NCBI GenBank assembly: GCA_937129145.1
Contig: CAKZMU010000009.1
Coordinates: forward strand, 80,551-144,550
Length of the DNA stretch: 64,000 bases
Origin: an uncultured Lacinutrix sp.
GTDB taxonomy: Bacteria; Bacteroidota; Bacteroidia; Flavobacteriales; Flavobacteriaceae
Direction: 5' to 3'
Part shown: piece by piece, positions 1-64,000 of the stretch
Position numbering within the stretch: position 1 is the stretch's first letter
Layout of the letters: each line of letters opens with the position of its first letter
Made by a program: the position numbers and the translations under genes
Notes under the pieces: model-generated
What the model was told of the DNA's origin: nothing
Databases searched by the model: none
What the model saw: the letters and a program-made list of their open reading frames with translations, nothing else

Positions 1-537
1 AGTGAGTATGGTGCTCCAGGAGTGATTATTACCACGCCTAAAGTACTCGAACGTAAACCTAACAATATTCCAGAGCATTTAAAAACCCAAATGCAGGTCG
101 CTACTTTTGGCTATGGTAATGCAAATACCAATTTCGATATATTGGTTATTTCTAAAAAAATGGCATCAACAGAGCCTCCAGGAGGTCATGACCAAGAGCA
201 AACCAAAGAAGACGAAAACAAAATAGACCTTATTCAAGTAGCAGAGGCGCACCTTAAAAACTTTGAGAGTAGAGGCGTAAAAAATATTATCATAAAAAAT
301 GAACAGTTTATAACACCAAATGGTCAAGAAGGTTTAAAAACCTACGGAACTGGCGATTTTGTTACCGAAAACGGAAACGAAGAAAGGGGTAAATATGTCA
401 TTCTTGGCTTTACAACTGAAAATTTATTGCAAGAAGTAATTTTAGTTTGGAAAGAAGACGATGTATATGCCGACCAAATTATGGAGCGTGTTTTAAATTC
501 CATAGAATTAATTAAACTAGAAGAAGACGAAGAATAA
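1..537 (+). CDS. hypothetical protein, 5'-partial (frame is open to the window edge), immediately upstream of batA
   Basis: The reading frame is open from base 1 with no stop before 537. Its stop overlaps the batA start (TAATG). I recognise no motif. Confidence 0.5.
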   Translation, partial: SEYGAPGVIITTPKVLERKPNNIPEHLKTQMQVATFGYGNANTNFDILVISKKMASTEPPGGHDQEQTKEDENKIDLIQVAEAHLKNFESRGVKNIIIKNEQFITPNGQEGLKTYGTGDFVTENGNEERGKYVILGFTTENLLQEVILVWKEDDVYADQIMERVLNSIELIKLEEDEE

Positions 538-1544
538 TGCTAGAAGGAATAGACTTTTTAAATAAACAGATGTTTTGGGCATTCTTAACAATACCCTTAG
601 CAATTCTTTGGTATGTTTTTAAGCACAAAAAACAAATAGCAGAGTTTAAAATTTCTAGTATCAAAGGGTTCAAAACAGGAAGCTCATTATTGCCAAAATT
701 AAAACATGCTTTGTTCTTTTTACGATTGCTTGCTTTAGCATTATTAATTACAGCTTTGGCAAGACCACAAACGGTTGATGTATCCACAAAAACAAAAACC
801 ACCCGAGGAATAGATATCGTTATGGCAATAGATGTATCTGCAAGTATGCTCGCCAAAGATTTAAAACCAAACCGACTGGAAGCCTTAAAAAATGTAGCTG
901 CCGAATTTATTAACGGAAGACCCAACGACAGGATTGGACTCGTAGAATACGCTGGAGAAAGCTATACAAAAACACCAATTACAAGCGATAAATCTATTGT
1001 ATTACGCTCTTTAAGAGACATTAAGTACAATACTATTATAGATGGAGGTACTGCCATTGGTATGGGATTAGCAACTGCTGTAAATAGAATTAAAGACAGT
1101 AAAGCAAAAAGTAAAATCATTATTTTATTAACAGATGGTGTCAATAATGCAGGGTTTATAGACCCAAATACTGCAAGCGAATTAGCTCTTGAATATGGCA
1201 TAAAAACTTATACTATTGGCTTGGGAACAAACGGTATGGCATTGTCGCCAATTGCTCAAAGCCAAACAACTGGACAATTTCAATATGGTAGAATTCAAGT
1301 AGAAATTGACGAAGAGCTGCTAAAAGAAATAGCAAATGTTACTGGAGGACAATATTTTAGAGCGACTGATAATAGAAAATTAAAAGAAATCTATAAGGAG
1401 ATTGACAAATTAGAAAAAACAGATGTTGAGGAGTTTAAATTCTATAATTACGAAGAAAAATATAGGCCATTGGTGCTGTTCGCTGGTATATTGTTGCTCA
1501 TAGAATTATTATTACGATTTACAATTTTTAGAAGCTTTGTATAA
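537..1544 (+). CDS. batA: VWA domain protein BatA (aerotolerance operon)
   Basis: N-terminal TM helices, a von Willebrand A MIDAS-like motif (DVSASM ... LLTDGVNN), a C-terminal TM helix, and position at the head of the batA-E gene order. Confidence 0.85.
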   Translation: MLEGIDFLNKQMFWAFLTIPLAILWYVFKHKKQIAEFKISSIKGFKTGSSLLPKLKHALFFLRLLALALLITALARPQTVDVSTKTKTTRGIDIVMAIDVSASMLAKDLKPNRLEALKNVAAEFINGRPNDRIGLVEYAGESYTKTPITSDKSIVLRSLRDIKYNTIIDGGTAIGMGLATAVNRIKDSKAKSKIIILLTDGVNNAGFIDPNTASELALEYGIKTYTIGLGTNGMALSPIAQSQTTGQFQYGRIQVEIDEELLKEIANVTGGQYFRATDNRKLKEIYKEIDKLEKTDVEEFKFYNYEEKYRPLVLFAGILLLIELLLRFTIFRSFV

Positions 1545-2582
1545 ATGTTTCAATTAGAAGAAAAAATATGGTTTTGGCTACTACTTATCATTCCTGTGAT
1601 AGTGGTTCTCTTTTTGGTGCTTCAAATTTGGAAACGACACGTGCAAAAAAAGTTTGCAAACGACCATTTATTAAAGCGATTAAGCCCAAACAAATCAACG
1701 TTTAAATCGGTATTAAAAGTTATTGTTTTATGTTTAGCTTTTGCGTGTTTAACCATTGCGATGGTAAACCCTAAAATAGGCACTAAATTAGAAACCATAA
1801 AACGTGAAGGCGTTGATATTGTGTTCGCAGTCGATGTGTCTAAAAGTATGCTAGCTGAAGATATCGCTCCAAACCGACTAGAAAAATCAAAACAATTAGT
1901 CACTCAAATAATTAACAATCTAGCGAGTGATAGAATAGGAATTATTGCATACGCAGGAAAAGCATTTCCGCAGTTACCAATTACTACCGATTACGCGTCT
2001 GCAAAAATGTTTCTACAAAGCATGAATACCGATATGCTGTCATCACAAGGAACAGCAATAGACGAAGCCATTCAACTTGCAAAAACCTATTACGATGATG
2101 AGGAGCAAACCAATAGGGTGCTTATTATTATTTCTGATGGTGAAGACCATAGCAATATTGCCACTTCAATAGCTCAAGAAGCAAGCGATGAAGGCATTAA
2201 AATATTCACGATTGGTGTAGGCGAAACCAAAGGCGCTCCAATACCTATTAAACGAAACGGCATTGTTCTTAATTATAAGAAAGACAATCAAGGAGAAACC
2301 GTTGTTACCAAGCTCAATGAAGAAACATTAATTGATATTGCGAAAGAGGCAAACGGACAATATATTAACGGAAATAATACTGCCGAAGTGGTTGAAATCA
2401 TCCGGGATATTTTAAACAATATGGATAAAAAGGAGTTTGAAGCGAAGCAATTTGCAGAGTATAAAGACCAATTTCAATGGTTTTTGGGCTTAGGAATTTT
2501 CTTTTTACTCATAGACATATTTTTACTTGAACGTAAAACAGCATGGTTAAACCGTTTAAATTTATTTAACGAAAACTTATGA
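1545..2582 (+). CDS. batB: VWA domain protein BatB
   Basis: Second VWA protein (DVSKSM ... ISDGEDH) with N- and C-terminal TM helices, abutting batA. Confidence 0.85.
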   Translation: MFQLEEKIWFWLLLIIPVIVVLFLVLQIWKRHVQKKFANDHLLKRLSPNKSTFKSVLKVIVLCLAFACLTIAMVNPKIGTKLETIKREGVDIVFAVDVSKSMLAEDIAPNRLEKSKQLVTQIINNLASDRIGIIAYAGKAFPQLPITTDYASAKMFLQSMNTDMLSSQGTAIDEAIQLAKTYYDDEEQTNRVLIIISDGEDHSNIATSIAQEASDEGIKIFTIGVGETKGAPIPIKRNGIVLNYKKDNQGETVVTKLNEETLIDIAKEANGQYINGNNTAEVVEIIRDILNNMDKKEFEAKQFAEYKDQFQWFLGLGIFFLLIDIFLLERKTAWLNRLNLFNENL

Positions 2583-2647
2583 TTTTTTCACATAAAAAAG
2601 TAGTAATATTCGGTATGATTCATCAAACAGGGTCAAATCTATTTAAT

Positions 2648-3463
2648 ATGAAATACGTATTTGCATTTTTACTAACACTATCATTTTCTGTTGTTTTTGC
2701 ACAAGAAAAAGATAAAGCATTGCAAAAGTCCAACGATTTTGTCTATCAAGGTAATAGTTTGATTGAAGACGATTTTATTTCAGCAGAAAAAGAATACAGA
2801 AAAGCCATTTCAAAAAAACCGAGTAACGCTGTAGGTGCTTACAATTTAGGAAACGCCTATTACGAAACCAAAAACTTTGACGAAGCTTTATTGCGCCACA
2901 TAGAAGCTGCTAATGTTGCTAAAACCAAAGAAGAAAAGCACAGAGCATTTCACAATATTGGCAACACCTTAATGGAGCAAAAAAAGTGTAAAGAAGCGGT
3001 TGAGGCTTATAAAAACGCTTTAAGAAATAACCCAAGTGATGAAGAGTCCCGATACAATCTCGTAGTTGCTAAAGAATGTGCTGAACAACAGCAACAAAAC
3101 GAAGACGAGAACAAGGATAAGGACAAAAAAGACGAAGAGAAAGAAGACGAGAAGAAAGAGGATGAAGAAAAGAAGGACGATGGCGAAAAAGAAGATGAAA
3201 ACAAAGACGAAGGCGACCAAGATAAAAAAGATGGTGACCAAAAAGAAGATGAAGAAGGAAAGCCTAAAGACGATGAAAATCAGAAAAAAGATAGCGACCC
3301 TAAAAACCAGAAAGAAAAGCCACAACAGCAACCTGGAAAATTATCGCCTCAGCAAGTTAAAAACTTGTTAGAAGCCATGAATAATGAAGAGAAAAAGGTG
3401 CAACAAAAAATAAATGCTAAAAAAGCCAAAGGAAAGAAAGTAAAAGCCGAAAAAGATTGGTAA
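2648..3463 (+). CDS. batC: TPR protein BatC with an acidic/lysine-rich low-complexity tail
   Basis: The signal peptide starts at the internal ATG at 2648 (MKYVFAFLLTLSF). TPR-like repeats are followed by about 90 aa of K/E/D-rich sequence. The ORF-track start at 2579 is probably too early. Confidence 0.75.
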   Translation: MKYVFAFLLTLSFSVVFAQEKDKALQKSNDFVYQGNSLIEDDFISAEKEYRKAISKKPSNAVGAYNLGNAYYETKNFDEALLRHIEAANVAKTKEEKHRAFHNIGNTLMEQKKCKEAVEAYKNALRNNPSDEESRYNLVVAKECAEQQQQNEDENKDKDKKDEEKEDEKKEDEEKKDDGEKEDENKDEGDQDKKDGDQKEDEEGKPKDDENQKKDSDPKNQKEKPQQQPGKLSPQQVKNLLEAMNNEEKKVQQKINAKKAKGKKVKAEKDW

Positions 3464-3465
3464 AA

Positions 3466-5232
3466 ATGAAGTCTAAGCTCCTTATAATTACATTCTTAAT
3501 TACCTGTTTTGCTTCAGCACAAGTTACTTTTGAAGCGAAAGTCAGCAAGAAAAAATTAGGCATAAACGAGCGTTTACGCATTGATTTTGTGATGAATAAG
3601 GATGGCGATAACTTCACGCCACCTAGTTTTGAAAATTTTACTATTGTGGGTGGACCAAGTCAAACCATAAGCACACAATGGCTAAACGGCGTTAAAAAAT
3701 CTTCAAAAACGTTTAGCTACTTCTTAGCACCAAAAAAAAGAGGAAAATTCACTATTGGTCAATCTACTATAGAAATTGATGGTGAAATCTACAAAACAGT
3801 CCCTGTTACTATAGAGGTGACTGCTGCTATAGACAAACCAAAAGACCCTAACGACCCTAATTATATTGCTTCCCAAAGCATCCATTTGGTTGCCGAAGTC
3901 TCTAAAACCAATCCTTATTTAAACGAGGCTATTACAGTAGTTTACAAGCTCTATATTTCGCCAAATACAGGCGTTGAAACATGGCGAGAACTGGACAATC
4001 CTAGATATACCGATTTTTGGAGTCAGAATATAAATGTAAAAGAATTAAAGCTAATCCCAAGTAAATATAAAGGTGAAGATTATAGATATGTAGTATTAAG
4101 AAAAACTGTGTTATACCCTCAAAAAACAGGGAAGTTAAATATTGAACCTTTAACTTTAGATGTTAAAGTACAAGTGCCAACCAATAGACGTGATATTTTT
4201 GGAAGTAGGATGGTGAAAATGGTAAGTCGTACGGTTGCAGCAGGCAATAGAACAATTAATGTAAAGCCATTACCTGAAGCTGGGAAGCCATTGGGTTTTT
4301 CAGGAGCTGTTGGGGATTTTGACTTTGAGGTATCTACAAATAAAAGTAAGTTAAAAGCGACCGAGGCATTACAAGCTACAATAAAAGTATCTGGGAAAGG
4401 GAATTTAAAATTGTTTGAGCTTCCTAAATTAACATTGCCAAGTTCATTGGAAGTGTATGAACCAGAACACAGCGAAAAAGTATCCACAAACTTATCGGGA
4501 ATGCAAGGTCAAATAGCCGATAATTATACCATAGTACCTTCCTTTCAAGGAAAATACCCAATACCAAGTGTGTCGTTTTCATATTTTGACTTAAAAACGA
4601 AAAGGTATAAAACAATCACATCAGACGAAATTGTTATAAATGTCAACGAAGGTCCAATTAACAATAGTGCTGAACGCAACGACAATAATTCAAACCTTAC
4701 AAAGCAGCCTATTACGCAATCTGGAGGACAATTTCTATCGTTTAAAACAACAACAAAGTTCATTCCTAAAGAATCTTCGTATTTCTTTAAATCACGATTA
4801 TTTTGGATATTGTTGTTAGTGCCTTTTTTAATGATACCGCTGGCAATTTTCTTAAGACATAAAAAAGAAGAAAGAGACGGTGATGTTGTTGGAAACAAGA
4901 TTAGAGCAGCCAATAAATTAGCACGCAAATACTTGGGTGAGGCTAAAAAATCTTTAGGCAATAAAGAACAGTTTTATAACGCATTGGAACGTGCTTTACA
5001 TAATTATCTAAAAGCCAAACTGAATATTGAAACGAGTGACTTTAGTAAAGATAAAATTGAAGATTTATTAGCGAATAAATCTGTAAATAAAGATTCTATA
5101 GCAGAGTTTATTGATTTATTAAAAAGTTGCGAATTGGCTAGATATACGCCATTTACAAATGTAGAAATGCAACAGGATTATACTAAGGCATCACAAGTAA
5201 TATCTATTATTGACAAACAAATAAGACGATAA
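3466..5232 (+). CDS. batD: BatD oxygen-tolerance protein
   Basis: About 588 aa with a signal peptide, a late TM helix (LFWILLLVPFLMIPLAIFL) and a position after batC, which is the typical BatD architecture. ATG at 3466 is preferred over TTG at 3457. Confidence 0.8.
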   Translation: MKSKLLIITFLITCFASAQVTFEAKVSKKKLGINERLRIDFVMNKDGDNFTPPSFENFTIVGGPSQTISTQWLNGVKKSSKTFSYFLAPKKRGKFTIGQSTIEIDGEIYKTVPVTIEVTAAIDKPKDPNDPNYIASQSIHLVAEVSKTNPYLNEAITVVYKLYISPNTGVETWRELDNPRYTDFWSQNINVKELKLIPSKYKGEDYRYVVLRKTVLYPQKTGKLNIEPLTLDVKVQVPTNRRDIFGSRMVKMVSRTVAAGNRTINVKPLPEAGKPLGFSGAVGDFDFEVSTNKSKLKATEALQATIKVSGKGNLKLFELPKLTLPSSLEVYEPEHSEKVSTNLSGMQGQIADNYTIVPSFQGKYPIPSVSFSYFDLKTKRYKTITSDEIVINVNEGPINNSAERNDNNSNLTKQPITQSGGQFLSFKTTTKFIPKESSYFFKSRLFWILLLVPFLMIPLAIFLRHKKEERDGDVVGNKIRAANKLARKYLGEAKKSLGNKEQFYNALERALHNYLKAKLNIETSDFSKDKIEDLLANKSVNKDSIAEFIDLLKSCELARYTPFTNVEMQQDYTKASQVISIIDKQIRR

Positions 5233-5233
5233 T

Positions 5234-5995
5234 ATGAAGAAGATATTATACATACTAACAATTTTATTATGTACTTCTCTAGGTGCTCAAAATAACGTAT
5301 TGTTTGATGCTGGAAACAAAGCCTATAACGAAGGTGACTATCAAGAAGCTATTAATAGTTATGAAAGAATTTTAAACCAAGGCGTACATTCAAGCGAATT
5401 GTATTTTAACCTAGGCAATGCTTACTATAAACTTAATAGAATTGCACCAAGCATTTACTATTATGAAAAAGCCCTACAACTATCACCCAAAAACAAAGAC
5501 GTTAAAGCTAATTTGAGTTTTGCTAAAAACATGACCATAGACGCTATTGAAACTGTGCCAGAAATTGGGTTGTCGAGGATAAGTAAAAGCATTATAAACG
5601 CCTTTAGTTTTGATGCTTGGGCAATGTTTTCGGTAGGATTGGTTATGGTTTTTGCAATTCTGTTTTTAGGCTATTATTTTTCAAGCGCAACCTCTAAAAA
5701 GCGACTGGCTTTTATTGTGAGTTCATCGGCTATTATATTAGCTATTGTTTGTTTGTTTTTTGCCTATCAAAAATATAAATATGTACAAAAAGATAAACCA
5801 GCCATAGTTTTTGCTAAAGAAACCGATATTAAAACAGACCCAAATTTAAGAAGTGAAGTGGCCTTTACACTTCACGAAGGCACCAAAGTTCAGGTTTTGG
5901 AAACCTATGATGAAAATTGGACCAAAATAAAACTGGCAGATGGAAAAACAGGCTGGATTCCAACGGAAGATATTAAGCTGTTGAACAATATTTAA
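5234..5995 (+). CDS. batE: BatE: TPR plus C-terminal SH3-like domain protein
   Basis: Signal peptide, TPR repeats, two TM helices and a C-terminal SH3b-like segment (WTKIKLADGKTGWIPTEDI). It is the last gene of the bat cluster. Confidence 0.75.
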   Translation: MKKILYILTILLCTSLGAQNNVLFDAGNKAYNEGDYQEAINSYERILNQGVHSSELYFNLGNAYYKLNRIAPSIYYYEKALQLSPKNKDVKANLSFAKNMTIDAIETVPEIGLSRISKSIINAFSFDAWAMFSVGLVMVFAILFLGYYFSSATSKKRLAFIVSSSAIILAIVCLFFAYQKYKYVQKDKPAIVFAKETDIKTDPNLRSEVAFTLHEGTKVQVLETYDENWTKIKLADGKTGWIPTEDIKLLNNI

Positions 5996-6055
5996 TATTT
6001 CCTTAACAATTTTAACAAAATCAAAAAGTATATTTGCTTTTCAAAATTTTTTTGG

Positions 6056-6343
6056 ATGAACAAAAGTACTATTGCGCTTCTTTTTTCTATGTTATTTGTG
6101 GCCCTAATATCTGCGCCATCAATAATTAGTGCAGTAGATGATTCTGTTGATATATCCATACTGTACAGTATAACCGAAGAGGAAAATGAAAACATTAAAC
6201 TCACACTACCAGACAGTAAGCTCAAAGAAACAGATAATTTGTTTACAAATTCAAGTGACAAGCATTTAGTATATCGCAATAAAAAATATACTAAACCTCA
6301 CCTTAATTTAACCTTACCACCTCCAGAACAAAGTATTTTATAA
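6056..6343 (+). CDS. small hypothetical secreted/membrane protein
   Basis: 95-aa ORF with an N-terminal hydrophobic signal-like segment. No recognisable domain. Confidence 0.35.
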   Translation: MNKSTIALLFSMLFVALISAPSIISAVDDSVDISILYSITEEENENIKLTLPDSKLKETDNLFTNSSDKHLVYRNKKYTKPHLNLTLPPPEQSIL

Positions 6344-6469
6344 GCGGCTACACAAGGCTTCTAAGCCTGTGGCAGTTTGTCTAATAGAGAATCTATTAGT
6401 TGAAAAATAAATTATAGCTGTGTATTTTAGATATAACAGCCATAAAATTTTTAAATAAAATACTAAGTT

Positions 6470-7150
6470 TTGAAAAAAACAAGAACACATTTAAAATCAA
6501 AAATTACATTGTTGGTCTTTGCACTAACATTGCCTTTCATTGGGTTTAGTCAGGATAGTAATTTTGGAAATTGGTTAATTTACATTGGGAATAAAAAACT
6601 AAACTCCAAATGGAATATCCATAACGAAGTTCAGTACAGAAACTATAATGCTGTAGGAGATTTAGAGCAATTATTACTTCGTACAGGATTAGGTTACAAT
6701 ATTTCTAGCAAAGACAATATCTTGTTAGGATATGGTTATATCCTATCTGAAAACTATATAGGAAATACGGATGATAAAGCATCAGTTAACGAACATCGTA
6801 TATTTCAACAATTTACAACCAAACAAAATATTGGTAAGGTAAAGTTGAGTCATCGTTACCGTTTTGAACAACGTTTTGTTGAAGACGATTTTAAATTGCG
6901 ATTCCGTTATTTTTTAAGCCTTAATGTTCCCTTAAAAACAAATGATTCAGGAACAAGTCCGTTTTACCTTTCAGCTTACAATGAAATTTTCCTAAACTCC
7001 AAAAGCAGTATTTTTGACAGAAATCGTGTCTATGGAGGATTAGGATATAATGTCAATAAAAATGTAAGGGTTGAATTAGGCTATATGAACCAATTTTTTG
7101 AAACAACTAGTAGAGACCAATTAAATTTAATAACGTTTGTTACTTTTTAA
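6470..7150 (+). CDS. DUF2490-like outer-membrane beta-barrel protein
   Basis: Signal peptide, alternating aromatic/polar beta-strand pattern and a terminal F (ITFVTF). It resembles the DUF2490 family, which is often found near anion transporters. Confidence 0.55.
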   Translation: MKKTRTHLKSKITLLVFALTLPFIGFSQDSNFGNWLIYIGNKKLNSKWNIHNEVQYRNYNAVGDLEQLLLRTGLGYNISSKDNILLGYGYILSENYIGNTDDKASVNEHRIFQQFTTKQNIGKVKLSHRYRFEQRFVEDDFKLRFRYFLSLNVPLKTNDSGTSPFYLSAYNEIFLNSKSSIFDRNRVYGGLGYNVNKNVRVELGYMNQFFETTSRDQLNLITFVTF

Positions 7151-7183
7151 AAAATGTTTAAGTAACAATAAAAACCACTAACC

Positions 7184-9046
7184 ATGAAAAATCTATTTTC
7201 GAATTTAAGAGGTGATATTTTTGGAGGTGTTACAGCAGGGATTGTAGCATTACCTTTAGCATTAGCCTTTGGTGTATCCTCAGGATTAGGTCCAAGCGCT
7301 GGATTATATGGCGCAATTTTTATTAGCTTTTTTGCTGCACTTTTTGGAGGAACAAATACTCAAATTTCTGGACCAACTGCACCTATGACAGCCGTAAGTA
7401 TGGTTGTTATTGCAGGTGTTATTGCTGTAAACGATGGCGATGTTGAAAAAGCACTTCCAGCTATATTAACAGTATTTATTTTAGCAGGATTAATGCAAAT
7501 AGGTCTTGGTGCTTTAGGGCTTGGTAAGTATATTAGGTACATCCCTTATCCTGTTGTATCTGGATTTATGACAGCTATTGGAGTCATAATTTTAGTCACT
7601 CAAATTTTACCATCTTTAGGGTATTATCCAAAAGACGATGTGGAGTTTGTTGAGAGCTTCAAACCAGTAGCTGAAGAGTTAATATTGGAAAACATCCTAA
7701 AAGAAGAAGCGGGAGAAGGCATTTTGGTGCTTGAAGATTTTAAAGAAACAATTGACAGAGCTGAAAAAGTAACACCAAACCAAATACTCAAAGAATCTCA
7801 AACTCTAGCAGCTAAGGATGCGTCTGGTGTAATGGGAGCATTTAAAGTATTACCAAGAGCCTTACAAAATATTAATTGGCTTGAACTACTACTGGCTCTC
7901 GGTACTATATTTATCATTTATGGGTTTAAACGAATCACAAAAGCAGTTCCAAGCACATTGGTCGCATTGGTTGTAATGACCTCGATTGCCATTGGATTTA
8001 GTCTTAATTATCAGCCAATCGAAAGAATACCTGAAGGATTACCAACTATTAAAACTGAAATCTTCACCCAATTTAGCTTAGGCTCTATAACACCATATAT
8101 ATTTACAGCATTGACACTAGCACTATTGGGTGCAATCGATTCTCTATTAACTAGCGTTGTTGCCGATAATATGACAAAGACTAAACACAAACCTAATAAA
8201 GAATTAGTAGGTCAAGGAATTGGAAATACCATAGGCGCATTATTTGGAGGAATTCCTGGAGCTGGAGCTACAATTCGTACTGTAGTTAATATTAATTCTG
8301 GGGGGAAAACTAAGTTGTCAGGAATGATAGCTGGAATTATGTTGTTAATAATTCTATTGGCTTTAGCACCATTGGCATCAAAAATTCCTGCAGCAGTTTT
8401 AGCTGGAATTTTAATTACTGTTGGGATAGGTGTGATGGATTATAAAGGGCTAAGGGCTATTCCTGCTTTACCAAAAGATATAAAAGTAGGGCCTCTAAAA
8501 TTAAGCTCAGAAGTAGTCGTAATGCTAATCGTATTATTATTATCTACTTTTTGGAATTTAGTATTTGCTGTTGGAATTGGATTGGTAATTGCGTCATTAA
8601 TGTTTATGAAGAAAATTGGTGATTTAACCGCCGAACGTAGTGATGTGAAACCGCTAAAAGAAGAAGCTTGGAAAGATGAAATAGGATTCCCAGAAAACCT
8701 TAAAGAAGAAGTGTTTATCAAGCACCTTAAAGGGCCTTTGTTTTTTGGTTCCACAAGTGAATTCCAAAATCTTACTTTACAAATCCCAGATACCGCAAGT
8801 ACAGTAATCATGAGATTAGGCCGTATGCAGTATATGGACCAATCTGGATTATATGCCATGGAAGATATGCTTCAGGCACTACAAACTAAAGGTGTGGAAG
8901 TGTTGTTTGTAAATCTATTACAACAACCACGCTATATGATGGAACGAATTGATATTATTCCAGATTTTATTCCAGAAGAGCACATTTTCAATAGCTTTGA
9001 TGACTGTGCAAGCTGGGTTAAAGAAAACGTAAAAGACACGCATTAA
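7184..9046 (+). CDS. SulP family anion (sulfate/bicarbonate) transporter with C-terminal STAS domain
   Basis: 620 aa. The polytopic N-terminal part has SulP-type glycine-rich helices, and the C-terminal roughly 130 aa form a soluble STAS-like domain. Confidence 0.85.
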   Translation: MKNLFSNLRGDIFGGVTAGIVALPLALAFGVSSGLGPSAGLYGAIFISFFAALFGGTNTQISGPTAPMTAVSMVVIAGVIAVNDGDVEKALPAILTVFILAGLMQIGLGALGLGKYIRYIPYPVVSGFMTAIGVIILVTQILPSLGYYPKDDVEFVESFKPVAEELILENILKEEAGEGILVLEDFKETIDRAEKVTPNQILKESQTLAAKDASGVMGAFKVLPRALQNINWLELLLALGTIFIIYGFKRITKAVPSTLVALVVMTSIAIGFSLNYQPIERIPEGLPTIKTEIFTQFSLGSITPYIFTALTLALLGAIDSLLTSVVADNMTKTKHKPNKELVGQGIGNTIGALFGGIPGAGATIRTVVNINSGGKTKLSGMIAGIMLLIILLALAPLASKIPAAVLAGILITVGIGVMDYKGLRAIPALPKDIKVGPLKLSSEVVVMLIVLLLSTFWNLVFAVGIGLVIASLMFMKKIGDLTAERSDVKPLKEEAWKDEIGFPENLKEEVFIKHLKGPLFFGSTSEFQNLTLQIPDTASTVIMRLGRMQYMDQSGLYAMEDMLQALQTKGVEVLFVNLLQQPRYMMERIDIIPDFIPEEHIFNSFDDCASWVKENVKDTH

Positions 9047-9066
9047 AAACTTAAAAAATAAAAATC

Positions 9067-9699
9067 ATGATAAAAAATCAAGCAATTACAAAAGACGTAC
9101 AAGACCAATTAACGCCACAATCAGTATTAGCTGATTTAATGGAAGGAAACCAAAGATTTACTTCAGGAAACACTCAAAATGTAGATAATAAAGCATTGGT
9201 AGAACAAACCGTTGGAGGGCAATTTCCTAAAGCAGTTGTGCTATCTTGTATTGACTCAAGAGTACCAGTTGAAACTGTTCTAGACCAAGCCATTGGTGAT
9301 GTGTTTGTAGCTCGTGTCGCTGGAAATTTTGAAAACGTAGATATTCTAGGAAGTATGGAATATTCATGTAAAGTTGCAGGAAGTAAGTTGGTACTAGTAT
9401 TAGGTCACGAGGCTTGTGGTGCTGTAAAAGCAGCTTGCGATGGTGTTGAGCTAGGAAATATTACACATTTATTAAGTAATATTACTCCTGCTGTAAAGCA
9501 ATCGGCAGTTGAGGTTGAAGGTGAAGCAAACTCATCAAACAATGCCTTTGTTGCTAAAACAGTTGAGAACAACGTAAAACTAACTATGGACAGAATTAGA
9601 GAGAAAAGCCCAATTCTTAAAGAAATGGAGGATAATGGCGAGATTTCTATTGTTGGAGGTGTTTACATGTTATCTTCAGGGAAAGTAGAATTATTATAG
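9067..9699 (+). CDS. beta-class carbonic anhydrase
   Basis: Zinc ligand motifs CIDSRV and HEACGAV are present. Size is 210 aa. It lies directly downstream of the SulP gene. Confidence 0.85.
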   Translation: MIKNQAITKDVQDQLTPQSVLADLMEGNQRFTSGNTQNVDNKALVEQTVGGQFPKAVVLSCIDSRVPVETVLDQAIGDVFVARVAGNFENVDILGSMEYSCKVAGSKLVLVLGHEACGAVKAACDGVELGNITHLLSNITPAVKQSAVEVEGEANSSNNAFVAKTVENNVKLTMDRIREKSPILKEMEDNGEISIVGGVYMLSSGKVELL

Positions 9700-9713
9700 T
9701 TATTCTATAAGAC

Positions 9714-9742
9714 TAAAAAAGCCGCTTATAGCGGCTTTTTTT
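9714..9742. terminator. bidirectional rho-independent terminator between convergent genes
   Basis: The hairpin GCCGCTTATAGCGGC is flanked by an A-run upstream and a T-run downstream. Confidence 0.75.
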
Positions 9743-9759
9743 ATTGCTTAAAACTAATG

Positions 9760-10368
9760 TTACTTAGCCTCTGCGTAACGTCTTTCGATCTCATTCCAAT
9801 TAATTACATTAAAAAAAGCTTCAATATAATCTGGTCTGCGGTTTTGGTAATTTAAATAGTATGCGTGCTCCCAAACATCCAACCCTAAAATAGGTGTGCC
9901 TCCACAAGTTACTCCTGGCATTAATGGATTGTCTTGATTTGGTGTTGAGCAAACCTCAACTTTACCTCCTTTGTGTACACACAACCAAGCCCAACCTGAA
10001 CCAAATTGAGTCGCAGCTGCTTTACTAAAAGCTTCAATAAAGGCGTCTTTAGAACCGTAAGCTGCTTCAATCGCATCTTTTAATTCTCCAGATAAATAAC
10101 CTCTGTCTTCAGGGTTCATTACTTCCCAAAATAAAGAGTGGTTATAAAACCCTCCTCCATTATTTCTAACAGCGCCATTATTCATATCAAGATTAGTAAG
10201 AATATCTTCAATAGATTTTCCTTCTAAATCTGTTCCTGCAATCGCAGCATTCAGTTTTGTGGTATATCCATTGTGGTGTTTTGAGTGATGTATTTCCATC
10301 GTGCGTGCATCAATGTGAGGCTCTAAGGCATCATACGCATATTTTAATTTCGGTAATTCGAAAGCCAT
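9760..10368 (-). CDS. sodA: Fe/Mn superoxide dismutase
   Basis: [20 protein letters not shown] ... HHSKHH ... DVWEHAYYL are canonical Fe/Mn-SOD motifs. Confidence 0.93.
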
Positions 10369-10482
10369 AATTTTAAGTTTTTATATTAATATTTATTTTC
10401 CTATCAAATTTACAATAATGCTTTAAGTTTTGTGTAATTAAGTTATTAAGTTTCCTTATTTTGGTATAAAAATTATCTTTTC

Positions 10483-13400
10483 TTGAGTACATCTTCATTT
10501 AACATCTATAATGCTTCGGCTGGAAGTGGTAAAACCTACACTCTAGTTAAAGAGTATTTAAAAATACTGTTTAAATCGTCTTACAAAGATGCTTACAAAA
10601 ACATACTCGCTATCACTTTTACCAATAAAGCAGTTGGCGAAATGAAAGAGCGAATTATTGAAATGCTTAAACTATTTTCTGCTGAATCGATTATAGAAAA
10701 CCCAAATAGTATGTTTACTGATATCTGTAAAGAATTAGATATTAGCCCAAAACAACTCTCGATAAAATCAAAAAACATCCTAGAAAACATCATCCATAAT
10801 TATGCTGCTTTTGATGTTTCAACCATAGATAAATTCACGCAAAGAGTTATTAGAACCTTTGCTTACGACTTACACCTTCCTTTAAATTTTGAAGTTGAAC
10901 TGGACACAGACACGCTTTTGGCAAAAGCTGTTGATAATTTAATTGCTCGTGCAGGAACTGATAAAGAACTCACAAAAACACTTATAGATTTTACTATTGA
11001 GAAAGCCGATGACGACAAAAGTTGGGATGTAAGCTATGATTTTAATCCGATTGCAAAATTATTGGTCAACGAAAATCATGTACCCTATATTGAATTGCTA
11101 AAAAATAAAAGCTTAAACGATTTTAAAAACTTAAAAACTCACTTAAAAGAAGCATTAACAAAAACTTCAAAAACAATACAAGAAGAATCGCAAGCGGTTT
11201 TAACTTTAATAAGTGAAGCAGGATTGGAGCATAACGATTTTAGCCGAAGTTCGCTCCCTAAGCACTTTAAAAAACTAGCGAATAAAGATTATAAAGTCTC
11301 TTTCGATTTAAATTGGCAAAAAGACCTAATTGAAGGCAACTCGCTCTACCCTAGTCGAGTTACCCAAGATATTTCAAGTATTATTGATGGTATTCAGCCT
11401 GAACTAATTTCAGCATTTCAAAACACAAAACAATTAGTGGTTGATTACAATTTTCTACAAAATTTCTATAACAACGTCACACCTCTTTCGGTGCTTAACG
11501 AGATAAACAAAGAGGTTGCAAAAATTAAGGAAGACAAAAATATATTGCTTATATCAGAGTTCAATTCAATCATCAGCCAACACATTAAAGAACAACCTGC
11601 GCCTTTTATTTACGAGCGTATTGGCGAAAAATTTAAGCACTATTTTATTGATGAGTTTCAAGACACCTCAACCATGCAATGGCATAATTTAGTGCCACTT
11701 GTTGAAAATTCCTTGGCTGCCGAAAACGGAAGCGTCATGCTGGTAGGTGATGCAAAACAAGCTATTTATAGATGGCGTGGTGGAAAAGCGGAACAGTTTA
11801 TAAATTTATATAATGGCAACAACCCTTTTCATCTAGAATCAAACATTGAGCGGTTGCCAGTAAACTACAGAAGCTACAAAGAGATAATAACATTTAATAA
11901 TGGGTTTTTCAAGCACTTATCATCTTTCGTTTTTAGTGATGCTGCTTATGCAAAACTATACCAAGATAGCCATCAAGGTGAATTTAAAACCCATCAAGGC
12001 TATGTAAACATTGACTTTTTAGAGCTTAGTAGAGAAGATGACAGGGACACGGAATACCCAAAACAAGTGTTAAAAACCATAGATAACTGTCTAGAAAATG
12101 GGTTTGAGCTAAGAGATATTTGTGTACTTGTAAGAAAGAAAAAAGAAGGTGTCGCTGTAGCCAATTATTTGTCGGAACATGGAATGGACATTATTTCTTC
12201 GGAAACCTTGCTTATTGGTAATTCGCCTGAGGTTAAATTTATAATCAACCTTTTAAAGTTTATTCTTGAACCAAAAAACCTTCAAGTAAAAATTGACGTT
12301 GTTAGTTATTTGGCTGCCCATAAACTTGAAATTGAAGATACGCATGCATTTTACAAAGAGTTTATTGATTTAGATATTAAAGATTTTTTCTTGAAATGTA
12401 ATTCCTTCGGATTTAATTTTAGTTATACCGAAGCACTTCAAACTTCTGTTTACGAAGTTATTGAAGCTATTATTTATGGATTTAAGCTTGTAGAAACATC
12501 TAATGCCTACATTCAATTTTTCTTAGATTATGCATTGGATTACGTAAACAAAAAAAATGCTAACCTTGTAGATTTCATTACTAATTTTGAAACCAAAAAA
12601 GAATCATTAACAATTGTATCTCCCGAGGGTCAAAATGCAGTTCAAATCATGACCATTCATAAATCTAAGGGACTGGAATTTCCTGTGGTTATCTTTCCTT
12701 ATGCCGATTTGGATATTTACAAAGAAAACAACCCTAAAATATGGTTCCCATTACATCCTGAAAAATTTCAAGACTTTAAAGTCGCTTATTTAAACTACAA
12801 TAAAAACATTGAGGCTATAAATGAAGAGGGTGAACAGTTATACAGTCAACACCAATCGGAATTGGAATTAGACAACATCAATCTCCTATACGTTGCCTTG
12901 ACAAGACCTGTAGAACAATTACATATAATAAGTGATAAAAAACTGCTTAAAAACGGTAGTGAAAACCTAAAAACCTTTAGTGGGTTGTTTATTAATTATT
13001 TGAAGAATATTAATGAATGGGACGACACTAAACTATCTTATTCTTTTGGTGAGCAAAAAAGAGCACCAATTTCTAACGAAAAAACCATAGCCACACAAAA
13101 ACAAGAGCAATTTATTTCCATTCCTAAAAAAAATCACGGTATTAATATTATCGCAAACTCAGGATATTTGTGGGATACAGCCCAAAAAGATGCTATAGAA
13201 AAAGGAAATCTTATTCACGATATCATGTCTCAAATAAAAACCAAAGAAGATATTGATATTACCATGCAACATTTTATATCAGCCGCAGTAATTAACTCTT
13301 CGCAAGCAGAAGAAATAAAAACTGTGGTTGAGAATATTGTTAAGCATCCTAAATTATCACACTTATTTAGTCCTGATGCAACAATTTATAACGAAAAAGA

Positions 13401-13617
13401 TATTATCACAAAACAAGGCGATATTTTACGTCCCGACAGAATCGTAGTCAACACCAACAACACCGCTACAATTGTAGATTACAAAACTGGTTTGCCAAAT
13501 AATAAGCACATAAAACAAGTAGAGAATTATAATAATGCTCTAAAAGACATGTCTTTTAAAGTTACCAAAGGAATACTTATTTACACAAACGATTCCATAG
13601 AAATAAAAGAAGTGTAA
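10483..13617 (+). CDS. UvrD/AddA-like ATP-dependent helicase with C-terminal PD-(D/E)XK nuclease
   Basis: Walker A motif ([11 protein letters not shown]), UvrD-type helicase motifs ([19 protein letters not shown]) and a C-terminal nuclease motif (RPDRIVV ... IVDYKTG). Confidence 0.8.
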
Positions 13618-13637
13618 CTTTGCAAAAAACAAACATC

Positions 13638-14831
13638 ATGTACGGAAACATAAAAGAATATTTACAAAAAGAAATTCAAGATATTAAGGACAATGGTCTT
13701 TATAAAGAAGAGCGCATTATAACCTCAGCTCAAGGTGCCGAAATCACTCTAAATACAGGCGAAACCGTGCTAAATTTTTGCGCCAACAACTATTTAGGGC
13801 TATCATCGCACCCAGAAGTAATTCAAGCAGCAAAAGACACCATGGATACCTATGGTTTTGGCATGTCCTCGGTACGTTTTATTTGCGGAACTCAAGATAT
13901 TCATAAAGAATTGGAACAAAAGATTGCCGATTTTTATGAAACCGAAGACACTATTTTATATGCAGCAGCTTTTGATGCCAATGGTGGCGTTTTTGAACCT
14001 CTTTTAACAAAAGAAGATGCCATTATTTCAGATTCTTTAAACCACGCCTCTATTATTGATGGTGTACGTTTATGTAAAGCAGCAAGATATCGTTATAAAA
14101 ATAATGATATGGCAGACCTTGAAAAACAATTACAGGATGCTAATAACAATGGTGCTCGCTTTAAAATTATTGTAACCGATGGTGTGTTTTCAATGGATGG
14201 TTTAGTAGCACCATTAGATGACATTTGTGATTTAGCTGATAAATATGATGCCTTGGTTATGATAGATGAATGTCATGCAACTGGTTTTATAGGAAAAACA
14301 GGAAGAGGAACATTAGAAGAAAAAGGTGTTATGGGTCGTATAGACATTATAACAGGCACCTTAGGAAAAGCAATGGGTGGCGCAATGGGTGGTTATACCA
14401 CCGGAAAAAAAGAAATAATCGATATGTTGCGTCAACGCTCAAGACCATATTTGTTTTCAAACTCATTAGCACCAGCAATTGTTGGCGCATCAATTAAAGT
14501 ATTTGACCTTTTATCTAACGATACGTCGTTAAGAGATAAGCTAGAATGGAACACAAATTATTTTAAAAAAGGTATTAAAGATGCTGGTTTCGATATTGTA
14601 GATGGCGATTCTGCCATTGTTCCAGTAATGTTATATGATGCAAAATTATCTCAAATAATGGCAAACAAGCTGTTAGAGGAAGGAATTTACGTGATTGGGT
14701 TCTTTTTTCCAGTAGTACCAAGAGAAAAAGCTAGAATTAGAGTGCAATTATCCGCAGCCCACGAAAAAGAGCATTTAGACAAAGCAATTGCAGCCTTTAT
14801 CAAGGTAGGAAAATCACTCGAAATTGTTTAG
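13638..14831 (+). CDS. kbl: glycine C-acetyltransferase (2-amino-3-ketobutyrate CoA ligase)
   Basis: Class-II aminotransferase fold with a PLP-lysine context (GTLGKAMGG) and kbl-like length. ATG at 13638 is preferred over the TTG at 13620. Confidence 0.85.
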
Positions 14832-14879
14832 AACCTTTATAGATACTAGCATTTTAATATAAAAAAGTCAATATTTTCC

Positions 14880-14887
14880 TATATTTG
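14880..14887 (+). promoter_or_regulatory. candidate Bacteroidota sigma-A -7 box (TAnnTTTG)
   Basis: TATATTTG lies about 70 nt upstream of the ompA-like ATG. I saw no clear -33 TTG. Confidence 0.25.
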
Positions 14888-14957
14888 TCTTTGTTAATAA
14901 ATTTTAACAACTTACTTTTGCTTACAATTAACACTTAAAAATTAAAAATTATAGAAT

Positions 14958-16325
14958 ATGAAAAATCTTAGCAGATTAATGTTCGCTTTGTTGCTAGTAT
15001 TTGGTTTAAGCAGCATAAACGCACAAGACGACAACAATCCTTGGCAATTTGGCATTGGGACTAACGCCGTTGATTTTTATCCAGTTGGAGACAGTTCTCC
15101 TCTTGGTGGTACATTTGAAAAATTCTTTGATACTAGTCACTGGAATATTGGCCCTGTGGTTAATACTTTATCAGTTTCTAGATACCTAGGAGATGATTTC
15201 TCTTTAGGAGCAATCGGATCTTTCAACAGAATTAAAAAGTTTGGAGAAGCTGATGTAGACGGTTTAAGCTACATGGGGTTAGATGGTATTATCAAATACA
15301 GTCTTGGTAATGCTTTAAATTTAGGTAAATTAGAACCTTACTTAGCAGTAGGTGGTGGTTATACTTGGGTTGATAAAATTGGAGCTGGAACAGCTAATGG
15401 ATCATTTGGAATCAACTATTGGTTAACTGAAAATGTTGGACTAAATGTTCAATCTAGCTACAAGCACTCATTCGAAGATTATTTAGCGAAGCATTTCCAA
15501 CATTCATTTGGGGTTTCAGTTAAATTTGGAGGAAAAGATACTGATGGTGATGGCATCTACGACAAAAACGATGCTTGTCCAGAAGTTCCTGGTTTAGAAG
15601 CTTTCAATGGTTGTCCAGATAGCGATGGTGATGGTATTGAAGATTCAAAAGATACATGTCCTAACGAAGCTGGTTTAGCTGAATTTAACGGTTGTCCAGA
15701 TAGTGATGGTGATGGTGTGTCTGACAACAATGATAACTGTCCTAACGTAGCTGGATTAAAATCTTTAGCTGGTTGTCCAGATGCTGATGGCGATGGTGTA
15801 ACTGATGCTAGTGATAAATGTCCTAATGAAGCTGGTCCTTCTGCAAACAACGGTTGCCCTTGGCCAGATACTGATGGTGATGGTGTGTTAGATAAAGACG
15901 ACCAATGTCCTAACGAAGCTGGTACAGTTGCAAATAATGGTTGCCCAGAAATAGTAGTTCCTACTGTTGAGGTTCAAAACCAATTAACTGAATATGCTAG
16001 AACTATTAACTTTAATACTGGTAAGTCTTCTTTTAAATCTGGTACTGAGCCAACTTTACAGGCAATTACTGCCATTTTAAAAGAATACCCTAAAGCTAAC
16101 TTTACTATTGAAGGTCATACAGACAGTACAGGCGGTAAAGCTTTAAACCAAAGGTTATCTGAAGCTAGAGCAAATGCTGTTATGGATTACTTAGTAAATA
16201 ACGGTATCTCTGCTGCAAGATTAACTGCAAAAGGATATGGTCCAGATATGCCTATCGATAATAACAGAACAAGAGCTGGTAGAGCTGCAAACAGACGTGT
16301 TGAAGTGAAGCTTGTTGATATGTAA
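14958..16325 (+). CDS. OmpA-family protein with thrombospondin type-3 (calcium-binding) repeats
   Basis: Signal peptide, an N-terminal beta-barrel-like region, about 6 repeats of D(T/S)DGDG..D..D.CP...G, and a C-terminal OmpA peptidoglycan-binding domain (NQRLSEARA ... NRRVEV). Confidence 0.88.
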
Positions 16326-16356
16326 TAAGAATATAATTTTAAATTATATACCAAAA

Positions 16357-16385
16357 AACGCTCCGAAATTTCGGAGCGTTTTTTA
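16357..16385 (+). terminator. rho-independent terminator after the ompA-like gene
   Basis: The hairpin AACGCTCCGAAATTTCGGAGCGTT is followed by a T-run. Confidence 0.8.
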
Positions 16386-16395
16386 TTTTTACACA

Positions 16396-19155
16396 ATGCC
16401 TAGTTTTATAAATGATGTTCTAAAAGACCTTGAAAACAAAAAGGTTGATGTATCTAAAGTAAGTTTTGTACTTCCCAGTAAACGTGCAGGCGTATTTTTG
16501 AAAAATGAAATCGCTTCAAATGCCTCTGAAACAGTTTTTGCACCATCTATAAATAGTATTGAAGAATTTGTTGAAGAACTTTCTCAGCTTAAAAAAACAC
16601 CTAACACTGAGCTGCTTTTTGAATTTTATAGCACTTACAAAGCTGAAACTCCAAAAGACCTAGTAGAAACCTTCGATAATTTTTCTAAATGGGCTCAAAT
16701 ACTCCTACAAGATTTTAACGAAATAGACCGTTACTTAATCGACCCAAAAGTTATTTTTAATTATTTAAGCGCTATTCAAGATGTAAATCATTGGTCGCTG
16801 GAAAAAAACCAAACATCTTTAATAAAAAACTACTTGGCTTTTTGGAAGCGGTTATTTACCTACTATTCAAACCTTCAAAATGAGCTTATAAAAAAAAATA
16901 AGGGCTATCAAGGTTTAATATATAGAGAGGCTGTTGAGAATTTAGAAAGTTATATTCAGCTTAACCCAAATAAACATCATATATTTTTAGGGTTTAATGC
17001 TTTAAATAATGCCGAGAGCATCATAATTCAAGAATTGCTACAAACAGGTTCAGCAAGTATTTATTGGGATATTGACGACGTGTTTTTAAATAATACAAAT
17101 CACGATGCTGGATATTTTATTAGACAACACAAAAAAGAATGGACGTATTTAAAAAACAACCCATTTAAATGGTCACATAATCATTACACAGCTAAAAAAA
17201 ACATAATTGCAACTGGCATTCCTAAAAATGTTGGGCAAGCAAAATATGTGGGAGAATTACTCAGTAAGTTAAAAGCCGAAAAAGGGCATCTTAATAATAC
17301 CGCAGTTGTTTTAGGAGACGAAACATTGTTGTTGCCTGTTTTAAATTCGCTCCCTGAAAATATTGATGCACTTAACATAACCATGGGCTTTCCGTTAAAA
17401 TCCATTCCTTTAGCATCGTTGTTTGACCAATTGTTTTTATTACACAAAGAGGGCGGTGCTTCATACTATTATAAAGATGTTGTTGCCATTATTTCTCATC
17501 CGTATGTTAGACCACTATTTATAGATAATAATGAAGATTGTGGACTATTTATTATTGATACTATTTATAAAAACAATTTGGTTTTTATTGCTCTTAAAGA
17601 GCTTGTTGAGTTTTCACCTCAACAGGAAATTATTTTAAATCTATTATTTAGACCTTGGTCAAATAACACACAACTTGCACTACAAAACTGTTTAACACTA
17701 ATCCTTAAGATAAAGAAACACCTATCAATACACAAAAACGATAACTTGCTTGCGCTTGAATATCTTTACAGGTTCAACGAAGTGTTTAACGCCTTAGACA
17801 GTCTTAATTACAAGTACAGCTATATTACTTCAATAAATGCTCTATACAGCATATATAATGAATTACTCTCTCTTGAAACTCTTGATTTTAAAGGAGAGCC
17901 TTTAAAAGGGTTACAAATAATGGGAATGTTGGAATCTAGGGTTTTAGATTTTGAAACCGTAATTATCACCTCTGTAAACGAAGGTGTATTGCCATCTGGA
18001 AAAAGCAATAATTCTTTTATTCCTTATGATGTAAAAATTGAGAATAAACTACCCACTTATAAAGAAAAAGATGCCGTCTATACCTATCATTTTTATAAGC
18101 TTATTCAACGCGCAAAAAATGTTCATATACTATATAATACTGAACCTGATGTTATTAATGGCGACGAGAAAAGCAGGTTCATAGCACAATTGGAAATTGA
18201 AGGCATTCACAACATACAACACAACATCGTTACACCAGTAACGCCAAAAATAACCACTGACTTAAAGGTAATCTCAAAAACGGATGAAGTTATTTCTGTT
18301 ATAAAATCAATTTCAGAAAAAGGGTTTTCTCCATCATCTTTAACCAGTTATATTAGAAATCCTTTAGACTTTTATTATAGAAAAATTCTGGGAATACAAG
18401 ATTTTAATGATGTTGAGGAAACTGTGGCATCTAACACACTTGGTACTGTCGTTCATAATACGCTAGAAGATTTTTACAAACCTTTAATTGGCAAACTTTT
18501 AACGGTTGAAATTCTTAAAGGATTAAAATCTAAAATTGAAAAAACAGTAACCTTTCATTTTAAGGATATTTACAAAGAAGGTGATATAAAAAGTGGTAAA
18601 AACCTCATCATTTTTGAAATAGCGAAACGGTATGTTTTAAATTTTATAAATCTTGAAATTACACAAGTAAAAGAAGGAAACACAATAAAAATACTGGAAA
18701 TAGAAGCAGATGACAATAGGGTGAAATTAGACATTCCAGAATTGGATTTTCCTGTGTACTTAACTGGAAAAGTGGATAGGGTTGATGAATATAATGGTGT
18801 GACGCGAATTATAGATTATAAAACTGGAAAAGTAGAGCAAGGTAAAGTGACTATTGTGGATTGGGAAGATTTAAACACCGATTACGACAAGTATAGCAAA
18901 CCGCATCAAATTTTAGCTTATGCTTATATGATGAATGCTAAAACACCTTTTACAAATCCTGTTGAAGCTGGAATAATATCGTTTAAAAATTTAAACAACG
19001 GATTTTTAAAGTTTGGCGTAAAAGAATCTTCTCATAGTAGGTCTAAAAACGAGTTGATAACCCAAGAAACACTCGACAACTATTTTCTAGAACTCAAAAA
19101 GTTGATTTTAGAAATTTGTAATCCCCAAGTGGACTTTGTAGAAAAAGAGGTATAA
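16396..19155 (+). CDS. AddB-like PD-(D/E)XK nuclease family protein
   Basis: About 919 aa with a C-terminal nuclease motif (GKVDRVDE ... RIIDYKTGK). The start is set at ATG 16396, after the terminator. The ORF-track start at 16312 overlaps ompA and its terminator. Confidence 0.7.
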   Translation: MPSFINDVLKDLENKKVDVSKVSFVLPSKRAGVFLKNEIASNASETVFAPSINSIEEFVEELSQLKKTPNTELLFEFYSTYKAETPKDLVETFDNFSKWAQILLQDFNEIDRYLIDPKVIFNYLSAIQDVNHWSLEKNQTSLIKNYLAFWKRLFTYYSNLQNELIKKNKGYQGLIYREAVENLESYIQLNPNKHHIFLGFNALNNAESIIIQELLQTGSASIYWDIDDVFLNNTNHDAGYFIRQHKKEWTYLKNNPFKWSHNHYTAKKNIIATGIPKNVGQAKYVGELLSKLKAEKGHLNNTAVVLGDETLLLPVLNSLPENIDALNITMGFPLKSIPLASLFDQLFLLHKEGGASYYYKDVVAIISHPYVRPLFIDNNEDCGLFIIDTIYKNNLVFIALKELVEFSPQQEIILNLLFRPWSNNTQLALQNCLTLILKIKKHLSIHKNDNLLALEYLYRFNEVFNALDSLNYKYSYITSINALYSIYNELLSLETLDFKGEPLKGLQIMGMLESRVLDFETVIITSVNEGVLPSGKSNNSFIPYDVKIENKLPTYKEKDAVYTYHFYKLIQRAKNVHILYNTEPDVINGDEKSRFIAQLEIEGIHNIQHNIVTPVTPKITTDLKVISKTDEVISVIKSISEKGFSPSSLTSYIRNPLDFYYRKILGIQDFNDVEETVASNTLGTVVHNTLEDFYKPLIGKLLTVEILKGLKSKIEKTVTFHFKDIYKEGDIKSGKNLIIFEIAKRYVLNFINLEITQVKEGNTIKILEIEADDNRVKLDIPELDFPVYLTGKVDRVDEYNGVTRIIDYKTGKVEQGKVTIVDWEDLNTDYDKYSKPHQILAYAYMMNAKTPFTNPVEAGIISFKNLNNGFLKFGVKESSHSRSKNELITQETLDNYFLELKKLILEICNPQVDFVEKEV

Positions 19156-19157
19156 AA

Positions 19158-19994
19158 ATGACTGTCAAAAAAAACATATTAATTCTAGGAAAACACGACA
19201 AACCCATTCTAACCGATTTATATTATTTAGAAGATGGTAAACCCAAACCCATCATAATATTTTGTCATGGGTATAAAGGTTTTAAAGATTGGGGAGCGTG
19301 GAATGTAATGGCAAAAGAATTTGCAACACAAGGATACTGTGTTATAAAATTCAATTTTGCTTATAATGGAGGAACTGTTGAGCAACCTATAGATTTTCCT
19401 AATTTAAATGCCTTTGGAAACAACAATTACACAAAAGAATTAGACGATTTAGACTCGGTACTTAATTGGGTTGAAGCTAATTTAAGTTCAAATAATAACA
19501 TAAACACTAACAATATTACACTTTTAGGTCACAGTCGAGGTGGCGGAATAGTGACCATTAAAGCTGAAGAAGATTCACGAATTTCTAACATAATTTCTCT
19601 AGCTGGAATATGCGATTTTGGTAAGCGAACTGCCACAATTGGAAACTTGGAAGAATGGAAAAAAGAGGGCGTTAAATATGTTTTAAATGGTCGTACTAAA
19701 CAGCAAATGCCACATTTTTATCAATTCTATGAAGATTTTGAGCAAAACAAAGAGCGTCTTACTATAAAAAGAGCTGCTTCAAATTTAAAAATCCCTCATT
19801 TAATCATACATGGAGACGCAGATACGTCCATAGCAATTGAAGAGGCAAAAAACCTCCATCAATGGAACCCTAAAAGTGAATTAAAAATTATTGAAGGTGC
19901 CAATCACGTGTTTAACACCAAACATCCTTGGGAAAGCAGCAAACTGTCTCCTGAACTAGAGACTGTTGTTAAATATATTTTGGATTTTTGTTAG
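19158..19994 (+). CDS. alpha/beta hydrolase
   Basis: Nucleophile elbow GHSRGG, with late D and H residues (HGDADT ... GANHVF). Confidence 0.7.
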   Translation: MTVKKNILILGKHDKPILTDLYYLEDGKPKPIIIFCHGYKGFKDWGAWNVMAKEFATQGYCVIKFNFAYNGGTVEQPIDFPNLNAFGNNNYTKELDDLDSVLNWVEANLSSNNNINTNNITLLGHSRGGGIVTIKAEEDSRISNIISLAGICDFGKRTATIGNLEEWKKEGVKYVLNGRTKQQMPHFYQFYEDFEQNKERLTIKRAASNLKIPHLIIHGDADTSIAIEEAKNLHQWNPKSELKIIEGANHVFNTKHPWESSKLSPELETVVKYILDFC

Positions 19995-20068
19995 TGGAGA
20001 AGATGGGATTCGAACCCACGACCTCTTGACTGCCAGTCAAGCGCTCTAGCCAACTGAGCTACATCCCC
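19995..20068 (-). tRNA. tRNA-Ala (anticodon GGC)
   Basis: The reverse complement folds as a cloverleaf: acceptor GGGGATG with G3:U70, D arm GCTC/GAGC, anticodon loop CTGGCAG, and T arm GTGGG-TTCGAAT-CCCAT. Stems are GC-rich. There is one T:T mismatch in the acceptor stem. Confidence 0.85.
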
Positions 20069-20072
20069 TTTT

Positions 20073-20873
20073 TTATTTCAATCCACTCAACACTAAAACA
20101 GGTCTTGGGCTATGAAAATCTTTCTTTAAAATGGTGTTTTTCTCCCATTTCTTGGTAAAAAACCCTCGCTTACGTCTTACAACACACAACATATCTGGGT
20201 CGTTAGATTTAAAATGCTCTAAAACACCTTGAAATGTTGTAGCATTTTCTGTGGTTGTCGTGTTATTGACCATGTTACTTAATTCTTCATTCACATCAAA
20301 ATCGCCTTCATTGTAATATGGTGTTTTAACCAATAATAAACTGGCTATGGCATCAAATTTACTTTGAATCGCTTTTAATGGCTCTAAAACACCTTCCTTT
20401 TTTATAATAGCCGATTTAACAGCAAATAATATTCTTGCAATAGGTCTAAAAACATACCCTTCAGGAACAATAAGTACTGGTATTTGTGTTTGCTTTACGA
20501 TTTTTCCAGAGGTTTTTCCTAAAAAGACCTCCTCTTTAATCGAGTTGGTTCTTGGCTCAACAATAATAAGATCAATCTCACCTTTTTTACAAGCTAATTC
20601 AACAGTGTCTATTAGTTTTCCTTTAAGGGTTCTAGTTTGTACATCTACATCTTTAGTATCTATTTGAGACACCAAACTGTTTAAAAACTCTTGGCTTTCT
20701 CGTTCTAAAATATGGTCTATTTTAATCATAGTCCCAGCCTTTGTATATACGTTGTACACTTGCACTATATACAATCTTGCATCAAATGCTTTAGCAAAAT
20801 CAACAGCGTATTGCAAATGGCTTTTTGCATTTTTTGAGGAACCAACAGGAACTAAAATATTCTTCATAATCAA
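20073..20873 (-). CDS. tandem universal stress protein (UspA family)
   Basis: 266 aa with two Usp-like halves (ILVPVG ... and ILFAVK ...). Confidence 0.7.
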   Translation of the reverse strand: MIMKNILVPVGSSKNAKSHLQYAVDFAKAFDARLYIVQVYNVYTKAGTMIKIDHILERESQEFLNSLVSQIDTKDVDVQTRTLKGKLIDTVELACKKGEIDLIIVEPRTNSIKEEVFLGKTSGKIVKQTQIPVLIVPEGYVFRPIARILFAVKSAIIKKEGVLEPLKAIQSKFDAIASLLLVKTPYYNEGDFDVNEELSNMVNNTTTTENATTFQGVLEHFKSNDPDMLCVVRRKRGFFTKKWEKNTILKKDFHSPRPVLVLSGLK

Positions 20874-20948
20874 AATTTTAAAGACTAAATTTACTGAAAA
20901 TTATACTGCAAAAATAAGCATTAATAATAATTAGTTTTAAAAAAGCTT

Positions 20949-22283
20949 TTGAATACAAATATATCTTTAAAACAAATAAATAAATTGGCGATTCCTGCAT
21001 TAATTTCGGGAGTGTCTGAGCCTATTTTATCTCTTACTGATGCTGCTATTGTTGGGAATATTGAGGTAAATGCCACAGAATCTTTAGCAGCTGTTGGTAT
21101 TGTGACCACATTTTTATCGATGCTTATTTGGGTTCTTGGGCAAACGCGTAGTGCTATTTCGTCATTAGTATCTCAATACTTGGGCGCTAATAACCTTGAG
21201 GCTATCAAGTCGCTTCCAGCGCAAGCTATATTTCTTATTACATCTTTAAGTATATTGATAATAATTACCACATACCCTTTTGCCGAACCTATTTTTAAAC
21301 TTTATAATGCTTCAAATTTAATATTGGATTACAGTGTAGATTACTATAAAATTCGTGTGTTTGGCTTTCCTTTCACTTTATTTACCATTGCCGTTTTTGG
21401 AACCTTTCGCGGATTGCAAAATACCTACTATCCTATGCTTATTGCTATTGTTGGTACCATAGCAAACATTATTTTAGATGTCGTTTTGGTATATGGTGTC
21501 GAAGGTTTTATTCCTGCTATGAACATAAAGGGAGCTGCCTATGCAAGTGTGTTGGCACAACTCCTTATGGCAGCTTTATCTGTGTTTTATTTATTAAGAA
21601 AAACCGAAATTTCACTCATTCCACGGCTCCCGTTTAATAAAGAAATGCGAACGTTTATACTTATGATTCTTAATTTATTTGTGAGAACTTTAGCATTGAA
21701 TGTTACCTTATATTTTGCAAGTGCTTTTTCAACAAGTTATGGTGCAGCGTACATTGCCGCTTATACTATTGCTATAAACTTATGGTTTTTAGGTGCTTTT
21801 ATTGTCGATGGTTATTCAAGTGCTGGAAACATTTTATCAGGAAAATTATATGGTCAAAAAAACTATAAAAGTTTAGTGGTTTTAAGTAATAAGCTCATTA
21901 AATATGGTATTATTCTAGGAATTGCTATTGCCATTATTGGAGGCTTTTTATATTATCCTATCGGAAATATTTTTACTAACGACCCAGAAGTACTCAATCA
22001 GTTTTATAATATTTTTTGGATTGTATTGGCAATGCAGCCTATTTGTGCGTTGGCATTTATTTTTGATGGTGTCTTTAAAGGACTTGGTAAAATGAAGTAC
22101 TTAAGAAATGTGTTGCTGTTTTCAACATTTATCGTTTTTGTACCAATTCTTTTTTGGTTAGATTCCCTAGACTACAAACTGTATGCTATTTTTATAGCTA
22201 TAACTTTCTGGATGATTGCACGAGGCGTTCCTTTAATTATAAAATTTAGACGACAATTTTTGCGGCTTTCACAAAAGACGTAA
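20949..22283 (+). CDS. MATE family efflux transporter
   Basis: 444 aa with about 12 TM helices and a MATE-like N-terminus (INKLAIPALISGVSEPILSLTD). Confidence 0.8.
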   Translation: MNTNISLKQINKLAIPALISGVSEPILSLTDAAIVGNIEVNATESLAAVGIVTTFLSMLIWVLGQTRSAISSLVSQYLGANNLEAIKSLPAQAIFLITSLSILIIITTYPFAEPIFKLYNASNLILDYSVDYYKIRVFGFPFTLFTIAVFGTFRGLQNTYYPMLIAIVGTIANIILDVVLVYGVEGFIPAMNIKGAAYASVLAQLLMAALSVFYLLRKTEISLIPRLPFNKEMRTFILMILNLFVRTLALNVTLYFASAFSTSYGAAYIAAYTIAINLWFLGAFIVDGYSSAGNILSGKLYGQKNYKSLVVLSNKLIKYGIILGIAIAIIGGFLYYPIGNIFTNDPEVLNQFYNIFWIVLAMQPICALAFIFDGVFKGLGKMKYLRNVLLFSTFIVFVPILFWLDSLDYKLYAIFIAITFWMIARGVPLIIKFRRQFLRLSQKT

Positions 22284-22305
22284 CTTTGGCTTAATAATAT
22301 GGTTT

Positions 22306-22479
22306 ATGATGTTAGCAACAATACTTCAAGAGGTAAACATTGAAGAAAAAATAAAGAATGCTCCCGATAGTGGATATGAAATTGGTGTATTTATTGGCTC
22401 AATGCTACCTTTTGTGATTCTAGCTATCATCGCATATACTATATATTACTACAATAAAAAACGTATAAATAAAGAATAA
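22306..22479 (+). CDS. possible small single-TM protein (57 aa)
   Basis: My own translation gives MMLATILQEVNIEEKIKNAPDSGYEIGVFIGSMLPFVILAIIAYTIYYYNKKRINKE: one hydrophobic helix and a basic tail. It is below the ORF-track length cutoff. Confidence 0.3.
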   Translation: MMLATILQEVNIEEKIKNAPDSGYEIGVFIGSMLPFVILAIIAYTIYYYNKKRINKE

Positions 22480-22560
22480 GATGGTAGGAAATATGCTTTT
22501 TTTGACTTTAGCAATAATATTAATTGTTGTTTATTTTATTAACCGAAACAAGCGACGTTA

Positions 22561-23013
22561 ATGAGTAATATTCGAATTACAAAACAGTTTTCATTTGAAA
22601 CAGGTCATGCGCTTTATGGTTATGACGGAAAGTGCAAAAATGTTCATGGTCACAGCTATAGACTATTTGTGACGGTTATTGGTAAACCTATTTCAGATAG
22701 CTCAAATGTGAAATTTGGAATGGTTATCGACTTTGGTGACCTTAAAAAAATAGTAAAAGAAGACATTGTTGATGTGTTTGACCACGCCACAGTTTTTAAT
22801 GAAAATACACCTCATGTAGAATTAGCAAAAGAACTTGAAGATAGAGGTCATAATGTATTATTGGTGGATTACCAACCTACAAGCGAAATGATGGTGATAG
22901 ATTTTGCATCTAAAATAAAAAAGCGTTTGCCTCATAATATTGAATTATTCTCATTAAAACTCCAAGAAACAGCAACCAGTTTTGCCGAATGGTTTGCAAG
23001 CGATAATGAATAA
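22561..23013 (+). CDS. queD: 6-carboxy-5,6,7,8-tetrahydropterin synthase
   Basis: 150 aa with zinc/catalytic motifs (ETGHAL ... CKNVHGHSY). Confidence 0.85.
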   Translation: MSNIRITKQFSFETGHALYGYDGKCKNVHGHSYRLFVTVIGKPISDSSNVKFGMVIDFGDLKKIVKEDIVDVFDHATVFNENTPHVELAKELEDRGHNVLLVDYQPTSEMMVIDFASKIKKRLPHNIELFSLKLQETATSFAEWFASDNE

Positions 23014-23776
23014 AGCTACGCACATAACAATTCCTCAAGGAAAGAAAATTTATTTTTCGTCCGACAATCATTTAGGTGCACCAACACAAGAATCTTCATT
23101 GCCTCGTGAGAAAAAATTTGTGGCTTGGTTAGACGAGATTAAAGAAGATGCGGCTGCTATTTTTTTGTTAGGCGATTTGTTCGATTTTTGGTTTGAATAC
23201 AAAAAAGTAGTGCCAAAAGGCTTTACAAGAACCTTAGGGAAACTTGCCGAAATATCAGATTCTGGTATTCCTATTTACTATTTTGTTGGCAATCATGATT
23301 TATGGATGAATGGCTATTTTGAAGAAGAGTTAGGTATTCCTGTCTTTCATAAACCACAAGAGTTTTTCTTTAATCAAACCTCTTTTTTAATTGGTCATGG
23401 CGATGGTTTAGGGCCTGGAGACAAAGGCTATAAGCGCATGAAAAAAGTATTTACCAATTCATTTAGTAAATGGCTGTTTCGTTGGCTACATCCAGACTTG
23501 GGTGTGCGATTAGCACAATATATGTCTGTGAAGAACAAATTGATTTCAGGTGATGAAGACGCTAAGTTTTTAGGAGAAGACAACGAGTGGTTAGTGCAAT
23601 ATTGCAAACGAAAGCTTGAAGAAAGTCATCGTGATTATTTTGTGTTTGGTCATCGACATTTGCCTTTGGAAATTGATTTAAAGCCCAATTCAAAATACAT
23701 CAATCTTGGTGATTGGATACGATATTATACGTATGGAGAATTTGATGGTGAAAAAATGAGTTTAAAGAAGTATTAA
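23006..23776 (+). CDS. lpxH: UDP-2,3-diacylglucosamine diphosphatase-like metallophosphoesterase
   Basis: Calcineurin-like motifs SDNHLG, GDLFDFW, GNHD and GHRH. The ATG at 23006 overlaps the queD stop. Confidence 0.7.
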   Translation: MNKATHITIPQGKKIYFSSDNHLGAPTQESSLPREKKFVAWLDEIKEDAAAIFLLGDLFDFWFEYKKVVPKGFTRTLGKLAEISDSGIPIYYFVGNHDLWMNGYFEEELGIPVFHKPQEFFFNQTSFLIGHGDGLGPGDKGYKRMKKVFTNSFSKWLFRWLHPDLGVRLAQYMSVKNKLISGDEDAKFLGEDNEWLVQYCKRKLEESHRDYFVFGHRHLPLEIDLKPNSKYINLGDWIRYYTYGEFDGEKMSLKKY

Positions 23777-24162
23777 TAACTGTTTTTTAAGCGGTATTTT
23801 AAAACCCAAACAACATAACTTCCTAAAACTAGTTCGCCAATAACTCCTATAATATAAGGTGATGTTGGTGTTCCGTCAAAAAACAGACTTAATAATCTTC
23901 CAATACCTAAACCCAACATGAAAACGATGTTAGATACAATTGCTATACGAAGATATTTAGATTTTATAATGCCTAAAATCCAAAGTAAAGAAAAGCCCAA
24001 ATATAAACCCATGAAAGCTTTAAAAGCATTTTTCTCATCGATTGTATCTAAATAGATATCAAATTCTAAATCAGGTTGAAAACCATAAATAATTGCTACT
24101 GGAATTACAATTATTAAAGAGATAATTAAATGAATCTTATTTATTATATCAGATTTTTTCAT
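23773..24162 (-). CDS. small 4-TM membrane protein (DUF4345-like)
   Basis: 129 aa with four hydrophobic helices. Confidence 0.5.
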   Translation of the reverse strand: MKKSDIINKIHLIISLIIVIPVAIIYGFQPDLEFDIYLDTIDEKNAFKAFMGLYLGFSLLWILGIIKSKYLRIAIVSNIVFMLGLGIGRLLSLFFDGTPTSPYIIGVIGELVLGSYVVWVLKYRLKNSY

Positions 24163-24164
24163 AA

Positions 24165-25433
24165 CTAATCCTCTTCTTCGTGTGCTTCTATATCCTTAGT
24201 CAAGTCTAGTTTTCTAAACGATGGCATAGCAATTCCTGTGGTAACAACCGTTAAAAGTGTCATTGTGCCGCCAAAAACCACAGCATTCACTGTTCCCATG
24301 AGTTTTGCTGTCAACCCACTTTCAAAAGCACCCAATTCATTTGAAGAGCCAACAAACATAGAATTAACCGACGACACACGACCACGCATATTGTCTGGTG
24401 TTTTTAATTGTAAAATTGTTTGCCTTATTACCATAGATACGCCATCAGTTACACCGCTAAAAAATAATGCTGCCACCGAAAGCCAAAATGAGGTGGACAA
24501 TCCAAATACAATGATGCTAATACCAAACCCAAAAATAGCGACAAGCAGTTTCATCCCTGCGTTTTTGCTTATTGGAATATAAGCTGTTACCAACATGGTT
24601 AAAAATGCACCAACGGATGGAGCTGCAACCAAAATACCAAAACCTTTGGGGCCTACTTTTAAAATATCTTCAGCAAATACCGCTAATAACGCAACTGCTC
24701 CTCCAAATAGCACCGAAACCATATCTAACGTAAGAGCGCCCAAAATGGCTTTCGTTTTAAAGACGAAGGACACGCCTTCCTTTAGACTTTTCATAATAGG
24801 TTCGCCTATTTTTGGGTTAAGAATAGGTTTCTTTTTTATTCTAAACACCACGAGAAAAGCAAAAACCACCAAGGCAAAAACAATACATAACGACCAGTGT
24901 ACACCAATCCAACTAATAGAAAACCCCGCAAAAGCGACACCTAAAACACGAGATATTTGCCAAGTAGAGCTGCTCCACGTTGCTGCATTTGGATATAATT
25001 TTTTTGGAACAATTAAAGCTACTAATGAAAAAACCGTAGGGCTAAAAAAAGCTCTTAAAATTCCACCAAAAAAAACTAGAGCATATATAGAGTACAAAAT
25101 AACCTGTTTAGACCAGGTTGCTTCAATTTTAGATGTAGTTAACCAAAACAATCCAAAACTTATTAATGAAAATGCAGCAATACACCTTGCTAATAAATTT
25201 CGCTTTTCTTGCTGATCTACAATATGTCCTGCAAAAGGAGCCATTAAAAACGCAGGTATAAATTCACAAGCCCCAATTATACCCAAAGACAAGGGATCTT
25301 TTGTAAGTGCATAAACTTGCCATTCAATAACTACAAATTGCATTGACCATCCAAAAATTAATGCAAACCTAATTACAAGAAAAATATTAAATTCTTTAAA
25401 TCGAAGTGACGCATAAGGGTCTTTTTTTGCCAT
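24165..25433 (-). CDS. MFS transporter
   Basis: 422 aa with about 12 TM helices and an MFS-like loop motif. Confidence 0.8.
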   Translation of the reverse strand: MAKKDPYASLRFKEFNIFLVIRFALIFGWSMQFVVIEWQVYALTKDPLSLGIIGACEFIPAFLMAPFAGHIVDQQEKRNLLARCIAAFSLISFGLFWLTTSKIEATWSKQVILYSIYALVFFGGILRAFFSPTVFSLVALIVPKKLYPNAATWSSSTWQISRVLGVAFAGFSISWIGVHWSLCIVFALVVFAFLVVFRIKKKPILNPKIGEPIMKSLKEGVSFVFKTKAILGALTLDMVSVLFGGAVALLAVFAEDILKVGPKGFGILVAAPSVGAFLTMLVTAYIPISKNAGMKLLVAIFGFGISIIVFGLSTSFWLSVAALFFSGVTDGVSMVIRQTILQLKTPDNMRGRVSSVNSMFVGSSNELGAFESGLTAKLMGTVNAVVFGGTMTLLTVVTTGIAMPSFRKLDLTKDIEAHEEED

Positions 25434-25434
25434 A

Positions 25435-27126
25435 TTAAGATTTAATATCTCTCAATTTTAATTGTAACGATACTTTGCCGTTCCAATGGTTTTCATCAAC
25501 AGAATATACCGCTTTAAACAGTTTTCTGTTTTTTATCAAGCTCAGCTTGTCGCCTAACCCAAATCCTATACAGACTATTTTTTCTTTTCCTGATTGCGTA
25601 ACAGTAATTCGTAAATGTTTATCGTCTTCGCCAACACATTTGCCATAACCTGTATCTTTTAAATTATCTGTCATAAAAATCGGTGTCATATTTCCTGGAC
25701 CGAAAGGTGCAAATTGGTGCATAATGCGCATTAATTTATTATCAACTTGATGAAGATTAATTTTTAAGTCTATTTTAATCTCTGGAGTTAATAATGATTT
25801 GTTAATGGTTTTGGACACCTCATCTTCAAACGCTTGTTTAAAAGCATCGTAGTTTTCTTCCTTAAGTGTTAATCCAGCGGCATATTTATGTCCTCCAAAT
25901 TGTTCGATATGTTCACTACAAGCATCCAAAGCGTTATACACATCAAACCCTGACACCGAACGTGCCGAAGCTGCTAGCTTATCGCCGCTTTTGGTAAATA
26001 CCAAGGTTGGCCTATAATAAGTTTCGGTTAGCCTTGAAGCCACAATACCAATTACGCCTTTATGCCAAGTGTCTTGATAGACAACTGTTGTAAAGCGGTC
26101 TTGTTCATTGTTGTCTTCAATTTGTTGAAGAGCTTCAACAGTAATTTCTCTGTCTGCTTCTCGTCTATCTGTGTTGAATTCTTCTATTTCGGCAGCATAT
26201 TCTTCAGCTAATTTATAATCCATTTCAGTTAATAACGTCACCGCATAATTCCCATGTTTCATACGTCCAGCAGCGTTTATTCTTGGAGCGACAATAAACA
26301 CGACATCAGTAATCGTAAGTTCTTCCTTTTTAACCTGGTTGATAATAGCTTTAATGCCTGGTCTTGGATTGGAGTTAATCACTTGTATACCAAAATAGGC
26401 CAAAGCTCTGTTTTCACCAGTAATAGGAACAATATCGGCTCCAATTGCTGTGGCAACCAAATCTAAGTATTCAGCTAAATCTTCAACTTCTTTTCCTTCA
26501 TTTGAAGCCAAAGCTTGAATCAGCTTAAATCCAACACCACAACCACACAATTCTTTATATGGATACTCACAATCCTCACGTTTTGGGTCTAAAACTGCAA
26601 TTGCTACAGGCAATTTATTTCCTGGTCTGTGGTGGTCGCAAATAATAAAATCAATTCCTTTTTCTTTAGCATAAGCCACCTTATCTATGGCTTTTACGCC
26701 ACAGTCTAAGGCAATAATAAGTGTAAAATCGTTATCGTGAGCAAAATCAATACCTTTGAAGGAAACGCCATAACCTTCGTCATACCTATCAGGAATATAG
26801 GTGGCAATATTTTCTGACCGCGTTTTTAAGTAGGAGGACATTAAGGCTACAGACGACGTTCCATCCACATCATAATCGCCATATACTAAAATATTTTCGC
26901 CTTGAAGAAGTGCTACTTCAATTCTAGAAACAGCCAAATCCATATCCTTCATCAAAAAGGGATTGTGTAAATCGCTGAAGCTTGGTCTAAAAAACGTTTT
27001 GGCATCCTCGTAAGTTTCAATGCCTCGTTGTAGCAATAAAGTTGCCACCACATCATCTACTTGAAGTGCCTCTTTTAATGCTGCTACTTTGGCAGCTTCA
27101 GGTTTTGGTTTGAGCGTCCAGCGCAT
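25435..27126 (-). CDS. recJ: single-stranded-DNA-specific exonuclease RecJ
   Basis: DHH family motifs (GDYDVDG, DCGV, CDHHRP) plus a DHHA1 domain (GGHKYAAG). Confidence 0.92.
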   Translation of the reverse strand: MRWTLKPKPEAAKVAALKEALQVDDVVATLLLQRGIETYEDAKTFFRPSFSDLHNPFLMKDMDLAVSRIEVALLQGENILVYGDYDVDGTSSVALMSSYLKTRSENIATYIPDRYDEGYGVSFKGIDFAHDNDFTLIIALDCGVKAIDKVAYAKEKGIDFIICDHHRPGNKLPVAIAVLDPKREDCEYPYKELCGCGVGFKLIQALASNEGKEVEDLAEYLDLVATAIGADIVPITGENRALAYFGIQVINSNPRPGIKAIINQVKKEELTITDVVFIVAPRINAAGRMKHGNYAVTLLTEMDYKLAEEYAAEIEEFNTDRREADREITVEALQQIEDNNEQDRFTTVVYQDTWHKGVIGIVASRLTETYYRPTLVFTKSGDKLAASARSVSGFDVYNALDACSEHIEQFGGHKYAAGLTLKEENYDAFKQAFEDEVSKTINKSLLTPEIKIDLKINLHQVDNKLMRIMHQFAPFGPGNMTPIFMTDNLKDTGYGKCVGEDDKHLRITVTQSGKEKIVCIGFGLGDKLSLIKNRKLFKAVYSVDENHWNGKVSLQLKLRDIKS

Positions 27127-27147
27127 GAATTGATTTTGAGTAAATTC

Positions 27148-27570
27148 CTATTTATCGTGGTAATGTATTTCTATGTCTAATTTTGAAAACTGACGAAACA
27201 TTTCCATCACGCCACAGTATTTTTCAACCGAAAGATCAACGGCTTTTTTTATTTTCTTCTCGTTTAAATCCTTTCCGTAAAAGTGATAATCTAGTTTCAC
27301 TTTGTGAAAATATTTAGGGTGTTCTTGCGTTAATTCGCCTTCTACATCCATTTTAAACTCATAGTCAGTAACTTTCATTTTTTCTAAAACCGAGACCACA
27401 TCCAATCCTGAACATCCTGCAAGCGCAGACAACATCATGGATTTGGGAGATACTCCAAATCGTTCGTCTGAACCTTCAACTTCCGTATCCATTATAACTG
27501 AATTTCCTCCTGGATCATCAGATTCAAAAGTCATTCCTCCATTCCATTCAGCAGTGATTTTTCTAAACAT
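27148..27570 (-). CDS. OsmC family peroxiredoxin-like protein
   Basis: 140 aa with the two conserved Cys contexts (LAGCSG ... KYCGV). Confidence 0.75.
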   Translation of the reverse strand: MFRKITAEWNGGMTFESDDPGGNSVIMDTEVEGSDERFGVSPKSMMLSALAGCSGLDVVSVLEKMKVTDYEFKMDVEGELTQEHPKYFHKVKLDYHFYGKDLNEKKIKKAVDLSVEKYCGVMEMFRQFSKLDIEIHYHDK

Positions 27571-27637
27571 ATCTAAATAATTTTTCGTTTATTGTTAGTT
27601 CAAAAATACTACTTAAAAACTAAAATAAATTAAGAAT

Positions 27638-28240
27638 ATGGCATTAGTAACACCACTTAACCCTAATCATGATGAGGAAACCAAAAAACTTTCAGATTTC
27701 TACAATGAAACGCTTGGGTTTTGTCCAAATTCGGTACTCACAATGCAACGTCGTCCAGCCATTTCAAAAGCATTTATTAATTTGAATAAAGCGGTAATGG
27801 CAAATGAAGGTCGTGTGACTTCTGCCTTAAAACGCATGATTGCTTGGGTGAGTAGTAACTCAACTGGTTGCAGATATTGTCAAGCGCATGCCATAAGAGC
27901 TGCAGAACGTTATGGCGCTGAACAAGAACAATTAGATAATATTTGGGAATACCGAACACATCCTGCTTTTAACGAAGCTGAACGTGCTGCGCTCGATTTT
28001 AGTTTAGCAGCTTCTATGGTGCCTAATGCTGTTAATGAAGATATTAAAGCGAGATTACATGAACATTGGGATGATGGTGAAATTGTAGAAATGCTCGGTG
28101 TTATAGCGCTCTTTGGTTATCTCAATCGTTGGAATGATAGTATGGGAACCAATATTGAAGAAGGTGCTGTTGAAAGTGGCGAACAGTACTTAGGCAAACA
28201 CGGTTGGAATGAAGGCAAGCATGATGGGTCACAATATTAA
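27638..28240 (+). CDS. AhpD-like / carboxymuconolactone decarboxylase family peroxidase-related protein
   Basis: A CxxC motif in the context GCRYCQAH, which is typical of the AhpD core domain. Confidence 0.7.
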   Translation: MALVTPLNPNHDEETKKLSDFYNETLGFCPNSVLTMQRRPAISKAFINLNKAVMANEGRVTSALKRMIAWVSSNSTGCRYCQAHAIRAAERYGAEQEQLDNIWEYRTHPAFNEAERAALDFSLAASMVPNAVNEDIKARLHEHWDDGEIVEMLGVIALFGYLNRWNDSMGTNIEEGAVESGEQYLGKHGWNEGKHDGSQY

Positions 28241-28440
28241 ATTTGCATCGTATAGTATAAAAATCACATATTTGCACCTAGAAATGAAAAACACAATAGT
28301 ACATAACGCACCTAAATCACTGTTTTGCCAGTGGGATTATCGAGGAATAAGAGAATTATTCCTTCGGTCAAGGACGTTTTGTAGTTGTTTTAACTGATTT
28401 TTTATATACGATATAACTAAGAAAATCTATAATTATAACA

Positions 28441-28469
28441 AGCGTCCAAGAAATTGGGCGCTTTTTTTA
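28441..28469 (+). terminator. rho-independent terminator in an otherwise gene-free region
   Basis: The hairpin AGCGTCCAA-GAAA-TTGGGCGCT (9 bp) is followed by T7. Confidence 0.7.
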
Positions 28470-28835
28470 TTAAAAAAATCGAAGAATTTGAAAATAAATT
28501 TTAAAAACTAAAATATTAAGCATTGAAGAGTAAGCAATTGGGAGACAAACACTTGCACATAAACTCAAGTATCTGTTAAAAAACGGACAGGAATATCTTT
28601 GCTTAAACCCAACACAACTATTTGATTATCAATAAATTAAATTGAAGTTTTGCTTGTTTTTTAAAACATAGATTCTCATCTTTGCATCGCAGTTTTAAAT
28701 AACTACTGCAATACATATTAATAATTAAAAACAAGAAGCCATGCTAAAGTATATGATAGCATTACAACCCTTAGGTTATGATCTTGAGTCATTTACAAGG
28801 CTTCGGTATTTTCTGTAGATAATTTCCTAGAGAAG

Positions 28836-28869
28836 AATCCGAAGCAAACAAACTGTTTCGGATTTTTTT
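28836..28869 (+). terminator. rho-independent terminator in an otherwise gene-free region
   Basis: The hairpin AATCCGAAGCA-AACAAAC-TGTTTCGGATT (11 bp including one G:U) is followed by a T-run. Confidence 0.7.
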
Positions 28870-28951
28870 ATTCCAAAATTTTAAGAGTACATCAATCTGG
28901 CAGTTTTAAGAGCATCATAAAAAATGGTGCATTTAAGACAATAATAAACTA

Positions 28952-29497
28952 TTGAATAAAACAAACATGGAAAATAATTTACACAACAACTATGTCTTTA
29001 AAGCTATGGACGCATATCCATACGAGCTTGAAGAAACATTGGAAGCATTAAACTATGCTTTATCATATAACAATAAAGATGCGCAAGCATTATGCTTAAT
29101 GGGACGTGTTTATGCTGAACAATTAAAAGATTACGAAACAGCTAAACAATATTTTGCTGAAGCTATTGCGCAACACATGGAAATGCCAAAAACATATCCA
29201 TTTTATATCCAAACTTTATTATGGAATGGTGATTATGAAGAAGCAGATAAATTAATAACATTTGGACTAACTGTAAAGGGTACTGACAAAGCTTTATTAC
29301 AATTATTACAAGGTATTCTTTTTGAAAAACAGGGGGATTTTAAGGCTGCTATCAAGGCATATAAAAAAGCTAATAAAACAGCAACAAACAACTGCTTTAT
29401 TGAATATGTGAATAATGAAATATCTAGGGTTAAAAAGAAAATGGACCCCAGAAAGAAGAAGAAAAAGAAGTCTAACAAAAAAAGAAAGGGGAAATAA
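28952..29497 (+). CDS. TPR-like protein with poly-lysine C-terminal tail
   Basis: 181 aa with TPR-like helical repeats and the C-terminus PRKKKKKKSNKKRKGK. It is followed by the hairpin ATCGGCAA-TCTTGTC-TTGCCGAT. Confidence 0.55.
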   Translation: MNKTNMENNLHNNYVFKAMDAYPYELEETLEALNYALSYNNKDAQALCLMGRVYAEQLKDYETAKQYFAEAIAQHMEMPKTYPFYIQTLLWNGDYEEADKLITFGLTVKGTDKALLQLLQGILFEKQGDFKAAIKAYKKANKTATNNCFIEYVNNEISRVKKKMDPRKKKKKKSNKKRKGK

Positions 29498-29529
29498 AAA
29501 AATCGGCAATCTTGTCTTGCCGATTTAAT

Positions 29530-29613
29530 GGGAACTCGTCAACGTTGGAGAGTTGGTGCAGATTGTAAACCTGTTGCTTAAATGCTAAGAAAGTTCGAAT
29601 CTTTCAGTTCCCA
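29530..29613 (+). tRNA. tRNA-Tyr-like (anticodon GTA), class II, slightly non-canonical
   Basis: Acceptor GGGAACT/AGTTCCC, anticodon loop TTGTAAA, variable arm CTTA-AATGC-TAAG, and T arm GAAAG-TTCGAAT-CTTTC. Anomalies are C at position 8 and an A.C pair closing the anticodon stem. Confidence 0.7.
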
Positions 29614-29627
29614 CAAATAAATAGATT

Positions 29628-29700
29628 GACAAGGTGGCTGAACGGTTAAGGCAACAGACTGCAAATCTGTTTTTTGTGAGTTCAAATCTCACCCTTGTCT
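29628..29700 (+). tRNA. tRNA-Cys (anticodon GCA)
   Basis: Acceptor GACAAGG/CCTTGTC, anticodon arm ACAGA-CTGCAAA-TCTGT, T arm GTGAG-TTCAAAT-CTCAC, and discriminator U as expected for Cys. Confidence 0.85.
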
Positions 29701-29706
29701 CAAAAT

Positions 29707-29779
29707 AGTATCGTAGCTCAATGGCTAGAGCGCTCGGTTGTCTCCCGAGAAGTTGCGGGTTCGAATCTCGTCGGTACTG
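29707..29779 (+). tRNA. tRNA-Asp (anticodon GTC)
   Basis: Acceptor AGTATCG/CGGTACT, D arm GCTC/GAGC, anticodon arm CTCGG-TTGTCTC-CCGAG, T arm GCGGG-TTCGAAT-CTCGT, and discriminator G. Confidence 0.85.
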
Positions 29780-29780
29780 C

Positions 29781-29844
29781 GAAGCAGTTTAAGAGATGAG
29801 AAGTTTACCCTGAGCGTAGTCGAAGGGAATCTTGTCGGTACTGC
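29781..29844 (+). repeat. conserved 46-nt tRNA-trailer element (copy A) plus an 18-nt duplicate of the tRNA-Asp 3' end
   Basis: 29781-29826 is GAAGCAGTTTAAGAGATGAGAAGTTTACCCTGAGCGTAGTCGAAGG. 29827-29844 (GAATCTTGTCGGTACTGC) repeats 29763-29780 with 1 mismatch. The core matches copy B at 30181-30226. Confidence 0.8.
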
Positions 29845-29848
29845 AAAT

Positions 29849-29931
29849 CTGGGAGGATAATCCCGAAGGTTCGGGAGTGGTTTACTCGCTTTGGAAGCGA
29901 GAGGTTGTAGGTTCAAATCCTACCTCTCAGA
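29849..29931 (+). tRNA. tRNA-Pro-like (anticodon TGG) with a hairpin insertion in the D-loop
   Basis: Acceptor CTGGGAG/CTCTCAG (C1:G72 and A73, as in bacterial tRNA-Pro), anticodon arm CTCGC-TTTGGAA-GCGAG, and T arm GTAGG-TTCAAAT-CCTAC. The D region is about 10 nt too long because of the hairpin TCCCGAAGGTTCGGGA (29861-29876). Confidence 0.6.
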
Positions 29932-29937
29932 CAAAAT

Positions 29938-30009
29938 ACTCCGTTAGTCAAATGGCTAAGACGCCTGACTTTCTATCAGGAATTAAGGGTTCAATTCCCT
30001 TACGGAGTA
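29938..30009 (+). tRNA. tRNA-Glu (anticodon TTC)
   Basis: Acceptor ACTCCGT/ACGGAGT, anticodon arm CCTGA-CTTTCTA-TCAGG, and T arm AAGGG-TTCAATT-CCCTT. Confidence 0.8.
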
Positions 30010-30014
30010 CACAT

Positions 30015-30100
30015 TGAGATATAGCTTAATTGGTAGAGCGTCGCTCTCATAAGGCGAATGGTTTAGGTTCTCCCGATAGTTATCGGGACTAATATCTCAA
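30015..30100 (+). tRNA. tRNA-Met/Ile2-like (anticodon CAT) with a hairpin insertion in the T-loop
   Basis: Acceptor TGAGATA/TATCTCA, D arm GCTT/GAGC, and anticodon arm TCGCT-CTCATAA-GGCGA. The T-stem is TTAG(G)/(A)CTAA, but the T-loop is TTC followed by the 18-nt hairpin TCCCGATAGTTATCGGGA (30071-30088). Confidence 0.55.
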
Positions 30101-30106
30101 CAACAC

Positions 30107-30179
30107 GCAGGAATGGCGAAACGGCAAACGCACTCGACTTAGAATCGAGAAACTGGGAGTTCGAATCTCTCTTCCTGTA
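30107..30179 (+). tRNA. tRNA-Leu-like (anticodon TAG) with a short (5-nt) variable loop
   Basis: Acceptor GCAGGAA/TTCCTGT, a class-II-like D arm (TGGCGAAACGGCAAACGC), anticodon arm CTCGA-CTTAGAA-TCGAG, variable region of only AAACT, and T arm GGGAG-TTCGAAT-CTCTC. Confidence 0.65.
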
Positions 30180-30180
30180 C

Positions 30181-30246
30181 GAAGTAAGGAAAGAGATGAG
30201 AAGTTTATGCTGAGCGAAGTCGAAGTGAATCTCTCTTCCTGTACGA
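30181..30246 (+). repeat. conserved 46-nt tRNA-trailer element (copy B) plus a 20-nt duplicate of the tRNA-Leu(TAG) 3' end
   Basis: 30181-30226 is GAAGTAAGGAAAGAGATGAGAAGTTTATGCTGAGCGAAGTCGAAGT. 30227-30246 (GAATCTCTCTTCCTGTACGA) exactly repeats 30163-30182. Confidence 0.8.
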
Positions 30247-30247
30247 T

Positions 30248-30321
30248 GCTCCACTAGCCCAAATGGAAGAGGCAACAGTTTTAAGCGCTGTTAAGTCCAA
30301 GTTCGAATCTTGGGTGGAGTA
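30248..30321 (+). tRNA. tRNA-Leu-like (anticodon TAA) with a short variable loop
   Basis: Acceptor GCTCCAC/GTGGAGT (G1:U72), anticodon arm ACAGT-TTTAAGC-GCTGT (alternatively AACAG/CTGTT with a 9-nt loop), variable TAAGT, and T arm CCAAG-TTCGAAT-CTTGG. Confidence 0.6.
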
Positions 30322-30327
30322 CAAAAT

Positions 30328-30451
30328 AAGCTTATGGTGTAATGGAAAGCACACAAGGTTTAGCTCATGCATATCTATTTCAAGAAATAGGTATTCGTGA
30401 ATGCAAAGCATTTCGAACCTTGGAGTATGGGTTCAAGTCCTATTAAGCTTA
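30328..30451 (+). tRNA. tRNA-like gene (probably Arg, anticodon TCG) with a 52-nt insertion in the anticodon loop
   Basis: Acceptor AAGCTTA/TAAGCTT, D arm GTGT/GCAC, anticodon stem CAAGG (30354-58) / CCTTG (30418-22) enclosing 59 nt, and T arm ATGGG-TTCAAGT-CCTAT. The last 7 loop nt, TTTCGAA, form a canonical loop. The insert at 30359-30410 contains the hairpin CTATTTC-AAG-GAAATAG. Confidence 0.55.
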
Positions 30452-30456
30452 CAAAA

Positions 30457-30527
30457 TAACCTGTGGTGTAACGGTAACACTCAAGATTTTGATTCTTGTA
30501 TTATAGGTTCGAATCCTATCAGGTTAT
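30457..30527 (+). tRNA. tRNA-Gln (anticodon TTG)
   Basis: Acceptor TAACCTG/CAGGTTA, D arm GTGT/ACAC, anticodon arm CAAGA-TTTTGAT-TCTTG, and T arm ATAGG-TTCGAAT-CCTAT. Confidence 0.8.
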
Positions 30528-30535
30528 CAAAAAAT

Positions 30536-30608
30536 GGAACAGTAGCAAAGTTGGTCAATGCGTCGGACTGAAAATCTGAAAATACAGGTTCAATTCCTGT
30601 CTGTTCCA
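30536..30608 (+). tRNA. tRNA-Phe (anticodon GAA)
   Basis: Acceptor GGAACAG/CTGTTCC, anticodon arm TCGGA-CTGAAAA-TCTGA, and T arm ACAGG-TTCAATT-CCTGT. Confidence 0.82.
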
Positions 30609-30768
30609 CTAAAATTAAAGATTCCTGCCTATGCAGGAAATAATATCAAGCTGGTCTTGTTGAGTGTTTCGGTATAGCACTATTGTATAAATCGTTGCAG
30701 AAATGCATCATGAGTTTATGTTCAACTAGACTTGAAGGTTTTGACTGTTAACCAAAAAATGGTCTCCC

Positions 30769-30803
30769 CCTATAGGTCGTGGGTTCGACTCCCACTTATC
30801 CCA
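30769..30803 (+). pseudogene. orphan tRNA 3' half (anticodon-stem 3' strand, variable loop, T arm, acceptor 3' strand)
   Basis: CCTAT-AGGTC-GTGGG-TTCGACT-CCCAC-TTATCCC-A. No matching 5' half lies upstream. The complementary 5' half lies 3 nt downstream. Confidence 0.6.
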
Positions 30804-30806
30804 ATT

Positions 30807-30873
30807 GGGATAGTAGTTCAGTGGTTAGAACAATAGGATGTAGGTGTTGCTGGTTCGATTCCAGTCGTTTGCT
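30807..30873 (+). pseudogene. tRNA 5' half (acceptor 5' strand, D arm, anticodon-stem 5' strand) fused to an unrelated T arm and acceptor 3' strand
   Basis: GGGATAG-TA-GTTC-AGTGGTTA-GAAC-A-ATAGG is followed by ATGTAGGTGTT, then GCTGG-TTCGATT-CCAGT-CGTTTGC. The acceptor strands within this unit do not pair. GGGATAG and ATAGG pair perfectly with the upstream fragment at 30769-30803. Confidence 0.55.
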
Positions 30874-30888
30874 TGGAGAAATTCCTTG

Positions 30889-30950
30889 GCAATAGTAGCT
30901 CAATTGGTAGAGCACTGCACTTTTAATGCAGGTTTGGACTCAAAATCCAC
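30889..30950 (+). pseudogene. tRNA-Lys-like (anticodon TTT) fragment lacking a matching acceptor 3' strand
   Basis: GCAATAG-TA-GCTC-AATTGGTA-GAGC-A-CTGCA-CTTTTAA-TGCAG is followed by a degenerate T arm (TGGA-CTCAAAA-TCCA). No CTATTGC-like 3' strand lies downstream. Confidence 0.5.
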
Positions 30951-31450
30951 AATCAAAAGCCCATCATCTTTTAAAACTGATGACCAACGCAGATTGTCAT
31001 TCTGCTCAACAAAAATGACAAAAATAGTAGATTGCAAGTCGGCTTTAGATTCCTGCATTACTGACGCATCGGTCAACACTGGTCGTGGGAATGACAAAAC
31101 TAGAGCAGTCTTGAAAGTGCCTTGAAATACTGATTTTTAATAGTAGAAGTGGTTACTGTTTTGTAATAAGAAATTATATAAATCTGATTATCGATTCATA
31201 TAGTTGTCACAATACTCAGCACTAATTACAGGCACTATTAATATGAGTATTTCCGCACCAGAAAAATGATTTGCTTTCTGCTATTTTTAACAATGAAGAG
31301 ATATAAAAATATACTTCAATTAATGATGAACTCGTCATTGTTTTTTGAAGTTGGTAAGCCTTCCGTTACAAGAATTGCCGCCACGCTCAAAAATGGGCAA
31401 CAATAAATGTTTAATCTTCCTGAAATAAATTCAGGATAAAAAAATTAGAA

Positions 31451-32551
31451 ATGATGAAACGAGTAAGAATTAATGTTGGAGAAGTAGGATTGGTTTTCAA
31501 AAGAGGTGATTACAAAAGAGTAATTACTCAAGGAAAAAACTGGTTAGGGTTTGGCGAGCGTGTTTTAACCTATAACTTAGCTCATGCTTTCGTTGCTCCA
31601 AAAACACTAGAACTCTTGCTAAAAGACGAGGTGTTGGAGGCAATGTTAGACATTATTGAAGTAAAGGATGGTGAACTTGTATTGGTTTACGAAAAAGGGA
31701 GCTTTAAAACTGTTTTAACTGCTGGTCGTTATGTGTACTGGAAGGGTTTGATTAATCGTGAATATACACGCGTTGATTTAAGCAAAATTTATATTACTGA
31801 AAACATTGACAAAGCATTGTTTAGTAACTATGAATTAAGCAAATACATTCGAGTTTTTGAAGTAGCTGCTTACGAAAAAGCTATCCTTTTGGTAGATGAT
31901 GTATATACAAAGACGCTTGACGGCGGTACATACCGATTCTGGAGAAATGATACCACAATTAAAATTGCTAAGGCTGATTTACGTCAGTTACAACTAGAAA
32001 TTGCTGGACAAGAATTGTTAACTAAAGATAAAGCAGCTATTCGTATCAACTTTTACACACAGTATAAAGTAACAGATATTGAAAAGGCTTTACTAGGAAA
32101 CAAAGATTATGAAAAGCAATTATACATTGCTATGCAATTGGTATTGCGCGCTTACATTGGTACTTACACACTAGATGAATTGCTAGAGCGTAAAGAAAAC
32201 ATTGCAGAAGCTGTATTTGAAGATGTTAAAGCAAGTGCATCAAAATTAGGTGTAAGCGTTTTAAGCTGCGGTATTAGAGATGTGATTTTAACCGGAGATA
32301 TGAAAGAGATTATGAACCAGGTTTTAGTTGCACAAAAGAAAGCGCAAGCAAATACAATTACAAGACGTGAAGAAACAGCTTCTACTCGTAGCTTGCTAAA
32401 TACGGCAAAGTTGATGGAAGAGAATAACATGCTGTACAAGCTAAAAGAAATGGAGTATGTTGAAAAAATCGCTGAGAAAATTGGTGAAATCACAGTCTCA
32501 GGTAATGGTGGAATGGTAACACAATTGAAAGAGATTTTCTCTGGAAAATAA
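31451..32551 (+). CDS. slipin/SPFH (band-7) family protein
   Basis: 366 aa. The C-terminal half has an SPFH-like core and a coiled-coil (QKKAQANTITRREETASTR). Confidence 0.7.
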   Translation: MMKRVRINVGEVGLVFKRGDYKRVITQGKNWLGFGERVLTYNLAHAFVAPKTLELLLKDEVLEAMLDIIEVKDGELVLVYEKGSFKTVLTAGRYVYWKGLINREYTRVDLSKIYITENIDKALFSNYELSKYIRVFEVAAYEKAILLVDDVYTKTLDGGTYRFWRNDTTIKIAKADLRQLQLEIAGQELLTKDKAAIRINFYTQYKVTDIEKALLGNKDYEKQLYIAMQLVLRAYIGTYTLDELLERKENIAEAVFEDVKASASKLGVSVLSCGIRDVILTGDMKEIMNQVLVAQKKAQANTITRREETASTRSLLNTAKLMEENNMLYKLKEMEYVEKIAEKIGEITVSGNGGMVTQLKEIFSGK

Positions 32552-32560
32552 GTGGGTGTA

Positions 32561-32587
32561 AATGCGCTAGTTTTTAACTAGCGCATT
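32561..32587. terminator. terminator hairpin between convergent genes
   Basis: AATGCGCTAGTT-TTT-AACTAGCGCATT followed by a T-run. Confidence 0.75.
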
Positions 32588-32589
32588 TT

Positions 32590-34311
32590 TTATTTTGCTC
32601 CTAAAATATTTTTAACTTCCAAAGCCTTATCGCTAATAGCCTTTTGAGTCGCTTCAATATCAGCTTTAATTAAACTCGCATCATTTACCATATCGTTAGT
32701 AGTATTGACGGCTTTTAAATACCAATCTTCCCAAGTGCTGATAATTTCGATTTGTTCTTCAAGTGTATCTCCATTTTCCATGGCTAGCTTACTTTGTTTT
32801 TGCTCTTCTTCTAAACGGCTAATAGCTGCTTTCTCAATGCTTTTTAACACGCGTTTTGCAGTGTTTTCACCTGAGTTTACTAATTCAATAGCAGACACTA
32901 ATGCGCCTGTAGCTACATTCTTTAAAGTGCTTTTCGATACTTTGTCTATTCTATCATTATCTGTGTGGTAAAACTGGTCGGTAAAATGCCAAAACAACAC
33001 ACTTGGAATATCACCTCTTAAAAAAGGCACGTGGTCACTTCCGCCTTCATAAGGATTGGTGTTTACTTCCCAATTGGCACGTTTCCCTTGTTCTTTAAAC
33101 TTTTCGATGACGAAATCGTTTAGATAATGAGGTGTCATGTCTTCAATTTTTAGGGGTCTTCCTCCCCATTCGGTATGCTTATCGTTCCCTCTGGTCCAAA
33201 TCGCACTAGGGTCTGGCATTTTTTCTATTAGAAAAGAGCCTCCTGTTTTTTCGGTATCTTCTCCAACCATATCCAAAGATATTCCCCATTTAATATCCTT
33301 AGCTCTTATGCTATCTTCTTGAACATAGCGTCTGGTGGATACAATCTCGTCTCCCCAAAGAAAGGTAAGAGTTCTTTTTGGTAGAAATCTTCCGTCTTTG
33401 AACAATTTAGCAGCCACCGATGCCATTTCTAAAGTGGCTCCAACTCCTGAAGCATTATCGTTTGCTCCTGGTTCTTGAATATGAGCGCTAAAAGCCAATC
33501 GCTCTTTAGGTAATTCATTTCCTTTAATATCGGCAACAATGGTTAATTCTTCTGAAGGATAAATATTGGTTTTAACCTTTACGTTTAAAGTCGTTTTTCC
33601 TTTTGATAAGCTATTTTTTAGTCGCTCTTTAGCTTCAAAAGACATAGCAATTCCAAAAGATTTACTCACAGAATCCAATGGAACAGAACGAAATTGAATG
33701 GAGGTTATGTTTTTCTCTGGTTGCAAATAATCTGGATTATTATAAGTAATGATTCCGAATGCTCCACCTTCAGTTACAGCAGTTTTAAAAATTCGTCCTG
33801 GATGTGTTTCGGCAAAAACAATTTTATCTTTTACATCTGTTTCAGCTAATTTTTTAATGTCTTCTATGTAAATTACCTCAGCAGTCACGCCTTCTTCAGC
33901 TGTGCTGTAAGAGTTTATTGCAATCATGTTTCTATTGGTAGCATGACTAAGTAACGGCGTTTCTTCGCCATTAATAGTGACGGTTGCATCAACCGATTCC
34001 CATGTTGGTCTTTTTAACGGTCTTGTTTCAATGCGATACGTTAAAAAGTCTTCTCCTGTAGCATTTTCTTCTAAAACATAACCATCTTTTTCAAGCTGTT
34101 CAGCAATTTTGTAAACACTTTTGTTGAATCCTGTGTTCCCAACAACACGCCAATATTTTTCAACAAATGCTGTGGTTTCGTAAGCTAAATCTCCTGTAAG
34201 TTCTTGATTAACAACATCAAAATATTCTTCGGTAGTTATTTCATTGGTTTGCTTACATGAAACAAAAGTGATTACAAGTATTGTAAAAAAGTAAAAGATT
34301 TTTTTTGACAT
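32590..34311 (-). CDS. M28 family metallopeptidase with PA domain
   Basis: Lipoprotein-like signal (FVSC) and M28 zinc-ligand contexts (EPGANDNASG, GDEIVSTRRY, GGSDHVPF). Confidence 0.8.
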   Translation of the reverse strand: MSKKIFYFFTILVITFVSCKQTNEITTEEYFDVVNQELTGDLAYETTAFVEKYWRVVGNTGFNKSVYKIAEQLEKDGYVLEENATGEDFLTYRIETRPLKRPTWESVDATVTINGEETPLLSHATNRNMIAINSYSTAEEGVTAEVIYIEDIKKLAETDVKDKIVFAETHPGRIFKTAVTEGGAFGIITYNNPDYLQPEKNITSIQFRSVPLDSVSKSFGIAMSFEAKERLKNSLSKGKTTLNVKVKTNIYPSEELTIVADIKGNELPKERLAFSAHIQEPGANDNASGVGATLEMASVAAKLFKDGRFLPKRTLTFLWGDEIVSTRRYVQEDSIRAKDIKWGISLDMVGEDTEKTGGSFLIEKMPDPSAIWTRGNDKHTEWGGRPLKIEDMTPHYLNDFVIEKFKEQGKRANWEVNTNPYEGGSDHVPFLRGDIPSVLFWHFTDQFYHTDNDRIDKVSKSTLKNVATGALVSAIELVNSGENTAKRVLKSIEKAAISRLEEEQKQSKLAMENGDTLEEQIEIISTWEDWYLKAVNTTNDMVNDASLIKADIEATQKAISDKALEVKNILGAK

Positions 34312-34344
34312 AACGTGGTGTGTTTAGACTATAATATTACAACT

Positions 34345-34917
34345 TTATGAGATAATTTCAGCAACTTTATTTTTAAGCATCGGAATAACCTCTGCTTCAA
34401 ACCATGAATTTTTAGTTAACCAAAATCTATTTCGAGGTGAAGGATGTGGCAACACAAAATATTTTGGCAAATACTCTGTATAATTGGCAACCGTTTCTGT
34501 GAGTGTTTTTTTAGCTTCTTTTTTTAAATAATACTTCTGCGCATACATACCAATAAGAATAATCAGTTCTAAATTTGGCATAAAATCAAACAACGGTTGG
34601 TGCCATTGCGGTGCACATTCTGGTCGTGGAGGTAAATCGCCACTTTTACCTTTTCCAGGGTAGCAAAACCCCATTGGCACAATGGCAAATTTAGTTTCGT
34701 CATAAAAATCTTCATTAGACACATTTAGCCATTTACGTAATTGTTTACCGCTAGCATCATCCCAAGGGATTCCGGAATTATGAACTTTTGTTCCTGGCGC
34801 TTGACCAATAATGACAATTTTTGACTCTGGATGCCCAGAAACTACAGGTCGTGGACCAAATTGTAAATGTTTAGAACAAATGGTGCATTGGCCTATTTCG
34901 TGAAGTAACTCTTGCAT
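34345..34917 (-). CDS. uracil-DNA glycosylase superfamily protein
   Basis: Motifs GQAPG and HPSPRN. Size is 190 aa. Confidence 0.75.
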   Translation of the reverse strand: MQELLHEIGQCTICSKHLQFGPRPVVSGHPESKIVIIGQAPGTKVHNSGIPWDDASGKQLRKWLNVSNEDFYDETKFAIVPMGFCYPGKGKSGDLPPRPECAPQWHQPLFDFMPNLELIILIGMYAQKYYLKKEAKKTLTETVANYTEYLPKYFVLPHPSPRNRFWLTKNSWFEAEVIPMLKNKVAEIIS

Positions 34918-34950
34918 TAGTTAGATGTTTCAACTGCGCTTAACATGACA

Positions 34951-35622
34951 TTATTTTTTCCCAGACACAACAATTACAATTTCACCCTTAGGAGGTTTAT
35001 TGGTGTAATACTCCAATACTTCTTTGGCAGTACCTCGAATGGTTTCTTCATAAAGCTTCGTCAATTCTCTTGATACTGAAACTTGTCTGTCTTCGCCAAA
35101 ATAGTCGCAGAAATGCCCTAAAGTTTTCAATAATTTATGAGGGCTTTCATAAAAAATCATGGTTCTGGTTTCTTCAGCAAGTAGTTTTAGTCTTGTTTGA
35201 CGCCCTTTTTTTACAGGAAGAAATCCTTCAAATACAAATCTATCGTTTGGTAGTCCAGAATTCACCAATGCTGGCACAAATGCTGTTGCTCCTGGTAAAC
35301 ATTCTACATCTATATTATTTTCCAAGCAAGCTCTAGTAAGCAAAAAACCAGGGTCTGAAATTGCTGGTGTTCCAGCATCGCTAATTAAAGCAATGGTCAT
35401 TCCTGAATTGATTTTTTGAACAATGGCATTCACGGTTTTATGCTCATTGTGCATATGGTGAGACTGTGAGGGCGTATTAATCTCGAAATGTTTTAAAAGC
35501 TTTCCTGAAGTTCGCGTGTCTTCGGCTAAAATTAAGTCAGATTCTTTTAAAACCTCAATAGCTCTTAAAGTAATATCCTTTAAATTTCCTATTGGTGTTG
35601 GAACAATATAAAGTTTGCTCAT
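34951..35622 (-). CDS. rsmI: 16S rRNA (cytidine1402-2'-O)-methyltransferase
   Basis: The N-terminus LYIVPTPIGNLKDITLRA and the tetrapyrrole-methylase-like fold are typical of RsmI. Confidence 0.88.
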   Translation of the reverse strand: MSKLYIVPTPIGNLKDITLRAIEVLKESDLILAEDTRTSGKLLKHFEINTPSQSHHMHNEHKTVNAIVQKINSGMTIALISDAGTPAISDPGFLLTRACLENNIDVECLPGATAFVPALVNSGLPNDRFVFEGFLPVKKGRQTRLKLLAEETRTMIFYESPHKLLKTLGHFCDYFGEDRQVSVSRELTKLYEETIRGTAKEVLEYYTNKPPKGEIVIVVSGKK

Positions 35623-36363
35623 TTACTCAAACTTACTTTGAATAATTCCCATAAAACGCTCTTCAAACTCTTCCTTTCCTTCCCAATGGTTGTAATCTGG
35701 TTTTACGATGTTTTGAATTAAAGTGTTTACTTCCTCAAAAGATTGAGATGTATTAATTTGTGACACCACGCGCTCAAAATCTTCATTATTGCCATCAAAC
35801 AAATGCTTTATAAAAGCGATTTTATCGTTTAATCCAAACGTGAGTGCCTTCCCCTTTAAGGCATCGTTTAGCGTTTTTTTGGTGTCTTCTTTTGGTTTTG
35901 TTTCGGTAACAGCTTCAAAAACTGGCATATCTTTAAAACCAGCTGTCAGCTCTTCAAAATCATTTTCTGAATTATCTTCAGGAGGAATAACAGATTTTAG
36001 AAAATCGTCAACACCATGTGTTTCTTGAGGCATTTGAGCAACCATATCTTTAATTTTCTCAATCGCTGGTTCCATAATACCATCATCTTCTATCTCATCT
36101 AGATTTACATAAATTCTATCGCCAACCTCAACATTATCACTTACTTTATTGTTGAAAGCTTGGTCTAACATGCCAAAGAAAGACGAATCGCTGCCAATTG
36201 TTGGTATATCGTCTTCAAAATTTTCGTGAGCGAATTTCAAAACGGTTAACTTTTCATACAACGCTTCTACTTCTGCATGCATTTTTAAAACATCTTCTTT
36301 ACCTTTTAATTTTAGAATTCTATGTGCTATACTAATTAAATCTGATTCTAGCTTCTTCTTCAT
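35623..36363 (-). CDS. acidic hypothetical protein
   Basis: 246-aa ORF tightly abutting rsmI. No recognisable motif. Confidence 0.5.
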   Translation of the reverse strand: MKKKLESDLISIAHRILKLKGKEDVLKMHAEVEALYEKLTVLKFAHENFEDDIPTIGSDSSFFGMLDQAFNNKVSDNVEVGDRIYVNLDEIEDDGIMEPAIEKIKDMVAQMPQETHGVDDFLKSVIPPEDNSENDFEELTAGFKDMPVFEAVTETKPKEDTKKTLNDALKGKALTFGLNDKIAFIKHLFDGNNEDFERVVSQINTSQSFEEVNTLIQNIVKPDYNHWEGKEEFEERFMGIIQSKFE

Positions 36364-36464
36364 AACTTTTAAATTTAATGCGCTTTTGGTTTTTGATTTT
36401 TAATAAATTTACGCCACCTTTATGCAAACGAATATTTGCATTATTTTAGTGTTAAAATTACAAA

Positions 36465-37112
36465 ATGTTTCTTGAAAATACAGTAAATCATAAAGAACAA
36501 TTTGGTTGGATTGAGGTTATTTGTGGCTCCATGTTCTCTGGAAAAACAGAAGAATTGATTCGCAGGCTCAAACGTGCGCAATTTGCAAGGCAAAAAGTAG
36601 AAATTTTTAAGCCAGCTGTTGATGTGCGTTATGATGACGAAATGGTAGTATCTCACGACTCCAACGAAATCCGTTCAACTCCTGTTCCTGCAGCTGCAAA
36701 CATCCCTATTTTAGCGGATGGATGTGACGTTGTTGGTATTGACGAGGCGCAATTTTTTGATGATGAAATTGTAAGGGTTTGCAATGATTTAGCCAATAAA
36801 GGTATTCGTGTAATTGTTGCTGGATTGGATATGGATTTTAAAGGAAACCCCTTTGGGCCAATGCCAAATTTAATGGCAACTGCCGAATATGTAACTAAAG
36901 TGCATGCGGTTTGCACCAGAACAGGAAACTTAGCACAATACAGTTACAGAAAAGCCAAAAGTGATGATTTAGTACTTTTAGGTGAAGTTGACGAATACGA
37001 ACCTTTAAGTAGAGCTGCATATTACAAAGCCATGTTAAGAGACAAGGTGCGTAACATGAAGGTTAATGAAGCTGAAGAAATTTCTCCAAAATTAAAAACA
37101 GGAAATGGCTAA
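36465..37112 (+). CDS. tdk: thymidine kinase
   Basis: P-loop [11 protein letters not shown], the DEAQFF motif and a C-terminal zinc-ribbon-like region. Confidence 0.9.
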
Positions 37113-38211
37113 AGCTCAAGAAACGGTTCTTGAAATAGACCTTAATGCGCTTACGCATAATTTTGAATACCTCAAGTCGAAACTTAAAGAAAACACCAAG
37201 TTTTTAGCGGTTGTAAAAGCATTTGCTTATGGTAGCGATGCCGAAAAAATTGCACTCCATCTTCAAAATTTAGATGTAGATTATTTTGCAGTTGCTTATA
37301 CTTCAGAAGGTGTTGCGTTGCGAGATGCTGGCATAACAAAGCCTATTTTGGTATTGCATCCACAGCCAGTAAACTTTAAAACCATTATTGACCGCTGTTT
37401 GGAACCTAGTTTATATAATGCTAGAGTTTTGAGGAGTTTTATTTCTTGTGCAGAAAAAGAAAAACAGTCAAACTATCCTGTACACATAAAATTCAATACG
37501 GGCTTAAACAGACTTGGTTTTTGGGAAAATGATGTGGATTATATTTCATCACAATTAAAAAGCAACCACTCCATTAAAGCTGCATCTATTTTTTCTCACC
37601 TTGCTGCTAGTGAAGACTTAAATGAAAAAGAATTTACTCAAACTCAAATATCAAGTTTTAAAAATTCTGCAAAAGAGTTAATTGACGCCTTGGGTTACAG
37701 TGCCATGCTTCATCTTTGTAATACTTCAGGAATATTAAACTATCCCGAAGCACATTTTGATATGGTTAGAAGCGGCATAGCGTTATATGGTTTCGGAAAT
37801 TCTGCCAAAGAAAACAAAAATTTAAAACCCATAGCCTCTTTAAAGTCGGTTGTTTCACAAATACACTTAATAGAAAAAGGTGAAACGGTAGGCTATAATA
37901 GAGCTTATAAAAGTGAAGGTTTCAAAAAAATAGCAACTATTCCAATTGGTCATGCTGATGGGATTGGCAGACATTTTGGAAATGGTAAAGGATTTGTATT
38001 CATTAATAAAGAAAAAGCCAACATTATTGGAAATGTTTGTATGGACATGATTATGGTTGATATTACCCATATAGAATGTCATGAAGGTGACGAAGTAATT
38101 ATCTTTGATAATCAATTTACAGCCGAAAATTTAGCGGAATCTGCCAATACTATTTCTTACGAGTTAATTACTTCTATTTCTAGACGTGTAAAGCGAAAAA
38201 TTATAAAATAG
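37105..38211 (+). CDS. alr: alanine racemase
   Basis: PLP-lysine context (AVVKAFAYG), length of 368 aa, and a C-terminal beta domain. Confidence 0.88.
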
Positions 38212-38280
38212 TTTTAAGATTATTTTAACATTTGATTTTTTTGTATTTTGGGCATTAATTAACTAAAACATTAAACTATT

Positions 38281-38685
38281 ATGCTTAAAGAATTTAAGAA
38301 TTTTATTATGACTGGCAATGTAATTGATTTTGCAGTTGCAGTTATTATGGCAGGCGCTCTAGGTGCTGTAATTAATGGCTTTGTATCTAATATTGCAATG
38401 CCTTTTGTTGGTTACTTTGCAGGCGGAATGAATTTTGAAGACCTTCATTATGCAATGGACGGAAATGAATATGCATCATTAGCCGCAGCAAAAGAAGCAG
38501 GGGCTGCAGTTATTGCTTATGGAGCATGGATAAACACAATAATTAACTTATTAATTGTTGGATTAGTAATGTTTATGATAGTAAAAGCATACAATAAAAC
38601 TAAAAAACCAGCTGAAGAGGCTGCTCCAGCAGGACCTTCAGATAACGACTTACTTACAGAAATTCGTGATTTGTTAAAGAAATAA
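38281..38685 (+). CDS. mscL: large-conductance mechanosensitive channel
   Basis: MLKEFKNFIMTGNVIDFAVAVIMAGA is a canonical MscL N-terminus. Two TM helices. Confidence 0.92.
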   Translation: MLKEFKNFIMTGNVIDFAVAVIMAGALGAVINGFVSNIAMPFVGYFAGGMNFEDLHYAMDGNEYASLAAAKEAGAAVIAYGAWINTIINLLIVGLVMFMIVKAYNKTKKPAEEAAPAGPSDNDLLTEIRDLLKK

Positions 38686-38709
38686 CATTTAAAAATAAAC
38701 TTGTTAAAA

Positions 38710-38741
38710 AGAGGCGATTCTTAAGAATCGCCTCTTTTTTT
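38710..38741 (+). terminator. rho-independent terminator after mscL
   Basis: AGAGGCGATTCTTAAGAATCGCCTCT followed by a T-run. Confidence 0.85.
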
Positions 38742-38801
38742 GTTGGTCAATATTAACATCAAAATAAATTATTGCCTACTTTTGTTTCCTAAATTTTACT
38801 T

Positions 38802-39791
38802 ATGAAAGTAGCTGTTGTTGGTGCCACTGGAATGGTTGGCAATGTCATATTAAAAGTTCTTGAAGAACGTAATTTTCCTGTGTCTGAGCTAATTCCTGTA
38901 GCTTCTGAAAGAAGTGTAGGAAAAACAATTGAGTTTAGAGGAAAACCTTATAAAATAGTTGGACTTACTGATGCTGTAAATATGAAACCTGATGTGGCGT
39001 TATTTTCAGCTGGAGGGAATACCTCATTAGAATGGGCTACTAAATTTGCAAAAATTGGTACAACAGTCATCGATAATTCTTCGGCTTTTAGAATGGATCA
39101 GGACAAAAAATTAGTAGTCCCAGAAATTAACGCAAAAGCACTCACTAAAGAAGATAAAATTATTGCAAACCCAAATTGCTCAACCATTCAATTGGTTTTG
39201 ACTTTAGCGCCTTTACACAAAGCATACAAGATGAGGCGTGTGGTTGTGTCAACATATCAGTCTGTTTCAGGAACTGGTGTAAAAGCAGTTGAGCAACTTG
39301 AAAATGAAATTAATGGTATTGAGGGCGATATGGCATATCCTTATCCAATTGGACGAAACGCTTTACCGCATTGCGATGTATTTCTTGAAAATGGGTACAC
39401 TAAAGAGGAAATGAAATTAGCTAGAGAGCCTCAAAAAATATTGGATGATAGAACTTTTTCGGTGACTGCAACTGCCGTGAGAATTCCAACAGCTGGAGGG
39501 CATTCTGAGTCTGTAAACGTTCAGTTTGAAAATGATTTCAACCTACAAGAAGTGCGTGAATTATTAGCAAAAACCGAAGGCATTATTGTACAAGATAATC
39601 CAAATACAAACACCTATCCTATGCCGATTTTAGCACATGGAAAAGATGAGGTTTTTGTTGGTAGAATTAGACGCGACGAAACCCAACCAAACACTCTAAA
39701 TATGTGGATTGTTGCCGATAATTTACGAAAAGGTGCTGCTACCAATGCCGTACAAATAGCCGAATACTTAGTAACCAACCAATTATTATAG
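38802..39791 (+). CDS. asd: aspartate-semialdehyde dehydrogenase
   Basis: NAD-binding N-terminus VAVVGATGMVG and active-site context NPNCSTI. Confidence 0.92.
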   Translation: MKVAVVGATGMVGNVILKVLEERNFPVSELIPVASERSVGKTIEFRGKPYKIVGLTDAVNMKPDVALFSAGGNTSLEWATKFAKIGTTVIDNSSAFRMDQDKKLVVPEINAKALTKEDKIIANPNCSTIQLVLTLAPLHKAYKMRRVVVSTYQSVSGTGVKAVEQLENEINGIEGDMAYPYPIGRNALPHCDVFLENGYTKEEMKLAREPQKILDDRTFSVTATAVRIPTAGGHSESVNVQFENDFNLQEVRELLAKTEGIIVQDNPNTNTYPMPILAHGKDEVFVGRIRRDETQPNTLNMWIVADNLRKGAATNAVQIAEYLVTNQLL

Positions 39792-39918
39792 TGTAAGCCT
39801 TGTCGTTTATAGGGAAAATCTGCCTTTTAACATATCGTATGGAAATTTTGGTATTATAACTAATTAATTACTAGCAACTTTACCTTTTAGTTAAATTAGC
39901 TATCCAAATTTTCTATAA

Positions 39919-41004
39919 ATGACAAAAAATTACTCCTGTTTAATAGGGCTTTTGCTATTTGTATTTGCTTGTACATCGTGTTCGGAAGATGATAACTATG
40001 TACAGGTTCAACCTACGCCAACTTCTCCTGTGTCTTTAAACCTAGAGAATGTTCCTTATTCTAATCTTTCAGAATATAATTTTTTTGAAGGTAATATGGC
40101 AGATTTAACACCTGTTTACGGTGTTTTACCATACAAAATTACTAGCGGACTATTTATAGATTATGCCAAAGCACAAACATTTGTTTGGATGCCTAAAGGC
40201 TCTAAAGCCAATTATGTTAATGACCACAGTATATTAGATTTTCCTGATGGCGCCGTATTAATTACCACGCACTATTTTGAAAATGTCTTGCCTGAAAAGA
40301 ATAGAAAAATGATTGAAACACGCCTTATCATAAAAAAAGAAGGCGAGTGGGTATTGGTAAATTATAAGTGGAACAATGAACAAACAGAAGCAGTCTATAC
40401 TACCGAAGGTAGTTTTGTTAACGTAAAGATTGAAGACAATAACGAAGCTAAAGCTGTTAATTATAAAATCCCATCATATAACGAGTGCTTTACTTGTCAC
40501 AATAAATACGATGAGATTTTGCCAATAGGTCTAAAGCCACAAAATATTAATGCCGATTTTACTTTTAAAGACGGTGTAAAAAACCAATTAAAGAAATGGG
40601 CAGAATTTGGGTACTTAGAAACCTCCAATATTCCTGCTGAAATTGTTTCGGTAGTGGACTGGGCAGATGTTTCACAACCATTAGACTTAAGAGTTAGGTC
40701 GTATCTAGATATAAATTGTGCGCATTGCCATTCAGATAAAGGATACTGTGAGTATGCACCAATGAGATTTTCTTTTAAAGATACCGAAGACTTTGCAAAC
40801 ATGGGTGTTGATGTTGAGCATAATTTTGAACTTGAAGGAGACTTATCACACATTATAGCTCCAGGAAAACCAGAAGAATCAGCTTTGCTGTTTAGGCTTA
40901 AATCAACCTTAGACGAATATAAAATGCCAATTATGGGAAGAAACCTTCAGCATAAAGAAGGTGTACAACTTATAGAACAATGGATTAACTCATTAGAAAA
41001 ATAA
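39919..41004 (+). CDS. lipoprotein with two CxxCH heme-c binding motifs
   Basis: Lipobox (FACTSC) and the motifs CFTCH and CAHCH in the C-terminal half. Confidence 0.6.
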   Translation: MTKNYSCLIGLLLFVFACTSCSEDDNYVQVQPTPTSPVSLNLENVPYSNLSEYNFFEGNMADLTPVYGVLPYKITSGLFIDYAKAQTFVWMPKGSKANYVNDHSILDFPDGAVLITTHYFENVLPEKNRKMIETRLIIKKEGEWVLVNYKWNNEQTEAVYTTEGSFVNVKIEDNNEAKAVNYKIPSYNECFTCHNKYDEILPIGLKPQNINADFTFKDGVKNQLKKWAEFGYLETSNIPAEIVSVVDWADVSQPLDLRVRSYLDINCAHCHSDKGYCEYAPMRFSFKDTEDFANMGVDVEHNFELEGDLSHIIAPGKPEESALLFRLKSTLDEYKMPIMGRNLQHKEGVQLIEQWINSLEK

Positions 41005-41037
41005 AATTGAATAAAATATTATAATATCCCAATCAAT

Positions 41038-43098
41038 ATGAAAACAAAATTACTCTTTTTAATTATTTGCTTAATGCCTTTTGCTATTAAGGCGCAAAGC
41101 AGTTCAAACACTTGTTCAGCAGCAGATGCTGCAACACATATAACAAGCGGTGGAACATACTCAATAACCTCGTTTGATGGAACAGCACCAGCTCCTGGTT
41201 GCTCTCCTGGAAGTATCGCAAGCAATGGAGAATGGTTTGCATATACACCAGCTAACGATTATCAAGTTACTATTTCGTCTGATATTGCTGGAAACGATGG
41301 AAAAGACACTAAACTTCAGGTTTATAATGGGACTTGCGCTGCTTTAAACTGTTTCGCAAATAGTGATGATGATGGTGTAGATGTTTACAGTCGTCTATCC
41401 GTCGTACAATTTGTAGCTCAAGCAAATACAACCTATTATATTGCTTGGGATAATAGATATGATTCATCTGCCTTCGATTTTGAATTAACCGAAACCACAC
41501 TACAACCAATTAGCTTTACTGAGCAATCAAGGTCTGGTGGCGGAACTTTAAGGGGTGCCGTAGATATGAATAATGATGGGTTAGACGATATTGTCTCTAT
41601 TGTTCCAAAAAACGTAAACGATAGTAATGTTTACGATATAAATATTCAAGAGCAAGAGCCTAATGGCAGTTTTACTGGTCACGATTACCCAGTTTCTGCG
41701 CCTTACAGTGCATCGTGGAGTTTAGCTGCTGGTGACTATAATGGTGATGGATACAATGACCTTGTTTGGGGAAATGGTTCTGGTGTAAACATTATTAAAG
41801 CAACTAACAGCGGAACTGATTATGCCATTGCTGAAACGCAAAGTGGCATATTTACTCAGCGTACAAATTTTGTGGATATCAACGAAGATGGTCGTTTAGA
41901 CGTTTTTATTTGCCACGATATTGCACCAAACATATACTATATGAATGAACCAAGTGGGTTAGAATATTATCAAGGAGCCGATCCAAATGGTGTTCCCGAA
42001 GGATTAGGTATTTACCCTTCTGGAGGTAATTATGGTTCTGTTTGGGTAGATTACGATAATGATGGTGACATCGATATGTTTATGGCAAAATGTGGTGGTG
42101 GTACAGCTAGACGTACAAATCAGTTATTTAGAAACAATGGAAATGGGTCTTTTACCGAAGTTGCTGCGGCAGCAAATTTAGCCGACCCAATTCAAACATG
42201 GTCTGGAGCATGGGGAGATTATGATAATGATGGAGATATGGATGTTTTTATTGGTGGTTACAATGGTACGTCTCACAAAATGATGCGTAACAATGGGGAT
42301 GGTACTTTTACCGATATTACGGCAACTACAAATTTAGGATTCTTTACTTATACAGGTATTGATAATGTAACTGCAGATTTTAATAATGATGGGTTTATAG
42401 ACATTCTTTCTAATGGTAATATTTTAGTTAACGACGGTAATCCAGCAAATATGTCGTTTACAGCTTACACTACAGATGTGCCTCCTCAAGGTGCTATTGG
42501 AGATTTAGATAATGATGGCTTTTTAGATGTTGCCAGCGGTTCTAAAATATATTATAATAACGGAAGCCCTAACAATTATTTTAAAATAAAATTAAACGGA
42601 AGTGGTCTTAATAAGGCTGGAATTGGAGCTCGTATAGAAATTACTACTAGTTCTGGAACTCAAATACGTGATGTTAGAAGTGGTGAAGGATTTAGATACA
42701 TGAATAGTTTAACAACGCACTTTGGTCTAGGTGTTGACACAAATATTACATCTGTTAAAGTGTATTGGCCTTCTAATACAGTAGATATCATGAACAATGT
42801 TGGTGTAAATCAAACCATTACTTTGTCTGAAGGTTCTACATTAAGCACACAAACTGAAGTATTTGCCGAGGATTTAACATTGTTCCCTAATCCAGCAAAA
42901 AGCACCTTATATGTTCGTACAAAATACAACCTGAGCGATGCCATTTATACCGTTTTTGATATTTCTGGTAAGCGTGTGTTAAACAGTAAATTTGGAAGAG
43001 AAAATACTGTTAATGTATCATCGTTAAGTACTGGAACTTACTTTTTAAGAGTGATGCAAGATGGTTTATCTCACACACAAAAATTTATTAAAGAGTAA
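41038..43098 (+). CDS. FG-GAP/VCBS repeat protein with ASPIC/UnbV-like region and T9SS C-terminal sorting domain (CRTAC1-like)
   Basis: Repeated D.N.DG..D motifs, a GARIEI...RDVRSGEGF segment, and a C-terminal roughly 80 aa of LFPNPAKSTLYV...GTYFLRV type. Confidence 0.75.
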   Translation: MKTKLLFLIICLMPFAIKAQSSSNTCSAADAATHITSGGTYSITSFDGTAPAPGCSPGSIASNGEWFAYTPANDYQVTISSDIAGNDGKDTKLQVYNGTCAALNCFANSDDDGVDVYSRLSVVQFVAQANTTYYIAWDNRYDSSAFDFELTETTLQPISFTEQSRSGGGTLRGAVDMNNDGLDDIVSIVPKNVNDSNVYDINIQEQEPNGSFTGHDYPVSAPYSASWSLAAGDYNGDGYNDLVWGNGSGVNIIKATNSGTDYAIAETQSGIFTQRTNFVDINEDGRLDVFICHDIAPNIYYMNEPSGLEYYQGADPNGVPEGLGIYPSGGNYGSVWVDYDNDGDIDMFMAKCGGGTARRTNQLFRNNGNGSFTEVAAAANLADPIQTWSGAWGDYDNDGDMDVFIGGYNGTSHKMMRNNGDGTFTDITATTNLGFFTYTGIDNVTADFNNDGFIDILSNGNILVNDGNPANMSFTAYTTDVPPQGAIGDLDNDGFLDVASGSKIYYNNGSPNNYFKIKLNGSGLNKAGIGARIEITTSSGTQIRDVRSGEGFRYMNSLTTHFGLGVDTNITSVKVYWPSNTVDIMNNVGVNQTITLSEGSTLSTQTEVFAEDLTLFPNPAKSTLYVRTKYNLSDAIYTVFDISGKRVLNSKFGRENTVNVSSLSTGTYFLRVMQDGLSHTQKFIKE

Positions 43099-43122
43099 AA
43101 AACTAACTAATATATAATACTA

Positions 43123-43149
43123 AGCCATCTCAATTGAGATGGCTTTTTA
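43123..43149 (+). terminator. rho-independent terminator
   Basis: AGCCATCTCAATTGAGATGGCT followed by T5. Confidence 0.8.
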
Positions 43150-43175
43150 TGTTATTTTTGCAGTTAACTATTTAT

Positions 43176-44093
43176 ATGCTTAAGGTTAAAAATATTTCTT
43201 TTGGTTATAAAAAAAGCAAGGTTTTAAAAACTGTTGACTTTTCGGTATTGCCTAGTGAAAATGTTTCAATTATTGGTGAAAGTGGCTCAGGAAAAAGCAC
43301 TTTGTTGAAGTTAATATATGGTGAATATGATTTAGATGAAGGTTCTATAAGTTGGAAAAATCAATCCATATTAGGTCCAAGTCACAACTTGGTAGTTGGT
43401 TATGATTTTATGAAATATGTAGCTCAAGAATTTAACTTAATGCCTTATATAACCGTTGAGGAAAATATTGGCAAATTCTTGTCGAATTTCTTTCCTGAAG
43501 AAAAACAAACACGCATCAATGAACTTATTGAAATTGTTGAGTTAATTGAGTTTGCAAACGTAAAAGTGAAATATTTAAGTGGAGGTCAAAAACAGCGAGT
43601 GGCTTTGGCTAGAGCCATAGCGTTACAGCCAGAAATTATTTTGTTGGACGAACCTTTTAGCCATATTGACAATTTTAAAAAACAATCACTACGTCGAAAC
43701 CTATTTGGCTATTTAAAAAAACACAATATTGCCTGCATTGTTGCAACGCACGATAAAAATGATGTACTCCCTTTTTCTGATAAAATAATTGTACTTCATA
43801 AAGGAGTAATTCTAGCAAATGACGCACCACAAGTATTATACAAAAACCCTAAATCACCTTTAGTTGCTTCGTTTTTTGGTGAGTTTAGTGTTCTAGAACC
43901 TTACGGAATTTTATACGCACATCAGCTTAAATTAGTTGAACATTCTAGCCTAAAAGCAACTGTGTTAGAAAGCTATTACAACGGCAATCATTACTTAGTT
44001 AAAGCAACGGTAGATGATGCCATTGTTTTTTTTGAATCTAAATCTGCCATTAAAACTAACGACGTGGTGTGTTTAGAAGTTTCTAAAAGCTAA
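43176..44093 (+). CDS. ABC transporter ATP-binding protein
   Basis: Walker A GESGSGKST, signature LSGGQKQR and Walker B ILLDEP. The start is placed after the terminator, at ATG 43176. Confidence 0.85.
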   Translation: MLKVKNISFGYKKSKVLKTVDFSVLPSENVSIIGESGSGKSTLLKLIYGEYDLDEGSISWKNQSILGPSHNLVVGYDFMKYVAQEFNLMPYITVEENIGKFLSNFFPEEKQTRINELIEIVELIEFANVKVKYLSGGQKQRVALARAIALQPEIILLDEPFSHIDNFKKQSLRRNLFGYLKKHNIACIVATHDKNDVLPFSDKIIVLHKGVILANDAPQVLYKNPKSPLVASFFGEFSVLEPYGILYAHQLKLVEHSSLKATVLESYYNGNHYLVKATVDDAIVFFESKSAIKTNDVVCLEVSKS

Positions 44094-44543
44094 TTATTCA
44101 ATTTTTTGAATCAATATATTTTTCCCATTAAAAACAACCATATCATTAATACTTTTGCCCAGTAATAGTTTTCCAATGGGTGAAATAGATGAAATGGCAT
44201 AAAACGATTGACCGTTCACTTCTAATTTTCCTGCGCTTACAGCAATAAAATAGTTTAACTGGTTGGTGTAAACCAACGACCCAAGCGCCACCACGGTAGC
44301 GCTTTTATCAACTTGAACCCTATTTAAAACAGCCCGCATTTTATTGATTTCAGCTAATTGATTTCCTGTTTTTTCGCGTTCAAGTTGTAGCATTGCTCTA
44401 CCTGTTTCATGTTTATCTCCTGCGCTGCTTTTGGTTTCGGACAATAAGGATTCTTGAATTTCTAAAATAGTATTTTGAATAATTAACAAACGATTATCTA
44501 TAAACTCAATACACTTGTTGTATAATTTTTCCTTAATAGACAT
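44094..44543 (-). CDS. GreA/GreB C-terminal-domain-like protein
   Basis: 149 aa with an N-terminal coiled-coil and a C-terminal FKBP-like segment (ISPIGKLLLGKSINDMV). Confidence 0.5.
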   Translation of the reverse strand: MSIKEKLYNKCIEFIDNRLLIIQNTILEIQESLLSETKSSAGDKHETGRAMLQLEREKTGNQLAEINKMRAVLNRVQVDKSATVVALGSLVYTNQLNYFIAVSAGKLEVNGQSFYAISSISPIGKLLLGKSINDMVVFNGKNILIQKIE

Positions 44544-45652
44544 TACACTAAATCAGCTAATTCCTTACCAACCAAACTTCCTATGGCAACTCCCATTCCG
44601 CCAAGTCGGACGCCGCAAAAAACATGATTGGACACTTGTTTTACAATTGCTTTTTTCTGGCTTCCAACTCCCATAATTCCACTCCATCTATGGTCAATTT
44701 CAAAAGGTGTTTCTGGTAAAATTGTAGTTTTAAGTAGTTGTTCTAATTTGTTTTGGATGGTTTTTGTTTGTCCAAAATCCGTGGTTTCTTCAGTTTTATA
44801 GTCAAGGTTTCGACCTCCTCCAAACAATATTCTATTATCAATATTTCTGAAATAATAGTACCCTCTTTCTAAGTGAAAAGTACCCTTTATTTGTAAATTT
44901 TTTATTGGCTTAGTAATTAATACTTGTGCTCTTGCTGGCTTTACGCCTTCTATATTTAGTTGAGAAGAAAACCCATTGGTGGCTATTAGTAATTTTGAGG
45001 ATGAAAATTCAAAATGATTTGTGTCTATTTTAACCGAATTATTGTCTTCAAAAAAACCTGTTACAGTTGTATTGTTTAAAATTTTAATTCCTTTTGATAA
45101 CACTTTCTTAAGTAAGGTTTCCATCATTTTGCCTGTGTCCAATTGCCCTTCAAACTTATTGAAAATATACTTCTGTTTTATATTTATAAATTGAAAAACA
45201 TTGTCGCTAACACTATACACATTATCATTAAAAATTGGTTTAAGCAACCTATTTATAGCTTCCTTTTTCTCTAAACATTCTTCTAATAAGTTGTCTTGAT
45301 TGGAAAACAACTCAAACCCTCCCAATGCTTTATAGTTAATAGCCTTATCGCTTAGGGTTTTTCTTAGTAATTGCAAACCATCAATACGTTTTTTTACGAG
45401 CTCTAAGACTTCTTCTTTTGTGTGTGATTTTAAGTCGTCCAAAATTTCACTTAAACTACCAAAACATGCAAAGCCAGCATTTTTTGTGCTAGCTCCTTGT
45501 GGCAATATGCCTTTTTCGAGTATTAAAATTTTAGCTTCTGGAAAACGTCCTTTTAAATGCAATGCACAGTTAAGTCCAACTATTCCACTACCAATTATAG
45601 TATAATCAACATCTGTTAACCACGATTTTATTTCCCAATACGACAATTTCAT
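44543..45652 (-). CDS. FAD-dependent oxidoreductase (DAO family)
   Basis: N-terminal dinucleotide-binding motif IIGSGIVGL. Size is 369 aa. Confidence 0.75.
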   Translation of the reverse strand: MKLSYWEIKSWLTDVDYTIIGSGIVGLNCALHLKGRFPEAKILILEKGILPQGASTKNAGFACFGSLSEILDDLKSHTKEEVLELVKKRIDGLQLLRKTLSDKAINYKALGGFELFSNQDNLLEECLEKKEAINRLLKPIFNDNVYSVSDNVFQFINIKQKYIFNKFEGQLDTGKMMETLLKKVLSKGIKILNNTTVTGFFEDNNSVKIDTNHFEFSSSKLLIATNGFSSQLNIEGVKPARAQVLITKPIKNLQIKGTFHLERGYYYFRNIDNRILFGGGRNLDYKTEETTDFGQTKTIQNKLEQLLKTTILPETPFEIDHRWSGIMGVGSQKKAIVKQVSNHVFCGVRLGGMGVAIGSLVGKELADLV

Positions 45653-45692
45653 AGAGTAAAAATAGTGGTTTTGATTGATTATGTGTTAAAAA

Positions 45693-45720
45693 CAAAAAAA
45701 CCTGAATTTTCATTCAGGTT
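45693..45720 (-). terminator. rho-independent terminator downstream of accC
   Basis: On the minus strand, the hairpin AACCTGAATGAAAATTCAGGTT is followed by a T-run. Confidence 0.8.
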
Positions 45721-45727
45721 TCTTTAA

Positions 45728-47080
45728 TTAATCTTTATACTGTTCATCCATTTCAAAATCTTCCATGAATTTAGTAGTATAATTACCTGCTAAATAATCT
45801 GGATGGTCCATTAATTGTCTGTGAAACGGAATGGTTGTTTTTATCCCTTCAATAATAAATTCATCTAAGGCACGCTTCATTTTATTGATGGCCTCTTCAC
45901 GAGTTTGCGCAGTTGTAATTAACTTGGCAATCATTGAATCGTAATTTGGCGGAATAGAATACCCTGCATATACATGCGTATCTAAACGCACGCCATGACC
46001 TCCAGGAGCGTGTAATGTTGTAATTTTTCCTGGTGATGGTCTAAAGTCGTTAAATGGGTCTTCGGCGTTAATTCTACACTCAATTGAATGTAAATTTGGA
46101 GAATAATGCTTTCCAGAAATTGGCACACCAGCAGCTACTAATATTTGCTCACGAATCAAATCGAAATCTATTACTTGTTCCGTAATAGGGTGCTCTACTT
46201 GAATACGTGTGTTCATTTCCATGAAATAGAAATTTCTATGCTTATCAACCAAGAATTCTACCGTCCCAGCGCCTTCATACTTAATATATTCGGCAGCTTT
46301 TACAGCAGCTTCACCCATTTTTTTACGTAAGGCTTTGGTCATAAATGGAGAAGGAACTTCTTCCGTTAGCTTTTGATGGCGTCGTTGCACCGAACAATCT
46401 CTTTCAGATAAATGGCAAGCAACACCTCGAGAATCTCCAACAATTTGAATTTCAATATGTCTAGGTTCTTCAATGAGTTTTTCCATGTACATATCGTCAT
46501 TTCCAAAGGCTGCTTTCGATTCTTGTCTTGCAGAATCCCAAGCTTCTTTTAAATCTTCAGGTTTCCAAACGGCACGCATCCCTTTTCCACCACCTCCTGC
46601 AGAGGCTTTAAGCATTACAGGATAGCCTGTTTCTACAGCAAGCTTTTCACATTCTTCAAAATCTTCTATCACACCTTCACTTCCTGGAACACATGGCACT
46701 CCTGCTGCTTTCATCGTAGCTTTTGCGTTGGCCTTGTCTCCCATTCTATCAATCATTTCAGAAGATGCTCCAATAAATTTAATGTCGTGTTCCCCACATA
46801 TTTTTGAGAATTTGGCATTTTCAGATAAGAATCCATATCCAGGATGTATCGCATCGGCGTTAGTAATTTCTGCCGCTGCAATAATGTTAGACATTTTTAA
46901 ATACGATTCGTTACTAGGTGCTGGACCTATACAAACCGCTTCGTCAGCAAATTTTACGTGAAGACTTTCGGCATCAGCTGTAGAATATACTGCAACTGTT
47001 TTAATTCCCATTTCTTTACAGGTTCTAATAACACGTAATGCTATTTCCCCTCGATTGGCTACTAATATTTTTTTAAACAT
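45728..47080 (-). CDS. accC: acetyl-CoA carboxylase biotin carboxylase subunit
   Basis: [20 protein letters not shown] plus ATP-grasp motifs. The start is set at the internal ATG at 47080. The ORF-track start adds 24 non-conserved residues. Confidence 0.93.
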
Positions 47081-47179
47081 AACTCTTGTTTTAAAAATTT
47101 CAAATTCCTTACTCCAAATTCCAAATATTGGATTTTGAGTCCCGATAATCATCGAGATGTGTTTTGGAATTTTTAATTG

Positions 47180-47656
47180 TTATGATGGGTCCACCAAAAA
47201 TAATGGTTGGTCAAATTCTACTGGAGAAGAGTCGTCAACTAGTATTTTAACTATTTTACCAGAAACTTCAGATTCTATCTCATTAAAAAGTTTCATTGCC
47301 TCAATAATACAAAGTACATCCCCTTCTGAAATATTTTGTCCTACCTCAACAAATAATGGTTTATCTGGTGATGGTTTTCTGTAGAAGGTTCCTATAATAG
47401 GTGATTTTATTGTAATATATTTTGAGTCGTCCTCAGCTGGAGCTGCTGGTGTAGCTGTTGGTGCAGGCGCGGAAGCAACTGGTTGAGCAGCGGCTTGTGG
47501 CATTTGCGCTTGTACTGGAACTTGCTGTACTATTGTGGTTTCAGAATCTGATCCTGTTTTAATGGTGATTTTTACATCATCCATCTCCAATTTAACCTCG
47601 TTAGCACCAGACTTGGCAACAAACTTGATTAAGTTTTGAATCTCTTTTAAATCCAT
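47180..47656 (-). CDS. accB: biotin carboxyl carrier protein
   Basis: Biotinylation motif [10 protein letters not shown] and an Ala/Pro-rich linker. Confidence 0.92.
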
Positions 47657-47685
47657 AATTTGCTATTTTTAATTTAGTTAGTTTG

Positions 47686-48681
47686 TTAAGAATTATAGGC
47701 CCATTTTAAATAAATGGAACCCCAAGTAAATCCGCCTCCAAAAGCGGCAAAAATTATATTATCTCCTTTTTTAAGGTGTGATTCGTAATCGTGTAATAAT
47801 AACGGAAGCGTTGCCGACGTAGTATTACCATATTTTTCAATATTCATCATTACCTTGTCTTTGTCGAGCTCTATCCTGTTGGCGGTTGCATCAATAATTC
47901 GTTTATTGGCTTGATGAGCAGCTAACCAAGCAACATCATCTTTTGTTAAATTATTGCGCTCTAATATTTTTACTGCTACATCTGCCATATTAAATACAGC
48001 ATTTTTAAATACTGTTTTTCCGTCTTGAAAAACATAATGCTTACCATCGTTAAAAGCCTCTTGAGTCATAGGGTAAGATGAGCCACCATAAGTTGCTTGT
48101 AAAAACTCCCTTCCAGAGCCATCGCTTCTAAGGTATTCGTCTTGAAGTCCTAAACCCTCTTCATTAGGTTCAAATAAAACAGCTCCTGCGCCATCTCCAA
48201 AAATGATACACGTTGCTCTATCTTCATAATTAATAAATGATGAATTTTTATCAGCGCCTATTAATAACACATTTTTATATCTTCCTGATTCAATATATTT
48301 TGCAGCTGTAGACATTCCAAACAAAAAGCTTGAACAGGCTGCCTCCAAGTCAAAAGAAAATGCGTTTGTAGCACCAATTTGTGTTGCTGTATAAGCAGCT
48401 GTTGACGCTGCCTTCATATCTGGAGTTGCGGTTGCAACTATAACGAGTTCTATATTTTTTGGGTCAATTCCTTTTTTCTTTATTAAATCTTCTGCCGCTT
48501 TAATAGCCAAAAAAGAGGTTCCTTTCCCTTCATCTTTAAGGATTCTACGTTCCTTAATTCCTGTTCTAGTTGTAATCCATTCATCATTAGTATCAACCAT
48601 GGTTTCCAATATTTGGTTGGTTAATACATATTCTGGCACATATGCGCCAACAGCTGTAATCGCTGCTGTGATTTTACTCAT
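47686..48681 (-). CDS. fabH: 3-oxoacyl-ACP synthase III
   Basis: Active-site context AACSSF, HQANKRI and the GNTSA motif. Confidence 0.9.
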   Translation of the reverse strand: MSKITAAITAVGAYVPEYVLTNQILETMVDTNDEWITTRTGIKERRILKDEGKGTSFLAIKAAEDLIKKKGIDPKNIELVIVATATPDMKAASTAAYTATQIGATNAFSFDLEAACSSFLFGMSTAAKYIESGRYKNVLLIGADKNSSFINYEDRATCIIFGDGAGAVLFEPNEEGLGLQDEYLRSDGSGREFLQATYGGSSYPMTQEAFNDGKHYVFQDGKTVFKNAVFNMADVAVKILERNNLTKDDVAWLAAHQANKRIIDATANRIELDKDKVMMNIEKYGNTTSATLPLLLHDYESHLKKGDNIIFAAFGGGFTWGSIYLKWAYNS

Positions 48682-48811
48682 AGTTATAGTTTAGTTTTGA
48701 ACAAAAAGTCGCAAAATTGACGTAAAACGCCAAAAAAGTGATGAAAAATACCACTTTTTACACAAATATGGTGCAAAATAGGTGTTTTTGGCTTCAAAAA
48801 AAATTTATCAT

Positions 48812-48838
48812 AAAAAAAACGCTCACAAGTGAGCGCTT
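48812..48838 (-). terminator. rho-independent terminator after rpmF
   Basis: On the minus strand, the hairpin AGCGCTCAC-TTGT-GAGCGTT is followed by T8. Confidence 0.75.
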
Positions 48839-48860
48839 AATTATATTGTTAGCAATGTGC

Positions 48861-49061
48861 TTATGCTATATTTTCTTCTTGAGAATTATCTACCAACACT
48901 TGACCTCTGTAGTAAAGTTTTCCTTCGTGCCAATGAGCTCTGTGGTATAAGTGTGCTTCTCCTGTAGTAGGACACGTAGCAATTTGTGGTACTGTTGCCT
49001 TGTAATGTGTTCTTCTCTTATCTCTTCTTGTTTTCGAGATTTTTCTTTTAGGATGTGCCAT
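48861..49061 (-). CDS. rpmF: 50S ribosomal protein L32
   Basis: [19 protein letters not shown] is a canonical L32 N-terminus. Confidence 0.92.
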
Positions 49062-49069
49062 TTTCTATA

Positions 49070-49615
49070 TTATTTATCCGTTAATAATTTTTTTAATGTA
49101 TTCCAACGAGGGTCAATATCCTCATTTTCTGTTTTTTCTTCTAAGCTTTTTGGGCTTAATTCTTCTAATTTATTGAGTATTTCTGAGCTTAAAGACCCGT
49201 CTATTACGCCTGGGTGCACTCTTTTATGCGGAACTGATAACACAATTAATTCGTAAATATATTGCGAAATATCCACTTCATATTCTGAATGAGGTATGAT
49301 TAAAATTTCCTCATTTTCATCATTATACTCATTTCCGAACTTTACAACCAAATTAAAATCGTTTTCGATAGCTTGGTCAAAAGGTTCGTTTGTTAAATCA
49401 CAGTTTACATTAACTGCTCCAGACACTATAAAATGCCATTCTAATAACGTTGTTTTTTTATTTAAAACAACTTTTACATCTAGATTAGCATCGTTAAATT
49501 CGTCGTACTCAAAATGGTTAAAGAACTTATTGTCAATTTTATACTCGAAATGATGTTCTCCTTGTTTTAATCCTATAAATTGAATTACAAACTCTTTCAT
49601 TTTCTTCATCTCCAC
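49070..49615 (-). CDS. DUF177 (YceD-like) protein
   Basis: Conserved position upstream of rpmF, an acidic sequence, about 175 aa. Confidence 0.7.
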   Translation of the reverse strand: MEMKKMKEFVIQFIGLKQGEHHFEYKIDNKFFNHFEYDEFNDANLDVKVVLNKKTTLLEWHFIVSGAVNVNCDLTNEPFDQAIENDFNLVVKFGNEYNDENEEILIIPHSEYEVDISQYIYELIVLSVPHKRVHPGVIDGSLSSEILNKLEELSPKSLEEKTENEDIDPRWNTLKKLLTDK

Positions 49616-49682
49616 ATTTATTTCGAGCGTGCAAATATATAAAATAATATTTACCTATTTGTGGTTATAAACATTTTTTTGT

Positions 49683-50729
49683 TTATATCTTTTTTCTTTG
49701 TTTTTTTAAGGGATTGCTACTTATTTTTTGAAATTCTTCTCGGTTTTTAAAAATTTGAATTCCTGTAAACAGTGCTTCTTTAAACGAACTGTTATCGGCT
49801 TGTCCTTTTCCTGCTATTTCATAAGCTGTTCCGTGGTCTGGAGAGGTTCTCACACCACTAAGTCCAGCAGTGAAATTTACACCTTGACCAAAAGATAGTG
49901 TTTTAAATGGGATGAGTCCTTGGTCGTGATATGCAGCAATAATAGCGTCGAAATTGTTATAATTGTTGGAGCCAAAAAAACTATCGGCCGAATAAGGTCC
50001 AAAAACCAATTTCCCAGTGTCACGTATCTCTACCAATGTTGGTTTTAAAATGTCATCATCTTCGGTTCCAATAACACCATTGTCTCCTGTATGAGGGTTA
50101 ATGCCTAAAACAGCTATTTTTGGCTTTCTAATACCAAAATCTATTTTTAATGTTTTATTAATGGTTTCTATTTTTGATGTAATCAATTCTTTGGTGATTT
50201 TTGATGACACTTCACTCACAGGAACATGGTCCGTTAAAAGTCCCACCTTTAAACTATTGGTAATCATAAACATGAGGCCTTCGCCTTCTAGTTCTTGAGA
50301 TAAATAGTCGGTGTGCCCTGGAAAATTAAAAGAACTTGACTGAATGTTGTGTTTGTTAATTGGTGCTGTTACTAAAACATCAATTTTATTGTTTTTTAAA
50401 TCATTTGTTGCTGTCTTAAAAGATTTTATGGCATACTCACCTATTTTCATATCCTCGTTGCCAAAATTAATGGCCACGTTTTCTTTCCAAACGTTCAGTA
50501 CATTAACTTTACCATGTATAGCCTGTTCTGGTTTATGAATTCCGTTAAAACTTATATCACTTTTAAAATGTGTTTTAAAAAACGCAAATGCTTTATTTGA
50601 CGCGTAAATAATTGGTGTGCAAAAATCAAGAATTCTATTATCCTCAAAAGTTTTAAGAATTATTTCGCCACCAATGCCATTTAAATCCCCAACAGAGATA
50701 CCCACTAAAACTTTTTCCTCTTTTCTCAT
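49683..50729 (-). CDS. pdxA: 4-hydroxythreonine-4-phosphate dehydrogenase
   Basis: Motifs GHTDYL, AAYHDQGLIP and RTSPDHGTA. Confidence 0.9.
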   Translation of the reverse strand: MRKEEKVLVGISVGDLNGIGGEIILKTFEDNRILDFCTPIIYASNKAFAFFKTHFKSDISFNGIHKPEQAIHGKVNVLNVWKENVAINFGNEDMKIGEYAIKSFKTATNDLKNNKIDVLVTAPINKHNIQSSSFNFPGHTDYLSQELEGEGLMFMITNSLKVGLLTDHVPVSEVSSKITKELITSKIETINKTLKIDFGIRKPKIAVLGINPHTGDNGVIGTEDDDILKPTLVEIRDTGKLVFGPYSADSFFGSNNYNNFDAIIAAYHDQGLIPFKTLSFGQGVNFTAGLSGVRTSPDHGTAYEIAGKGQADNSSFKEALFTGIQIFKNREEFQKISSNPLKKQRKKI

Positions 50730-50791
50730 TAATAATGATGACTTTTGTTTGTAATTTTGATGTTACAAATTTAACTAAATAAAACCGTTAT

Positions 50792-51382
50792 ATGTTTACT
50801 GGTATTATAGAAGATATTGGAATAGTTACAAATTTAAAGAAAGAAGGAGATAATATTAGTATAACTATTGAAAGTAGTATAACCAACGAATTAAAAATTG
50901 ACCAAAGTGTTGCCCATAACGGTGTTTGTTTAACTGTTGTAAACATAAAAGATAAAGAATATACAGTAACTGCCATTAAGGAAACCATTGATAAATCTAA
51001 CATAGGTGGTCTAATGGTTGGTGGTTTGGTAAACCTAGAAAGAGCCATGAAGCTTGGTGATAGACTCGACGGACATATAGTTCAAGGGCATGTAGACCAA
51101 GTTGCAACTTGTATAGACGCAAAAGAGCTTGATGGAAGTTGGGAATACACTTTTAGGTATGACGCTTCACTAGAAAACATTACCATCGAAAAAGGTTCTA
51201 TCACTGTTAATGGCGTAAGCCTAACTGTGGTTAATTCTAAAAAAGACACTTTTAGCGTCGCTATTATACCTTATACTCACGAGCACACAAATTTTAATAC
51301 TCTAGCAAATGGAACTATTGTTAATTTGGAATTTGATGTAATAGGGAAATACGTGAGCAAGCTTCAGAAAAAGACAGCTTAA
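50792..51382 (+). CDS. ribE: riboflavin synthase
   Basis: MFTGIIE N-terminus and the duplicated lumazine-binding repeat (GVCLTV / GVSLTV). Confidence 0.92.
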   Translation: MFTGIIEDIGIVTNLKKEGDNISITIESSITNELKIDQSVAHNGVCLTVVNIKDKEYTVTAIKETIDKSNIGGLMVGGLVNLERAMKLGDRLDGHIVQGHVDQVATCIDAKELDGSWEYTFRYDASLENITIEKGSITVNGVSLTVVNSKKDTFSVAIIPYTHEHTNFNTLANGTIVNLEFDVIGKYVSKLQKKTA

Positions 51383-51576
51383 CGTTTAGATTTTGATTTA
51401 ATAAAACCTAAATGTTTTATCGCTCCGTAAACAAGTGCTAAGACAAACACAAAAACTACAGCACCGTCAATAGGCAGTCCAACTGGTGGTGGTCCCGAAG
51501 GCGGCGGCGGTACAGGTCCTCCCTGATAGGCGTAAGCCATATTAGAAAAAACAAATAAGATTTGGGTTATTTTCAT
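51379..51576 (-). CDS. 65-aa protein made of a signal peptide plus a PID-type C-terminal sorting-like domain
   Basis: MKITQILFVFSNMAYA (signal), a Pro/Gly-rich linker, then the motif LPIDG followed by a hydrophobic helix and a basic tail (KSKSKR). Confidence 0.5.
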   Translation of the reverse strand: MKITQILFVFSNMAYAYQGGPVPPPPSGPPPVGLPIDGAVVFVFVLALVYGAIKHLGFIKSKSKR

Positions 51577-51935
51577 ATTGTTTTATGAATCATTTTGCTG
51601 TAAAAGTATGAAAAAAAGCGAGTTATCAAAATTTTTACTACAAAAAACACCTATGAAATGCTCAAAAACATCGATTAAGTGCATTCTAGGTTACAATTGA
51701 CACTAACTAATTGACTAAATATTAAAAGAATTAACTGTGTTTATAATCCCTTTGTTATCCCTTAATATGGCAAAAATAAATATTTTGTATGTATTTTCTG
51801 AAATATTTTTGGGTTTATTGATATCGTTTCAAAAAACGATAGGTTAAAATTTGACACTTACTTGTTTGTTAAGTCACTCCTATTTCTGTGAAAACAAAAA
51901 GGTTTTAGTAAAAAAACTAAAACCTTGCTTTTGTT

Positions 51936-51949
51936 GTGGTCCCACTTGG
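51936..51949. repeat. 14-bp direct repeat of the tRNA(CAT) 3' end (candidate distal att site of an island)
   Basis: GTGGTCCCACTTGG is identical to 61699-61712. On the minus strand it is followed by its own terminator hairpin (GGTTTTAG-TTTTTTTA-CTAAAACC plus a T-run). Confidence 0.6.
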
Positions 51950-52254
51950 AATACTACTAATTACAATTATAGAGAGTGTTGTGGAGTAATACGGAGTTTC
52001 GAATAGATTTATTGTTTACTGAAAGAGTAATAAAGAATACTATAGATGTATAAAGGTTTGAGCATCGATTGATTTTTTTATCCTTTTTGTCAAAATTAGA
52101 AAGGCCATTCCTACAAAAGAATAGCCTTTTCATTTTTATATTATATCTATGTCTTTCATAATTTCTAAAGAAACAGGTGCTACTGGGTTAGAAATCATTT
52201 TAAATACTTGATAGAATTTTGCTAATTGCCCCATAGCTATATATAATTTCACTT

Positions 52255-53379
52255 TTAATTGCTTACTAAAAATCCAGAGTTAAATGCATACTGATTCCAT
52301 TTTGGCAATGGATGAAATTCACTCGCCTGCACATCTCTAAACAAACGTTCTAATTCATTTTTACTGTAATAACTTCCACCTCCAATAAGCTCCATGGCAT
52401 ATTTAACTGTGTCAATACAAGCCTCGCTTACATTTGTTTTTAAGCTTAGAATTTCTGATGATAGTTGTTTGGAAGGTGAGAATTCGAGTTCATCTGTACG
52501 TTCATACATGGCTTTCCATTGTACTTTGGCGCTTAAAAATGCATTGTCCAATTTACCTAATACATAAGGCATATGACCTTGATTTGATGTGTTGTTCTTA
52601 GCAAAATTGATGGCAATTTCTCTAGCACGTTCAGCAATACCAATATAAGCAGACATTATTAATGGCATAGCCACTGTGATTACAATATTCCAAACATTAT
52701 GAAACTCATCTTGTGGTCTTTCTAAAGCAATCGCGCTATCTGGAACAAACACGTCTTTTAAAACTACGGTTTGAGAACCTGTTGCTCTCATTCCCATAAC
52801 ATGCCAATCGTCTAATAGACTTAATCCTTCTGTTTTAAAAGGCACTCCAAAATGCAATACTTTGCGCTCACCTCTTTCATTTTCATAAGGTGCTGAAGTC
52901 ACTAATATGTTTCCTGTAGCTGACTGACTCGCAAATGCCTTTTTTGCATTTACCAAATAACCACCCTCTACTTTAGTCATTTCTCCATTAGAACCCAACC
53001 AATCTCTTGCACCTGTACTTACAAGTACTAATTGATTATCTGCAACATTAGCCAATAATGGTTTGCCTGTGTTTTTATGTTTGTATTTCCAAACTGTAGC
53101 AGCCACAAGGTGTTGATGCATTGAAAACGCTAAAGCTGTTGAACCACAATTATTTCCAAATAGTCTAATAATATTACATACTTCAGAGTAAGGCAAACCT
53201 GCTCCTCCTAATTCTTCTGGAACCATTAAAGAGAAAAACTCATTCGCTTTTAACTTCTCGTAATTTTCATAAATGAATTCACCTGTTTTATCTTTTTCTG
53301 ATGCATATTCTGCAAAAGATTGTGCTAAATCATTAGCTATTTTATTCCAATCTGTATTATTTGATGTTACTGTATTCAT
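52255..53379 (-). CDS. acyl-CoA dehydrogenase-fold flavoprotein (possibly an oxygenase rather than a dehydrogenase)
   Basis: 374 aa with ACAD-like three-domain organisation. The C-terminal ERLFRDVQASEFHPLP aligns with the ACAD ERLYRDARITEIYEGT motif, but P replaces the MCAD-type catalytic Glu. Confidence 0.65.
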   Translation of the reverse strand: MNTVTSNNTDWNKIANDLAQSFAEYASEKDKTGEFIYENYEKLKANEFFSLMVPEELGGAGLPYSEVCNIIRLFGNNCGSTALAFSMHQHLVAATVWKYKHKNTGKPLLANVADNQLVLVSTGARDWLGSNGEMTKVEGGYLVNAKKAFASQSATGNILVTSAPYENERGERKVLHFGVPFKTEGLSLLDDWHVMGMRATGSQTVVLKDVFVPDSAIALERPQDEFHNVWNIVITVAMPLIMSAYIGIAERAREIAINFAKNNTSNQGHMPYVLGKLDNAFLSAKVQWKAMYERTDELEFSPSKQLSSEILSLKTNVSEACIDTVKYAMELIGGGSYYSKNELERLFRDVQASEFHPLPKWNQYAFNSGFLVSN

Positions 53380-53414
53380 TATTTCTTGTTTTTTATGATT
53401 AATCCTTTTGATGT

Positions 53415-54923
53415 TTATTGGTTTTGTAATTGTAATACGCTGTCGGTTAGCATCTGTTGATGCACTTTATTACCTTCTTCTTCAACAATATCAATGATCT
53501 CTTCAATGTCTTTTTTAGACGTTCTAAAATTGACGATGCAGCTTCTTAAGCAATAATTTTCGTTGATAATAGCATTAGAAATAAACACTTCTCCGCTTTT
53601 TTGTAATCGCGTTGTTAGTTTTTCGTTTAACTCATTTAAGTACACTTGTTTATTTTCTAAATGTTGAGGTATTTCTGAAGGTATATACCTAAACGTCGCG
53701 ATACTTAAACTTTGGGTTACTGCATCAAGGTTTGGGTGTTGATCTGCTAATTCAAATAATAATTTAGACAACTTTATATCTTCAGATATCATTTCTTGAT
53801 AACCTTGTCTTCCTACTTGCTGAAGCATTAACCATACTTTTAATGCTCTAAATCCTCTAGAATTTTGAAGTCCGTATTCATAATAATTTTGTTCAGCATC
53901 TTCTGTATCAAAATTGAAATACTCTGGATGTGAACTATATGCATCAGTTAAATGTTTTGGGTTTTTAACCAAAGTACAACCAGCTTCTAACGGACTATAC
54001 AACCATTTGTGTGGGTCGATCGCAATAGAGTCTGCTTCTTTTATACCTTTAAAAGTTGCTTCTAATTCTGGAATAATATTGGCTGGTGCACCATAAGCTC
54101 CATCAACGTGAAACCACATATGATACAATTTACAAATGGCCGAAATACCTTCTAAATTATCGACTGTTCCTGTGCTTACATCACCAGCAGTACCAACTAC
54201 AAAAAAGGGTTCATTGCCTTCAATAATATCTGTTGTGATTGCGTTTTCTAATGCTTCTAAATTCATTTTATTATCCGCATCAGTTTCTATCCATCTAATT
54301 GCATTTGTTCCGTGTCCAAATAAAATGGCAGCTTTATCTATCCATGTATGTGTTGACTTTGAACAATACATGATTAGTTTTTTCTTCAAAGAACCAAGGC
54401 CTTCTTCTTTAATATTGGCTGGTGCTTTAGCTGTTCGTGCCGCAAGAAATGCTGTGAAATTTGCCATGTTCCCACCACTAACTAACACACCTCCATAATT
54501 AGATTCTACTCCAATAAATTGTGCTAGCCATTGTATGGTTTGCTTTTCAATTTCTGTTGCCATTGGTGATAATGCAAATGCGCCAACGTTAGGGTTTACC
54601 GAAGCTGCTAACAAATCTCCTAATGCTCCAATTGGTGCTGCTGAACCTGTGATATAACCCATAAATTTTGGGTGGCCATTAAATAATGAATGGTTATACA
54701 ATAAATCTGTAGCTTTCTCTAATAAAACTGATGCAGAGGTTCCGTTTTCTGGAAATGATTGATTACCTAATAGCGACTGTAACTGCTTTGGTGTTTCGCC
54801 AGTCGTAACTGGTCGCTCCGAAATAGTTTCGTTAAAACCAGAGATACTATCTATTAAGTTATGTCCTAAAGATTTAAATTCTTTAGCTGTTAATTCTAAT
54901 GGTGCTTTTCTATTATTCTCCAT
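53415..54923 (-). CDS. PLP-dependent group II amino-acid decarboxylase
   Basis: 502 aa with PLP-lysine motif SIAIDPHKW and HVDGAYGA, typical of the aromatic-amino-acid, glutamate and DABA decarboxylase family. Confidence 0.85.
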   Translation of the reverse strand: MENNRKAPLELTAKEFKSLGHNLIDSISGFNETISERPVTTGETPKQLQSLLGNQSFPENGTSASVLLEKATDLLYNHSLFNGHPKFMGYITGSAAPIGALGDLLAASVNPNVGAFALSPMATEIEKQTIQWLAQFIGVESNYGGVLVSGGNMANFTAFLAARTAKAPANIKEEGLGSLKKKLIMYCSKSTHTWIDKAAILFGHGTNAIRWIETDADNKMNLEALENAITTDIIEGNEPFFVVGTAGDVSTGTVDNLEGISAICKLYHMWFHVDGAYGAPANIIPELEATFKGIKEADSIAIDPHKWLYSPLEAGCTLVKNPKHLTDAYSSHPEYFNFDTEDAEQNYYEYGLQNSRGFRALKVWLMLQQVGRQGYQEMISEDIKLSKLLFELADQHPNLDAVTQSLSIATFRYIPSEIPQHLENKQVYLNELNEKLTTRLQKSGEVFISNAIINENYCLRSCIVNFRTSKKDIEEIIDIVEEEGNKVHQQMLTDSVLQLQNQ

Positions 54924-54950
54924 GATGTTTTGTTTTAAAACGTTTAATTA

Positions 54951-55295
54951 TTAAGCCGCTGTTATTAAAATGCGTTCTATACCAGCAAAGCAATTATTCA
55001 TTATAATCCTGTGTTCTTTTTTTGCTCTTACTAGAAGATTTTTTACTTCAAAAAGAAATGCTTGTAATTGATTTTTTGAGTAGTTTTTATCTTCTATTGC
55101 TTTGCATATTTTCTGAATGCCTTGATAATCATTATCAGCATTAAACTCGGTTTGCATTTTATTAATTTCAGTTTCACTAATATGAATAGAGGTGAAATCG
55201 ATATGATTCTTTTTTGTGAAATTTGAATGCATTAAAAATAAAAGCAGATACACTTTTAGTTCTTCTGTTGTCCATGTTGGTTTATGATTTTTCAT
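54951..55295 (-). CDS. hypothetical protein
   Basis: 114-aa ORF between the LRR gene and the decarboxylase gene. No recognisable motif. Confidence 0.45.
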   Translation of the reverse strand: MKNHKPTWTTEELKVYLLLFLMHSNFTKKNHIDFTSIHISETEINKMQTEFNADNDYQGIQKICKAIEDKNYSKNQLQAFLFEVKNLLVRAKKEHRIIMNNCFAGIERILITAA

Positions 55296-55315
55296 GACTT
55301 TGGTACTTTTAAATT

Positions 55316-56170
55316 TTAATTACAGTTTTCGCCAAAAGCTGAGAAACCATCAATACCTGATGACCAGTTTGCATTACTATAAATAGCATCATCTACTTCA
55401 ATACAATAAAGGTTAGAATTAGACCTTGCTTCAAAATCGGTTAAGCTTCCATTGTTTCCATTCTTTACACTTAGGTTTGTTAGTTGATTATTAGAGACGT
55501 CTAAGTCTTCTAATAAACTGTTTTGGCTTAAATCTAATTCTGTAAGTTGATTATGAGCTACTTTAAACCAATACAAATTCGCACTATTCGTAACATCTAT
55601 ACTGGTTAAAAGGTTATTAGAAGTACCTAATCTTACAAGATTTATATTATTTGCTACATCTAAATCTGTTAATTGGTTATTATCGCAGATTAATACCTCT
55701 AAATTTATGTTGCTTCTAACGTCAATACTCGTTAGACTATTTATATAAGCACTAACAGTTTTCAATTCTAAATTGTTACTTAAATCTAAACTTGTAAGCT
55801 GATTGTCTTCTGTATTTAAATTACTTAACTTTAGATTATCGCTTACATCTAAATTGGTTAAACTATTACCATAACATTCTAACACTTCAAGGTTTGTAAA
55901 TGCATCTATACCTTGTAAACTACTAATGTTTTTCTCTGAAACATCTAACTGAATTACAGCTTCGGCATCTGTGATTAAAATGGTTCCGTTTAAGCCATTG
56001 GTATCTATCCCTAAATCGATTAGGGCTTGTTCAAAATTTGAGTCTGGAATGTTGACTTCCGTTCTTTCTGTTTTTTCTACATCATCATCGTTTTTACTGC
56101 ATGATGAGAACATTGTTAGAGCCATTAATAGGCTTAAAATTGTACGATTTGTTGTATTAAGTGATTTCAT
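55316..56170 (-). CDS. leucine-rich repeat lipoprotein (single LRR module)
   Basis: Lipobox (MFSSC), an IPDSNFEQALIDLGID head, about 22-aa LRRs (LT.LD.S.N..L) and a CIEVDD..YSNANW...F.ENC cap. The module is the same as in the neighbouring 1133-aa ORF. Confidence 0.8.
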   Translation of the reverse strand: MKSLNTTNRTILSLLMALTMFSSCSKNDDDVEKTERTEVNIPDSNFEQALIDLGIDTNGLNGTILITDAEAVIQLDVSEKNISSLQGIDAFTNLEVLECYGNSLTNLDVSDNLKLSNLNTEDNQLTSLDLSNNLELKTVSAYINSLTSIDVRSNINLEVLICDNNQLTDLDVANNINLVRLGTSNNLLTSIDVTNSANLYWFKVAHNQLTELDLSQNSLLEDLDVSNNQLTNLSVKNGNNGSLTDFEARSNSNLYCIEVDDAIYSNANWSSGIDGFSAFGENCN

Positions 56171-56255
56171 TATTTATTGTTTTAAATTTGATTTTTGAGT
56201 ATAGGAAGCCACCAAACCTATGACGGCTTCCAAAATTTTTAATATGTGATTTGAA

Positions 56256-59200
56256 TTAGTTTACGACCAGTTTCTTTACTGTTTCGCCTAAATTATTTTT
56301 GATATTTACTAAATATATTCCCGAAGGGATTTGACTAACATTAACAGATTGATTGTTGTTAATTGTTGTTGCCAAAATGCTCCTTCCGTTGAAATCATAG
56401 ATTTTTATTTGCGAATCTTCTTGAAGCCCTTTTACATAAAATACCTCTGATGATGGGTTTGGATATAGACTTACAGTATCAAATATGGATTCTTCATTTA
56501 CTCCTAATGATTCACAATTTTCATCAAAACTTGTTTGCGCATCTATATAACTACTCCAAAGTGCGGTACTGTAAGGTGCGTTATCTACTTGAATACAATA
56601 CAGATTGGGATTATTATCTGCTTCAAAATCAGTAATGATAGTGTTATTGCCATTTTTAACATTAAAACTTGTTAGTTGGTTATTGGCAGCATATATTTCA
56701 ATTAGCACTGTATGATTATTTAAATCCATACTTGTTATTTGATTACTTGCAAAACTTAATTCCTCTAAATCAAGATTGTTACTAATATCTAATGTTGTTA
56801 GTTGATTTTCATACAACTCCAGATATGTTAAATCTGGATTATTACTTACATTTATATTTGTAAGTTGACATGTAGAACATGTTAATGATTCTAATAAAAT
56901 GTTGTTAGATACATCTAAACTACCAATTGCATTTCCGCCTGCGTGCAATTCTTTTAATGCTATATTATTTGATATATTTAAACTTGTTAAATCATTATTA
57001 TTACATATTAATATTTCCAAATCTTCAAGACTATTAATGCCTTCCAGATCTTCAATATCATTATTTCCAATTCGTAATTCTATTAAATTTATAAAGCCTT
57101 CTATTCCTGTTGCATTTGAAATATTTTCATTACCTACATCTAGACTTATTACTGCTTCTGCTTCCGACTGAAGAATATTTCCTGTTAAACCATTATTATC
57201 ATATCCTAAATCGATTAAGGCTTGTTCAAAATTTACATCTGGAATAGCAATAGTTGGAAACGGAACGCTACAGTCTTCGCTAAAATTTGTTTGTGGGTCT
57301 ATAAAGGCACTCCAATTTGCATTACTATAGGCAACATCATCTACTTCAATACAGTATAGACTTGGGTTGTTTGTTGCATAGACTCCATCTATATTAACAT
57401 TATTTCCATTTTTTACATTAAGGTTGGTAAGTTGATTATTAGTTATTGATAATTCAAACAATTGAAGATTATTACTAGCATCCATATTTGTAATTTGGTT
57501 ATAACCAATAAGTATTGAAGATAATGCTGTATTGTTTTCAATATTTAAAACTGTTAGTTGATTATTATCTGCTAGCAACTCGTACATGACCATATTGTTC
57601 CCAAGCAATAGTGTTGTTAATTGATTATGACTGCAATCCAATTGTGCAAGCGCTAAATTATTACTTACATCTAAGCTCGTAAGATTATTGTTTTCACATT
57701 GTAGGGCGCTTAAATTTGTAAAGCCTTCAATTCCTAAAAGACTAGAAATATTTTTATTGTTAACATTAAGATTTGTTACCGCTTCGGCTTCACTTTGTAA
57801 AATATCACCTGTAAATCCATTAGTGTCTATACCTAAATCTATGAGTGCTGTTTCAAAATTATCATCTGGAATAGCAATGGTTGGCGCAGATGCATTACAA
57901 TCTTCACTAAAACTAGTTTGTGCATCAATATTCGTCCAATTCGTATTACTATACGCAACATTATCTACATCAATACAAGTTAAATTAGAATTATTTGTTG
58001 TGCTTATACTCGTAAGCATCGTGTTGTTTCCATTTTTTAAGTTTAAACTTGTTAAATTATTATTAGCACAACTAAAAACTGCTAATGCAGGATTATTACT
58101 CAAATCTAAACTTGCTAATTGGTTTCCCCAAACCCTAAAATCTTCTAACAATATGTTATTGCTAACATCTATACTTAAAATTTCTCCATCAGAACAACGT
58201 AATTCTTTTAAATTAATATTCGTATTTACGTTTAAACTGGTGAATAAATTGCTATAACATTGAAGGTATTCTAATGCAGTTGCATTGCTAACATTCAAAT
58301 TAGTAATATCGTTACTATAGCAATACAATGTTTGTAATAAAGAAAGGTTACTTACATCTAAACTTGTGAGTTCATTAGAATGTACATACATAGTTTCTAA
58401 TACAGTATTGTTGCTTACATTTAGATTAGTTAACTGATTAAAAGGCACACTCAAATAAGTTAATAGTGTATTACTACTTATATCTAAACTCGTTAATTGA
58501 CTATTTATGGCTATTAAATATGTTAAGGATGTATTATTGCTAATATCTATACTTGACAGGTTATTGTTACTACAATCTAACGTTTGCAAAGCAGTATTAC
58601 TGCTTAAATTTAAACTCGTCAAATTGTTGTTACTACAAACAATACTAGTAACATTAACAAAACCTTCTATACCTTGTAGAGAATTGATGCCTTTATTATT
58701 TAGTGCTAACGTGTTTACAGCCTCGGCATCAGATTGTAAAATAAGACCATTTATTGTTCCATCACTGTCTTGACCAGCGTCTATAAGTGCTTGTTCAAAA
58801 TTAGAATCTGGAATAGCGACTGTTTGTGCAGTTGTTGCTGCTATAGAAAACATAGTAAATAACATCCAAAACATAGTTTTGCTTTTCAACTTATTCACAC
58901 GTTTTAAATACTCTTTTTTTGTATTGCTTTTTTTAGGAAATGGAACATACATAGGTGTATTTTCTACATAATGCTTATAAAGGTTTCCAAATTCTTTTCG
59001 TAAATCTTTTTCTTCAAAAAAGGTTCCTATAATGAAATATGCCGATAAGAAAATGGCAAAAACAAGATGAGTTCCTGTCATAACTGGTGTAGCCCAAAGT
59101 CCCAACATGCCTCCAAAATAAATTGGATGTCTCATGTACTTATAAAACCCAACCACTTCAAAATTTAATGGTTTATAAGGTTTTTTCATGATCTCGAAAT

Positions 59201-59657
59201 ACACTTGTCTCAAACCAAAGAAATCTAAGTGGTTAATTAAAAATGTACTGATAAATAGAATAGACCATCCAATAAAAAAAAGAGCATACATAAAGTAATT
59301 TAGAGTAATATTAGAAGACACGTCCCATAATAAACCGCCTAATGGTTGCCATTGTATAACCAAAAAGAATAGCAATAAACCAGAGACTAAAATAAAAGTG
59401 CTGCGTTCTATAGCTCTTGGAAAATAGCTAGAGAAAAAATCTTTGAACCATGGTCTTGCCATGATGCTGTGCTGCACTCCAAAAAGAGCAACTAAAACTA
59501 AGTTGTTAAGTAGTGCTAATAAGAATGGCACTCTTGGTTCTTGGTCGATAGATATTTCAGGTATTAAATGACTTACTGATAATATCCAGTATACGATAGA
59601 GGCAAAGCCAACTAAATAGGCCGCGATTGAATAGATTAACATTGTAAAACTTTTCAT
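56256..59657 (-). CDS. in-frame fusion ORF: ICMT/MddA-like membrane methyltransferase (aa 1-245), then an internal signal peptide, three LRR modules and a T9SS C-terminal sorting domain
   Basis: The N-terminal domain is polytopic and has the RHPIYFGG...EEKDL motif of the isoprenylcysteine/phospholipid methyltransferase family. There is an internal ATG at 58874 (MFWMLFTMFSIAATTAQT). LRR modules cover aa 281-588, 592-797 and 801-1048. The C-terminus is SLYPNPSSEVFYV...GIYLVNI. Confidence 0.75.
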   Translation of the reverse strand: MKSFTMLIYSIAAYLVGFASIVYWILSVSHLIPEISIDQEPRVPFLLALLNNLVLVALFGVQHSIMARPWFKDFFSSYFPRAIERSTFILVSGLLLFFLVIQWQPLGGLLWDVSSNITLNYFMYALFFIGWSILFISTFLINHLDFFGLRQVYFEIMKKPYKPLNFEVVGFYKYMRHPIYFGGMLGLWATPVMTGTHLVFAIFLSAYFIIGTFFEEKDLRKEFGNLYKHYVENTPMYVPFPKKSNTKKEYLKRVNKLKSKTMFWMLFTMFSIAATTAQTVAIPDSNFEQALIDAGQDSDGTINGLILQSDAEAVNTLALNNKGINSLQGIEGFVNVTSIVCSNNNLTSLNLSSNTALQTLDCSNNNLSSIDISNNTSLTYLIAINSQLTSLDISSNTLLTYLSVPFNQLTNLNVSNNTVLETMYVHSNELTSLDVSNLSLLQTLYCYSNDITNLNVSNATALEYLQCYSNLFTSLNVNTNINLKELRCSDGEILSIDVSNNILLEDFRVWGNQLASLDLSNNPALAVFSCANNNLTSLNLKNGNNTMLTSISTTNNSNLTCIDVDNVAYSNTNWTNIDAQTSFSEDCNASAPTIAIPDDNFETALIDLGIDTNGFTGDILQSEAEAVTNLNVNNKNISSLLGIEGFTNLSALQCENNNLTSLDVSNNLALAQLDCSHNQLTTLLLGNNMVMYELLADNNQLTVLNIENNTALSSILIGYNQITNMDASNNLQLFELSITNNQLTNLNVKNGNNVNIDGVYATNNPSLYCIEVDDVAYSNANWSAFIDPQTNFSEDCSVPFPTIAIPDVNFEQALIDLGYDNNGLTGNILQSEAEAVISLDVGNENISNATGIEGFINLIELRIGNNDIEDLEGINSLEDLEILICNNNDLTSLNISNNIALKELHAGGNAIGSLDVSNNILLESLTCSTCQLTNINVSNNPDLTYLELYENQLTTLDISNNLDLEELSFASNQITSMDLNNHTVLIEIYAANNQLTSFNVKNGNNTIITDFEADNNPNLYCIQVDNAPYSTALWSSYIDAQTSFDENCESLGVNEESIFDTVSLYPNPSSEVFYVKGLQEDSQIKIYDFNGRSILATTINNNQSVNVSQIPSGIYLVNIKNNLGETVKKLVVN

Positions 59658-59826
59658 GATTATTTATTTTTAAGTTCGAGACAAACATATTCACGAAAAG
59701 AGTGGATAGCACAAAATTTAATGGATACAAATGGGTGACAAGCGCCTAATTTACGGATGACAAATGGGTGACGAAAAGAAAAATAAATTTATTAACTAAT
59801 TAGTAATCAGTATTTTAATAAATTAA

Positions 59827-61596
59827 TTAAAATGTTTTTAAAAAAGCGTCTAAATCTTCTTCAGGTGACAGATTAAGTTTTTTTCTGAGCCTGTTTCGGC
59901 TCTTTTTTACGGAAGAAGGGTTGATATTTTGAAGTGCTGCTATCTGTTTTGTATCTAAATCTAGTTTGATTAATGAACATAATCTTATTTCCGTTTTGGT
60001 TAAACCTTCAAATTGAGTGGTTAACTTATCATAGAACGAACTGCTTAACGCATCTATTTTGGTATAAAAGTCATCTGCACTTTTATCAACCCAAATTTTG
60101 TTTTTTATTTCGGTATCTAATTCCTCTAACTCTTTGGCGCGTTTTCTGCCTGTTGAGGTTTTTAGATTCTCCATACGTTCTGCTAAAGACAAAGCCCATT
60201 CTTGGTTATTAGATATATTAACAGCAAAATTGGTAAGGTCTTTTTTCTTATATTCTATTTCTGAGTTTAATAATTTATTCTGTAAGTCTTTATATTTCAC
60301 ACGTTGTTTATATCGATAGTATAGTAAACTCATTAAGAAAATAGCAGCTAGACTTCCAAAAATTATCCATTGGCTTTTTGCTCTGTTTTTTGTGTTAAGT
60401 AATGAAATCTCTGATTCTTGAGTTTTAAGTTTTTCCTCTGCAATACGCGCTTCTTTAGCTTTAACAATACTGTCTAATCGCATGGTTTTAGCAAATTCCA
60501 TTTGCTGCAACTGCTTACCAACTTCATCTTTTTTTAAGCTATCATTTAAAGTGGCCATTTCTTCATGATATTCTAAAGCTTTAACTTTATTACCTAAAGC
60601 TTTGTATCCACGATATAGACAATCACAAGCGTTTTTCTTTTGTATTAGACTATTTAATTCGAATGCAATTTTGTAACTTCTTGTACAAGTTTCAATACTT
60701 TTTGAATATGCTTTTTGCTCGAGATAAAGTTCACCTAAGTCGATAACAGTTTCGGATATTAATGGTAGACTCCCTATTTTTTCACGAAGCGCTAAGCTTC
60801 TATTGTAATAATTTAATGCCTCCTTAAGACTTCCTTTTTTTTGATAAACATCACCAATATAACCTAGTGATATTGCTTTATTTCTTGCCAATTTAAGTTC
60901 GCTTGTTCGCTTTAAACTTCTATTAAAATAGTCAAGAGCCAAATTATAATCTGCTTGTTTTAAGTAGGACTTCCCTATATTATTGAGAGTTAATGAATTA
61001 TTCTTATCAATTTCCAAACAACGTTGAAAATAGGTTATTGCTTTCTCACTATTACCTTGATCATAATATAAATCACCAATGGTATTTAAAGTAAAAAATG
61101 TTCTGTTGTTATCTCCTAGTTCTTCACGGATTTTCAGGCTTTTTTGTAAGTAATTTAAAGCTTTTATACCATTGCCTATATCACTATAAACGATTCCAAA
61201 TTTATTGTAAGTTGCTGCTATACCTTCTTTATCTCCTAGTTCTTTTTCAATAACAAGTTCTTTTTCAAAATGTCTAAGCGATTCTATATAATTTCCCTTA
61301 ACCCAATTTGCTGTCCCTAAAGCTTTGTGTGCATGAGCAATGTGCTTTTTAGACTTGATATTTGTCGCATAATCGTATTCTATTTTTCCATAGTATATTG
61401 TACTGTCTGGTTCGGTAAATACTATATTCCAAGAGTACTCTCCTAAGGCATTTAACCTTAAACTATCTTGCTTAGTTATATCGTTCCAAACGGATAAAAG
61501 AGAATCCATCTCTATGTCAAAATCAGTTTTATTTTCTTGACCAAAAGAAGAATAGCTAATCAAAAGAAGAAAAAAAAGTATGGCTCGTTTAAACAT
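59827..61596 (-). CDS. TPR-repeat, single-TM, LuxR-type HTH transcriptional regulator
   Basis: Signal peptide, multiple TPR repeats, a TM helix (WIIFGSLAAIFLMSLLYY) and a C-terminal HTH (TEIRLCSLIKLDLDTKQIAALQNINPSSVKKSRNRLRKKL). Confidence 0.8.
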   Translation of the reverse strand: MFKRAILFFLLLISYSSFGQENKTDFDIEMDSLLSVWNDITKQDSLRLNALGEYSWNIVFTEPDSTIYYGKIEYDYATNIKSKKHIAHAHKALGTANWVKGNYIESLRHFEKELVIEKELGDKEGIAATYNKFGIVYSDIGNGIKALNYLQKSLKIREELGDNNRTFFTLNTIGDLYYDQGNSEKAITYFQRCLEIDKNNSLTLNNIGKSYLKQADYNLALDYFNRSLKRTSELKLARNKAISLGYIGDVYQKKGSLKEALNYYNRSLALREKIGSLPLISETVIDLGELYLEQKAYSKSIETCTRSYKIAFELNSLIQKKNACDCLYRGYKALGNKVKALEYHEEMATLNDSLKKDEVGKQLQQMEFAKTMRLDSIVKAKEARIAEEKLKTQESEISLLNTKNRAKSQWIIFGSLAAIFLMSLLYYRYKQRVKYKDLQNKLLNSEIEYKKKDLTNFAVNISNNQEWALSLAERMENLKTSTGRKRAKELEELDTEIKNKIWVDKSADDFYTKIDALSSSFYDKLTTQFEGLTKTEIRLCSLIKLDLDTKQIAALQNINPSSVKKSRNRLRKKLNLSPEEDLDAFLKTF

Positions 61597-61698
61597 TATG
61601 AATTTTAGTTGGTTGTGATTGAAAAATACTTGCTCTAAGGTAAAGAAAAATATAACGAAGAAAAAAGCCTCTCATTTCTGAAAGGCTTGTGTTTAAAA

Positions 61699-61712
61699 GT
61701 GGTCCCACTTGG
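61699..61712. repeat. 14-bp repeat (tRNA-proximal copy) overlapping the tRNA(CAT) 3' end
   Basis: GTGGTCCCACTTGG is identical to 51936-51949. Confidence 0.6.
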
Positions 61713-61773
61713 GCTCGAACCAAGGACCCTCTGATTATGAGTCAGATGCTCTAACCAACTGAGCTATGGGACC
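61700..61773 (-). tRNA. tRNA with anticodon CAT (elongator Met or Ile2/lysidine type)
   Basis: The reverse complement reads GGTCCCA-TA-GCTC-AGTTGGTTA-GAGC-A-TCTGA-CTCATAA-TCAGA-GGGTC-CTTGG-TTCGAGC-CCAAG-TGGGACC-A. The cloverleaf is GC-rich and canonical, and is followed on the minus strand by a terminator hairpin. Confidence 0.88.
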
Positions 61774-61820
61774 AATTAAGGCTGCAATATTACTACTTAT
61801 TTTATTTCTTAGCAAGGAAA

Positions 61821-62234
61821 TTATTCTTTATTAGTACGCTCTTGGCACAGCTCAATTAACACACCGTTTGTCGATTTTGGATGTAAAAAAGCGACCAACT
61901 TATTATCGGCTCCTTTTTTAGGTTTATTGTTTAAAATAGTAAAGCCTTCTTCTTTTAATCGTTTTATTTCTTTTTCAATATCATCTACATCAAACGCTAT
62001 GTGGTGTATGCCTTCGCCCTTTTTCTCAATAAATTTTGCAATTGGGCTGTCTTCGTTAGTCGCTTCTAAAAGCTCAATTTTATTCTCTCCTACCTTAAAA
62101 AATGATGTTTTAACGCCTTCGCTTTCTACCGATTCTGTTTTATAATGTGGTTCACCAAAAAGTTTTTCAAACAACTCATTGGACGTTTCAATGTTTTTTA
62201 CCGCAATTCCTATATGTTCAATTTTATTCATCAT
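61821..62234 (-). CDS. mce: methylmalonyl-CoA epimerase (VOC/glyoxalase family)
   Basis: 137 aa with IEHIGIAV ... GIHHIAF ... LIEL metal-ligand contexts. Confidence 0.8.
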   Translation of the reverse strand: MMNKIEHIGIAVKNIETSNELFEKLFGEPHYKTESVESEGVKTSFFKVGENKIELLEATNEDSPIAKFIEKKGEGIHHIAFDVDDIEKEIKRLKEEGFTILNNKPKKGADNKLVAFLHPKSTNGVLIELCQERTNKE

Positions 62235-62302
62235 GCTACAAATTTAATTTAAAACACTAACGTTTTAAAGCATTAACTAACGAAATGTATTATTTTTGTG
62301 GC

Positions 62303-62695
62303 ATGGAAAGTAATAGACAGAAAAAAATAGCATCGGTTTTACAACGAGATTTAGTAGATGTGCTGCAAAATGCAGCAACGCAAGGTGGTATGAAAGGTGT
62401 AATTATTTCGGTAACAAAAGTAAATGTAACTGTTGACCTTTCCATTGCGAAAGTGTATTTAAGTATTTTTCCTGTTGAAAAAGGCGCAGAATTATTAGAG
62501 GGCATCACATCCAACGCTGCACTTATAAAACATGAATTGGCGCAACGCACCAAACACCAGCTAAGACGCATGCCTCAGCTGTCTTTTTATATTGATGATT
62601 CGTTGGAATATATTGATAAAATTGACCGTTCTTTAAAAGGGTTGGACAACCCATTGAATGACCCTGATTTATTAGAAAAAAGAAAGAAAAAATAG
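62303..62695 (+). CDS. rbfA: ribosome-binding factor A
   Basis: MESNRQKKIASVLQRDL is an RbfA-type N-terminus. ATG at 62303 is preferred. Confidence 0.88.
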   Translation: MESNRQKKIASVLQRDLVDVLQNAATQGGMKGVIISVTKVNVTVDLSIAKVYLSIFPVEKGAELLEGITSNAALIKHELAQRTKHQLRRMPQLSFYIDDSLEYIDKIDRSLKGLDNPLNDPDLLEKRKKK

Positions 62696-63898
62696 TTGAG
62701 TTTTCCTTTTTATATAGCTAAACGTTATCTGTTTTCTAAAAGCAGTAATAATGCCATTAATTTTATTACGATAATTGCTGCTATCGGAATTATTATTGGT
62801 AGTGCTTCGCTGTTTATTGTGTTGTCTGGTTTTGCTGGTTTAAAGGATTTTAGCCTTCAGTTTACATCTTTTGTGGACCCCGACCTTAAGGCAATTCCAA
62901 CTCAAGGAAAATCATTTACACTTTCTGAAGATATTGTAAATAAGATTAATAACGTTGAAGGCATCGCTTCTTACACTAAAATTATTGAAGAACGCGCAGT
63001 ACTCAATTTTAAGGATAAACAGCTTATCGTAACCCTAAAAGGTGTTGACCAAAATTACCCGCAAACTACCATTGATTCTCTTGATGTTATTGGCCAATGG
63101 TTTGAGCATGGAACAGACCAAATAGTTGCTGGCTCTGGTGTTTCAAATTATTTGTCCTTTGGAATTTTTGATTATGGAGAAAGTATTAAGGTTTCGGTGC
63201 CTAAGCCTGGAAAAGGGCAGCCAACATCTGTAAATTCAATCTTTAAATCGGTTAATGCGGTAAATTCAGGGATTTTTGTGGTTAACGAAGACCTTGATAA
63301 CTCACTTATATATGCCAATTTAGAAACCGCACAATACTTGCTCAATTATAATGAAAACCAAGTAAGTGGCATTGAATTTGTACTCGAAGACATCGAAAAT
63401 ATTGAAACTGTACAAGAAGAACTAAAGTTAGCACTAGAAAATTCTTTTGCCTTAAAAACCAGAGAACAACTAAACGATGCGCTTTATAAAATGTTAAATA
63501 CCGAAAATCTTGCCGTATATTTAATATTTACGTTAGTGTTAATTATTGCACTTTTTAATGTTATTGGTTCAATAATTATGATGATTCTAGACAAGAAGAA
63601 AAACCTAAACACCCTGTTTAATATTGGTGCTACCGTAAAAGATATTAGAAAAATCTTTTTTCTTCAAGGAAGTTTAATGAGTGTGTTGGGCGGAAGTGTT
63701 GGATTGTTTTTGGGTTATCTTATTGTTGTGCTACAAAAACAATTTTCGCTTGTTATGATAACTGCCAGCTTCCCATATCCTGTAGCGATAGACCTGAAAA
63801 ATATTTTTATAGTATTTGTTACTATAACCATTTTAGGAATCTTAGCTTCTAAATTAGCATCGTCAAGAATCACAAAGCGATTAATCGTTGAGGCTTAA
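62696..63898 (+). CDS. FtsX-like ABC transporter permease (LolC/E family)
   Basis: 400 aa: one N-terminal TM helix, a large periplasmic domain and three C-terminal TM helices. Confidence 0.8.
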   Translation: MSFPFYIAKRYLFSKSSNNAINFITIIAAIGIIIGSASLFIVLSGFAGLKDFSLQFTSFVDPDLKAIPTQGKSFTLSEDIVNKINNVEGIASYTKIIEERAVLNFKDKQLIVTLKGVDQNYPQTTIDSLDVIGQWFEHGTDQIVAGSGVSNYLSFGIFDYGESIKVSVPKPGKGQPTSVNSIFKSVNAVNSGIFVVNEDLDNSLIYANLETAQYLLNYNENQVSGIEFVLEDIENIETVQEELKLALENSFALKTREQLNDALYKMLNTENLAVYLIFTLVLIIALFNVIGSIIMMILDKKKNLNTLFNIGATVKDIRKIFFLQGSLMSVLGGSVGLFLGYLIVVLQKQFSLVMITASFPYPVAIDLKNIFIVFVTITILGILASKLASSRITKRLIVEA

Positions 63899-64000
63899 GC
63901 AAATTGAAAATCTGAAAACTTATCTTCCACCTCATCAAAAGCTGCAAACACATCTTTCGCGTCGTCGCTGGTAACCATTTTCATTCGGTAGTCTTTAAAA
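63895..64000 (-). CDS. 3' end of an unidentified minus-strand gene (partial)
   Basis: My translation of the reverse strand gives ...FKDYRMKMVTSDDAKDVFAAFDEVEDKFSDFQFA-stop, open to the window edge. The stop overlaps the plus-strand stop (TTAA). Confidence 0.4.
   Translation of the reverse strand, partial: FKDYRMKMVTSDDAKDVFAAFDEVEDKFSDFQFA

What the first reader, a model, noticed from the sequence alone, without database searches (positions are those of the whole stretch)
51936..61773. About 9.8-kb tRNA-associated island bounded by a 14-bp repeat of the tRNA 3' end, with no integrase
The 3'-terminal 13 nt of the minus-strand tRNA(CAT), plus one nt, read GTGGTCCCACTTGG (61699-61712). The same sequence recurs at 51936-51949 in the same orientation. 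Each copy is followed on the minus strand by its own rho-independent terminator. This fits the classic layout of an intact tRNA, an island, and a remnant att site that retains the original tRNA terminator. The enclosed genes are accessory-looking: a TPR-LuxR regulator, an ICMT-like/LRR/T9SS fusion, an LRR lipoprotein, a 114-aa unknown, a PLP decarboxylase and an ACAD-fold protein. Outside the repeats, core genes resume (ribE and pdxA on one side, mce and rbfA on the other). No integrase or excisionase is present, so the island may be immobilised, or it may have been mobilised in trans.
Basis: partly seen in the sequence, partly recalled or inferred. Interest (0 to 1): 0.55.

Follow-up and report, generated by a model that had tools for sequence, protein, structure and literature searches.

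The report
Integrase-less island at a tRNA
A 9.75-kb block of accessory genes sits exactly between a tRNA gene and a 14-base copy of that tRNA's end, the footprint of a site-specific integrase that is no longer there; it is a real but ordinary kind of decayed mobile island.

Summary
The tRNA(CAT) lies at 61699-61773 (-). Its last 14 nt recur exactly once, at 51936-51949, same orientation, and each copy is followed by a terminator. 19 Flavobacteriaceae loci from several genera have the empty site: rbfA-mce-tRNA, 76-680 bp, then ribE-pdxA. The sequence beyond the distal repeat is homologous to what follows the intact tRNA there. So 51950-61698 is an insertion bounded exactly by the repeat.

In three other genera the same mce-linked tRNA carries 6-7.5-kb elements bounded by the same 14-nt core (16 nt, shifted one base, in one). 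These elements encode a 409-411-aa tyrosine integrase, an HTH_17 protein and a Rep protein. The 14-mer is therefore a real att core.

The window island has no trace of integrase, Rep or excisionase, lacks those elements' GGGGACGA arm repeats, and shows no motif shared between its ends. It is most likely an immobilised, CIME-like remnant.

Its cargo is a TPR/LuxR-like regulator, a MddA-like::LRR::T9SS fusion, an LRR lipoprotein, a 114-aa unknown, a PLP decarboxylase and an ACAD-like flavoenzyme. This accessory cluster occurs at other loci elsewhere, once abutting an RteC/HTH_17 mobile module.

Verdict: new member of a known kind, modest interest.

The parts
61699..61773 (-). Intact tRNA(CAT), called tRNA-Met by ARAGORN; Met versus Ile2 identity was not resolved. 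It is the target gene of the integration.
   Evidence: The same mce-linked tRNA is present in 55 of 80 related loci.
61699..61712 (-). Proximal 14-bp direct repeat (attL core), CCAAGTGGGACCAC on the tRNA strand. It forms the 3' end of the functional tRNA.
51936..51949 (-). Distal 14-bp direct repeat (attR core): the displaced original tRNA 3' end.
   Evidence: The register is the same as the repeats bounding integrase-bearing elements in L003 and L051.
61665..61688 (-). Terminator hairpin just downstream of the intact tRNA. It lies inside the repeats, so it is island-borne.
   Evidence: It resembles native tRNA terminators of other genera (L004, 90% over 31 nt).
59827..61596 (-). 589-aa regulator with signal peptide, TPR repeats, one TM segment and a C-terminal LuxR-like HTH.
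   Evidence: GerE match E 2e-4, 21 bits. An 81%-identical homologue in L165 lies in a different genomic context.
56256..59657 (-). 1133-aa ORF: MddA-like (ICMT/PEMT-family) membrane S-methyltransferase domain fused in frame to a signal-peptide-like segment, LRR repeats and a T9SS C-terminal sorting domain.
   Evidence: (NF045656, 228 bits, cut-off 270). The fusion junction is conserved in L165.
55316..56170 (-). 284-aa LRR lipoprotein.
   Evidence: lipobox ..MFSSC. 51% identical to L081 gene 1.
54951..55295 (-). 114-aa protein with no family match.
   Evidence: Homologues of 40-42% identity sit at the same position in L081 and L165.
53415..54923 (-). 502-aa group II PLP-dependent decarboxylase.
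   Evidence: (Pyridoxal_deC, E 2e-66).
52255..53379 (-). 374-aa acyl-CoA-dehydrogenase-fold flavoenzyme, weakly SfnB/DszC-like. It is the last gene of the island.
51950..52254 (.). Non-coding right end of the island. It contains the ACAD terminator (52100-52129) and about 150 bp next to attR with no detectable relative and no arm-type repeats.
51899..51926 (-). Terminator hairpin following the distal repeat: the original tRNA terminator.
   Evidence: It occupies the position equivalent to the post-tRNA terminators in empty-site loci.
51379..51935 (-). Displaced native downstream region of the tRNA: a spacer with a conserved block, plus a 65-aa PID-CTERM-like ORF (51379-51576). It lies outside the island and serves as the flank marker.

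Best explanation
The segment 51950-61698 (9,749 bp; 9,763 bp with one repeat) is a genomic island. It entered the 3' end of the mce-linked tRNA(CAT) gene by tyrosine-integrase site-specific recombination, with crossover inside the 14-bp core CCAAGTGGGACCAC. The incoming DNA supplied a new tRNA 3' end plus a terminator (61665-61712). The original 3' end, with its terminator and the small-ORF/ribE flank, was pushed 9.75 kb away (51936 downwards). The island has since lost its integration/excision module and any recognisable integrase arm sites, or else it arrived without them by recombination through the conserved flanks. It is now an immobilised, att-flanked remnant of the kind called a CIME. 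What it retains is an accessory cluster of six genes, all on the tRNA's strand (how they are transcribed is not known). These are a TPR/LuxR-like membrane regulator, a MddA-like S-methyltransferase fused to an LRR/T9SS surface protein, an LRR lipoprotein, a small unknown protein, a PLP decarboxylase and an ACAD-fold flavoenzyme. The cluster probably deals with cell-surface functions and small sulfur or amine compounds. Shown: the insertion, its exact limits, the att-core identity, and the absence of integrase and arm motifs. Inferred: the integrase mechanism for this particular island, the loss of the module, and the cargo function.
For: The exact 14-mer occurs twice only. 19 empty-site loci in several genera show rbfA-mce-tRNA, then a terminator and (in 18 of them) the small ORF, then ribE-pdxA. 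The distal flank 51577-51935 and the 65-aa ORF are homologous to that spacer. The same 14-nt core in the same register bounds 6.8-kb and 7.5-kb elements at the same tRNA in Mangrovimonas (L003) and Arenibacter (L051). In Tamlana (L026) a 16-nt repeat shifted by one base bounds a 6.0-kb element. Each element carries a 409-411-aa tyrosine integrase (Arm-DNA-bind_5 + SAM_5 + Phage_integrase), an HTH_17 protein and a Rep protein, with tandem GGGGACGA repeats at both ends. Decay stages of such elements occur at this site: a Rep fragment with degenerate arms in L037, and a 183-bp repeat-bounded scar in L065. The window has no integrase, Rep or HTH_17 remnant, no GGGGACGA, and no k-mers shared between the island ends, whereas the positive controls do share them. 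The cargo is absent from this site in all 80 loci. It is found elsewhere in other contexts: L165 with 76% nt identity, and L084-L087. In L081 it abuts an RteC/HTH_17 module. Island genes have slightly low GC3 (0.21-0.23 versus 0.259 +/- 0.026, p = 7e-4). The CIME definition and the usual 8-60-bp repeats are taken from PMC5704250.
Against: No integrase pseudogene, arm site or other sequence links this island to any particular integrase family, so the integrase step rests on the shared core and register alone. GC and codon usage are not distinct. No conspecific or congeneric genome could be examined: the best mce identity was 88%, and look-ups of the source genome returned nothing. The age of the insertion and any presence/absence polymorphism are therefore unknown. 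The cargo's adjacency to RteC in L081 may be mere neighbourhood, because homology among RteC modules starts exactly at rteC and the upstream genes differ. Only 64 kb of the genome is visible, so a helper integrase elsewhere cannot be excluded.
Confidence: 0.8

Rival explanations
1. The island is still mobile. It would be an integrase-less hitchhiker (a CIME or satellite in the strict sense) whose attL/attR are recombined by an integrase encoded elsewhere in the genome, or by an incoming element that uses the same 14-bp core, for example the Int-Rep mini-elements. It would then be excised alone or in tandem with that element.
For: Both 14-bp cores are perfect. Integrases using exactly this core at this tRNA exist in three related genera. 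Accretion and cis-mobilisation of such remnants is documented in streptococci (PMC5704250). Only 64 kb of the genome could be inspected.
Against: The GGGGACGA arm-type repeats present at both ends of all three Int-Rep elements are absent from the whole window. No motif of 10 nt or more is shared between the two island ends. Only 102 bp of non-coding DNA lies between the tRNA and the first gene. No oriT, relaxase or Rep is detectable. No integrase is present in the 64-kb window.
Confidence: 0.12
2. The island was never integrated by an integrase in this lineage. The whole tRNA-island-repeat-flank block would have been imported from a donor that already carried it, by homologous recombination through the conserved flanks (mce/tRNA on one side, small ORF/ribE on the other). 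This concerns only the route of arrival and is compatible with the best explanation for the origin of the repeat.
For: Integrase-less islands are often exchanged this way (general knowledge). The flanks are highly conserved across genera. The tRNA-proximal terminator resembles native terminators of other genera. GC3 is slightly shifted in the island genes.
Against: There is nothing direct. No close relative is available to test for donor-like flank sequence. The repeat still needs an integrase event somewhere in its history.
Confidence: 0.25
3. The distal 14-mer is the last remnant of a second, tandem tRNA(CAT) gene. The genes between the copies would have accumulated by unrelated insertions and deletions, with no att site involved.
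For: Tandem duplicates of this tRNA exist in three Myroides loci. The tRNA-ribE interval also holds repeat-less inserts in L007, L009 and L020.
Against: Similarity ends abruptly at exactly the same base where the integrase-made repeats of L003 and L051 begin, with no graded decay. No 5' tRNA fragment is present. Tandem copies are seen only in a distant genus and lie about 100 bp apart.
Confidence: 0.04
4. The 14-mer match is a coincidence and the region is simply a variable intergenic hotspot.
For: The site is variable even without repeats (L007, L009, L020).
Against: 0.13 matches are expected even when 2 mismatches are allowed. The word is G+C-rich in a 32% G+C sequence. It sits exactly at the boundary between island and conserved flank, and in the same register as proven att cores.
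Confidence: 0.02

Closest known systems
CIMEs (cis-mobilisable elements) left by decay of ICEs/IMEs, described for the Streptococcus ICESt1/ICESt3 family (review PMC5704250)
   Same: The element is flanked by the attL/attR direct repeat of a site-specific integrase, at the 3' end of a conserved gene. It has no integrase, excisionase or transfer genes and retains only cargo.
   Different: Here only the 14-bp core is demonstrably retained, and arm-type sites are not detectable. Descent from a specific ICE/IME is not shown. The host is a flavobacterium. No mobilisation test is possible with these tools.
Int-Rep mini-elements at the same tRNA(CAT) in Mangrovimonas aestuarii (L003), Tamlana fucoidanivorans (L026) and Arenibacter sp. 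(L051), found here and not matched here to any named family
   Same: Same target tRNA, same 14-nt core and register (one base shifted and 16 nt long in L026), same orientation. Each also carries its own terminator directly after the regenerated tRNA end.
   Different: They are 6-7.5 kb and carry integrase, HTH_17, Rep and GGGGACGA arm repeats. The window island has none of these and shares no gene with them.
Bacteroidota tRNA-targeting integrative elements: NBU1 (tRNA-Leu), NBU2 (tRNA-Ser), the Riemerella anatipestifer 10K island (tRNA-Arg, 53-bp repeat) and ICECleSHZ29 (another tRNA-Met-CAT, 17-bp repeat)
   Same: Integration is at the 3' end of a tRNA gene in Bacteroidota, with short direct repeats and regeneration of the tRNA (PMC5704250, PMC6764341, PMC12561888).
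   Different: All of those encode their own tyrosine integrase. The ICECleSHZ29 repeat (tcccgtcttcgctacaa) belongs to a different tRNA(CAT) sequence.
RteC/HTH_17 modules of flavobacterial integrative elements (CTnDOT-type regulation)
   Same: The closest homologue of the distal cargo (L081: ACAD 89%, PLP decarboxylase 78% identical) directly abuts such a module.
   Different: The window has no RteC or HTH_17. Whether the cargo is part of that element in L081 is unresolved.

Membership tests
tRNA-integrated genomic island made by a tyrosine integrase | Insert present relative to an empty site in related genomes | tested here: met
   19 empty-site loci show tRNA followed within 76-680 bp by ribE.
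tRNA-integrated genomic island made by a tyrosine integrase | Direct repeat made of the tRNA 3' end at both borders, with the tRNA regenerated intact | tested here: met
   Exact 14-bp repeat. Intact tRNA. The flank beyond the distal repeat is orthologous to the native tRNA downstream region.
tRNA-integrated genomic island made by a tyrosine integrase | The repeat is a core actually used by an integrase | tested here: met
   The same core bounds integrase-encoding elements in L003 and L051 in the same register, and in L026 with a one-base shift.
tRNA-integrated genomic island made by a tyrosine integrase | Integrase gene inside the island | tested here: not met
   Pfam on all six ORFs. tblastn with three integrases and 19 other element proteins gave all E > 0.07.
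tRNA-integrated genomic island made by a tyrosine integrase | Atypical composition | tested here: inconclusive
   GC and codon-usage distance are not different. GC3 is slightly low (p = 7e-4).
CIME (cis-mobilisable element) | Lacks integration/excision and transfer genes | tested here: met
CIME (cis-mobilisable element) | Retains functional attL and attR | tested here: inconclusive
   The core repeats are perfect, but no arm-type or shared end motifs were found.
CIME (cis-mobilisable element) | Derived from an ICE/IME by deletion | not testable with these tools
   Only indirect evidence exists: decay stages of other elements at this site, and a cargo homologue next to an RteC module.
CIME (cis-mobilisable element) | Excises or transfers when a related element integrates alongside it | not testable with these tools
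   This needs experiment or population sequencing.
Int-Rep mini-element family (L003/L026/L051) | Integrase + HTH_17 + Rep module and GGGGACGA arm repeats | tested here: not met
IME / ICE | Relaxase, oriT or conjugation genes | tested here: not met
   No such Pfam or NCBIfam hit in any island ORF. oriT cannot be searched without a model.

The most novel reading that the evidence does not exclude
The island is a working integrase-less hitchhiker. The Int-Rep mini-elements that target the same 14-bp core of this tRNA in Flavobacteriaceae would integrate next to it and carry it out as a tandem. That would be a CIME-type accretion system in Bacteroidota, spreading a MddA-like/LRR surface-protein cluster between marine flavobacteria.
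Probability: 0.1. Interest if true: 0.5.

Novelty: new member of a known kind. Interest (0 to 1): 0.3.

Why it matters
The result is a clean, well-delimited example of how a flavobacterial accessory gene cluster became fixed next to a tRNA. It also identifies the mce-linked tRNA(CAT) as a recurrent integration hotspot with a defined 14-bp core across several genera. This helps annotation in two ways: integrase-less islands can be recognised from the att core alone, and the cargo (a MddA-like methyltransferase fused to a T9SS LRR protein, with decarboxylase and flavoenzyme partners) is marked as horizontally mobile. It does not change any concept, because att-flanked remnants without an integrase are well known.

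Tried and rejected
Exact-sequence look-ups of window proteins (mce, ACAD, and the 100%-identical TPR hit P0121) returned nothing. The source genome and its conspecifics could therefore not be inspected.

The metagenome scan with ACAD added only a contig already in hand (L088 = L082) and distant homologues.

I looked for integrase, Rep or HTH_17 pseudogenes in the window with tblastn and found none. I looked for the GGGGACGA arm motif, for extra degenerate att cores inside the island and for shared end k-mers. All were negative.

blastn of the 305-bp right end against all 164 loci found nothing.

I tried to extend the L081 cargo-RteC contig through RteC homologues. The closest modules (L170, L171) share sequence only from the rteC start onwards and have other upstream genes. 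No integrase, tRNA or att core was reached, so the cargo-integrase link remains unproven.

The 12-nt match in L006 lies inside a gene and was dismissed as chance. L007, L009 and L020 have inserts at the site without repeats.

I considered and set aside the decayed tandem tRNA copy and pure chance (see rivals).
Full report
**1. Observation**

ARAGORN places a tRNA with anticodon CAT at 61699-61773 on the minus strand. The 14-mer GTGGTCCCACTTGG occurs at 61699-61712 and 51936-51949, in the same orientation. It occurs nowhere else in the 64 kb, even with two mismatches (0.13 expected). With three mismatches no further copy lies inside the island.

Read on the tRNA strand it is CCAAGTGGGACCAC. That is the 3' strand of the T stem, the 3' strand of the acceptor stem, the discriminator A and one further base. 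CCA is not encoded.

Upstream of the distal copy there is no further similarity to the tRNA. Terminator-like hairpins follow both copies on the minus strand, at 61688-61665 and 51926-51899.

- a TPR protein with a signal peptide, one TM segment and a weak C-terminal GerE/LuxR match
- a 1133-aa PEMT/ICMT-family + LRR + T9SS-tail ORF
- an LRR lipoprotein
- a 114-aa protein with no family
- a Pyridoxal_deC decarboxylase
- an ACAD-fold protein

The flanks are pdxA and ribE on one side, and mce and rbfA on the other.

**2. Is it an insertion?**

A scan of one genome per species with the mce protein returned 80 loci, all Bacteroidota and mostly Flavobacteriaceae. The best identity was 88%, so no close relative was recovered.

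In 55 of the 80 loci a tRNA(CAT) follows mce on the same strand. In 19 of these, ribE follows the tRNA within 76-680 bp, and pdxA and the next four window genes continue in the window's order. These loci are labelled Algibacter, Lacinutrix, Winogradskyella, Tamlana, Flaviramulus, Aquaticitalea, Sungkyunkwania, Flavobacterium and several MAGs.

In these empty sites the order is tRNA, a terminator, a spacer with a conserved block (..GCATTTCATCGATGTTTTT..CTCGCTTTTTTTTATACATTT..), a 59-76-aa ORF, then convergent ribE. The small ORF has a signal peptide, a proline run, GLPIDGG, a TM segment and a basic tail. It is present in 18 of the 19 loci; L063, with only 76 bp, lacks it.

The window has the same terminator-spacer-ORF-ribE series, but it starts at the distal 14-mer rather than at the tRNA. 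The 65-aa ORF is at 51379-51576. The spacer 51577-51935 matches the spacers of L004, L017, L010, L009, L077, L056 and L036 at 71-91% over 30-95 bp.

So 51950-61698 (9,749 bp) is an insertion whose limits coincide exactly with the repeat. None of the 80 loci has any of the six cargo genes at this position.

**3. Is the 14-mer an att core?**

I searched every locus for downstream copies of the tRNA 3' end.
- In Mangrovimonas aestuarii (L003) the last 14 nt, CCAGGTGGGACCAC, recur 6.8 kb downstream in the same register as in the window.
- In Arenibacter sp. (L051) the same 14 nt recur 7.5 kb downstream, also in that register.
- In Tamlana fucoidanivorans (L026) a 16-nt version shifted by one base recurs 6.0 kb downstream.

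Each of these intervals encodes, next to the distal repeat, a 409-411-aa tyrosine integrase (Arm-DNA-bind_5, Phage_int_SAM_5, Phage_integrase). They also encode a ~100-aa HTH_17 protein and a 278-280-aa Rep protein (PF23343), plus variable genes. The integrases are 71% identical to one another and the Rep proteins 77-83%.

All three elements carry a tandem AGGGGACGAATnAGGGGACGA motif at both ends and their own terminator directly after the regenerated tRNA end.

Across 84 loci the core word occurs only at the tRNA end. Second copies are seen in these elements, in L040, in L065, and in the tandem tRNA duplicates of Myroides.

The word is therefore the crossover core of a real integrase family that targets this very tRNA. 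The window repeat has the same length and register.

Decay of such elements at this site is also visible:
- L037 keeps a left end with degenerate arm repeats and a Rep fragment.
- L065 keeps only a 183-bp stretch between two cores.
- Other integrase homologues lie 1-5 kb downstream of the tRNA in L015, L035, L071 and L079.

The site is a hotspot.

**4. What the window island lacks**

- tblastn of 22 proteins from the three elements against the whole window gave nothing better than E = 0.077.
- GGGGACGA is absent from the window.
- The first and last 300 nt of the island share no 10-mer, and no more 9-mers than shuffled sequence. The same test finds the arm repeats in all three positive controls.
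- Only 102 bp separate the tRNA from the first gene. That stretch is essentially a terminator resembling native tRNA terminators of other genera.
- The 305-bp right end holds the ACAD terminator and about 150 bp with no relative in any of 164 loci.
[quoted passage not shown] GC3 is slightly lower (0.21-0.23 against 0.259 +/- 0.026, Mann-Whitney p = 7e-4).

**5. The cargo elsewhere**

The ACAD-fold protein has many homologues in Bacteroidota.

Its closest homologue (89%) lies on three short metagenome contigs. The longest, L081, reads LRR protein, 113-aa protein, PLP decarboxylase, ACAD, then RteC (E 1e-84), HTH_17, a 227-aa protein and a P-loop protein cut by the contig end. Nucleotide identity to the window is 73-81% from 56189 to the ACAD stop and ends there. 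L081 has no att core.

The closest RteC modules (L170, L171) share sequence with L081 only from the rteC start onwards and have different upstream genes. The cargo therefore abuts a mobile module, but it is not proven to be part of it. No integrase was reached.

The TPR regulator has an 80-81%-identical homologue on a 145-kb contig (L165). There it is followed by the same MddA-like::LRR::T9SS fusion (50% identical, junction conserved), the small protein and the decarboxylase. That cluster sits between DUF5694 and OsmC genes, with no tRNA, no core and no ACAD.

A shorter cassette occurs in four further contexts (L084-L087). It consists of the TPR regulator, a stand-alone 244-258-aa MddA-like protein and ACAD.

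More distant regulators are followed by the MddA-like protein, a SAM methyltransferase, a thioredoxin-like protein, DsrE and an Aminotran_5 protein.

The N-terminal 239 residues of the fusion score 228 bits against NCBIfam's methanethiol S-methyltransferase MddA model, whose cut-off is 270. MddA methylates H2S and methanethiol to dimethylsulfide (PMC11445057, PMC5607357).

The cargo is thus a mobile accessory cluster with a sulfur/small-molecule theme and a surface-protein theme. Its exact function is inferred, not shown.

**6. Mechanism**

The most economical reading is the classic one. A circular element carrying a copy of the tRNA's last 14 nt, followed by a terminator, recombined with the tRNA 3' end. 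That regenerated the tRNA and displaced the original end and its downstream region. Review data give 8-60 bp as the usual repeat length for such elements (PMC5704250).

The integrase module and arm sites were later lost. Alternatively, the already decayed island was imported from another flavobacterium by recombination through the conserved flanks. [quoted passage not shown] The caveat is that only the cores are demonstrably retained.

Continued mobility with a helper integrase cannot be excluded from 64 kb. The missing arm sites argue against it, at least for the Int-Rep family. A decayed tandem tRNA copy and pure chance are both unlikely, because the repeat starts at the same base as the integrase-made repeats of L003 and L051 and lies exactly on the island/flank boundary.

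**7. Comparison and verdict**

The island works like, and structurally qualifies as, an att-flanked integrase-less remnant at a tRNA gene. It is not a member of the Int-Rep element family, whose defining features were tested and not met. It is also not an IME or ICE.

tRNA-3'-end integration with short repeats is well known in Bacteroidota:
- NBU1 and NBU2 (PMC5704250)
- the Riemerella 10K island with a 53-bp repeat (PMC6764341)
- an ICE at a different tRNA-Met-CAT with a 17-bp repeat (PMC12561888)

It is a new member of a known kind, and I score interest at 0.3.

Noticed in passing
window 51379-51576 (-), and the tRNA-ribE spacer of L004, L008, L010, L014, L017, L021, L027, L036, L047, L056, L058, L061, L067, L070, L072, L075, L077, L078: A conserved stand-alone 59-76-aa ORF consists only of a signal peptide, a proline run, GLPIDGG, a TM helix and a basic tail. 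It gives a weak NCBIfam PID_CTERM match (E 0.002, below cut-off). It is preceded by a conserved block (..CTCGCTTTTTTTTATACATTT..). In effect it is a protein-sorting signal with no passenger domain, kept next to this tRNA across genera.
   Followed up: partly
window 56256-59657 (-); L165:11927-15430: A multi-pass MddA-like membrane S-methyltransferase is fused in frame to a signal-peptide-like segment, about 800 aa of LRR repeats and a T9SS C-terminal sorting domain. The fusion, junction included, is conserved at 50% identity in another organism, while other genomes have the methyltransferase alone (244-258 aa). The topology is odd for a T9SS substrate. Internal cleavage or an internal start is possible.
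   Followed up: partly
L003:10535-17339, L026:10533-16554, L051:10706-18248: A family of 6-7.5-kb integrative mini-elements sits at the mce-linked tRNA(CAT). They carry a tyrosine integrase, HTH_17, a rolling-circle-type Rep (PF23343), variable cargo (for example an HNH protein), tandem GGGGACGA repeats at both ends and a 14-nt core repeat (16 nt in L026). They were not matched here to any named element.
   Followed up: partly
L065:10712-10908; L037:10571-10901; L040:10541-11901: Other remnants occur at the same tRNA: a 183-bp stretch between two 15-nt cores (L065), a decayed Int-Rep left end with a Rep fragment (L037), and a 47-nt repeat (32 nt of the tRNA plus 15 nt downstream) enclosing a single 326-aa ORF (L040).
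   Followed up: partly
L084, L085, L086, L087, L167, L168 (around the matched genes): The TPR/LuxR-like regulator and the MddA-like protein form a conserved pair. It is followed either by the ACAD-fold protein or by a SAM methyltransferase, a thioredoxin-like protein, DsrE and an Aminotran_5 protein. This is a variable accessory cassette with a sulfur theme, found in many chromosomal contexts.
   Followed up: partly
L081:3950-6498, L170:2974-5695, L171:9936-12826: An RteC-HTH_17-218/227-aa-P-loop module is widespread in marine Flavobacteriaceae (1,306 RteC homologues with E <= 1e-40). Sequence homology between copies starts exactly at the rteC start codon, with unrelated genes upstream.
   Followed up: partly
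L031, L038, L053 (about 10472-10656): The three Myroides loci carry the mce-linked tRNA(CAT) as a tandem duplicate about 100 bp apart.
   Followed up: no
window 61699-61773: ARAGORN calls the tRNA Met. A CAT anticodon cannot distinguish elongator tRNA-Met from tRNA-Ile2 (lysidine-modified). From memory only, the acceptor stem GGTCCCA resembles bacterial tRNA-Ile2. This was not tested.
   Followed up: no
window 29628-30609: A cluster of seven tRNA genes (Cys, Asp, Glu, Leu, Leu, Gln, Phe) lies on the plus strand. It is unrelated to the finding.
   Followed up: no

What the first reader, a model, noticed from the sequence alone, without database searches (positions are those of the whole stretch)
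52255..54923. Adjacent PLP decarboxylase and ACAD-fold flavoprotein lacking the MCAD-type catalytic Glu: a possible amine-forming plus amine-oxidising pair
A group II amino-acid decarboxylase (DPHKW PLP-lysine motif) lies directly upstream, on the same strand, of an acyl-CoA-dehydrogenase-fold protein. The C-terminal motif of that protein reads RDVQASEFHPLP, whereas canonical ACADs have RD....IYEGT, so Pro replaces the MCAD-type catalytic base. ACAD-fold enzymes without that Glu include flavin-dependent amine and amino-sugar N-oxygenases. In the valanimycin pathway, a decarboxylase (VlmD) feeds an ACAD-fold isobutylamine N-hydroxylase (VlmH). By analogy, this pair could convert an amino acid into an N-hydroxylated or oxidised amine. 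That assignment is an inference from architecture only. Some genuine ACADs carry the catalytic Glu elsewhere in the fold.
Basis: inference. Interest (0 to 1): 0.55.

Follow-up and report, generated by a model that had tools for sequence, protein, structure and literature searches.

The report
Decarboxylase beside monooxygenase-like flavoprotein, recently joined
Two real neighbouring genes, an aromatic-type amino-acid decarboxylase and a flavoprotein that looks like an oxygen-inserting enzyme rather than a fatty-acid dehydrogenase, were joined only recently in this lineage and usually occur apart, so a dedicated amine-making plus amine-oxidising pair is possible but unproven.

Summary
On the minus strand, a 502-aa group II PLP decarboxylase (54923..53415) lies 35 nt upstream of a 374-aa ACAD-fold protein (53379..52255). 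That protein has Pro357 where canonical ACADs have the catalytic Glu, Ala237 at the IVD/LCAD-type alternative position, and His356 aligned with the conserved His of SfnB and HsaA. Its closest solved relatives are 5Z8T and the nitrososynthases.

The decarboxylase lies within 10 kb in 2 of 80 flavoprotein loci. The flavoprotein lies beside the decarboxylase in 1 of 80 decarboxylase loci.

The flavoprotein's ancestral partner is an ExsA_N/AraC regulator with a conserved direct-repeat operator. In the window's subclade the partner is an MddA-like methyltransferase. In the window, the flavoprotein gene sits where close relatives carry osmC, and a 37-codon osmC remnant and terminator follow it.

Three things suggest a loose link. 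Proximity arose three times independently. In Psychroserpens the same AraC operator precedes the decarboxylase operon. The window's five-gene operon shares one conserved promoter.

Best reading: co-regulated members of a modular regulon. Direct amine N-oxygenation has about 0.2 probability.

The parts
59827..61596 (-). Gene for a probable sensor-regulator of 589 aa. It has an N-terminal signal-like segment, TPR repeats, a hydrophobic segment and a C-terminal helix-turn-helix-like tail. It lies directly upstream of the operon.
   Evidence: Pfam finds TPR families. A homologous 587-620-aa protein occupies the same position in L080, L052 and L086. The transmembrane and HTH parts were read from the sequence and are inference.
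59727..59772 (-). Direct-repeat operator candidate. Two copies of GTCACCCATTTGT lie at 59772..59760 and 59739..59727, 33 nt apart.
   Evidence: TTGTAACCCATTTGTAAC occurs twice at the same place upstream of MddA-like genes in L001, L002, L004, L052, L080 and L086 as well as in the window.
59682..59689 (-). Bacteroidetes-type -7 promoter box, TATGTTTG (TAnnTTTG), about 25 nt upstream of the first ATG of the operon.
   Evidence: The sequence is shown. The equivalent boxes TAGGTTTG, TACGTTTG and TAGATTTG occur at the same position in relatives. That TAnnTTTG is the -7 consensus is established knowledge.
56256..59657 (-). First gene of the operon, 1133 aa. An MddA-like (PEMT/ICMT-family) membrane methyltransferase domain of about 260 aa is fused in frame to leucine-rich repeats and a type IX secretion tail.
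   Evidence: NCBIfam MddA, E = 2.5e-69, 233 bits against a cutoff of 270; Pfam PEMT. LRR_4 and Por_Secre_tail appear on the identical public gene. The same fusion occurs in L086.
55316..56170 (-). Leucine-rich-repeat lipoprotein gene, 284 aa.
   Evidence: Pfam LRR_4. A homologue lies upstream of the small ORF in L082.
54951..55295 (-). Gene for a 114-aa protein of unknown function with a conserved NDYQxIQKI motif. It ends 27 nt upstream of the decarboxylase gene.
   Evidence: Homologues lie directly upstream of the decarboxylase in L082, L083, L085 and L086, and two genes downstream of the flavoprotein in L062 and L066. It has no significant Pfam or NCBIfam family.
53415..54923 (-). Group II PLP-dependent amino-acid decarboxylase, 502 aa, of the aromatic-amino-acid-decarboxylase type. 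The PLP lysine is K306 in DPHKW.
   Evidence: Pfam Pyridoxal_deC, 2e-66. Best solved relative is 4OBU at 1.7e-72, followed by DOPA and tyrosine decarboxylases. The family is 66-81% identical across Bacteroidota.
52255..53379 (-). ACAD-fold flavoprotein, 374 aa, with group-D monooxygenase hallmarks: His356-Pro357 in place of Tyr-Glu, and Ala237 at the alternative Glu site.
52157..52258 (-). Remnant of the last ~37 codons of an osmC gene, starting at the stop codon of the flavoprotein gene.
   Evidence: tblastn with the OsmC proteins that follow the decarboxylase in L083, L085 and L086 gives 54% identity over residues 147-182 of 184. E = 2e-4 against the whole window and 2e-6 against the 1-kb region.
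52100..52129 (-). Terminator-like hairpin (13-bp stem, then a T-rich tail). It is the only such site on the minus strand between 59657 and 52100.

Best explanation
The decarboxylase and the ACAD-fold flavoprotein are the last two genes of a five-gene minus-strand operon. In order, the genes are an MddA-like methyltransferase fused to LRR repeats, an LRR lipoprotein, a 114-aa protein, the decarboxylase and the flavoprotein. The operon is driven by one conserved promoter and operator next to a TPR-type regulator.

The flavoprotein belongs to an uncharacterised, highly conserved Bacteroidota family. This family has the fold of acyl-CoA dehydrogenases but the active-site signature of two-component (group D) flavin monooxygenases. 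It most likely takes reduced flavin from a separately encoded reductase, forms a flavin C4a-hydroperoxide, and oxygenates a nucleophilic heteroatom (N or S) of a small molecule. This mechanism is inferred, not shown.

The decarboxylase is an ordinary member of a widespread Bacteroidota family of aromatic-amino-acid-decarboxylase type.

The two are not an ancient dedicated pair. In this lineage the flavoprotein gene occupies the position where relatives carry osmC downstream of the decarboxylase. Both genes belong to a modular set (flavoprotein, 114-aa gene plus decarboxylase, OsmC-type proteins, MddA-like methyltransferase). That set is placed under one AraC-type or TPR-type regulator in different combinations in different genomes.

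They are therefore best read as co-regulated accessory functions of one inducible response. A direct substrate-product relation is possible but not demonstrated.
For: Gene identities and motifs:
- Identities, motifs and family conservation.
- No catalytic Glu at either known position, and His356 aligned with the SfnB/HsaA His.
- Profile search of PDB: 5GJ7/5Z8T 1.8e-41, KijD3 5.5e-31, DnmZ 1.8e-24, ORF36 7e-23, MsuC 3.8e-21, best true ACAD 7e-21.

Gene context across genomes:
- The decarboxylase lies near the flavoprotein in 2 of 80 loci.
- The flavoprotein lies near the decarboxylase in 1 of 80 loci.
- The decarboxylase has no conserved neighbour.
- An AraC regulator lies upstream of the flavoprotein in 52 of 80 loci, or 49 of the 73 with enough flank.

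AraC operator:
- The operator TGrACTTyTnAGnmAA-N4-TTGrACTTTTnAGCAAAG occurs in 35 of 41 AraC-flavoprotein spacers.
- The same operator lies upstream of the 115-aa gene plus decarboxylase and of osmC in L083, L084 and L085, and upstream of an MddA-like gene in L110.

The window's subclade:
- It is monophyletic and has an MddA-like gene upstream instead of AraC.
- It carries a conserved TGTAACCCATTTGTAAC x2 operator that is also present in the window.

Local history and operon structure:
- osmC remnant and terminator after the flavoprotein gene.
- Relatives show TPR-MddA-flavoprotein (L080, L052) or TPR-MddA::LRR-small-decarboxylase-OsmC (L086).
- Intergenic gaps are 20-85 nt, with no minus-strand terminator inside the operon.
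Against: - No biochemical data exist for any member of the flavoprotein family. The nearest solved structure is only 27-28% identical and its own function could not be traced.
- No flavin reductase was found in the window. The window is only 64 kb and not every ORF was scanned.
- The regulon is inferred from operator motifs, not from expression data.
- The window has neither the AraC gene nor the AraC operator, so its membership in that regulon is by homology of the cargo genes only.
- Three independent juxtapositions of the two genes exceed my rough chance expectation: about 0.4 events in 81 genomes for a +-10 kb neighbourhood, assuming one copy per 4-5 Mb genome (inference). A tighter functional link than 'parallel members' therefore cannot be excluded.
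Confidence: 0.45

Rival explanations
1. Dedicated two-step pathway. The decarboxylase makes a primary amine (probably phenethylamine, tyramine or tryptamine). The flavoprotein N-oxygenates it to a hydroxylamine, nitroso compound or oxime, like VlmD/VlmH in valanimycin biosynthesis.
For: - The closest characterised relatives of the flavoprotein, by profile and by fold, are amine N-oxygenases (KijD3, DnmZ, ORF36).
- Isobutylamine N-monooxygenase is listed in the same group D of flavin monooxygenases (PMC6165268).
- The genes are adjacent and probably co-transcribed in the window.
- Proximity arose independently in a Balneolaceae MAG and in a Saprospiraceae MAG. In the Balneolaceae MAG (L015) the order is AraC operator, flavoprotein, decarboxylase, DNA_alkylation-like gene, PdxH-like gene. 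In the Saprospiraceae MAG (L017) the two genes are 1.7 kb apart.
- A Flavobacteriaceae decarboxylase, DisA, does produce aromatic amines (PMC9605681).
Against: - The two genes are not co-conserved: 2 of 80 and 1 of 80 loci.
- Most flavoprotein genes sit alone behind their AraC regulator. In the window's own subclade they sit behind an MddA-like gene with no decarboxylase.
- The decarboxylases next to the flavoprotein are ordinary orthologues. The window's is 80% identical to the Psychroserpens one, which has OsmC instead.
- The window arrangement is a recent replacement of osmC.
- Identity to nitrososynthases is only 19-23%. Those enzymes act on dTDP-amino sugars.
Confidence: 0.2
2. The flavoprotein is a sulfur oxygenase that works with the MddA-like methyltransferase at the head of the operon. 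A thiol such as methanethiol is S-methylated, and the thioether is then oxidised to sulfoxide or sulfone. The decarboxylase is an unrelated passenger.
For: - An MddA-like gene lies directly upstream of the flavoprotein gene in all six other loci with enough upstream flank in the window's subclade (L001, L002, L004, L052 and L080, plus L003, where the MddA-like gene is cut by the contig end). These come from different families and share one conserved operator.
- The same pairing appears independently in L076 (AraC operator, MddA-like, flavoprotein) and, at four genes' distance, in L041.
- The AraC operator also precedes an MddA-like gene in L110 and a 137-aa gene that I take, from its sequence alone, to be DsrE-like (the DsrE-like assignment is inference).
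- ACAD-fold enzymes that oxygenate sulfur are known: DszC, TdsC, MsuC, and Dms1-3, which oxidise DMS to DMSO and DMSO2 (PMC13352529).
Against: - S-oxygenases score about ten orders of magnitude worse than nitrososynthases in the profile search.
- The methyltransferase scores 233-245 bits against the MddA cutoff of 270, so its substrate is not certain.
- Most family members (AraC type) have no MddA-like neighbour.
Confidence: 0.2
3. The 374-aa protein is a genuine acyl-CoA or acyl-carrier-protein dehydrogenase whose catalytic base lies somewhere unusual. The neighbourhood has no bearing on its function.
For: - All three Pfam ACAD domains are detected.
- The best NCBIfam hit is the Rv1679/FadE16 family.
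Against: - There is no Glu at the MCAD position (Pro357) or the IVD/LCAD position (Ala237), and both residues are invariant in the family.
- His356 matches the monooxygenase His.
- All NCBIfam hits fall far below their cutoffs, for example 84 bits against 600.
- Monooxygenases outrank ACADs in profile and fold searches.
- No ETF, thioesterase, ligase or beta-oxidation genes are conserved nearby.
Confidence: 0.04

Closest known systems
Nitrososynthases / amino-sugar N-oxygenases KijD3, ORF36 and DnmZ (group D flavin monooxygenases)
   Different: Identity is only 19-23%. Those enzymes act on dTDP-amino sugars inside antibiotic gene clusters. Here there are no sugar or natural-product genes. The conserved partner is instead an AraC regulator or an MddA-like methyltransferase.
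PDB 5Z8T / 5GJ7 ('flavin-containing monooxygenase'; 'acyl-CoA dehydrogenase type 2 domain protein')
   Different: I could not find its substrate or a paper on it in the library. At 27% identity, function cannot be transferred.
VlmD / VlmH (valine decarboxylase plus isobutylamine N-hydroxylase, valanimycin pathway)
   Same: Both are a decarboxylase next to an ACAD-fold, Glu-less flavoenzyme. Isobutylamine N-monooxygenase is listed in group D (PMC6165268).
   Different: The comparison is by analogy only, because no VlmH or VlmD sequence was compared here. The pair is not co-conserved. There is no partner reductase and no downstream pathway genes. The window arrangement is a recent gene replacement.
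[quoted passage not shown]
   Same: All are group II PLP decarboxylases. 4OBU is the best solved match (1.7e-72). DisA is a Flavobacteriaceae enzyme shown to convert Phe, Trp and Tyr to their amines (PMC9605681). A Cellulophaga homologue is reported next to an AsnC- or AraC-family regulator (PMC12787093 supplement).
   Different: The substrate of the window enzyme is unknown.
MddA plus ACAD-fold sulfur oxygenases (DszC/TdsC, MsuC, Dms1-3 of Acinetobacter baylyi)
   Same: The operon starts with an MddA-like methyltransferase. ACAD-fold two-component enzymes oxidise DMS, DMSO, sulfinates and thiophenes (PMC13352529). They are significant profile matches (about 1e-20).
   Different: They are weaker matches than the nitrososynthases. 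The methyltransferase scores below the MddA family cutoff. No MddA-oxygenase pair turned up in one targeted search of the paper library.

Membership tests
Bona fide acyl-CoA dehydrogenase (MCAD/SCAD/IVD type) | Three-domain ACAD fold (N-terminal helical, middle beta, C-terminal helical) | tested here: met
Bona fide acyl-CoA dehydrogenase (MCAD/SCAD/IVD type) | Catalytic Glu in the C-terminal Y-E-G-T motif (MCAD Glu376 position) | tested here: not met
   Pro357 aligns with the Glu of 'IYEG' in a canonical Clostridium ACAD. FHPLP is invariant in 25 family members.
Bona fide acyl-CoA dehydrogenase (MCAD/SCAD/IVD type) | Alternative catalytic Glu on helix G (IVD Glu254 / LCAD Glu261 position, equivalent to MCAD Thr255) | tested here: not met
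   The column before the conserved Arg/Pro of helix G holds an invariant Ala237. Mapping of that column to MCAD Thr255 rests on established knowledge of the FDKTRP motif plus alignment A3.
Bona fide acyl-CoA dehydrogenase (MCAD/SCAD/IVD type) | Acyl-CoA binding and electron transfer to ETF | not testable with these tools
   No ETF or beta-oxidation genes are conserved nearby. This is context only.
Group D two-component flavin-dependent monooxygenases (DszC, HpaH-C2, HsaA, SfnB, nitrososynthases) | ACAD fold without the catalytic Glu, and a conserved His in the C-terminal motif | tested here: met
   His356 aligns with the His of SfnB 'LHD' and HsaA 'VHA' and is invariant. That this His is catalytically important in DszC and C2 comes from my own knowledge and was not tested.
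Group D two-component flavin-dependent monooxygenases (DszC, HpaH-C2, HsaA, SfnB, nitrososynthases) | Closer in sequence and structure to known monooxygenases than to dehydrogenases | tested here: met
Group D two-component flavin-dependent monooxygenases (DszC, HpaH-C2, HsaA, SfnB, nitrososynthases) | Ser/Thr hydrogen-bonding flavin N5 to stabilise the C4a-hydroperoxide (PMC10696468) | tested here: inconclusive
   Invariant Ser121-Thr122 in the STGARDW motif are candidates. I could not inspect the model coordinates.
Group D two-component flavin-dependent monooxygenases (DszC, HpaH-C2, HsaA, SfnB, nitrososynthases) | A partner NAD(P)H:flavin reductase | tested here: inconclusive
   None was found among 38 window ORFs scanned with Pfam or among conserved neighbours in 80 loci. 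Reductases are often encoded elsewhere and shared (PMC13352529).
Group D two-component flavin-dependent monooxygenases (DszC, HpaH-C2, HsaA, SfnB, nitrososynthases) | O2- and reduced-flavin-dependent oxygenation of a substrate | not testable with these tools
   Needs enzyme assays.
Decarboxylase plus ACAD-fold N-hydroxylase pair (VlmD/VlmH-like) | The two genes adjacent and co-transcribed | tested here: met
   The gap is 35 nt on the same strand, with no terminator between them.
Decarboxylase plus ACAD-fold N-hydroxylase pair (VlmD/VlmH-like) | The two genes co-conserved across genomes | tested here: not met
   2 of 80 loci and 1 of 80 loci. The three juxtapositions are independent and scattered in the tree.
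Decarboxylase plus ACAD-fold N-hydroxylase pair (VlmD/VlmH-like) | Dedicated flavin reductase and downstream pathway genes in the cluster | tested here: not met
   The operon partners are an MddA-like methyltransferase, LRR proteins and a 114-aa protein. The flank consists of housekeeping genes.
Group II PLP-dependent amino-acid decarboxylase, aromatic type | Pyridoxal_deC domain with the PLP-binding Lys in the D-x-H-K motif | tested here: met
   Pfam 2e-66. D303-P-H-K306-W is invariant.
Group II PLP-dependent amino-acid decarboxylase, aromatic type | Aromatic amino acid as substrate | not testable with these tools
   The best solved matches are annotated DOPA and tyrosine decarboxylases and 4OBU, which I recall as a tryptophan decarboxylase. 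NCBIfam's best hits are diaminobutyrate and aspartate decarboxylases, far below their cutoffs. DisA orthology is untested.
MddA methanethiol S-methyltransferase (first gene of the operon) | Score above the NCBIfam equivalog cutoff | tested here: not met
   233 bits against a cutoff of 270, although full length with E = 2.5e-69. It is therefore 'MddA-like' only.

The most novel reading that the evidence does not exclude
Bacteroidota carry a modular, regulator-controlled detoxification or signalling unit. Its constant core is an ACAD-fold heteroatom oxygenase. That core is teamed, in different genomes, with an amine-forming aromatic amino-acid decarboxylase or a thiol S-methyltransferase. In this window all three sit in one operon. 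The flavoprotein would then oxygenate the small nucleophiles its partners make (aromatic amines to hydroxylamines or oximes, or methyl thioethers to sulfoxides). This would be an unrecognised route to N- or S-oxygenated volatiles in marine Flavobacteriaceae.
Probability: 0.2. Interest if true: 0.6.

Novelty: new member of a known kind. Interest (0 to 1): 0.35.

Why it matters
If the flavoprotein oxygenates the decarboxylase's amine, marine Bacteroidota would have a simple two-gene route from aromatic amino acids to hydroxylamines, oximes or nitro compounds. The bacterial origin of such compounds is, to my knowledge, poorly understood.

If it instead oxidises the product of the MddA-like methyltransferase, it would add a step to dimethylsulfide cycling in a major marine phylum.

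Either way, the comparison defines an uncharacterised and widely conserved flavoprotein family. It also defines two candidate operators and their regulators, all of which are directly testable.

As it stands, the finding is a lineage-specific gene adjacency, not a new system.

Tried and rejected
- Literature search for PDB codes 5GJ7/5Z8T and for 'acyl-CoA dehydrogenase type 2' found nothing on the closest structure's function.
- A search for the DisA sequence or accession in two papers and their supplements found none, so orthology of the decarboxylase with DisA is untested.
- A word-indexed homologue search with the 114-aa protein returned only itself. Its single-sequence AF2 model was unusable (pLDDT 47.6), so no fold search was done.
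- A plasmid tblastn, run to obtain a DszC sequence, did not list one. An SfnB, an HsaA and a Clostridium ACAD were used as references instead.
- A scan of the window with the AraC-operator matrix gave a best score of 9.8, far from the operon. One composition-preserving shuffle reached 19.5, so there is no site in the window. There is also no AraC gene in the window.
- I looked for RteC or excisionase remnants in the 870-bp gap after the flavoprotein gene, because such genes follow it in L082 and L095. None was found.
- I looked for a flavin reductase among 38 window ORFs. None was found.
- Rfam found only tRNAs in the window.
- The AFDB fold library was not available.
- I considered cysteine-sulfinate, glutamate or methionine decarboxylase identities for the decarboxylase. 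CSAD, GAD and GADL1 match about 30 orders of magnitude worse than the top match 4OBU (about 20 worse than 7XIN, the best chain annotated as an aromatic decarboxylase), and no methionine decarboxylase appeared. I therefore set these aside.


Full report
OBSERVATION

The finding's coordinates match two minus-strand ORFs exactly. One is a 502-aa protein (54923..53415). The other is a 374-aa protein (53379..52255), 35 nt downstream.

The first is a group II PLP decarboxylase. It hits Pfam Pyridoxal_deC at 2e-66. DPHKW lies at residues 303-307 and is invariant in 20 homologues.

The second gives weak hits to all three ACAD domains. Its NCBIfam hits are a mix of dehydrogenases and oxygenases (FadE16, SfnB, the HpaH oxygenase component, DszC), all far below their cutoffs. 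RDVQASEFHPLP lies at residues 348-359.

Both genes are intact and occur identically on public contigs.

WHAT THE FLAVOPROTEIN IS

The protein belongs to a tight family in Bacteroidota and relatives. The best 120 clusters are 57-89% identical to it, and 3629 hits have E <= 0.001. Conserved blocks include TALAFSMHQHL, STGARDWL and FRDVQA..FHPLP.W.

I aligned it with a canonical Clostridium ACAD, an SfnB and an HsaA taken from annotated plasmids.
- Pro357 falls in the column of the catalytic Glu ('IYEG').
- His356 falls in the column of the His of SfnB ('LHD') and HsaA ('VHA').
- The helix-G position that holds the alternative Glu in IVD and LCAD is an invariant Ala237.

A profile of the family ranks PDB chains as follows:
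- 5GJ7/5Z8T ('flavin-containing monooxygenase'): 1.8e-41
- KijD3: 5.5e-31
- DnmZ: 1.8e-24
- ORF36: 7e-23
- MsuC: 3.8e-21
- best true ACAD: 7e-21
- HpaH-C2 and DszC: about 1e-20
- SCAD-type ACADs: about 1e-17

The margin is modest. Together with the motif evidence, though, the protein is best described as a group-D-type, two-component flavin monooxygenase-like enzyme. Its nearest characterised relatives oxidise amines. Group D is known to include isobutylamine N-monooxygenase, nitrososynthases, DszC, IacA and XiaF (PMC6165268).

No flavin reductase was found among 38 window ORFs scanned.

WHAT THE DECARBOXYLASE IS

It belongs to a very conserved Bacteroidota family, with 66-81% identity among the best 120 clusters. 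The best solved relatives are 4OBU (1.7e-72), which I recall to be the Ruminococcus gnavus tryptophan decarboxylase, followed by DOPA and tyrosine decarboxylases. CSAD, GAD and GADL1 score much worse.

A Flavobacteriaceae aromatic amino-acid decarboxylase, DisA of Tenacibaculum discolor, has been shown to make phenethylamine, tryptamine and tyramine (PMC9605681). I could not obtain its sequence, so orthology is untested.

CO-CONSERVATION

A scan of one genome per species returned 80 loci of the flavoprotein family with up to 10 kb on each side. The decarboxylase is present in only two of them:
- L015, a Balneolaceae MAG, where it is immediately downstream.
- L017, a Saprospiraceae MAG, where it is 1.7 kb upstream.

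A metagenome scan returned 80 loci of the decarboxylase family. The flavoprotein is adjacent in one, L095, which belongs to the same lineage as L082 and is 81% identical in DNA to the window.

The decarboxylase has no conserved neighbour at all. Decarboxylases that sit next to the flavoprotein are ordinary orthologues. The window's is 80% identical to the Psychroserpens one (which lacks the flavoprotein) and 79% to L082's.

WHAT THE FLAVOPROTEIN IS REALLY ASSOCIATED WITH

In 52 of 80 loci, an ExsA_N-type AraC regulator of about 288 aa lies upstream on the same strand (49 of the 73 loci with enough flank).

The spacer carries a conserved direct repeat, TGrACTTyTnAGnmAA-N4-TTGrACTTTTnAGCAAAG, followed by a TTTG-containing promoter box. 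It occurs in 35 of 41 spacers.

Across all loci, 63 such sites score at least 22. They precede:
- the flavoprotein gene (44 sites);
- a 115-aa gene plus the decarboxylase (3 sites: L083, L084, L085, Psychroserpens-like);
- an osmC gene just downstream of that decarboxylase (3 sites);
- a second OsmC-type gene (2 sites);
- an MddA-like gene (1 site, L110);
- a 137-aa gene that I take, from sequence alone, to be DsrE-like (2 sites);
- a 202-aa gene (2 sites);
- a few others.

The AraC next to the Psychroserpens decarboxylase is 54% identical to one next to a Flagellimonas flavoprotein. The two enzymes are therefore members of one regulon in different genomes. This is a real link, but a loose one.

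THE WINDOW'S OWN HISTORY

A neighbour-joining tree places the window's flavoprotein in a monophyletic subclade with L001-L004, L052, L080 and L082. In this subclade the AraC regulator is absent, and where enough upstream flank is held an MddA-like methyltransferase gene lies directly upstream of the flavoprotein gene (L082's contig ends before that point).

Upstream of that gene lies a second conserved operator, TTGTAACCCATTTGTAAC repeated twice, plus a TAnnTTTG box, next to a TPR-type regulator gene. The same elements are in the window at 59772..59727 and 59689..59682.

Relatives show two arrangements:
- TPR regulator, MddA-like, flavoprotein (L080, L052).
- TPR regulator, MddA-like::LRR, small ORF, decarboxylase, OsmC (L086).

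The window combines the two: TPR regulator, MddA-like::LRR, LRR lipoprotein, 114-aa ORF, decarboxylase, flavoprotein.

Starting at the flavoprotein's stop codon is a 37-codon remnant of the C-terminus of that osmC gene. It is 54% identical, with E = 2e-4 against the whole window and 2e-6 locally. It is followed by the only minus-strand terminator-like hairpin in the region.

The flavoprotein gene therefore took the place of most of osmC. The adjacency with the decarboxylase is young.

The window has no AraC gene and no AraC operator.

HOW MUCH OF A LINK REMAINS

Proximity of the two genes arose at three separate places in the flavoprotein tree: the window plus L082, L015, and L017.

Assume one decarboxylase gene per 4-5 Mb genome. 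A +-10 kb neighbourhood then captures it by chance in about 0.4% of genomes, or about 0.4 events in 81. Three events are more than expected. This is my estimate and is inference.

In L015 the AraC operator (score 40.8) precedes an apparent operon of flavoprotein, decarboxylase, a DNA_alkylation-family protein and a PdxH-like protein.

The MddA-like link is at least as strong. It is inherited through a subclade that spans several families, and it appears independently in L076 and L041. ACAD-fold enzymes that oxidise DMS and DMSO are now known (PMC13352529).

CONCLUSION

The two genes are real and probably co-transcribed. The flavoprotein is monooxygenase-like rather than a dehydrogenase.

The most likely reading (about 0.45) is that they are co-regulated but separable members of a modular inducible regulon. 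In that reading the flavoprotein uses reduced flavin and O2 to oxygenate a small nucleophile.

Probabilities for the alternatives:
- Direct N-oxygenation of the decarboxylase's amine: about 0.2.
- S-oxygenation coupled to the MddA-like methyltransferase: about 0.2.
- A true ACAD: about 0.04.

None of these can be settled without assays.

Caveats:
- Neighbour analyses used a simple ATG-only ORF caller of my own.
- The 80 loci per scan are the best matches, so distant relatives are under-sampled.
- The operators and regulon are inferred from sequence conservation only.

Noticed in passing
window 29628-30955 (+): Dense tRNA array. ARAGORN finds Cys, Asp, Glu, Leu(tag), Leu(taa), Gln and Phe within 1 kb. 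Rfam adds three weaker tRNA-like matches (29871-29931, 30020-30078, 30889-30955). The two 'tRNA-Leu' genes are only 74-75 nt, so they lack the long variable arm expected of bacterial tRNA-Leu.
   Followed up: no
window 56256-59657 (-): An MddA-like membrane methyltransferase domain is fused in one 1133-aa reading frame to three blocks of leucine-rich repeats and a type IX secretion tail. An internal signal-peptide-like stretch lies at the junction. The same fusion (1149 aa) is in L086, whereas L080 and L052 have the stand-alone 244-254-aa methyltransferase.
   Followed up: partly
window 51379-51576 (-): A 65-aa ORF in the otherwise non-coding 870-bp gap. It has a signal-like N-terminus, a Pro-rich stretch, then 'LPIDG' plus a hydrophobic helix and a basic tail. 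This resembles a PEP-CTERM or PID-CTERM-type sorting signal with almost no cargo.
   Followed up: no
L005-L078 (AraC-flavoprotein spacers); L083 7351-7388 and 9554-9591; L085 9534-9571, 11551-11588 and 7474-7511 (-); L110 15012-15049: Conserved 38-nt direct-repeat operator candidate, TGrACTTyTnAGnmAA-N4-TTGrACTTTTnAGCAAAG. It is associated with an ExsA_N-type AraC regulator across Bacteroidota and defines a small regulon.
   Followed up: yes
L082 3950-6043; L095 2981-3322: In the window's nearest relative, the flavoprotein gene is followed by RteC, an HTH_17 (excisionase-like) gene and further genes typical of Bacteroidetes conjugative transposons. DNA homology to the window stops exactly at the flavoprotein stop codon.
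   Followed up: partly
L015 9043-14000: A Balneolaceae MAG has an apparent operon of AraC, operator, flavoprotein, decarboxylase, DNA_alkylation-family protein and PdxH-like protein. A PLP-salvage-type gene is thus linked to the PLP enzyme.
   Followed up: partly
window 27148-27570 (-) and 27638-28240 (+): An intact OsmC-family gene lies divergent from a carboxymuconolactone-decarboxylase (AhpD-like) family gene elsewhere in the window. The genome therefore keeps an OsmC-type protein although the copy after the decarboxylase was destroyed.
   Followed up: no
window 49683-50729 (-) and 50792-51382 (+): pdxA (PLP biosynthesis) and riboflavin synthase (flavin biosynthesis) lie just beyond the operon's end. 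This is probably a coincidence of housekeeping genes, but both cofactors are the ones the two enzymes need.
   Followed up: no

What the first reader, a model, noticed from the sequence alone, without database searches (positions are those of the whole stretch)
56256..59657. In-frame fusion of an ICMT/MddA-like membrane methyltransferase to a secreted LRR-T9SS protein that keeps its own signal peptide
One uninterrupted 1133-codon ORF encodes two very different parts. The first is a polytopic methyltransferase-family domain of about 245 aa, ending in RHPIYFGG ... EEKDLRKEFG ... TPMYVPF. Next comes a lysine-rich linker and what looks like a complete N-terminal signal peptide (MFWMLFTMFSIAATTAQT, ATG at 58874). 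Three LRR modules and a T9SS C-terminal sorting domain follow. These parts have incompatible topogenic logic, since one is an integral inner-membrane enzyme and the other is exported cargo. The locus may therefore be two genes that lost the intervening stop, with the second translated from the internal ATG. Alternatively it is a genuine tethered fusion.
Basis: partly seen in the sequence, partly recalled or inferred. Interest (0 to 1): 0.5.

Follow-up and report, generated by a model that had tools for sequence, protein, structure and literature searches.

The report
Membrane methyltransferase fused to secreted LRR protein
One real gene in a marine-type flavobacterium joins an inner-membrane methyltransferase to a secreted leucine-rich-repeat protein; a diverged relative keeps the same join, and the retained signal peptide probably lets the cell cut the product into two working proteins.

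Summary
The 1133-codon ORF (56256..59657, minus strand) is real. It has an MddA/ICMT-like six-helix methyltransferase (aa 1-240), a Lys-rich tail, a signal-peptide-like segment (aa 257-277), three LRR modules and a type A T9SS sorting domain.

It is not an artefact. Three assemblies are 100% identical, the tail is in frame with tails of standalone relatives, and syntenic genes flank the block.

A second lineage (L061, 79% nucleotide identity, dS above 1) has the same fusion with an identical junction peptide, YLKR(V/I)NKLKSKT. Both halves show dN/dS of 0.05-0.09.

The window's internal start codons (ATG 58874, TTG 58889, GTG 58898) are all replaced in L061, so conserved internal initiation is unlikely.

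The positive-inside rule (24 vs 1 Lys/Arg) and the ICMT fold put the methyltransferase C-terminus in the cytoplasm, so the next hydrophobic segment crosses in-to-out like a normal signal peptide. A conserved TA|QT site (Bacteroidetes Q-rule) follows it.

Best model (inferred, untested): a polyprotein cut by signal peptidase I, releasing T9SS cargo. Other members of this methyltransferase family carry analogous C-terminal fusions to exported domains. Moderately interesting.

The parts
59723..59772 (-). Two direct repeats, GTCACCCATTTGT(C)ATCC, upstream of the fused gene. They are a candidate operator.
   Evidence: The repeats are conserved in all five lineages aligned: window, L061, L053, L052 and L001. 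Function is inferred only.
59682..59715 (-). Candidate Bacteroidetes-type promoter: TTTG at 59715-59712 and TATGTTTG at 59689-59682, about 25 nt before the ATG.
   Evidence: Both elements are conserved in five lineages. The motif is not enriched in the window overall (109 found vs 107.5 expected), so this is weak evidence.
58938..59657 (-). MddA/ICMT-like polytopic methyltransferase core, aa 1-240, with six predicted TM helices.
58875..58937 (-). Lys-rich cytoplasmic tail, aa 241-261. It is the native methyltransferase C-tail, and its last residues (KLKSKT) also serve as the n-region of the signal peptide.
   Evidence: The tail is homologous in frame to the tails of P0002, P0005 and L061. Residues 250-261 show 4.5 synonymous vs 1.5 non-synonymous differences against L061.
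58827..58889 (-). Internal signal peptide, aa 257-277: n-region KSKT, h-region MFWMLFTMFSIAA, c-region TTA. The predicted signal peptidase I / Q-rule site is A277|Q278.
   Evidence: It matches the leaders of standalone homologues, e.g. P0130 MKSKLFFCFVLLLVVKTTIAQT. An [AGSC]Q site is present in 65 of 67 homologues. TAQT is conserved in L061. The Q-rule is described in PMC5837995.
57897..58826 (-). LRR module 1, aa 278-587, with the IPDSNFEQALID N-cap and the KNGNN...FSEDC C-cap.
   Evidence: Shown. dN/dS vs L061 is 0.087.
57270..57896 (-). LRR module 2, aa 588-796.
56514..57269 (-). LRR module 3, aa 797-1048.
56256..56468 (-). T9SS type A C-terminal sorting domain, aa 1064-1133, plus the stop codon.
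   Evidence: PF18962 scores 55.3 bits (cutoff 27) and TIGR04183 scores 52 bits (cutoff 23).
55316..56170 (-). Neighbouring single-module LRR protein, 284 aa, with a lipoprotein-like leader. It belongs to the block absent from the closest unfused relative.
   Evidence: It is 41-49% identical to the three modules. The block is absent in L053, L054 and L055.
54951..55295 (-). 114-aa ORF of unknown family, the last gene of the block.
   Evidence: Shown. The same three-gene order is seen in L051 and L056.
59827..61596 (-). TPR plus LuxR/GerE-type regulator directly upstream. It is syntenic with the methyltransferase in all relatives.

Best explanation
This is a genuine fused gene that has been maintained in evolution.

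Origin: an MddA/ICMT-like inner-membrane methyltransferase gene became joined in frame to the adjacent gene for an LRR protein secreted by the type IX system. The join lies at the last codons of the methyltransferase tail and the first codon of the LRR gene's signal peptide. An in-frame deletion of the stop and spacer is the most likely cause.

Proposed mechanism:
1. The whole 1133-aa chain is translated from the methyltransferase start and inserted co-translationally into the inner membrane.
2. After six TM helices, the Lys-rich tail stays in the cytoplasm.
3. The former signal peptide (aa 257-277) inserts N-in/C-out as a seventh span and starts Sec translocation of the LRR part.
4. Signal peptidase I cuts at A277|Q278.
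5. The LRR protein is freed into the periplasm and exported through the T9SS via its C-terminal sorting domain. The methyltransferase stays in the membrane with one extra helix.

What is shown: ORF continuity, conservation of the fusion and junction in a second lineage, purifying selection on both halves, non-conservation of the window's internal starts, intact signal-peptide and cleavage-site features, and the predicted cytoplasmic C-terminus.

What is inferred: membrane insertion order, cleavage, T9SS export and enzyme activity.
For: The ORF and its domains are established.

It is not an artefact:
- MEGAHIT and SPAdes contigs are 100% identical to the window sequence, and the exact protein is also on record in NCBI on a contig of 580,170 nt.
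- The tail is in frame with standalone relatives.
- Syntenic genes flank the block on both sides.

The fusion is conserved:
- P0246/L061 is colinear across the junction, with 72% aa identity over 891 columns and 78.6% nucleotide identity.
- The junction peptide YLKR(V/I)NKLKSKT is identical except V/I, and the codon differences are synonymous.
- dN/dS vs L061 is 0.052 for the methyltransferase core (dS 1.12) and 0.087 for LRR module 1.
- All 63 invariant methyltransferase residues are kept in both fused proteins.

The window's internal starts are not conserved: window GTG254, TTG257 and ATG262 correspond to ATA, TTA and ACT in L061. The only shared in-frame start between 241 and 285 is ATG269, inside the h-region.

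Topology fits:
- K+R counts are 24 on the predicted cytoplasmic side and 1 on the periplasmic side.
- MddA is a membrane enzyme with 4-6 helices (PMC11445057).

Signal-peptide features are intact:
- The leader resembles MKSK...AQT leaders of standalone homologues.
- TA|QT is conserved and fits the Bacteroidetes Q-rule (PMC5837995).
- The T9SS sorting domain is intact.

There are analogous fusions of the same methyltransferase family to other exported domains. P0021/P0064 share an in-frame junction with synonymous differences and a G|Q site. P0087 has an A|Q site. P0089 has a lipobox-like ITLC followed by a RidA-like domain.
Against: - No experimental data exist. Cleavage, export and enzyme activity are all inferred.
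- The second lineage rests on one 3.6-kb contig at 2x coverage. It contains at least one probable homopolymer indel and ends before the sorting domain.
- Only two lineages with this fusion were found. The closest other relative (L053, 88.5% aa in the core) is unfused and lacks the LRR block.
- The h-region is only moderately hydrophobic (about 1.48 on the Kyte-Doolittle scale over 15 aa; my hand calculation, and one search shows no 15-aa window there reaching the 1.5 threshold).
- Each lineage does have some in-frame start codon at 262-266, so minor internal initiation cannot be excluded.
- The search for homologous proteins appears to return only proteins up to about 1.75 times the query length. 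Its lack of fused hits is therefore uninformative. The exhaustive search lists only the top 150.
Confidence: 0.6

Rival explanations
1. Two proteins come from one ORF by internal initiation. The LRR/T9SS protein is made mainly from an internal start (TTG257 or ATG262 in the window), and the full-length fusion is a minor or degraded by-product.
For: TTG257 sits exactly where standalone homologues have Met, as in M-K-S-K. Two homologues, P0154 and P0156, are called with non-ATG starts. Both TTG257 and ATG262 have A at -3 and -6, which favours initiation in Flavobacterium (PMC6847099). Each lineage has some in-frame start at 262-266.
Against: TTG257, GTG254 and ATG262 are all replaced by non-start codons in L061, while the encoded KLKSKT is kept through synonymous changes. 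Starts at 262-266 give leaders with no K/R n-region, which is seen in only 1 of 67 homologues. With no stop codon, every ribosome translating the strongly conserved methyltransferase must continue into the LRR part. No TAnnTTTG promoter motif lies inside the methyltransferase ORF, though that is weak evidence.
Confidence: 0.15
2. It is a permanently tethered fusion. The hydrophobic segment acts as an uncleaved seventh TM helix, and the LRR domains stay anchored in the periplasm on the methyltransferase. The T9SS domain is unused.
For: AF2 models aa 247-277 as one continuous helix. Internal cleavage has not been demonstrated.
Against: The c-region and Q site (TAQT) are fully conserved between lineages, whereas the signal h/c segment as a whole (aa 262-277) is only 50% identical. 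The type A sorting domain is intact and scores well above its cutoff, which makes sense only if the cargo is released. Analogous fusions in the family also keep [AG]|Q or lipobox sites.
Confidence: 0.12
3. It is a neutral accident on its way to decay. A lineage-specific stop loss left one half non-functional.
For: Only two lineages carry the fusion. The standalone form is the norm for both families. The L061 ORF is broken at aa 869.
Against: dN/dS is 0.05 for the methyltransferase and 0.09 for the LRR part over dS greater than 1. There are no stops in 1133 codons, and all invariant residues are kept. In L061 the frame downstream of the break stays open to the contig end, which points to a read error.
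Confidence: 0.06
4. It is an assembly or sequencing artefact: a chimeric join, or an indel in one of the two A7 runs.
For: Two A7 homopolymers lie just upstream of the junction. All window-lineage contigs may derive from one population.
Against: MEGAHIT and SPAdes contigs are identical to the window sequence, and the exact protein is also on record on a 580-kb NCBI contig. The frame on both sides of the A7 runs matches homologues. The block returns to synteny at the decarboxylase gene. An independent diverged contig has the same join.
Confidence: 0.03

Closest known systems
Bradyrhizobium japonicum FbcH, a cytochrome b-c1 polyprotein (Thony-Meyer et al. 1991; cited from memory, not found in the paper library)
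   Same: A polytopic inner-membrane protein is fused in one ORF to an exported protein. An internal signal sequence is cut by signal peptidase to give two proteins.
   Different: The FbcH halves are subunits of one complex, and the cleavage was shown experimentally. Here the halves have no known functional link, the cargo goes on to the T9SS, and cleavage is only inferred.
Flavivirus-type polyproteins processed by host signal peptidase (e.g. PMC6756788)
   Same: A multi-pass membrane polyprotein carries internal signal sequences, and their lumenal ends are cut by signal peptidase.
   Different: Those use the eukaryotic ER and the Sec61/SPC machinery and are viral. They are an analogy of mechanism only.
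MddA methanethiol/H2S S-methyltransferase (NCBIfam NF045656; PMC11445057, PMC5607357)
   Same: The alignment to the model is full length (2-239 of 238 positions, E 2.5e-69). It is a membrane protein with about six helices and the ICMT-like catalytic C-terminal motifs.
   Different: The score of 233 bits is below the equivalog cutoff of 270, and activity is untested. Known MddA proteins are standalone proteins of about 260 aa.
Standalone flavobacterial LRR proteins with a T9SS type A sorting domain (e.g. P0130, P0125, Psychroserpens P0123)
   Same: They share the module architecture (IPDxNFEQALID cap, KNGNN, FSEDC), the leader type (MKSK...AQT) and the sorting domain. P0130 is 60% identical.
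   Different: Those proteins start at the signal peptide. Here the signal peptide is internal, preceded by 256 aa of membrane enzyme.

Membership tests
ICMT/PEMT-like integral membrane methyltransferase superfamily | A sequence match to the family model above its curated cutoff. | tested here: met
   PF04191 scores 27.5 bits against a cutoff of 25. The family profile hits 4a2n at E 3e-5 and 8xku_G at E 4.7e-6.
ICMT/PEMT-like integral membrane methyltransferase superfamily | The characteristic helical membrane fold with a C-terminal cofactor-binding subdomain. | tested here: met
MddA (methanethiol S-methyltransferase), NCBIfam equivalog NF045656 | A score at or above the curated equivalog cutoff. 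| tested here: not met
   The score is 233.2 bits against a cutoff of 270, although the alignment is full length. It should be called MddA-like, not MddA.
MddA (methanethiol S-methyltransferase) | SAM-dependent methylation of MeSH or H2S to DMS. | not testable with these tools
   This needs an enzyme assay or heterologous expression.
T9SS cargo with type A C-terminal sorting domain | A C-terminal domain matching TIGR04183 / PF18962 above cutoff. | tested here: met
   TIGR04183 scores 52 bits (cutoff 23) and PF18962 scores 55.3 bits (cutoff 27), at aa 1064-1132.
T9SS cargo with type A C-terminal sorting domain | An N-terminal Sec signal peptide that delivers the cargo to the periplasm. | tested here: inconclusive
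   The n, h and c regions and the A|Q site are present and homologous to leaders of standalone cargo. However, they are internal, at aa 257-277, not N-terminal. No signal-peptide predictor was available.
T9SS cargo with type A C-terminal sorting domain | T9SS-dependent secretion with removal of the sorting domain. | not testable with these tools
   This needs secretome analysis or T9SS mutants.
Leucine-rich repeat proteins | LRR repeats above the Pfam cutoff. | tested here: met
   LRR_4 scores 40.9 bits against a cutoff of 27. There are three modules 40-52% identical to one another.
Signal-peptidase-processed bacterial polyprotein (FbcH type) | One ORF with a polytopic membrane part whose C-terminus is cytoplasmic, followed by an internal signal sequence and an exported part. 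| tested here: met
   Established at the sequence and prediction level.
Signal-peptidase-processed bacterial polyprotein (FbcH type) | Demonstrated cleavage into two mature proteins. | not testable with these tools
   The only evidence is indirect: the TA|QT site is conserved between lineages.

The most novel reading that the evidence does not exclude
The MddA-like methyltransferase family may serve repeatedly as an N-terminal 'carrier' for exported proteins. Its cytoplasmic Lys-rich tail doubles as a signal-peptide n-region. Loss of the stop codon therefore creates viable polyproteins that signal peptidase I or II resolves. In this lineage a T9SS adhesin-like protein has become obligatorily co-translated and co-regulated with the enzyme. 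That would make it a natural bacterial signal-peptidase-processed polyprotein class, and the first involving T9SS cargo.
Probability: 0.25. Interest if true: 0.6.

Novelty: new variant of a known kind. Interest (0 to 1): 0.42.

Why it matters
If the model holds, this is a natural bacterial polyprotein. A polytopic inner-membrane enzyme and a type IX secretion substrate are made as one chain and separated by signal peptidase at an internal signal peptide.

Such cases are very rare in bacteria. The cytochrome b-c1 FbcH protein is the textbook example. None is known for T9SS cargo or for Bacteroidota.

It would offer a ready-made system to study three questions:
- how internal signal peptides are recognised after a multi-pass domain;
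- how the Q-rule site works out of its usual context;
- whether co-translational targeting by an upstream membrane protein can feed the T9SS.

It also matters for annotation. Gene callers report one 1133-aa protein whose domain mix looks contradictory. Similar fusions in the same methyltransferase family suggest the pattern recurs.

If the model is wrong, the locus is still a clean example of a stop-loss gene fusion that has survived more than one synonymous substitution per site.

Tried and rejected
1. Frameshift or indel artefact at the two A7 runs. Rejected: the tail is in frame with P0002, P0005 and L061 on both sides of the runs. Both alternative frames hit stops quickly.

2. Assembly chimera. 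Rejected by identical MEGAHIT and SPAdes contigs, the NCBI record of the exact protein, and flanking synteny.

3. My own interim conclusion that this was a single-strain accident. It rested, which showed only standalone homologues. I overturned it for two reasons. That tool appears to return only proteins up to about 1.75 times the query length (maxima of 433, 606 and 352 aa). The exhaustive HMMER search then found P0246. A local hmmsearch showed P0246 is the only one of the top 150 representatives that carries the methyltransferase domain.

4. Two JGI metagenome scans with junction alignments found nothing.

5. An internal promoter. No TAnnTTTG lies inside the methyltransferase ORF, and sigma-70-type hits are at chance level. 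The motif is not enriched in the window, so this is uninformative.

7. The FbcH paper could not be retrieved, so it is cited from memory.

8. An 8-bp direct repeat, TTTAAAAC, lies near both edges of the LRR block (58908-58901 and 54939-54932), with TTTAAAAAC once in L053. I considered it as a deletion or insertion footprint. It is too short in a 30% GC genome to evaluate.

9. I first dismissed the P0021, P0064 and P0087 fusions as long-read errors. I then partly reinstated them, because L058 and L059 share an in-frame junction with synonymous differences and no homopolymer.
Full report
**Observation**

The window holds one uninterrupted ORF on the minus strand, 59657 to 56256, of 1133 codons.

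- Pfam finds PEMT at aa 141-225 (27.5 bits, cutoff 25), LRR_4, and Por_Secre_tail at 1064-1132.
- NCBIfam aligns aa 2-239 to the whole MddA model (233 bits, below the 270 cutoff). It also finds the T9SS type A sorting domain at 52 bits against a cutoff of 23.
- The LRR part has three modules, aa 279-587, 588-796 and 797-1048. Each has an IPDxNFExALID cap, a KNGNN motif and an F(S/D)E(D/N)C end.

**Not an artefact**

- The exact protein is on record in several assemblies. These are a MEGAHIT contig (ERZ928167), a SPAdes contig (ERZ650160, where the start is called at M6), and an NCBI contig of 580 kb.
- The two metagenome contigs are 100% identical to the window over 9.9 and 7.5 kb.
- The Lys-rich 'linker' aligns in frame with the C-terminal tails of standalone relatives. 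The window has KKSNTKKEYLKRVNKLKSKT. P0002 has KKKRAKENYLKGMNKLNQRAN-stop, and P0005 has KGSKTKDTYVKRTNKKIKQVQ-stop. The two A7 runs therefore hide no frameshift.
- Between the methyltransferase tail and the signal peptide there is simply no room for a stop.
- The region returns to synteny on both sides. The TPR/LuxR regulator lies upstream. The pyridoxal-dependent decarboxylase lies downstream, and it directly follows the methyltransferase in the closest unfused relative (L053-L055).

**What the two halves are**

The N-terminal half:

- It belongs to a large family of methyltransferases of about 245 aa, annotated as ICMT-family or MddA-like.
- A family profile hits the catalytic C-terminal region of Ma-ICMT (4a2n, E 3e-5) and AtTam46.
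- An AF2 model (pLDDT 84) has six TM helices.

The C-terminal half:

- It belongs to a very large family of flavobacterial LRR proteins with T9SS sorting domains.
- Its standalone members begin with leaders such as MKSKLFFCFVLLLVVKTTIAQT|IAIPDSNFEQALID (P0130, 60% identical).
- Of 67 such homologues with a 20-28-aa leader, 66 have K/R in residues 2-6, and 65 have an [AGSC]Q site just before the N-cap.

The window's KSKT-MFWMLFTMFSIAA-TTA|QT is the same kind of leader. Its n-region lies upstream of ATG262. Codon 257, a TTG, sits where homologues have Met.

**The turning point**

My first searches showed only standalone homologues, and I was heading for 'single-strain accident'. That tool, however, appears to return only proteins up to about 1.75 times the query length.

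The exhaustive HMMER search of 1.84 billion representatives, using a query spanning the junction, returned P0246. It aligned over the whole query, 1-381 to 95-475. P0246 comes from a different metagenome (L061).

- It is colinear with the window protein, at 72% identity over 891 columns and 78.6% at the DNA level.
- Its junction reads ...YLKRINKLKSKTTVLTLFTMLSISVATAQTISIPDANFEQALIDAGQDSDG. This is the same fusion, with no stop.
- Of the top 150 representatives it is the only one with the methyltransferase domain.

**Selection and start codons**

dN/dS between the window and L061:

| Region | dN/dS | Note |
|---|---|---|
| Methyltransferase core | 0.052 | dS 1.12 |
| LRR module 1 | 0.087 | |
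| Junction, aa 250-261 | about 0.03 | 4.5 synonymous vs 1.5 non-synonymous differences |
| Signal h/c region | 0.28 | usual for signal peptides |

All 63 family-invariant methyltransferase residues are kept in both fused proteins.

The window's candidate internal starts are not conserved:

| Codon | Window | L061 |
|---|---|---|
| 254 | GTG | ATA |
| 257 | TTG | TTA |
| 262 | ATG | ACT |

The only shared in-frame start between codons 241 and 285 is ATG269, in the middle of the h-region. The KLKSKT n-region can therefore be translated in both lineages only as part of the fused ORF.

The L061 ORF stops at aa 869 because of one extra T in a T-run. The shifted frame then stays open and homologous to the contig end. 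This is most likely a read error on a 2x contig.

**Topology**

They are not.

- Loop charges follow the positive-inside rule sharply, with 24 K+R on the predicted cytoplasmic side against 1 on the other. The tail alone contributes 13.
- The homology to ICMT-type enzymes runs to the very C-terminus. Established knowledge of ICMT structures places their cofactor site and C-terminus on the cytoplasmic side.
- MddA itself is a membrane enzyme with 4-6 helices (PMC11445057).

A hydrophobic segment that follows a cytoplasmic, positively charged tail will insert N-in/C-out. That is exactly the orientation of a normal signal peptide, and it places the TA|Q site at the periplasmic face. Bacteroidetes signal peptidase I substrates typically expose Gln at +1, the Q-rule (PMC5837995). 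TAQT is conserved in both lineages, while the signal h/c segment as a whole (aa 262-277) is only 50% identical.

**Mechanism proposed**

1. Transcription starts from a conserved TTTG/TAnnTTTG promoter, preceded by two conserved direct repeats.
2. One 1133-aa chain is translated.
3. The six-helix enzyme inserts co-translationally.
4. The former signal peptide inserts as a seventh span and starts Sec translocation.
5. Signal peptidase I cleaves at A277|Q278.
6. The LRR protein is exported by the T9SS through its intact sorting domain.

The cleavage and export steps are inferred. The retained cleavage site and sorting domain are the indirect evidence.

**Origin**

- The three closest methyltransferase lineages are nearly equidistant. 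Core aa identity is 90% for window-L061, 88.5% for window-P0001 and 87% for L061-P0001.
- L053 (P0001) has the methyltransferase followed after 26 nt by the decarboxylase.
- In the window a block of about 4 kb lies between them. It holds the LRR-T9SS part, a 284-aa LRR protein and a 114-aa ORF.
- Homology to the methyltransferase tail runs to about codon 257, and homology to LRR leaders begins at codon 257-258.
- An in-frame deletion removing the end of the tail, the stop, the spacer and the ATG is the simplest origin.
- Whether L053 lost the block or the fused lineages gained it is unresolved.

**Related fusions**

Other family members carry C-terminal extensions built the same way:

- P0021 and P0064 have ...FTK(F/L)KTIKSRSTF..., then G|QT and an unknown domain. 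Their junctions differ by synonymous changes, and there is no start codon.
- P0087 has ...SIMKNAMLIILSICAVNISHA|Q and the same unknown domain.
- P0089 has ...FFKKIKSYFLLLLFPITLC|QGQ and a RidA-like domain. It comes from a JGI contig.

Some of these come from contigs at 1.3-3.5x coverage, so they are leads, not findings. They do suggest that this family tolerates, or favours, such fusions.

**Comparison and verdict**

- Each half is an ordinary member of a known family.
- The methyltransferase is MddA-like but below the equivalog cutoff, so I do not file it as MddA.
- The architecture works like the Bradyrhizobium FbcH cytochrome b-c1 polyprotein (from memory) and like signal-peptidase-processed viral polyproteins (PMC6756788).
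- I found no described case that joins a membrane enzyme to T9SS cargo.
- I rate it a new variant of a known kind, of moderate interest. The main caveats are that only two lineages carry it, one of them on a thin contig, and that nothing has been tested experimentally.

Noticed in passing
window 29628-30955 (+): There is a dense tRNA array, with 10 Rfam tRNA hits in about 1.3 kb, three of them just above the gathering score. Single tRNAs also lie at 19995-20068 (-) and 61700-61773 (-).
   Followed up: no
window 59723-59772 (-): Two direct repeats, GTCACCCATTTGT(C)ATCC, lie upstream of the methyltransferase gene. They are conserved in five lineages together with a TTTG/TAnnTTTG promoter. They may be the operator of the adjacent TPR-LuxR regulator.
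   Followed up: partly
window ~60101-60112 (inside the regulator gene 59827-61596); L056 1-175: Two independent metagenome contigs break or diverge here. The first 175 nt of L056 encode a different N-terminal part, joined to the same C-terminal regulator module. This suggests the module is repeated among several regulators in the genome.
   Followed up: partly
L058 4001-5302, L059 3001-3984, L060 2292-3320, L062 1830-3056: Other members of the same methyltransferase family run in frame into different exported domains through signal-peptide-like segments. These carry G|Q or A|Q sites or a lipobox-like site. The partners are an unknown domain (P0021, P0064, P0087) and a RidA-like domain (P0089).
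   Followed up: partly
L001 6796-10613; L052 6940-10256: In two relatives the methyltransferase is followed by a UbiE/Methyltransf_11-type methyltransferase, a redoxin, a DsrE-like protein and a class V aminotransferase. This is a sulfur-flavoured neighbourhood, and the soluble DMS-forming enzyme MddH is UbiE-family (PMC11445057).
   Followed up: no
window 58901-58908 and 54932-54939 (-); L053 ~1210-1218: The 8-bp direct repeat TTTAAAAC lies near both edges of the ~4-kb LRR block, and the unfused relative has TTTAAAAAC once. It could be a deletion or insertion footprint, or chance in AT-rich DNA.
   Followed up: partly
L061 ~3160-3185: One extra T in a T-run (GATGTTTACTAAT) breaks the orthologous ORF at aa 869. 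The shifted frame stays open and 70% identical to window module 3 up to the contig end. This is probably a read error on a 2x contig.
   Followed up: yes
window 54951-55295 (-): This 114-aa ORF, the last gene of the LRR block, matches no family apart from a sub-threshold DSPc hit.
   Followed up: no
tool behaviour: the search for homologous proteins returned no hit longer than about 1.4-1.75 times the query length (433, 606 and 352 aa). Long fused relatives were therefore invisible to it. The exhaustive representative search was needed to see P0246.
   Followed up: yes
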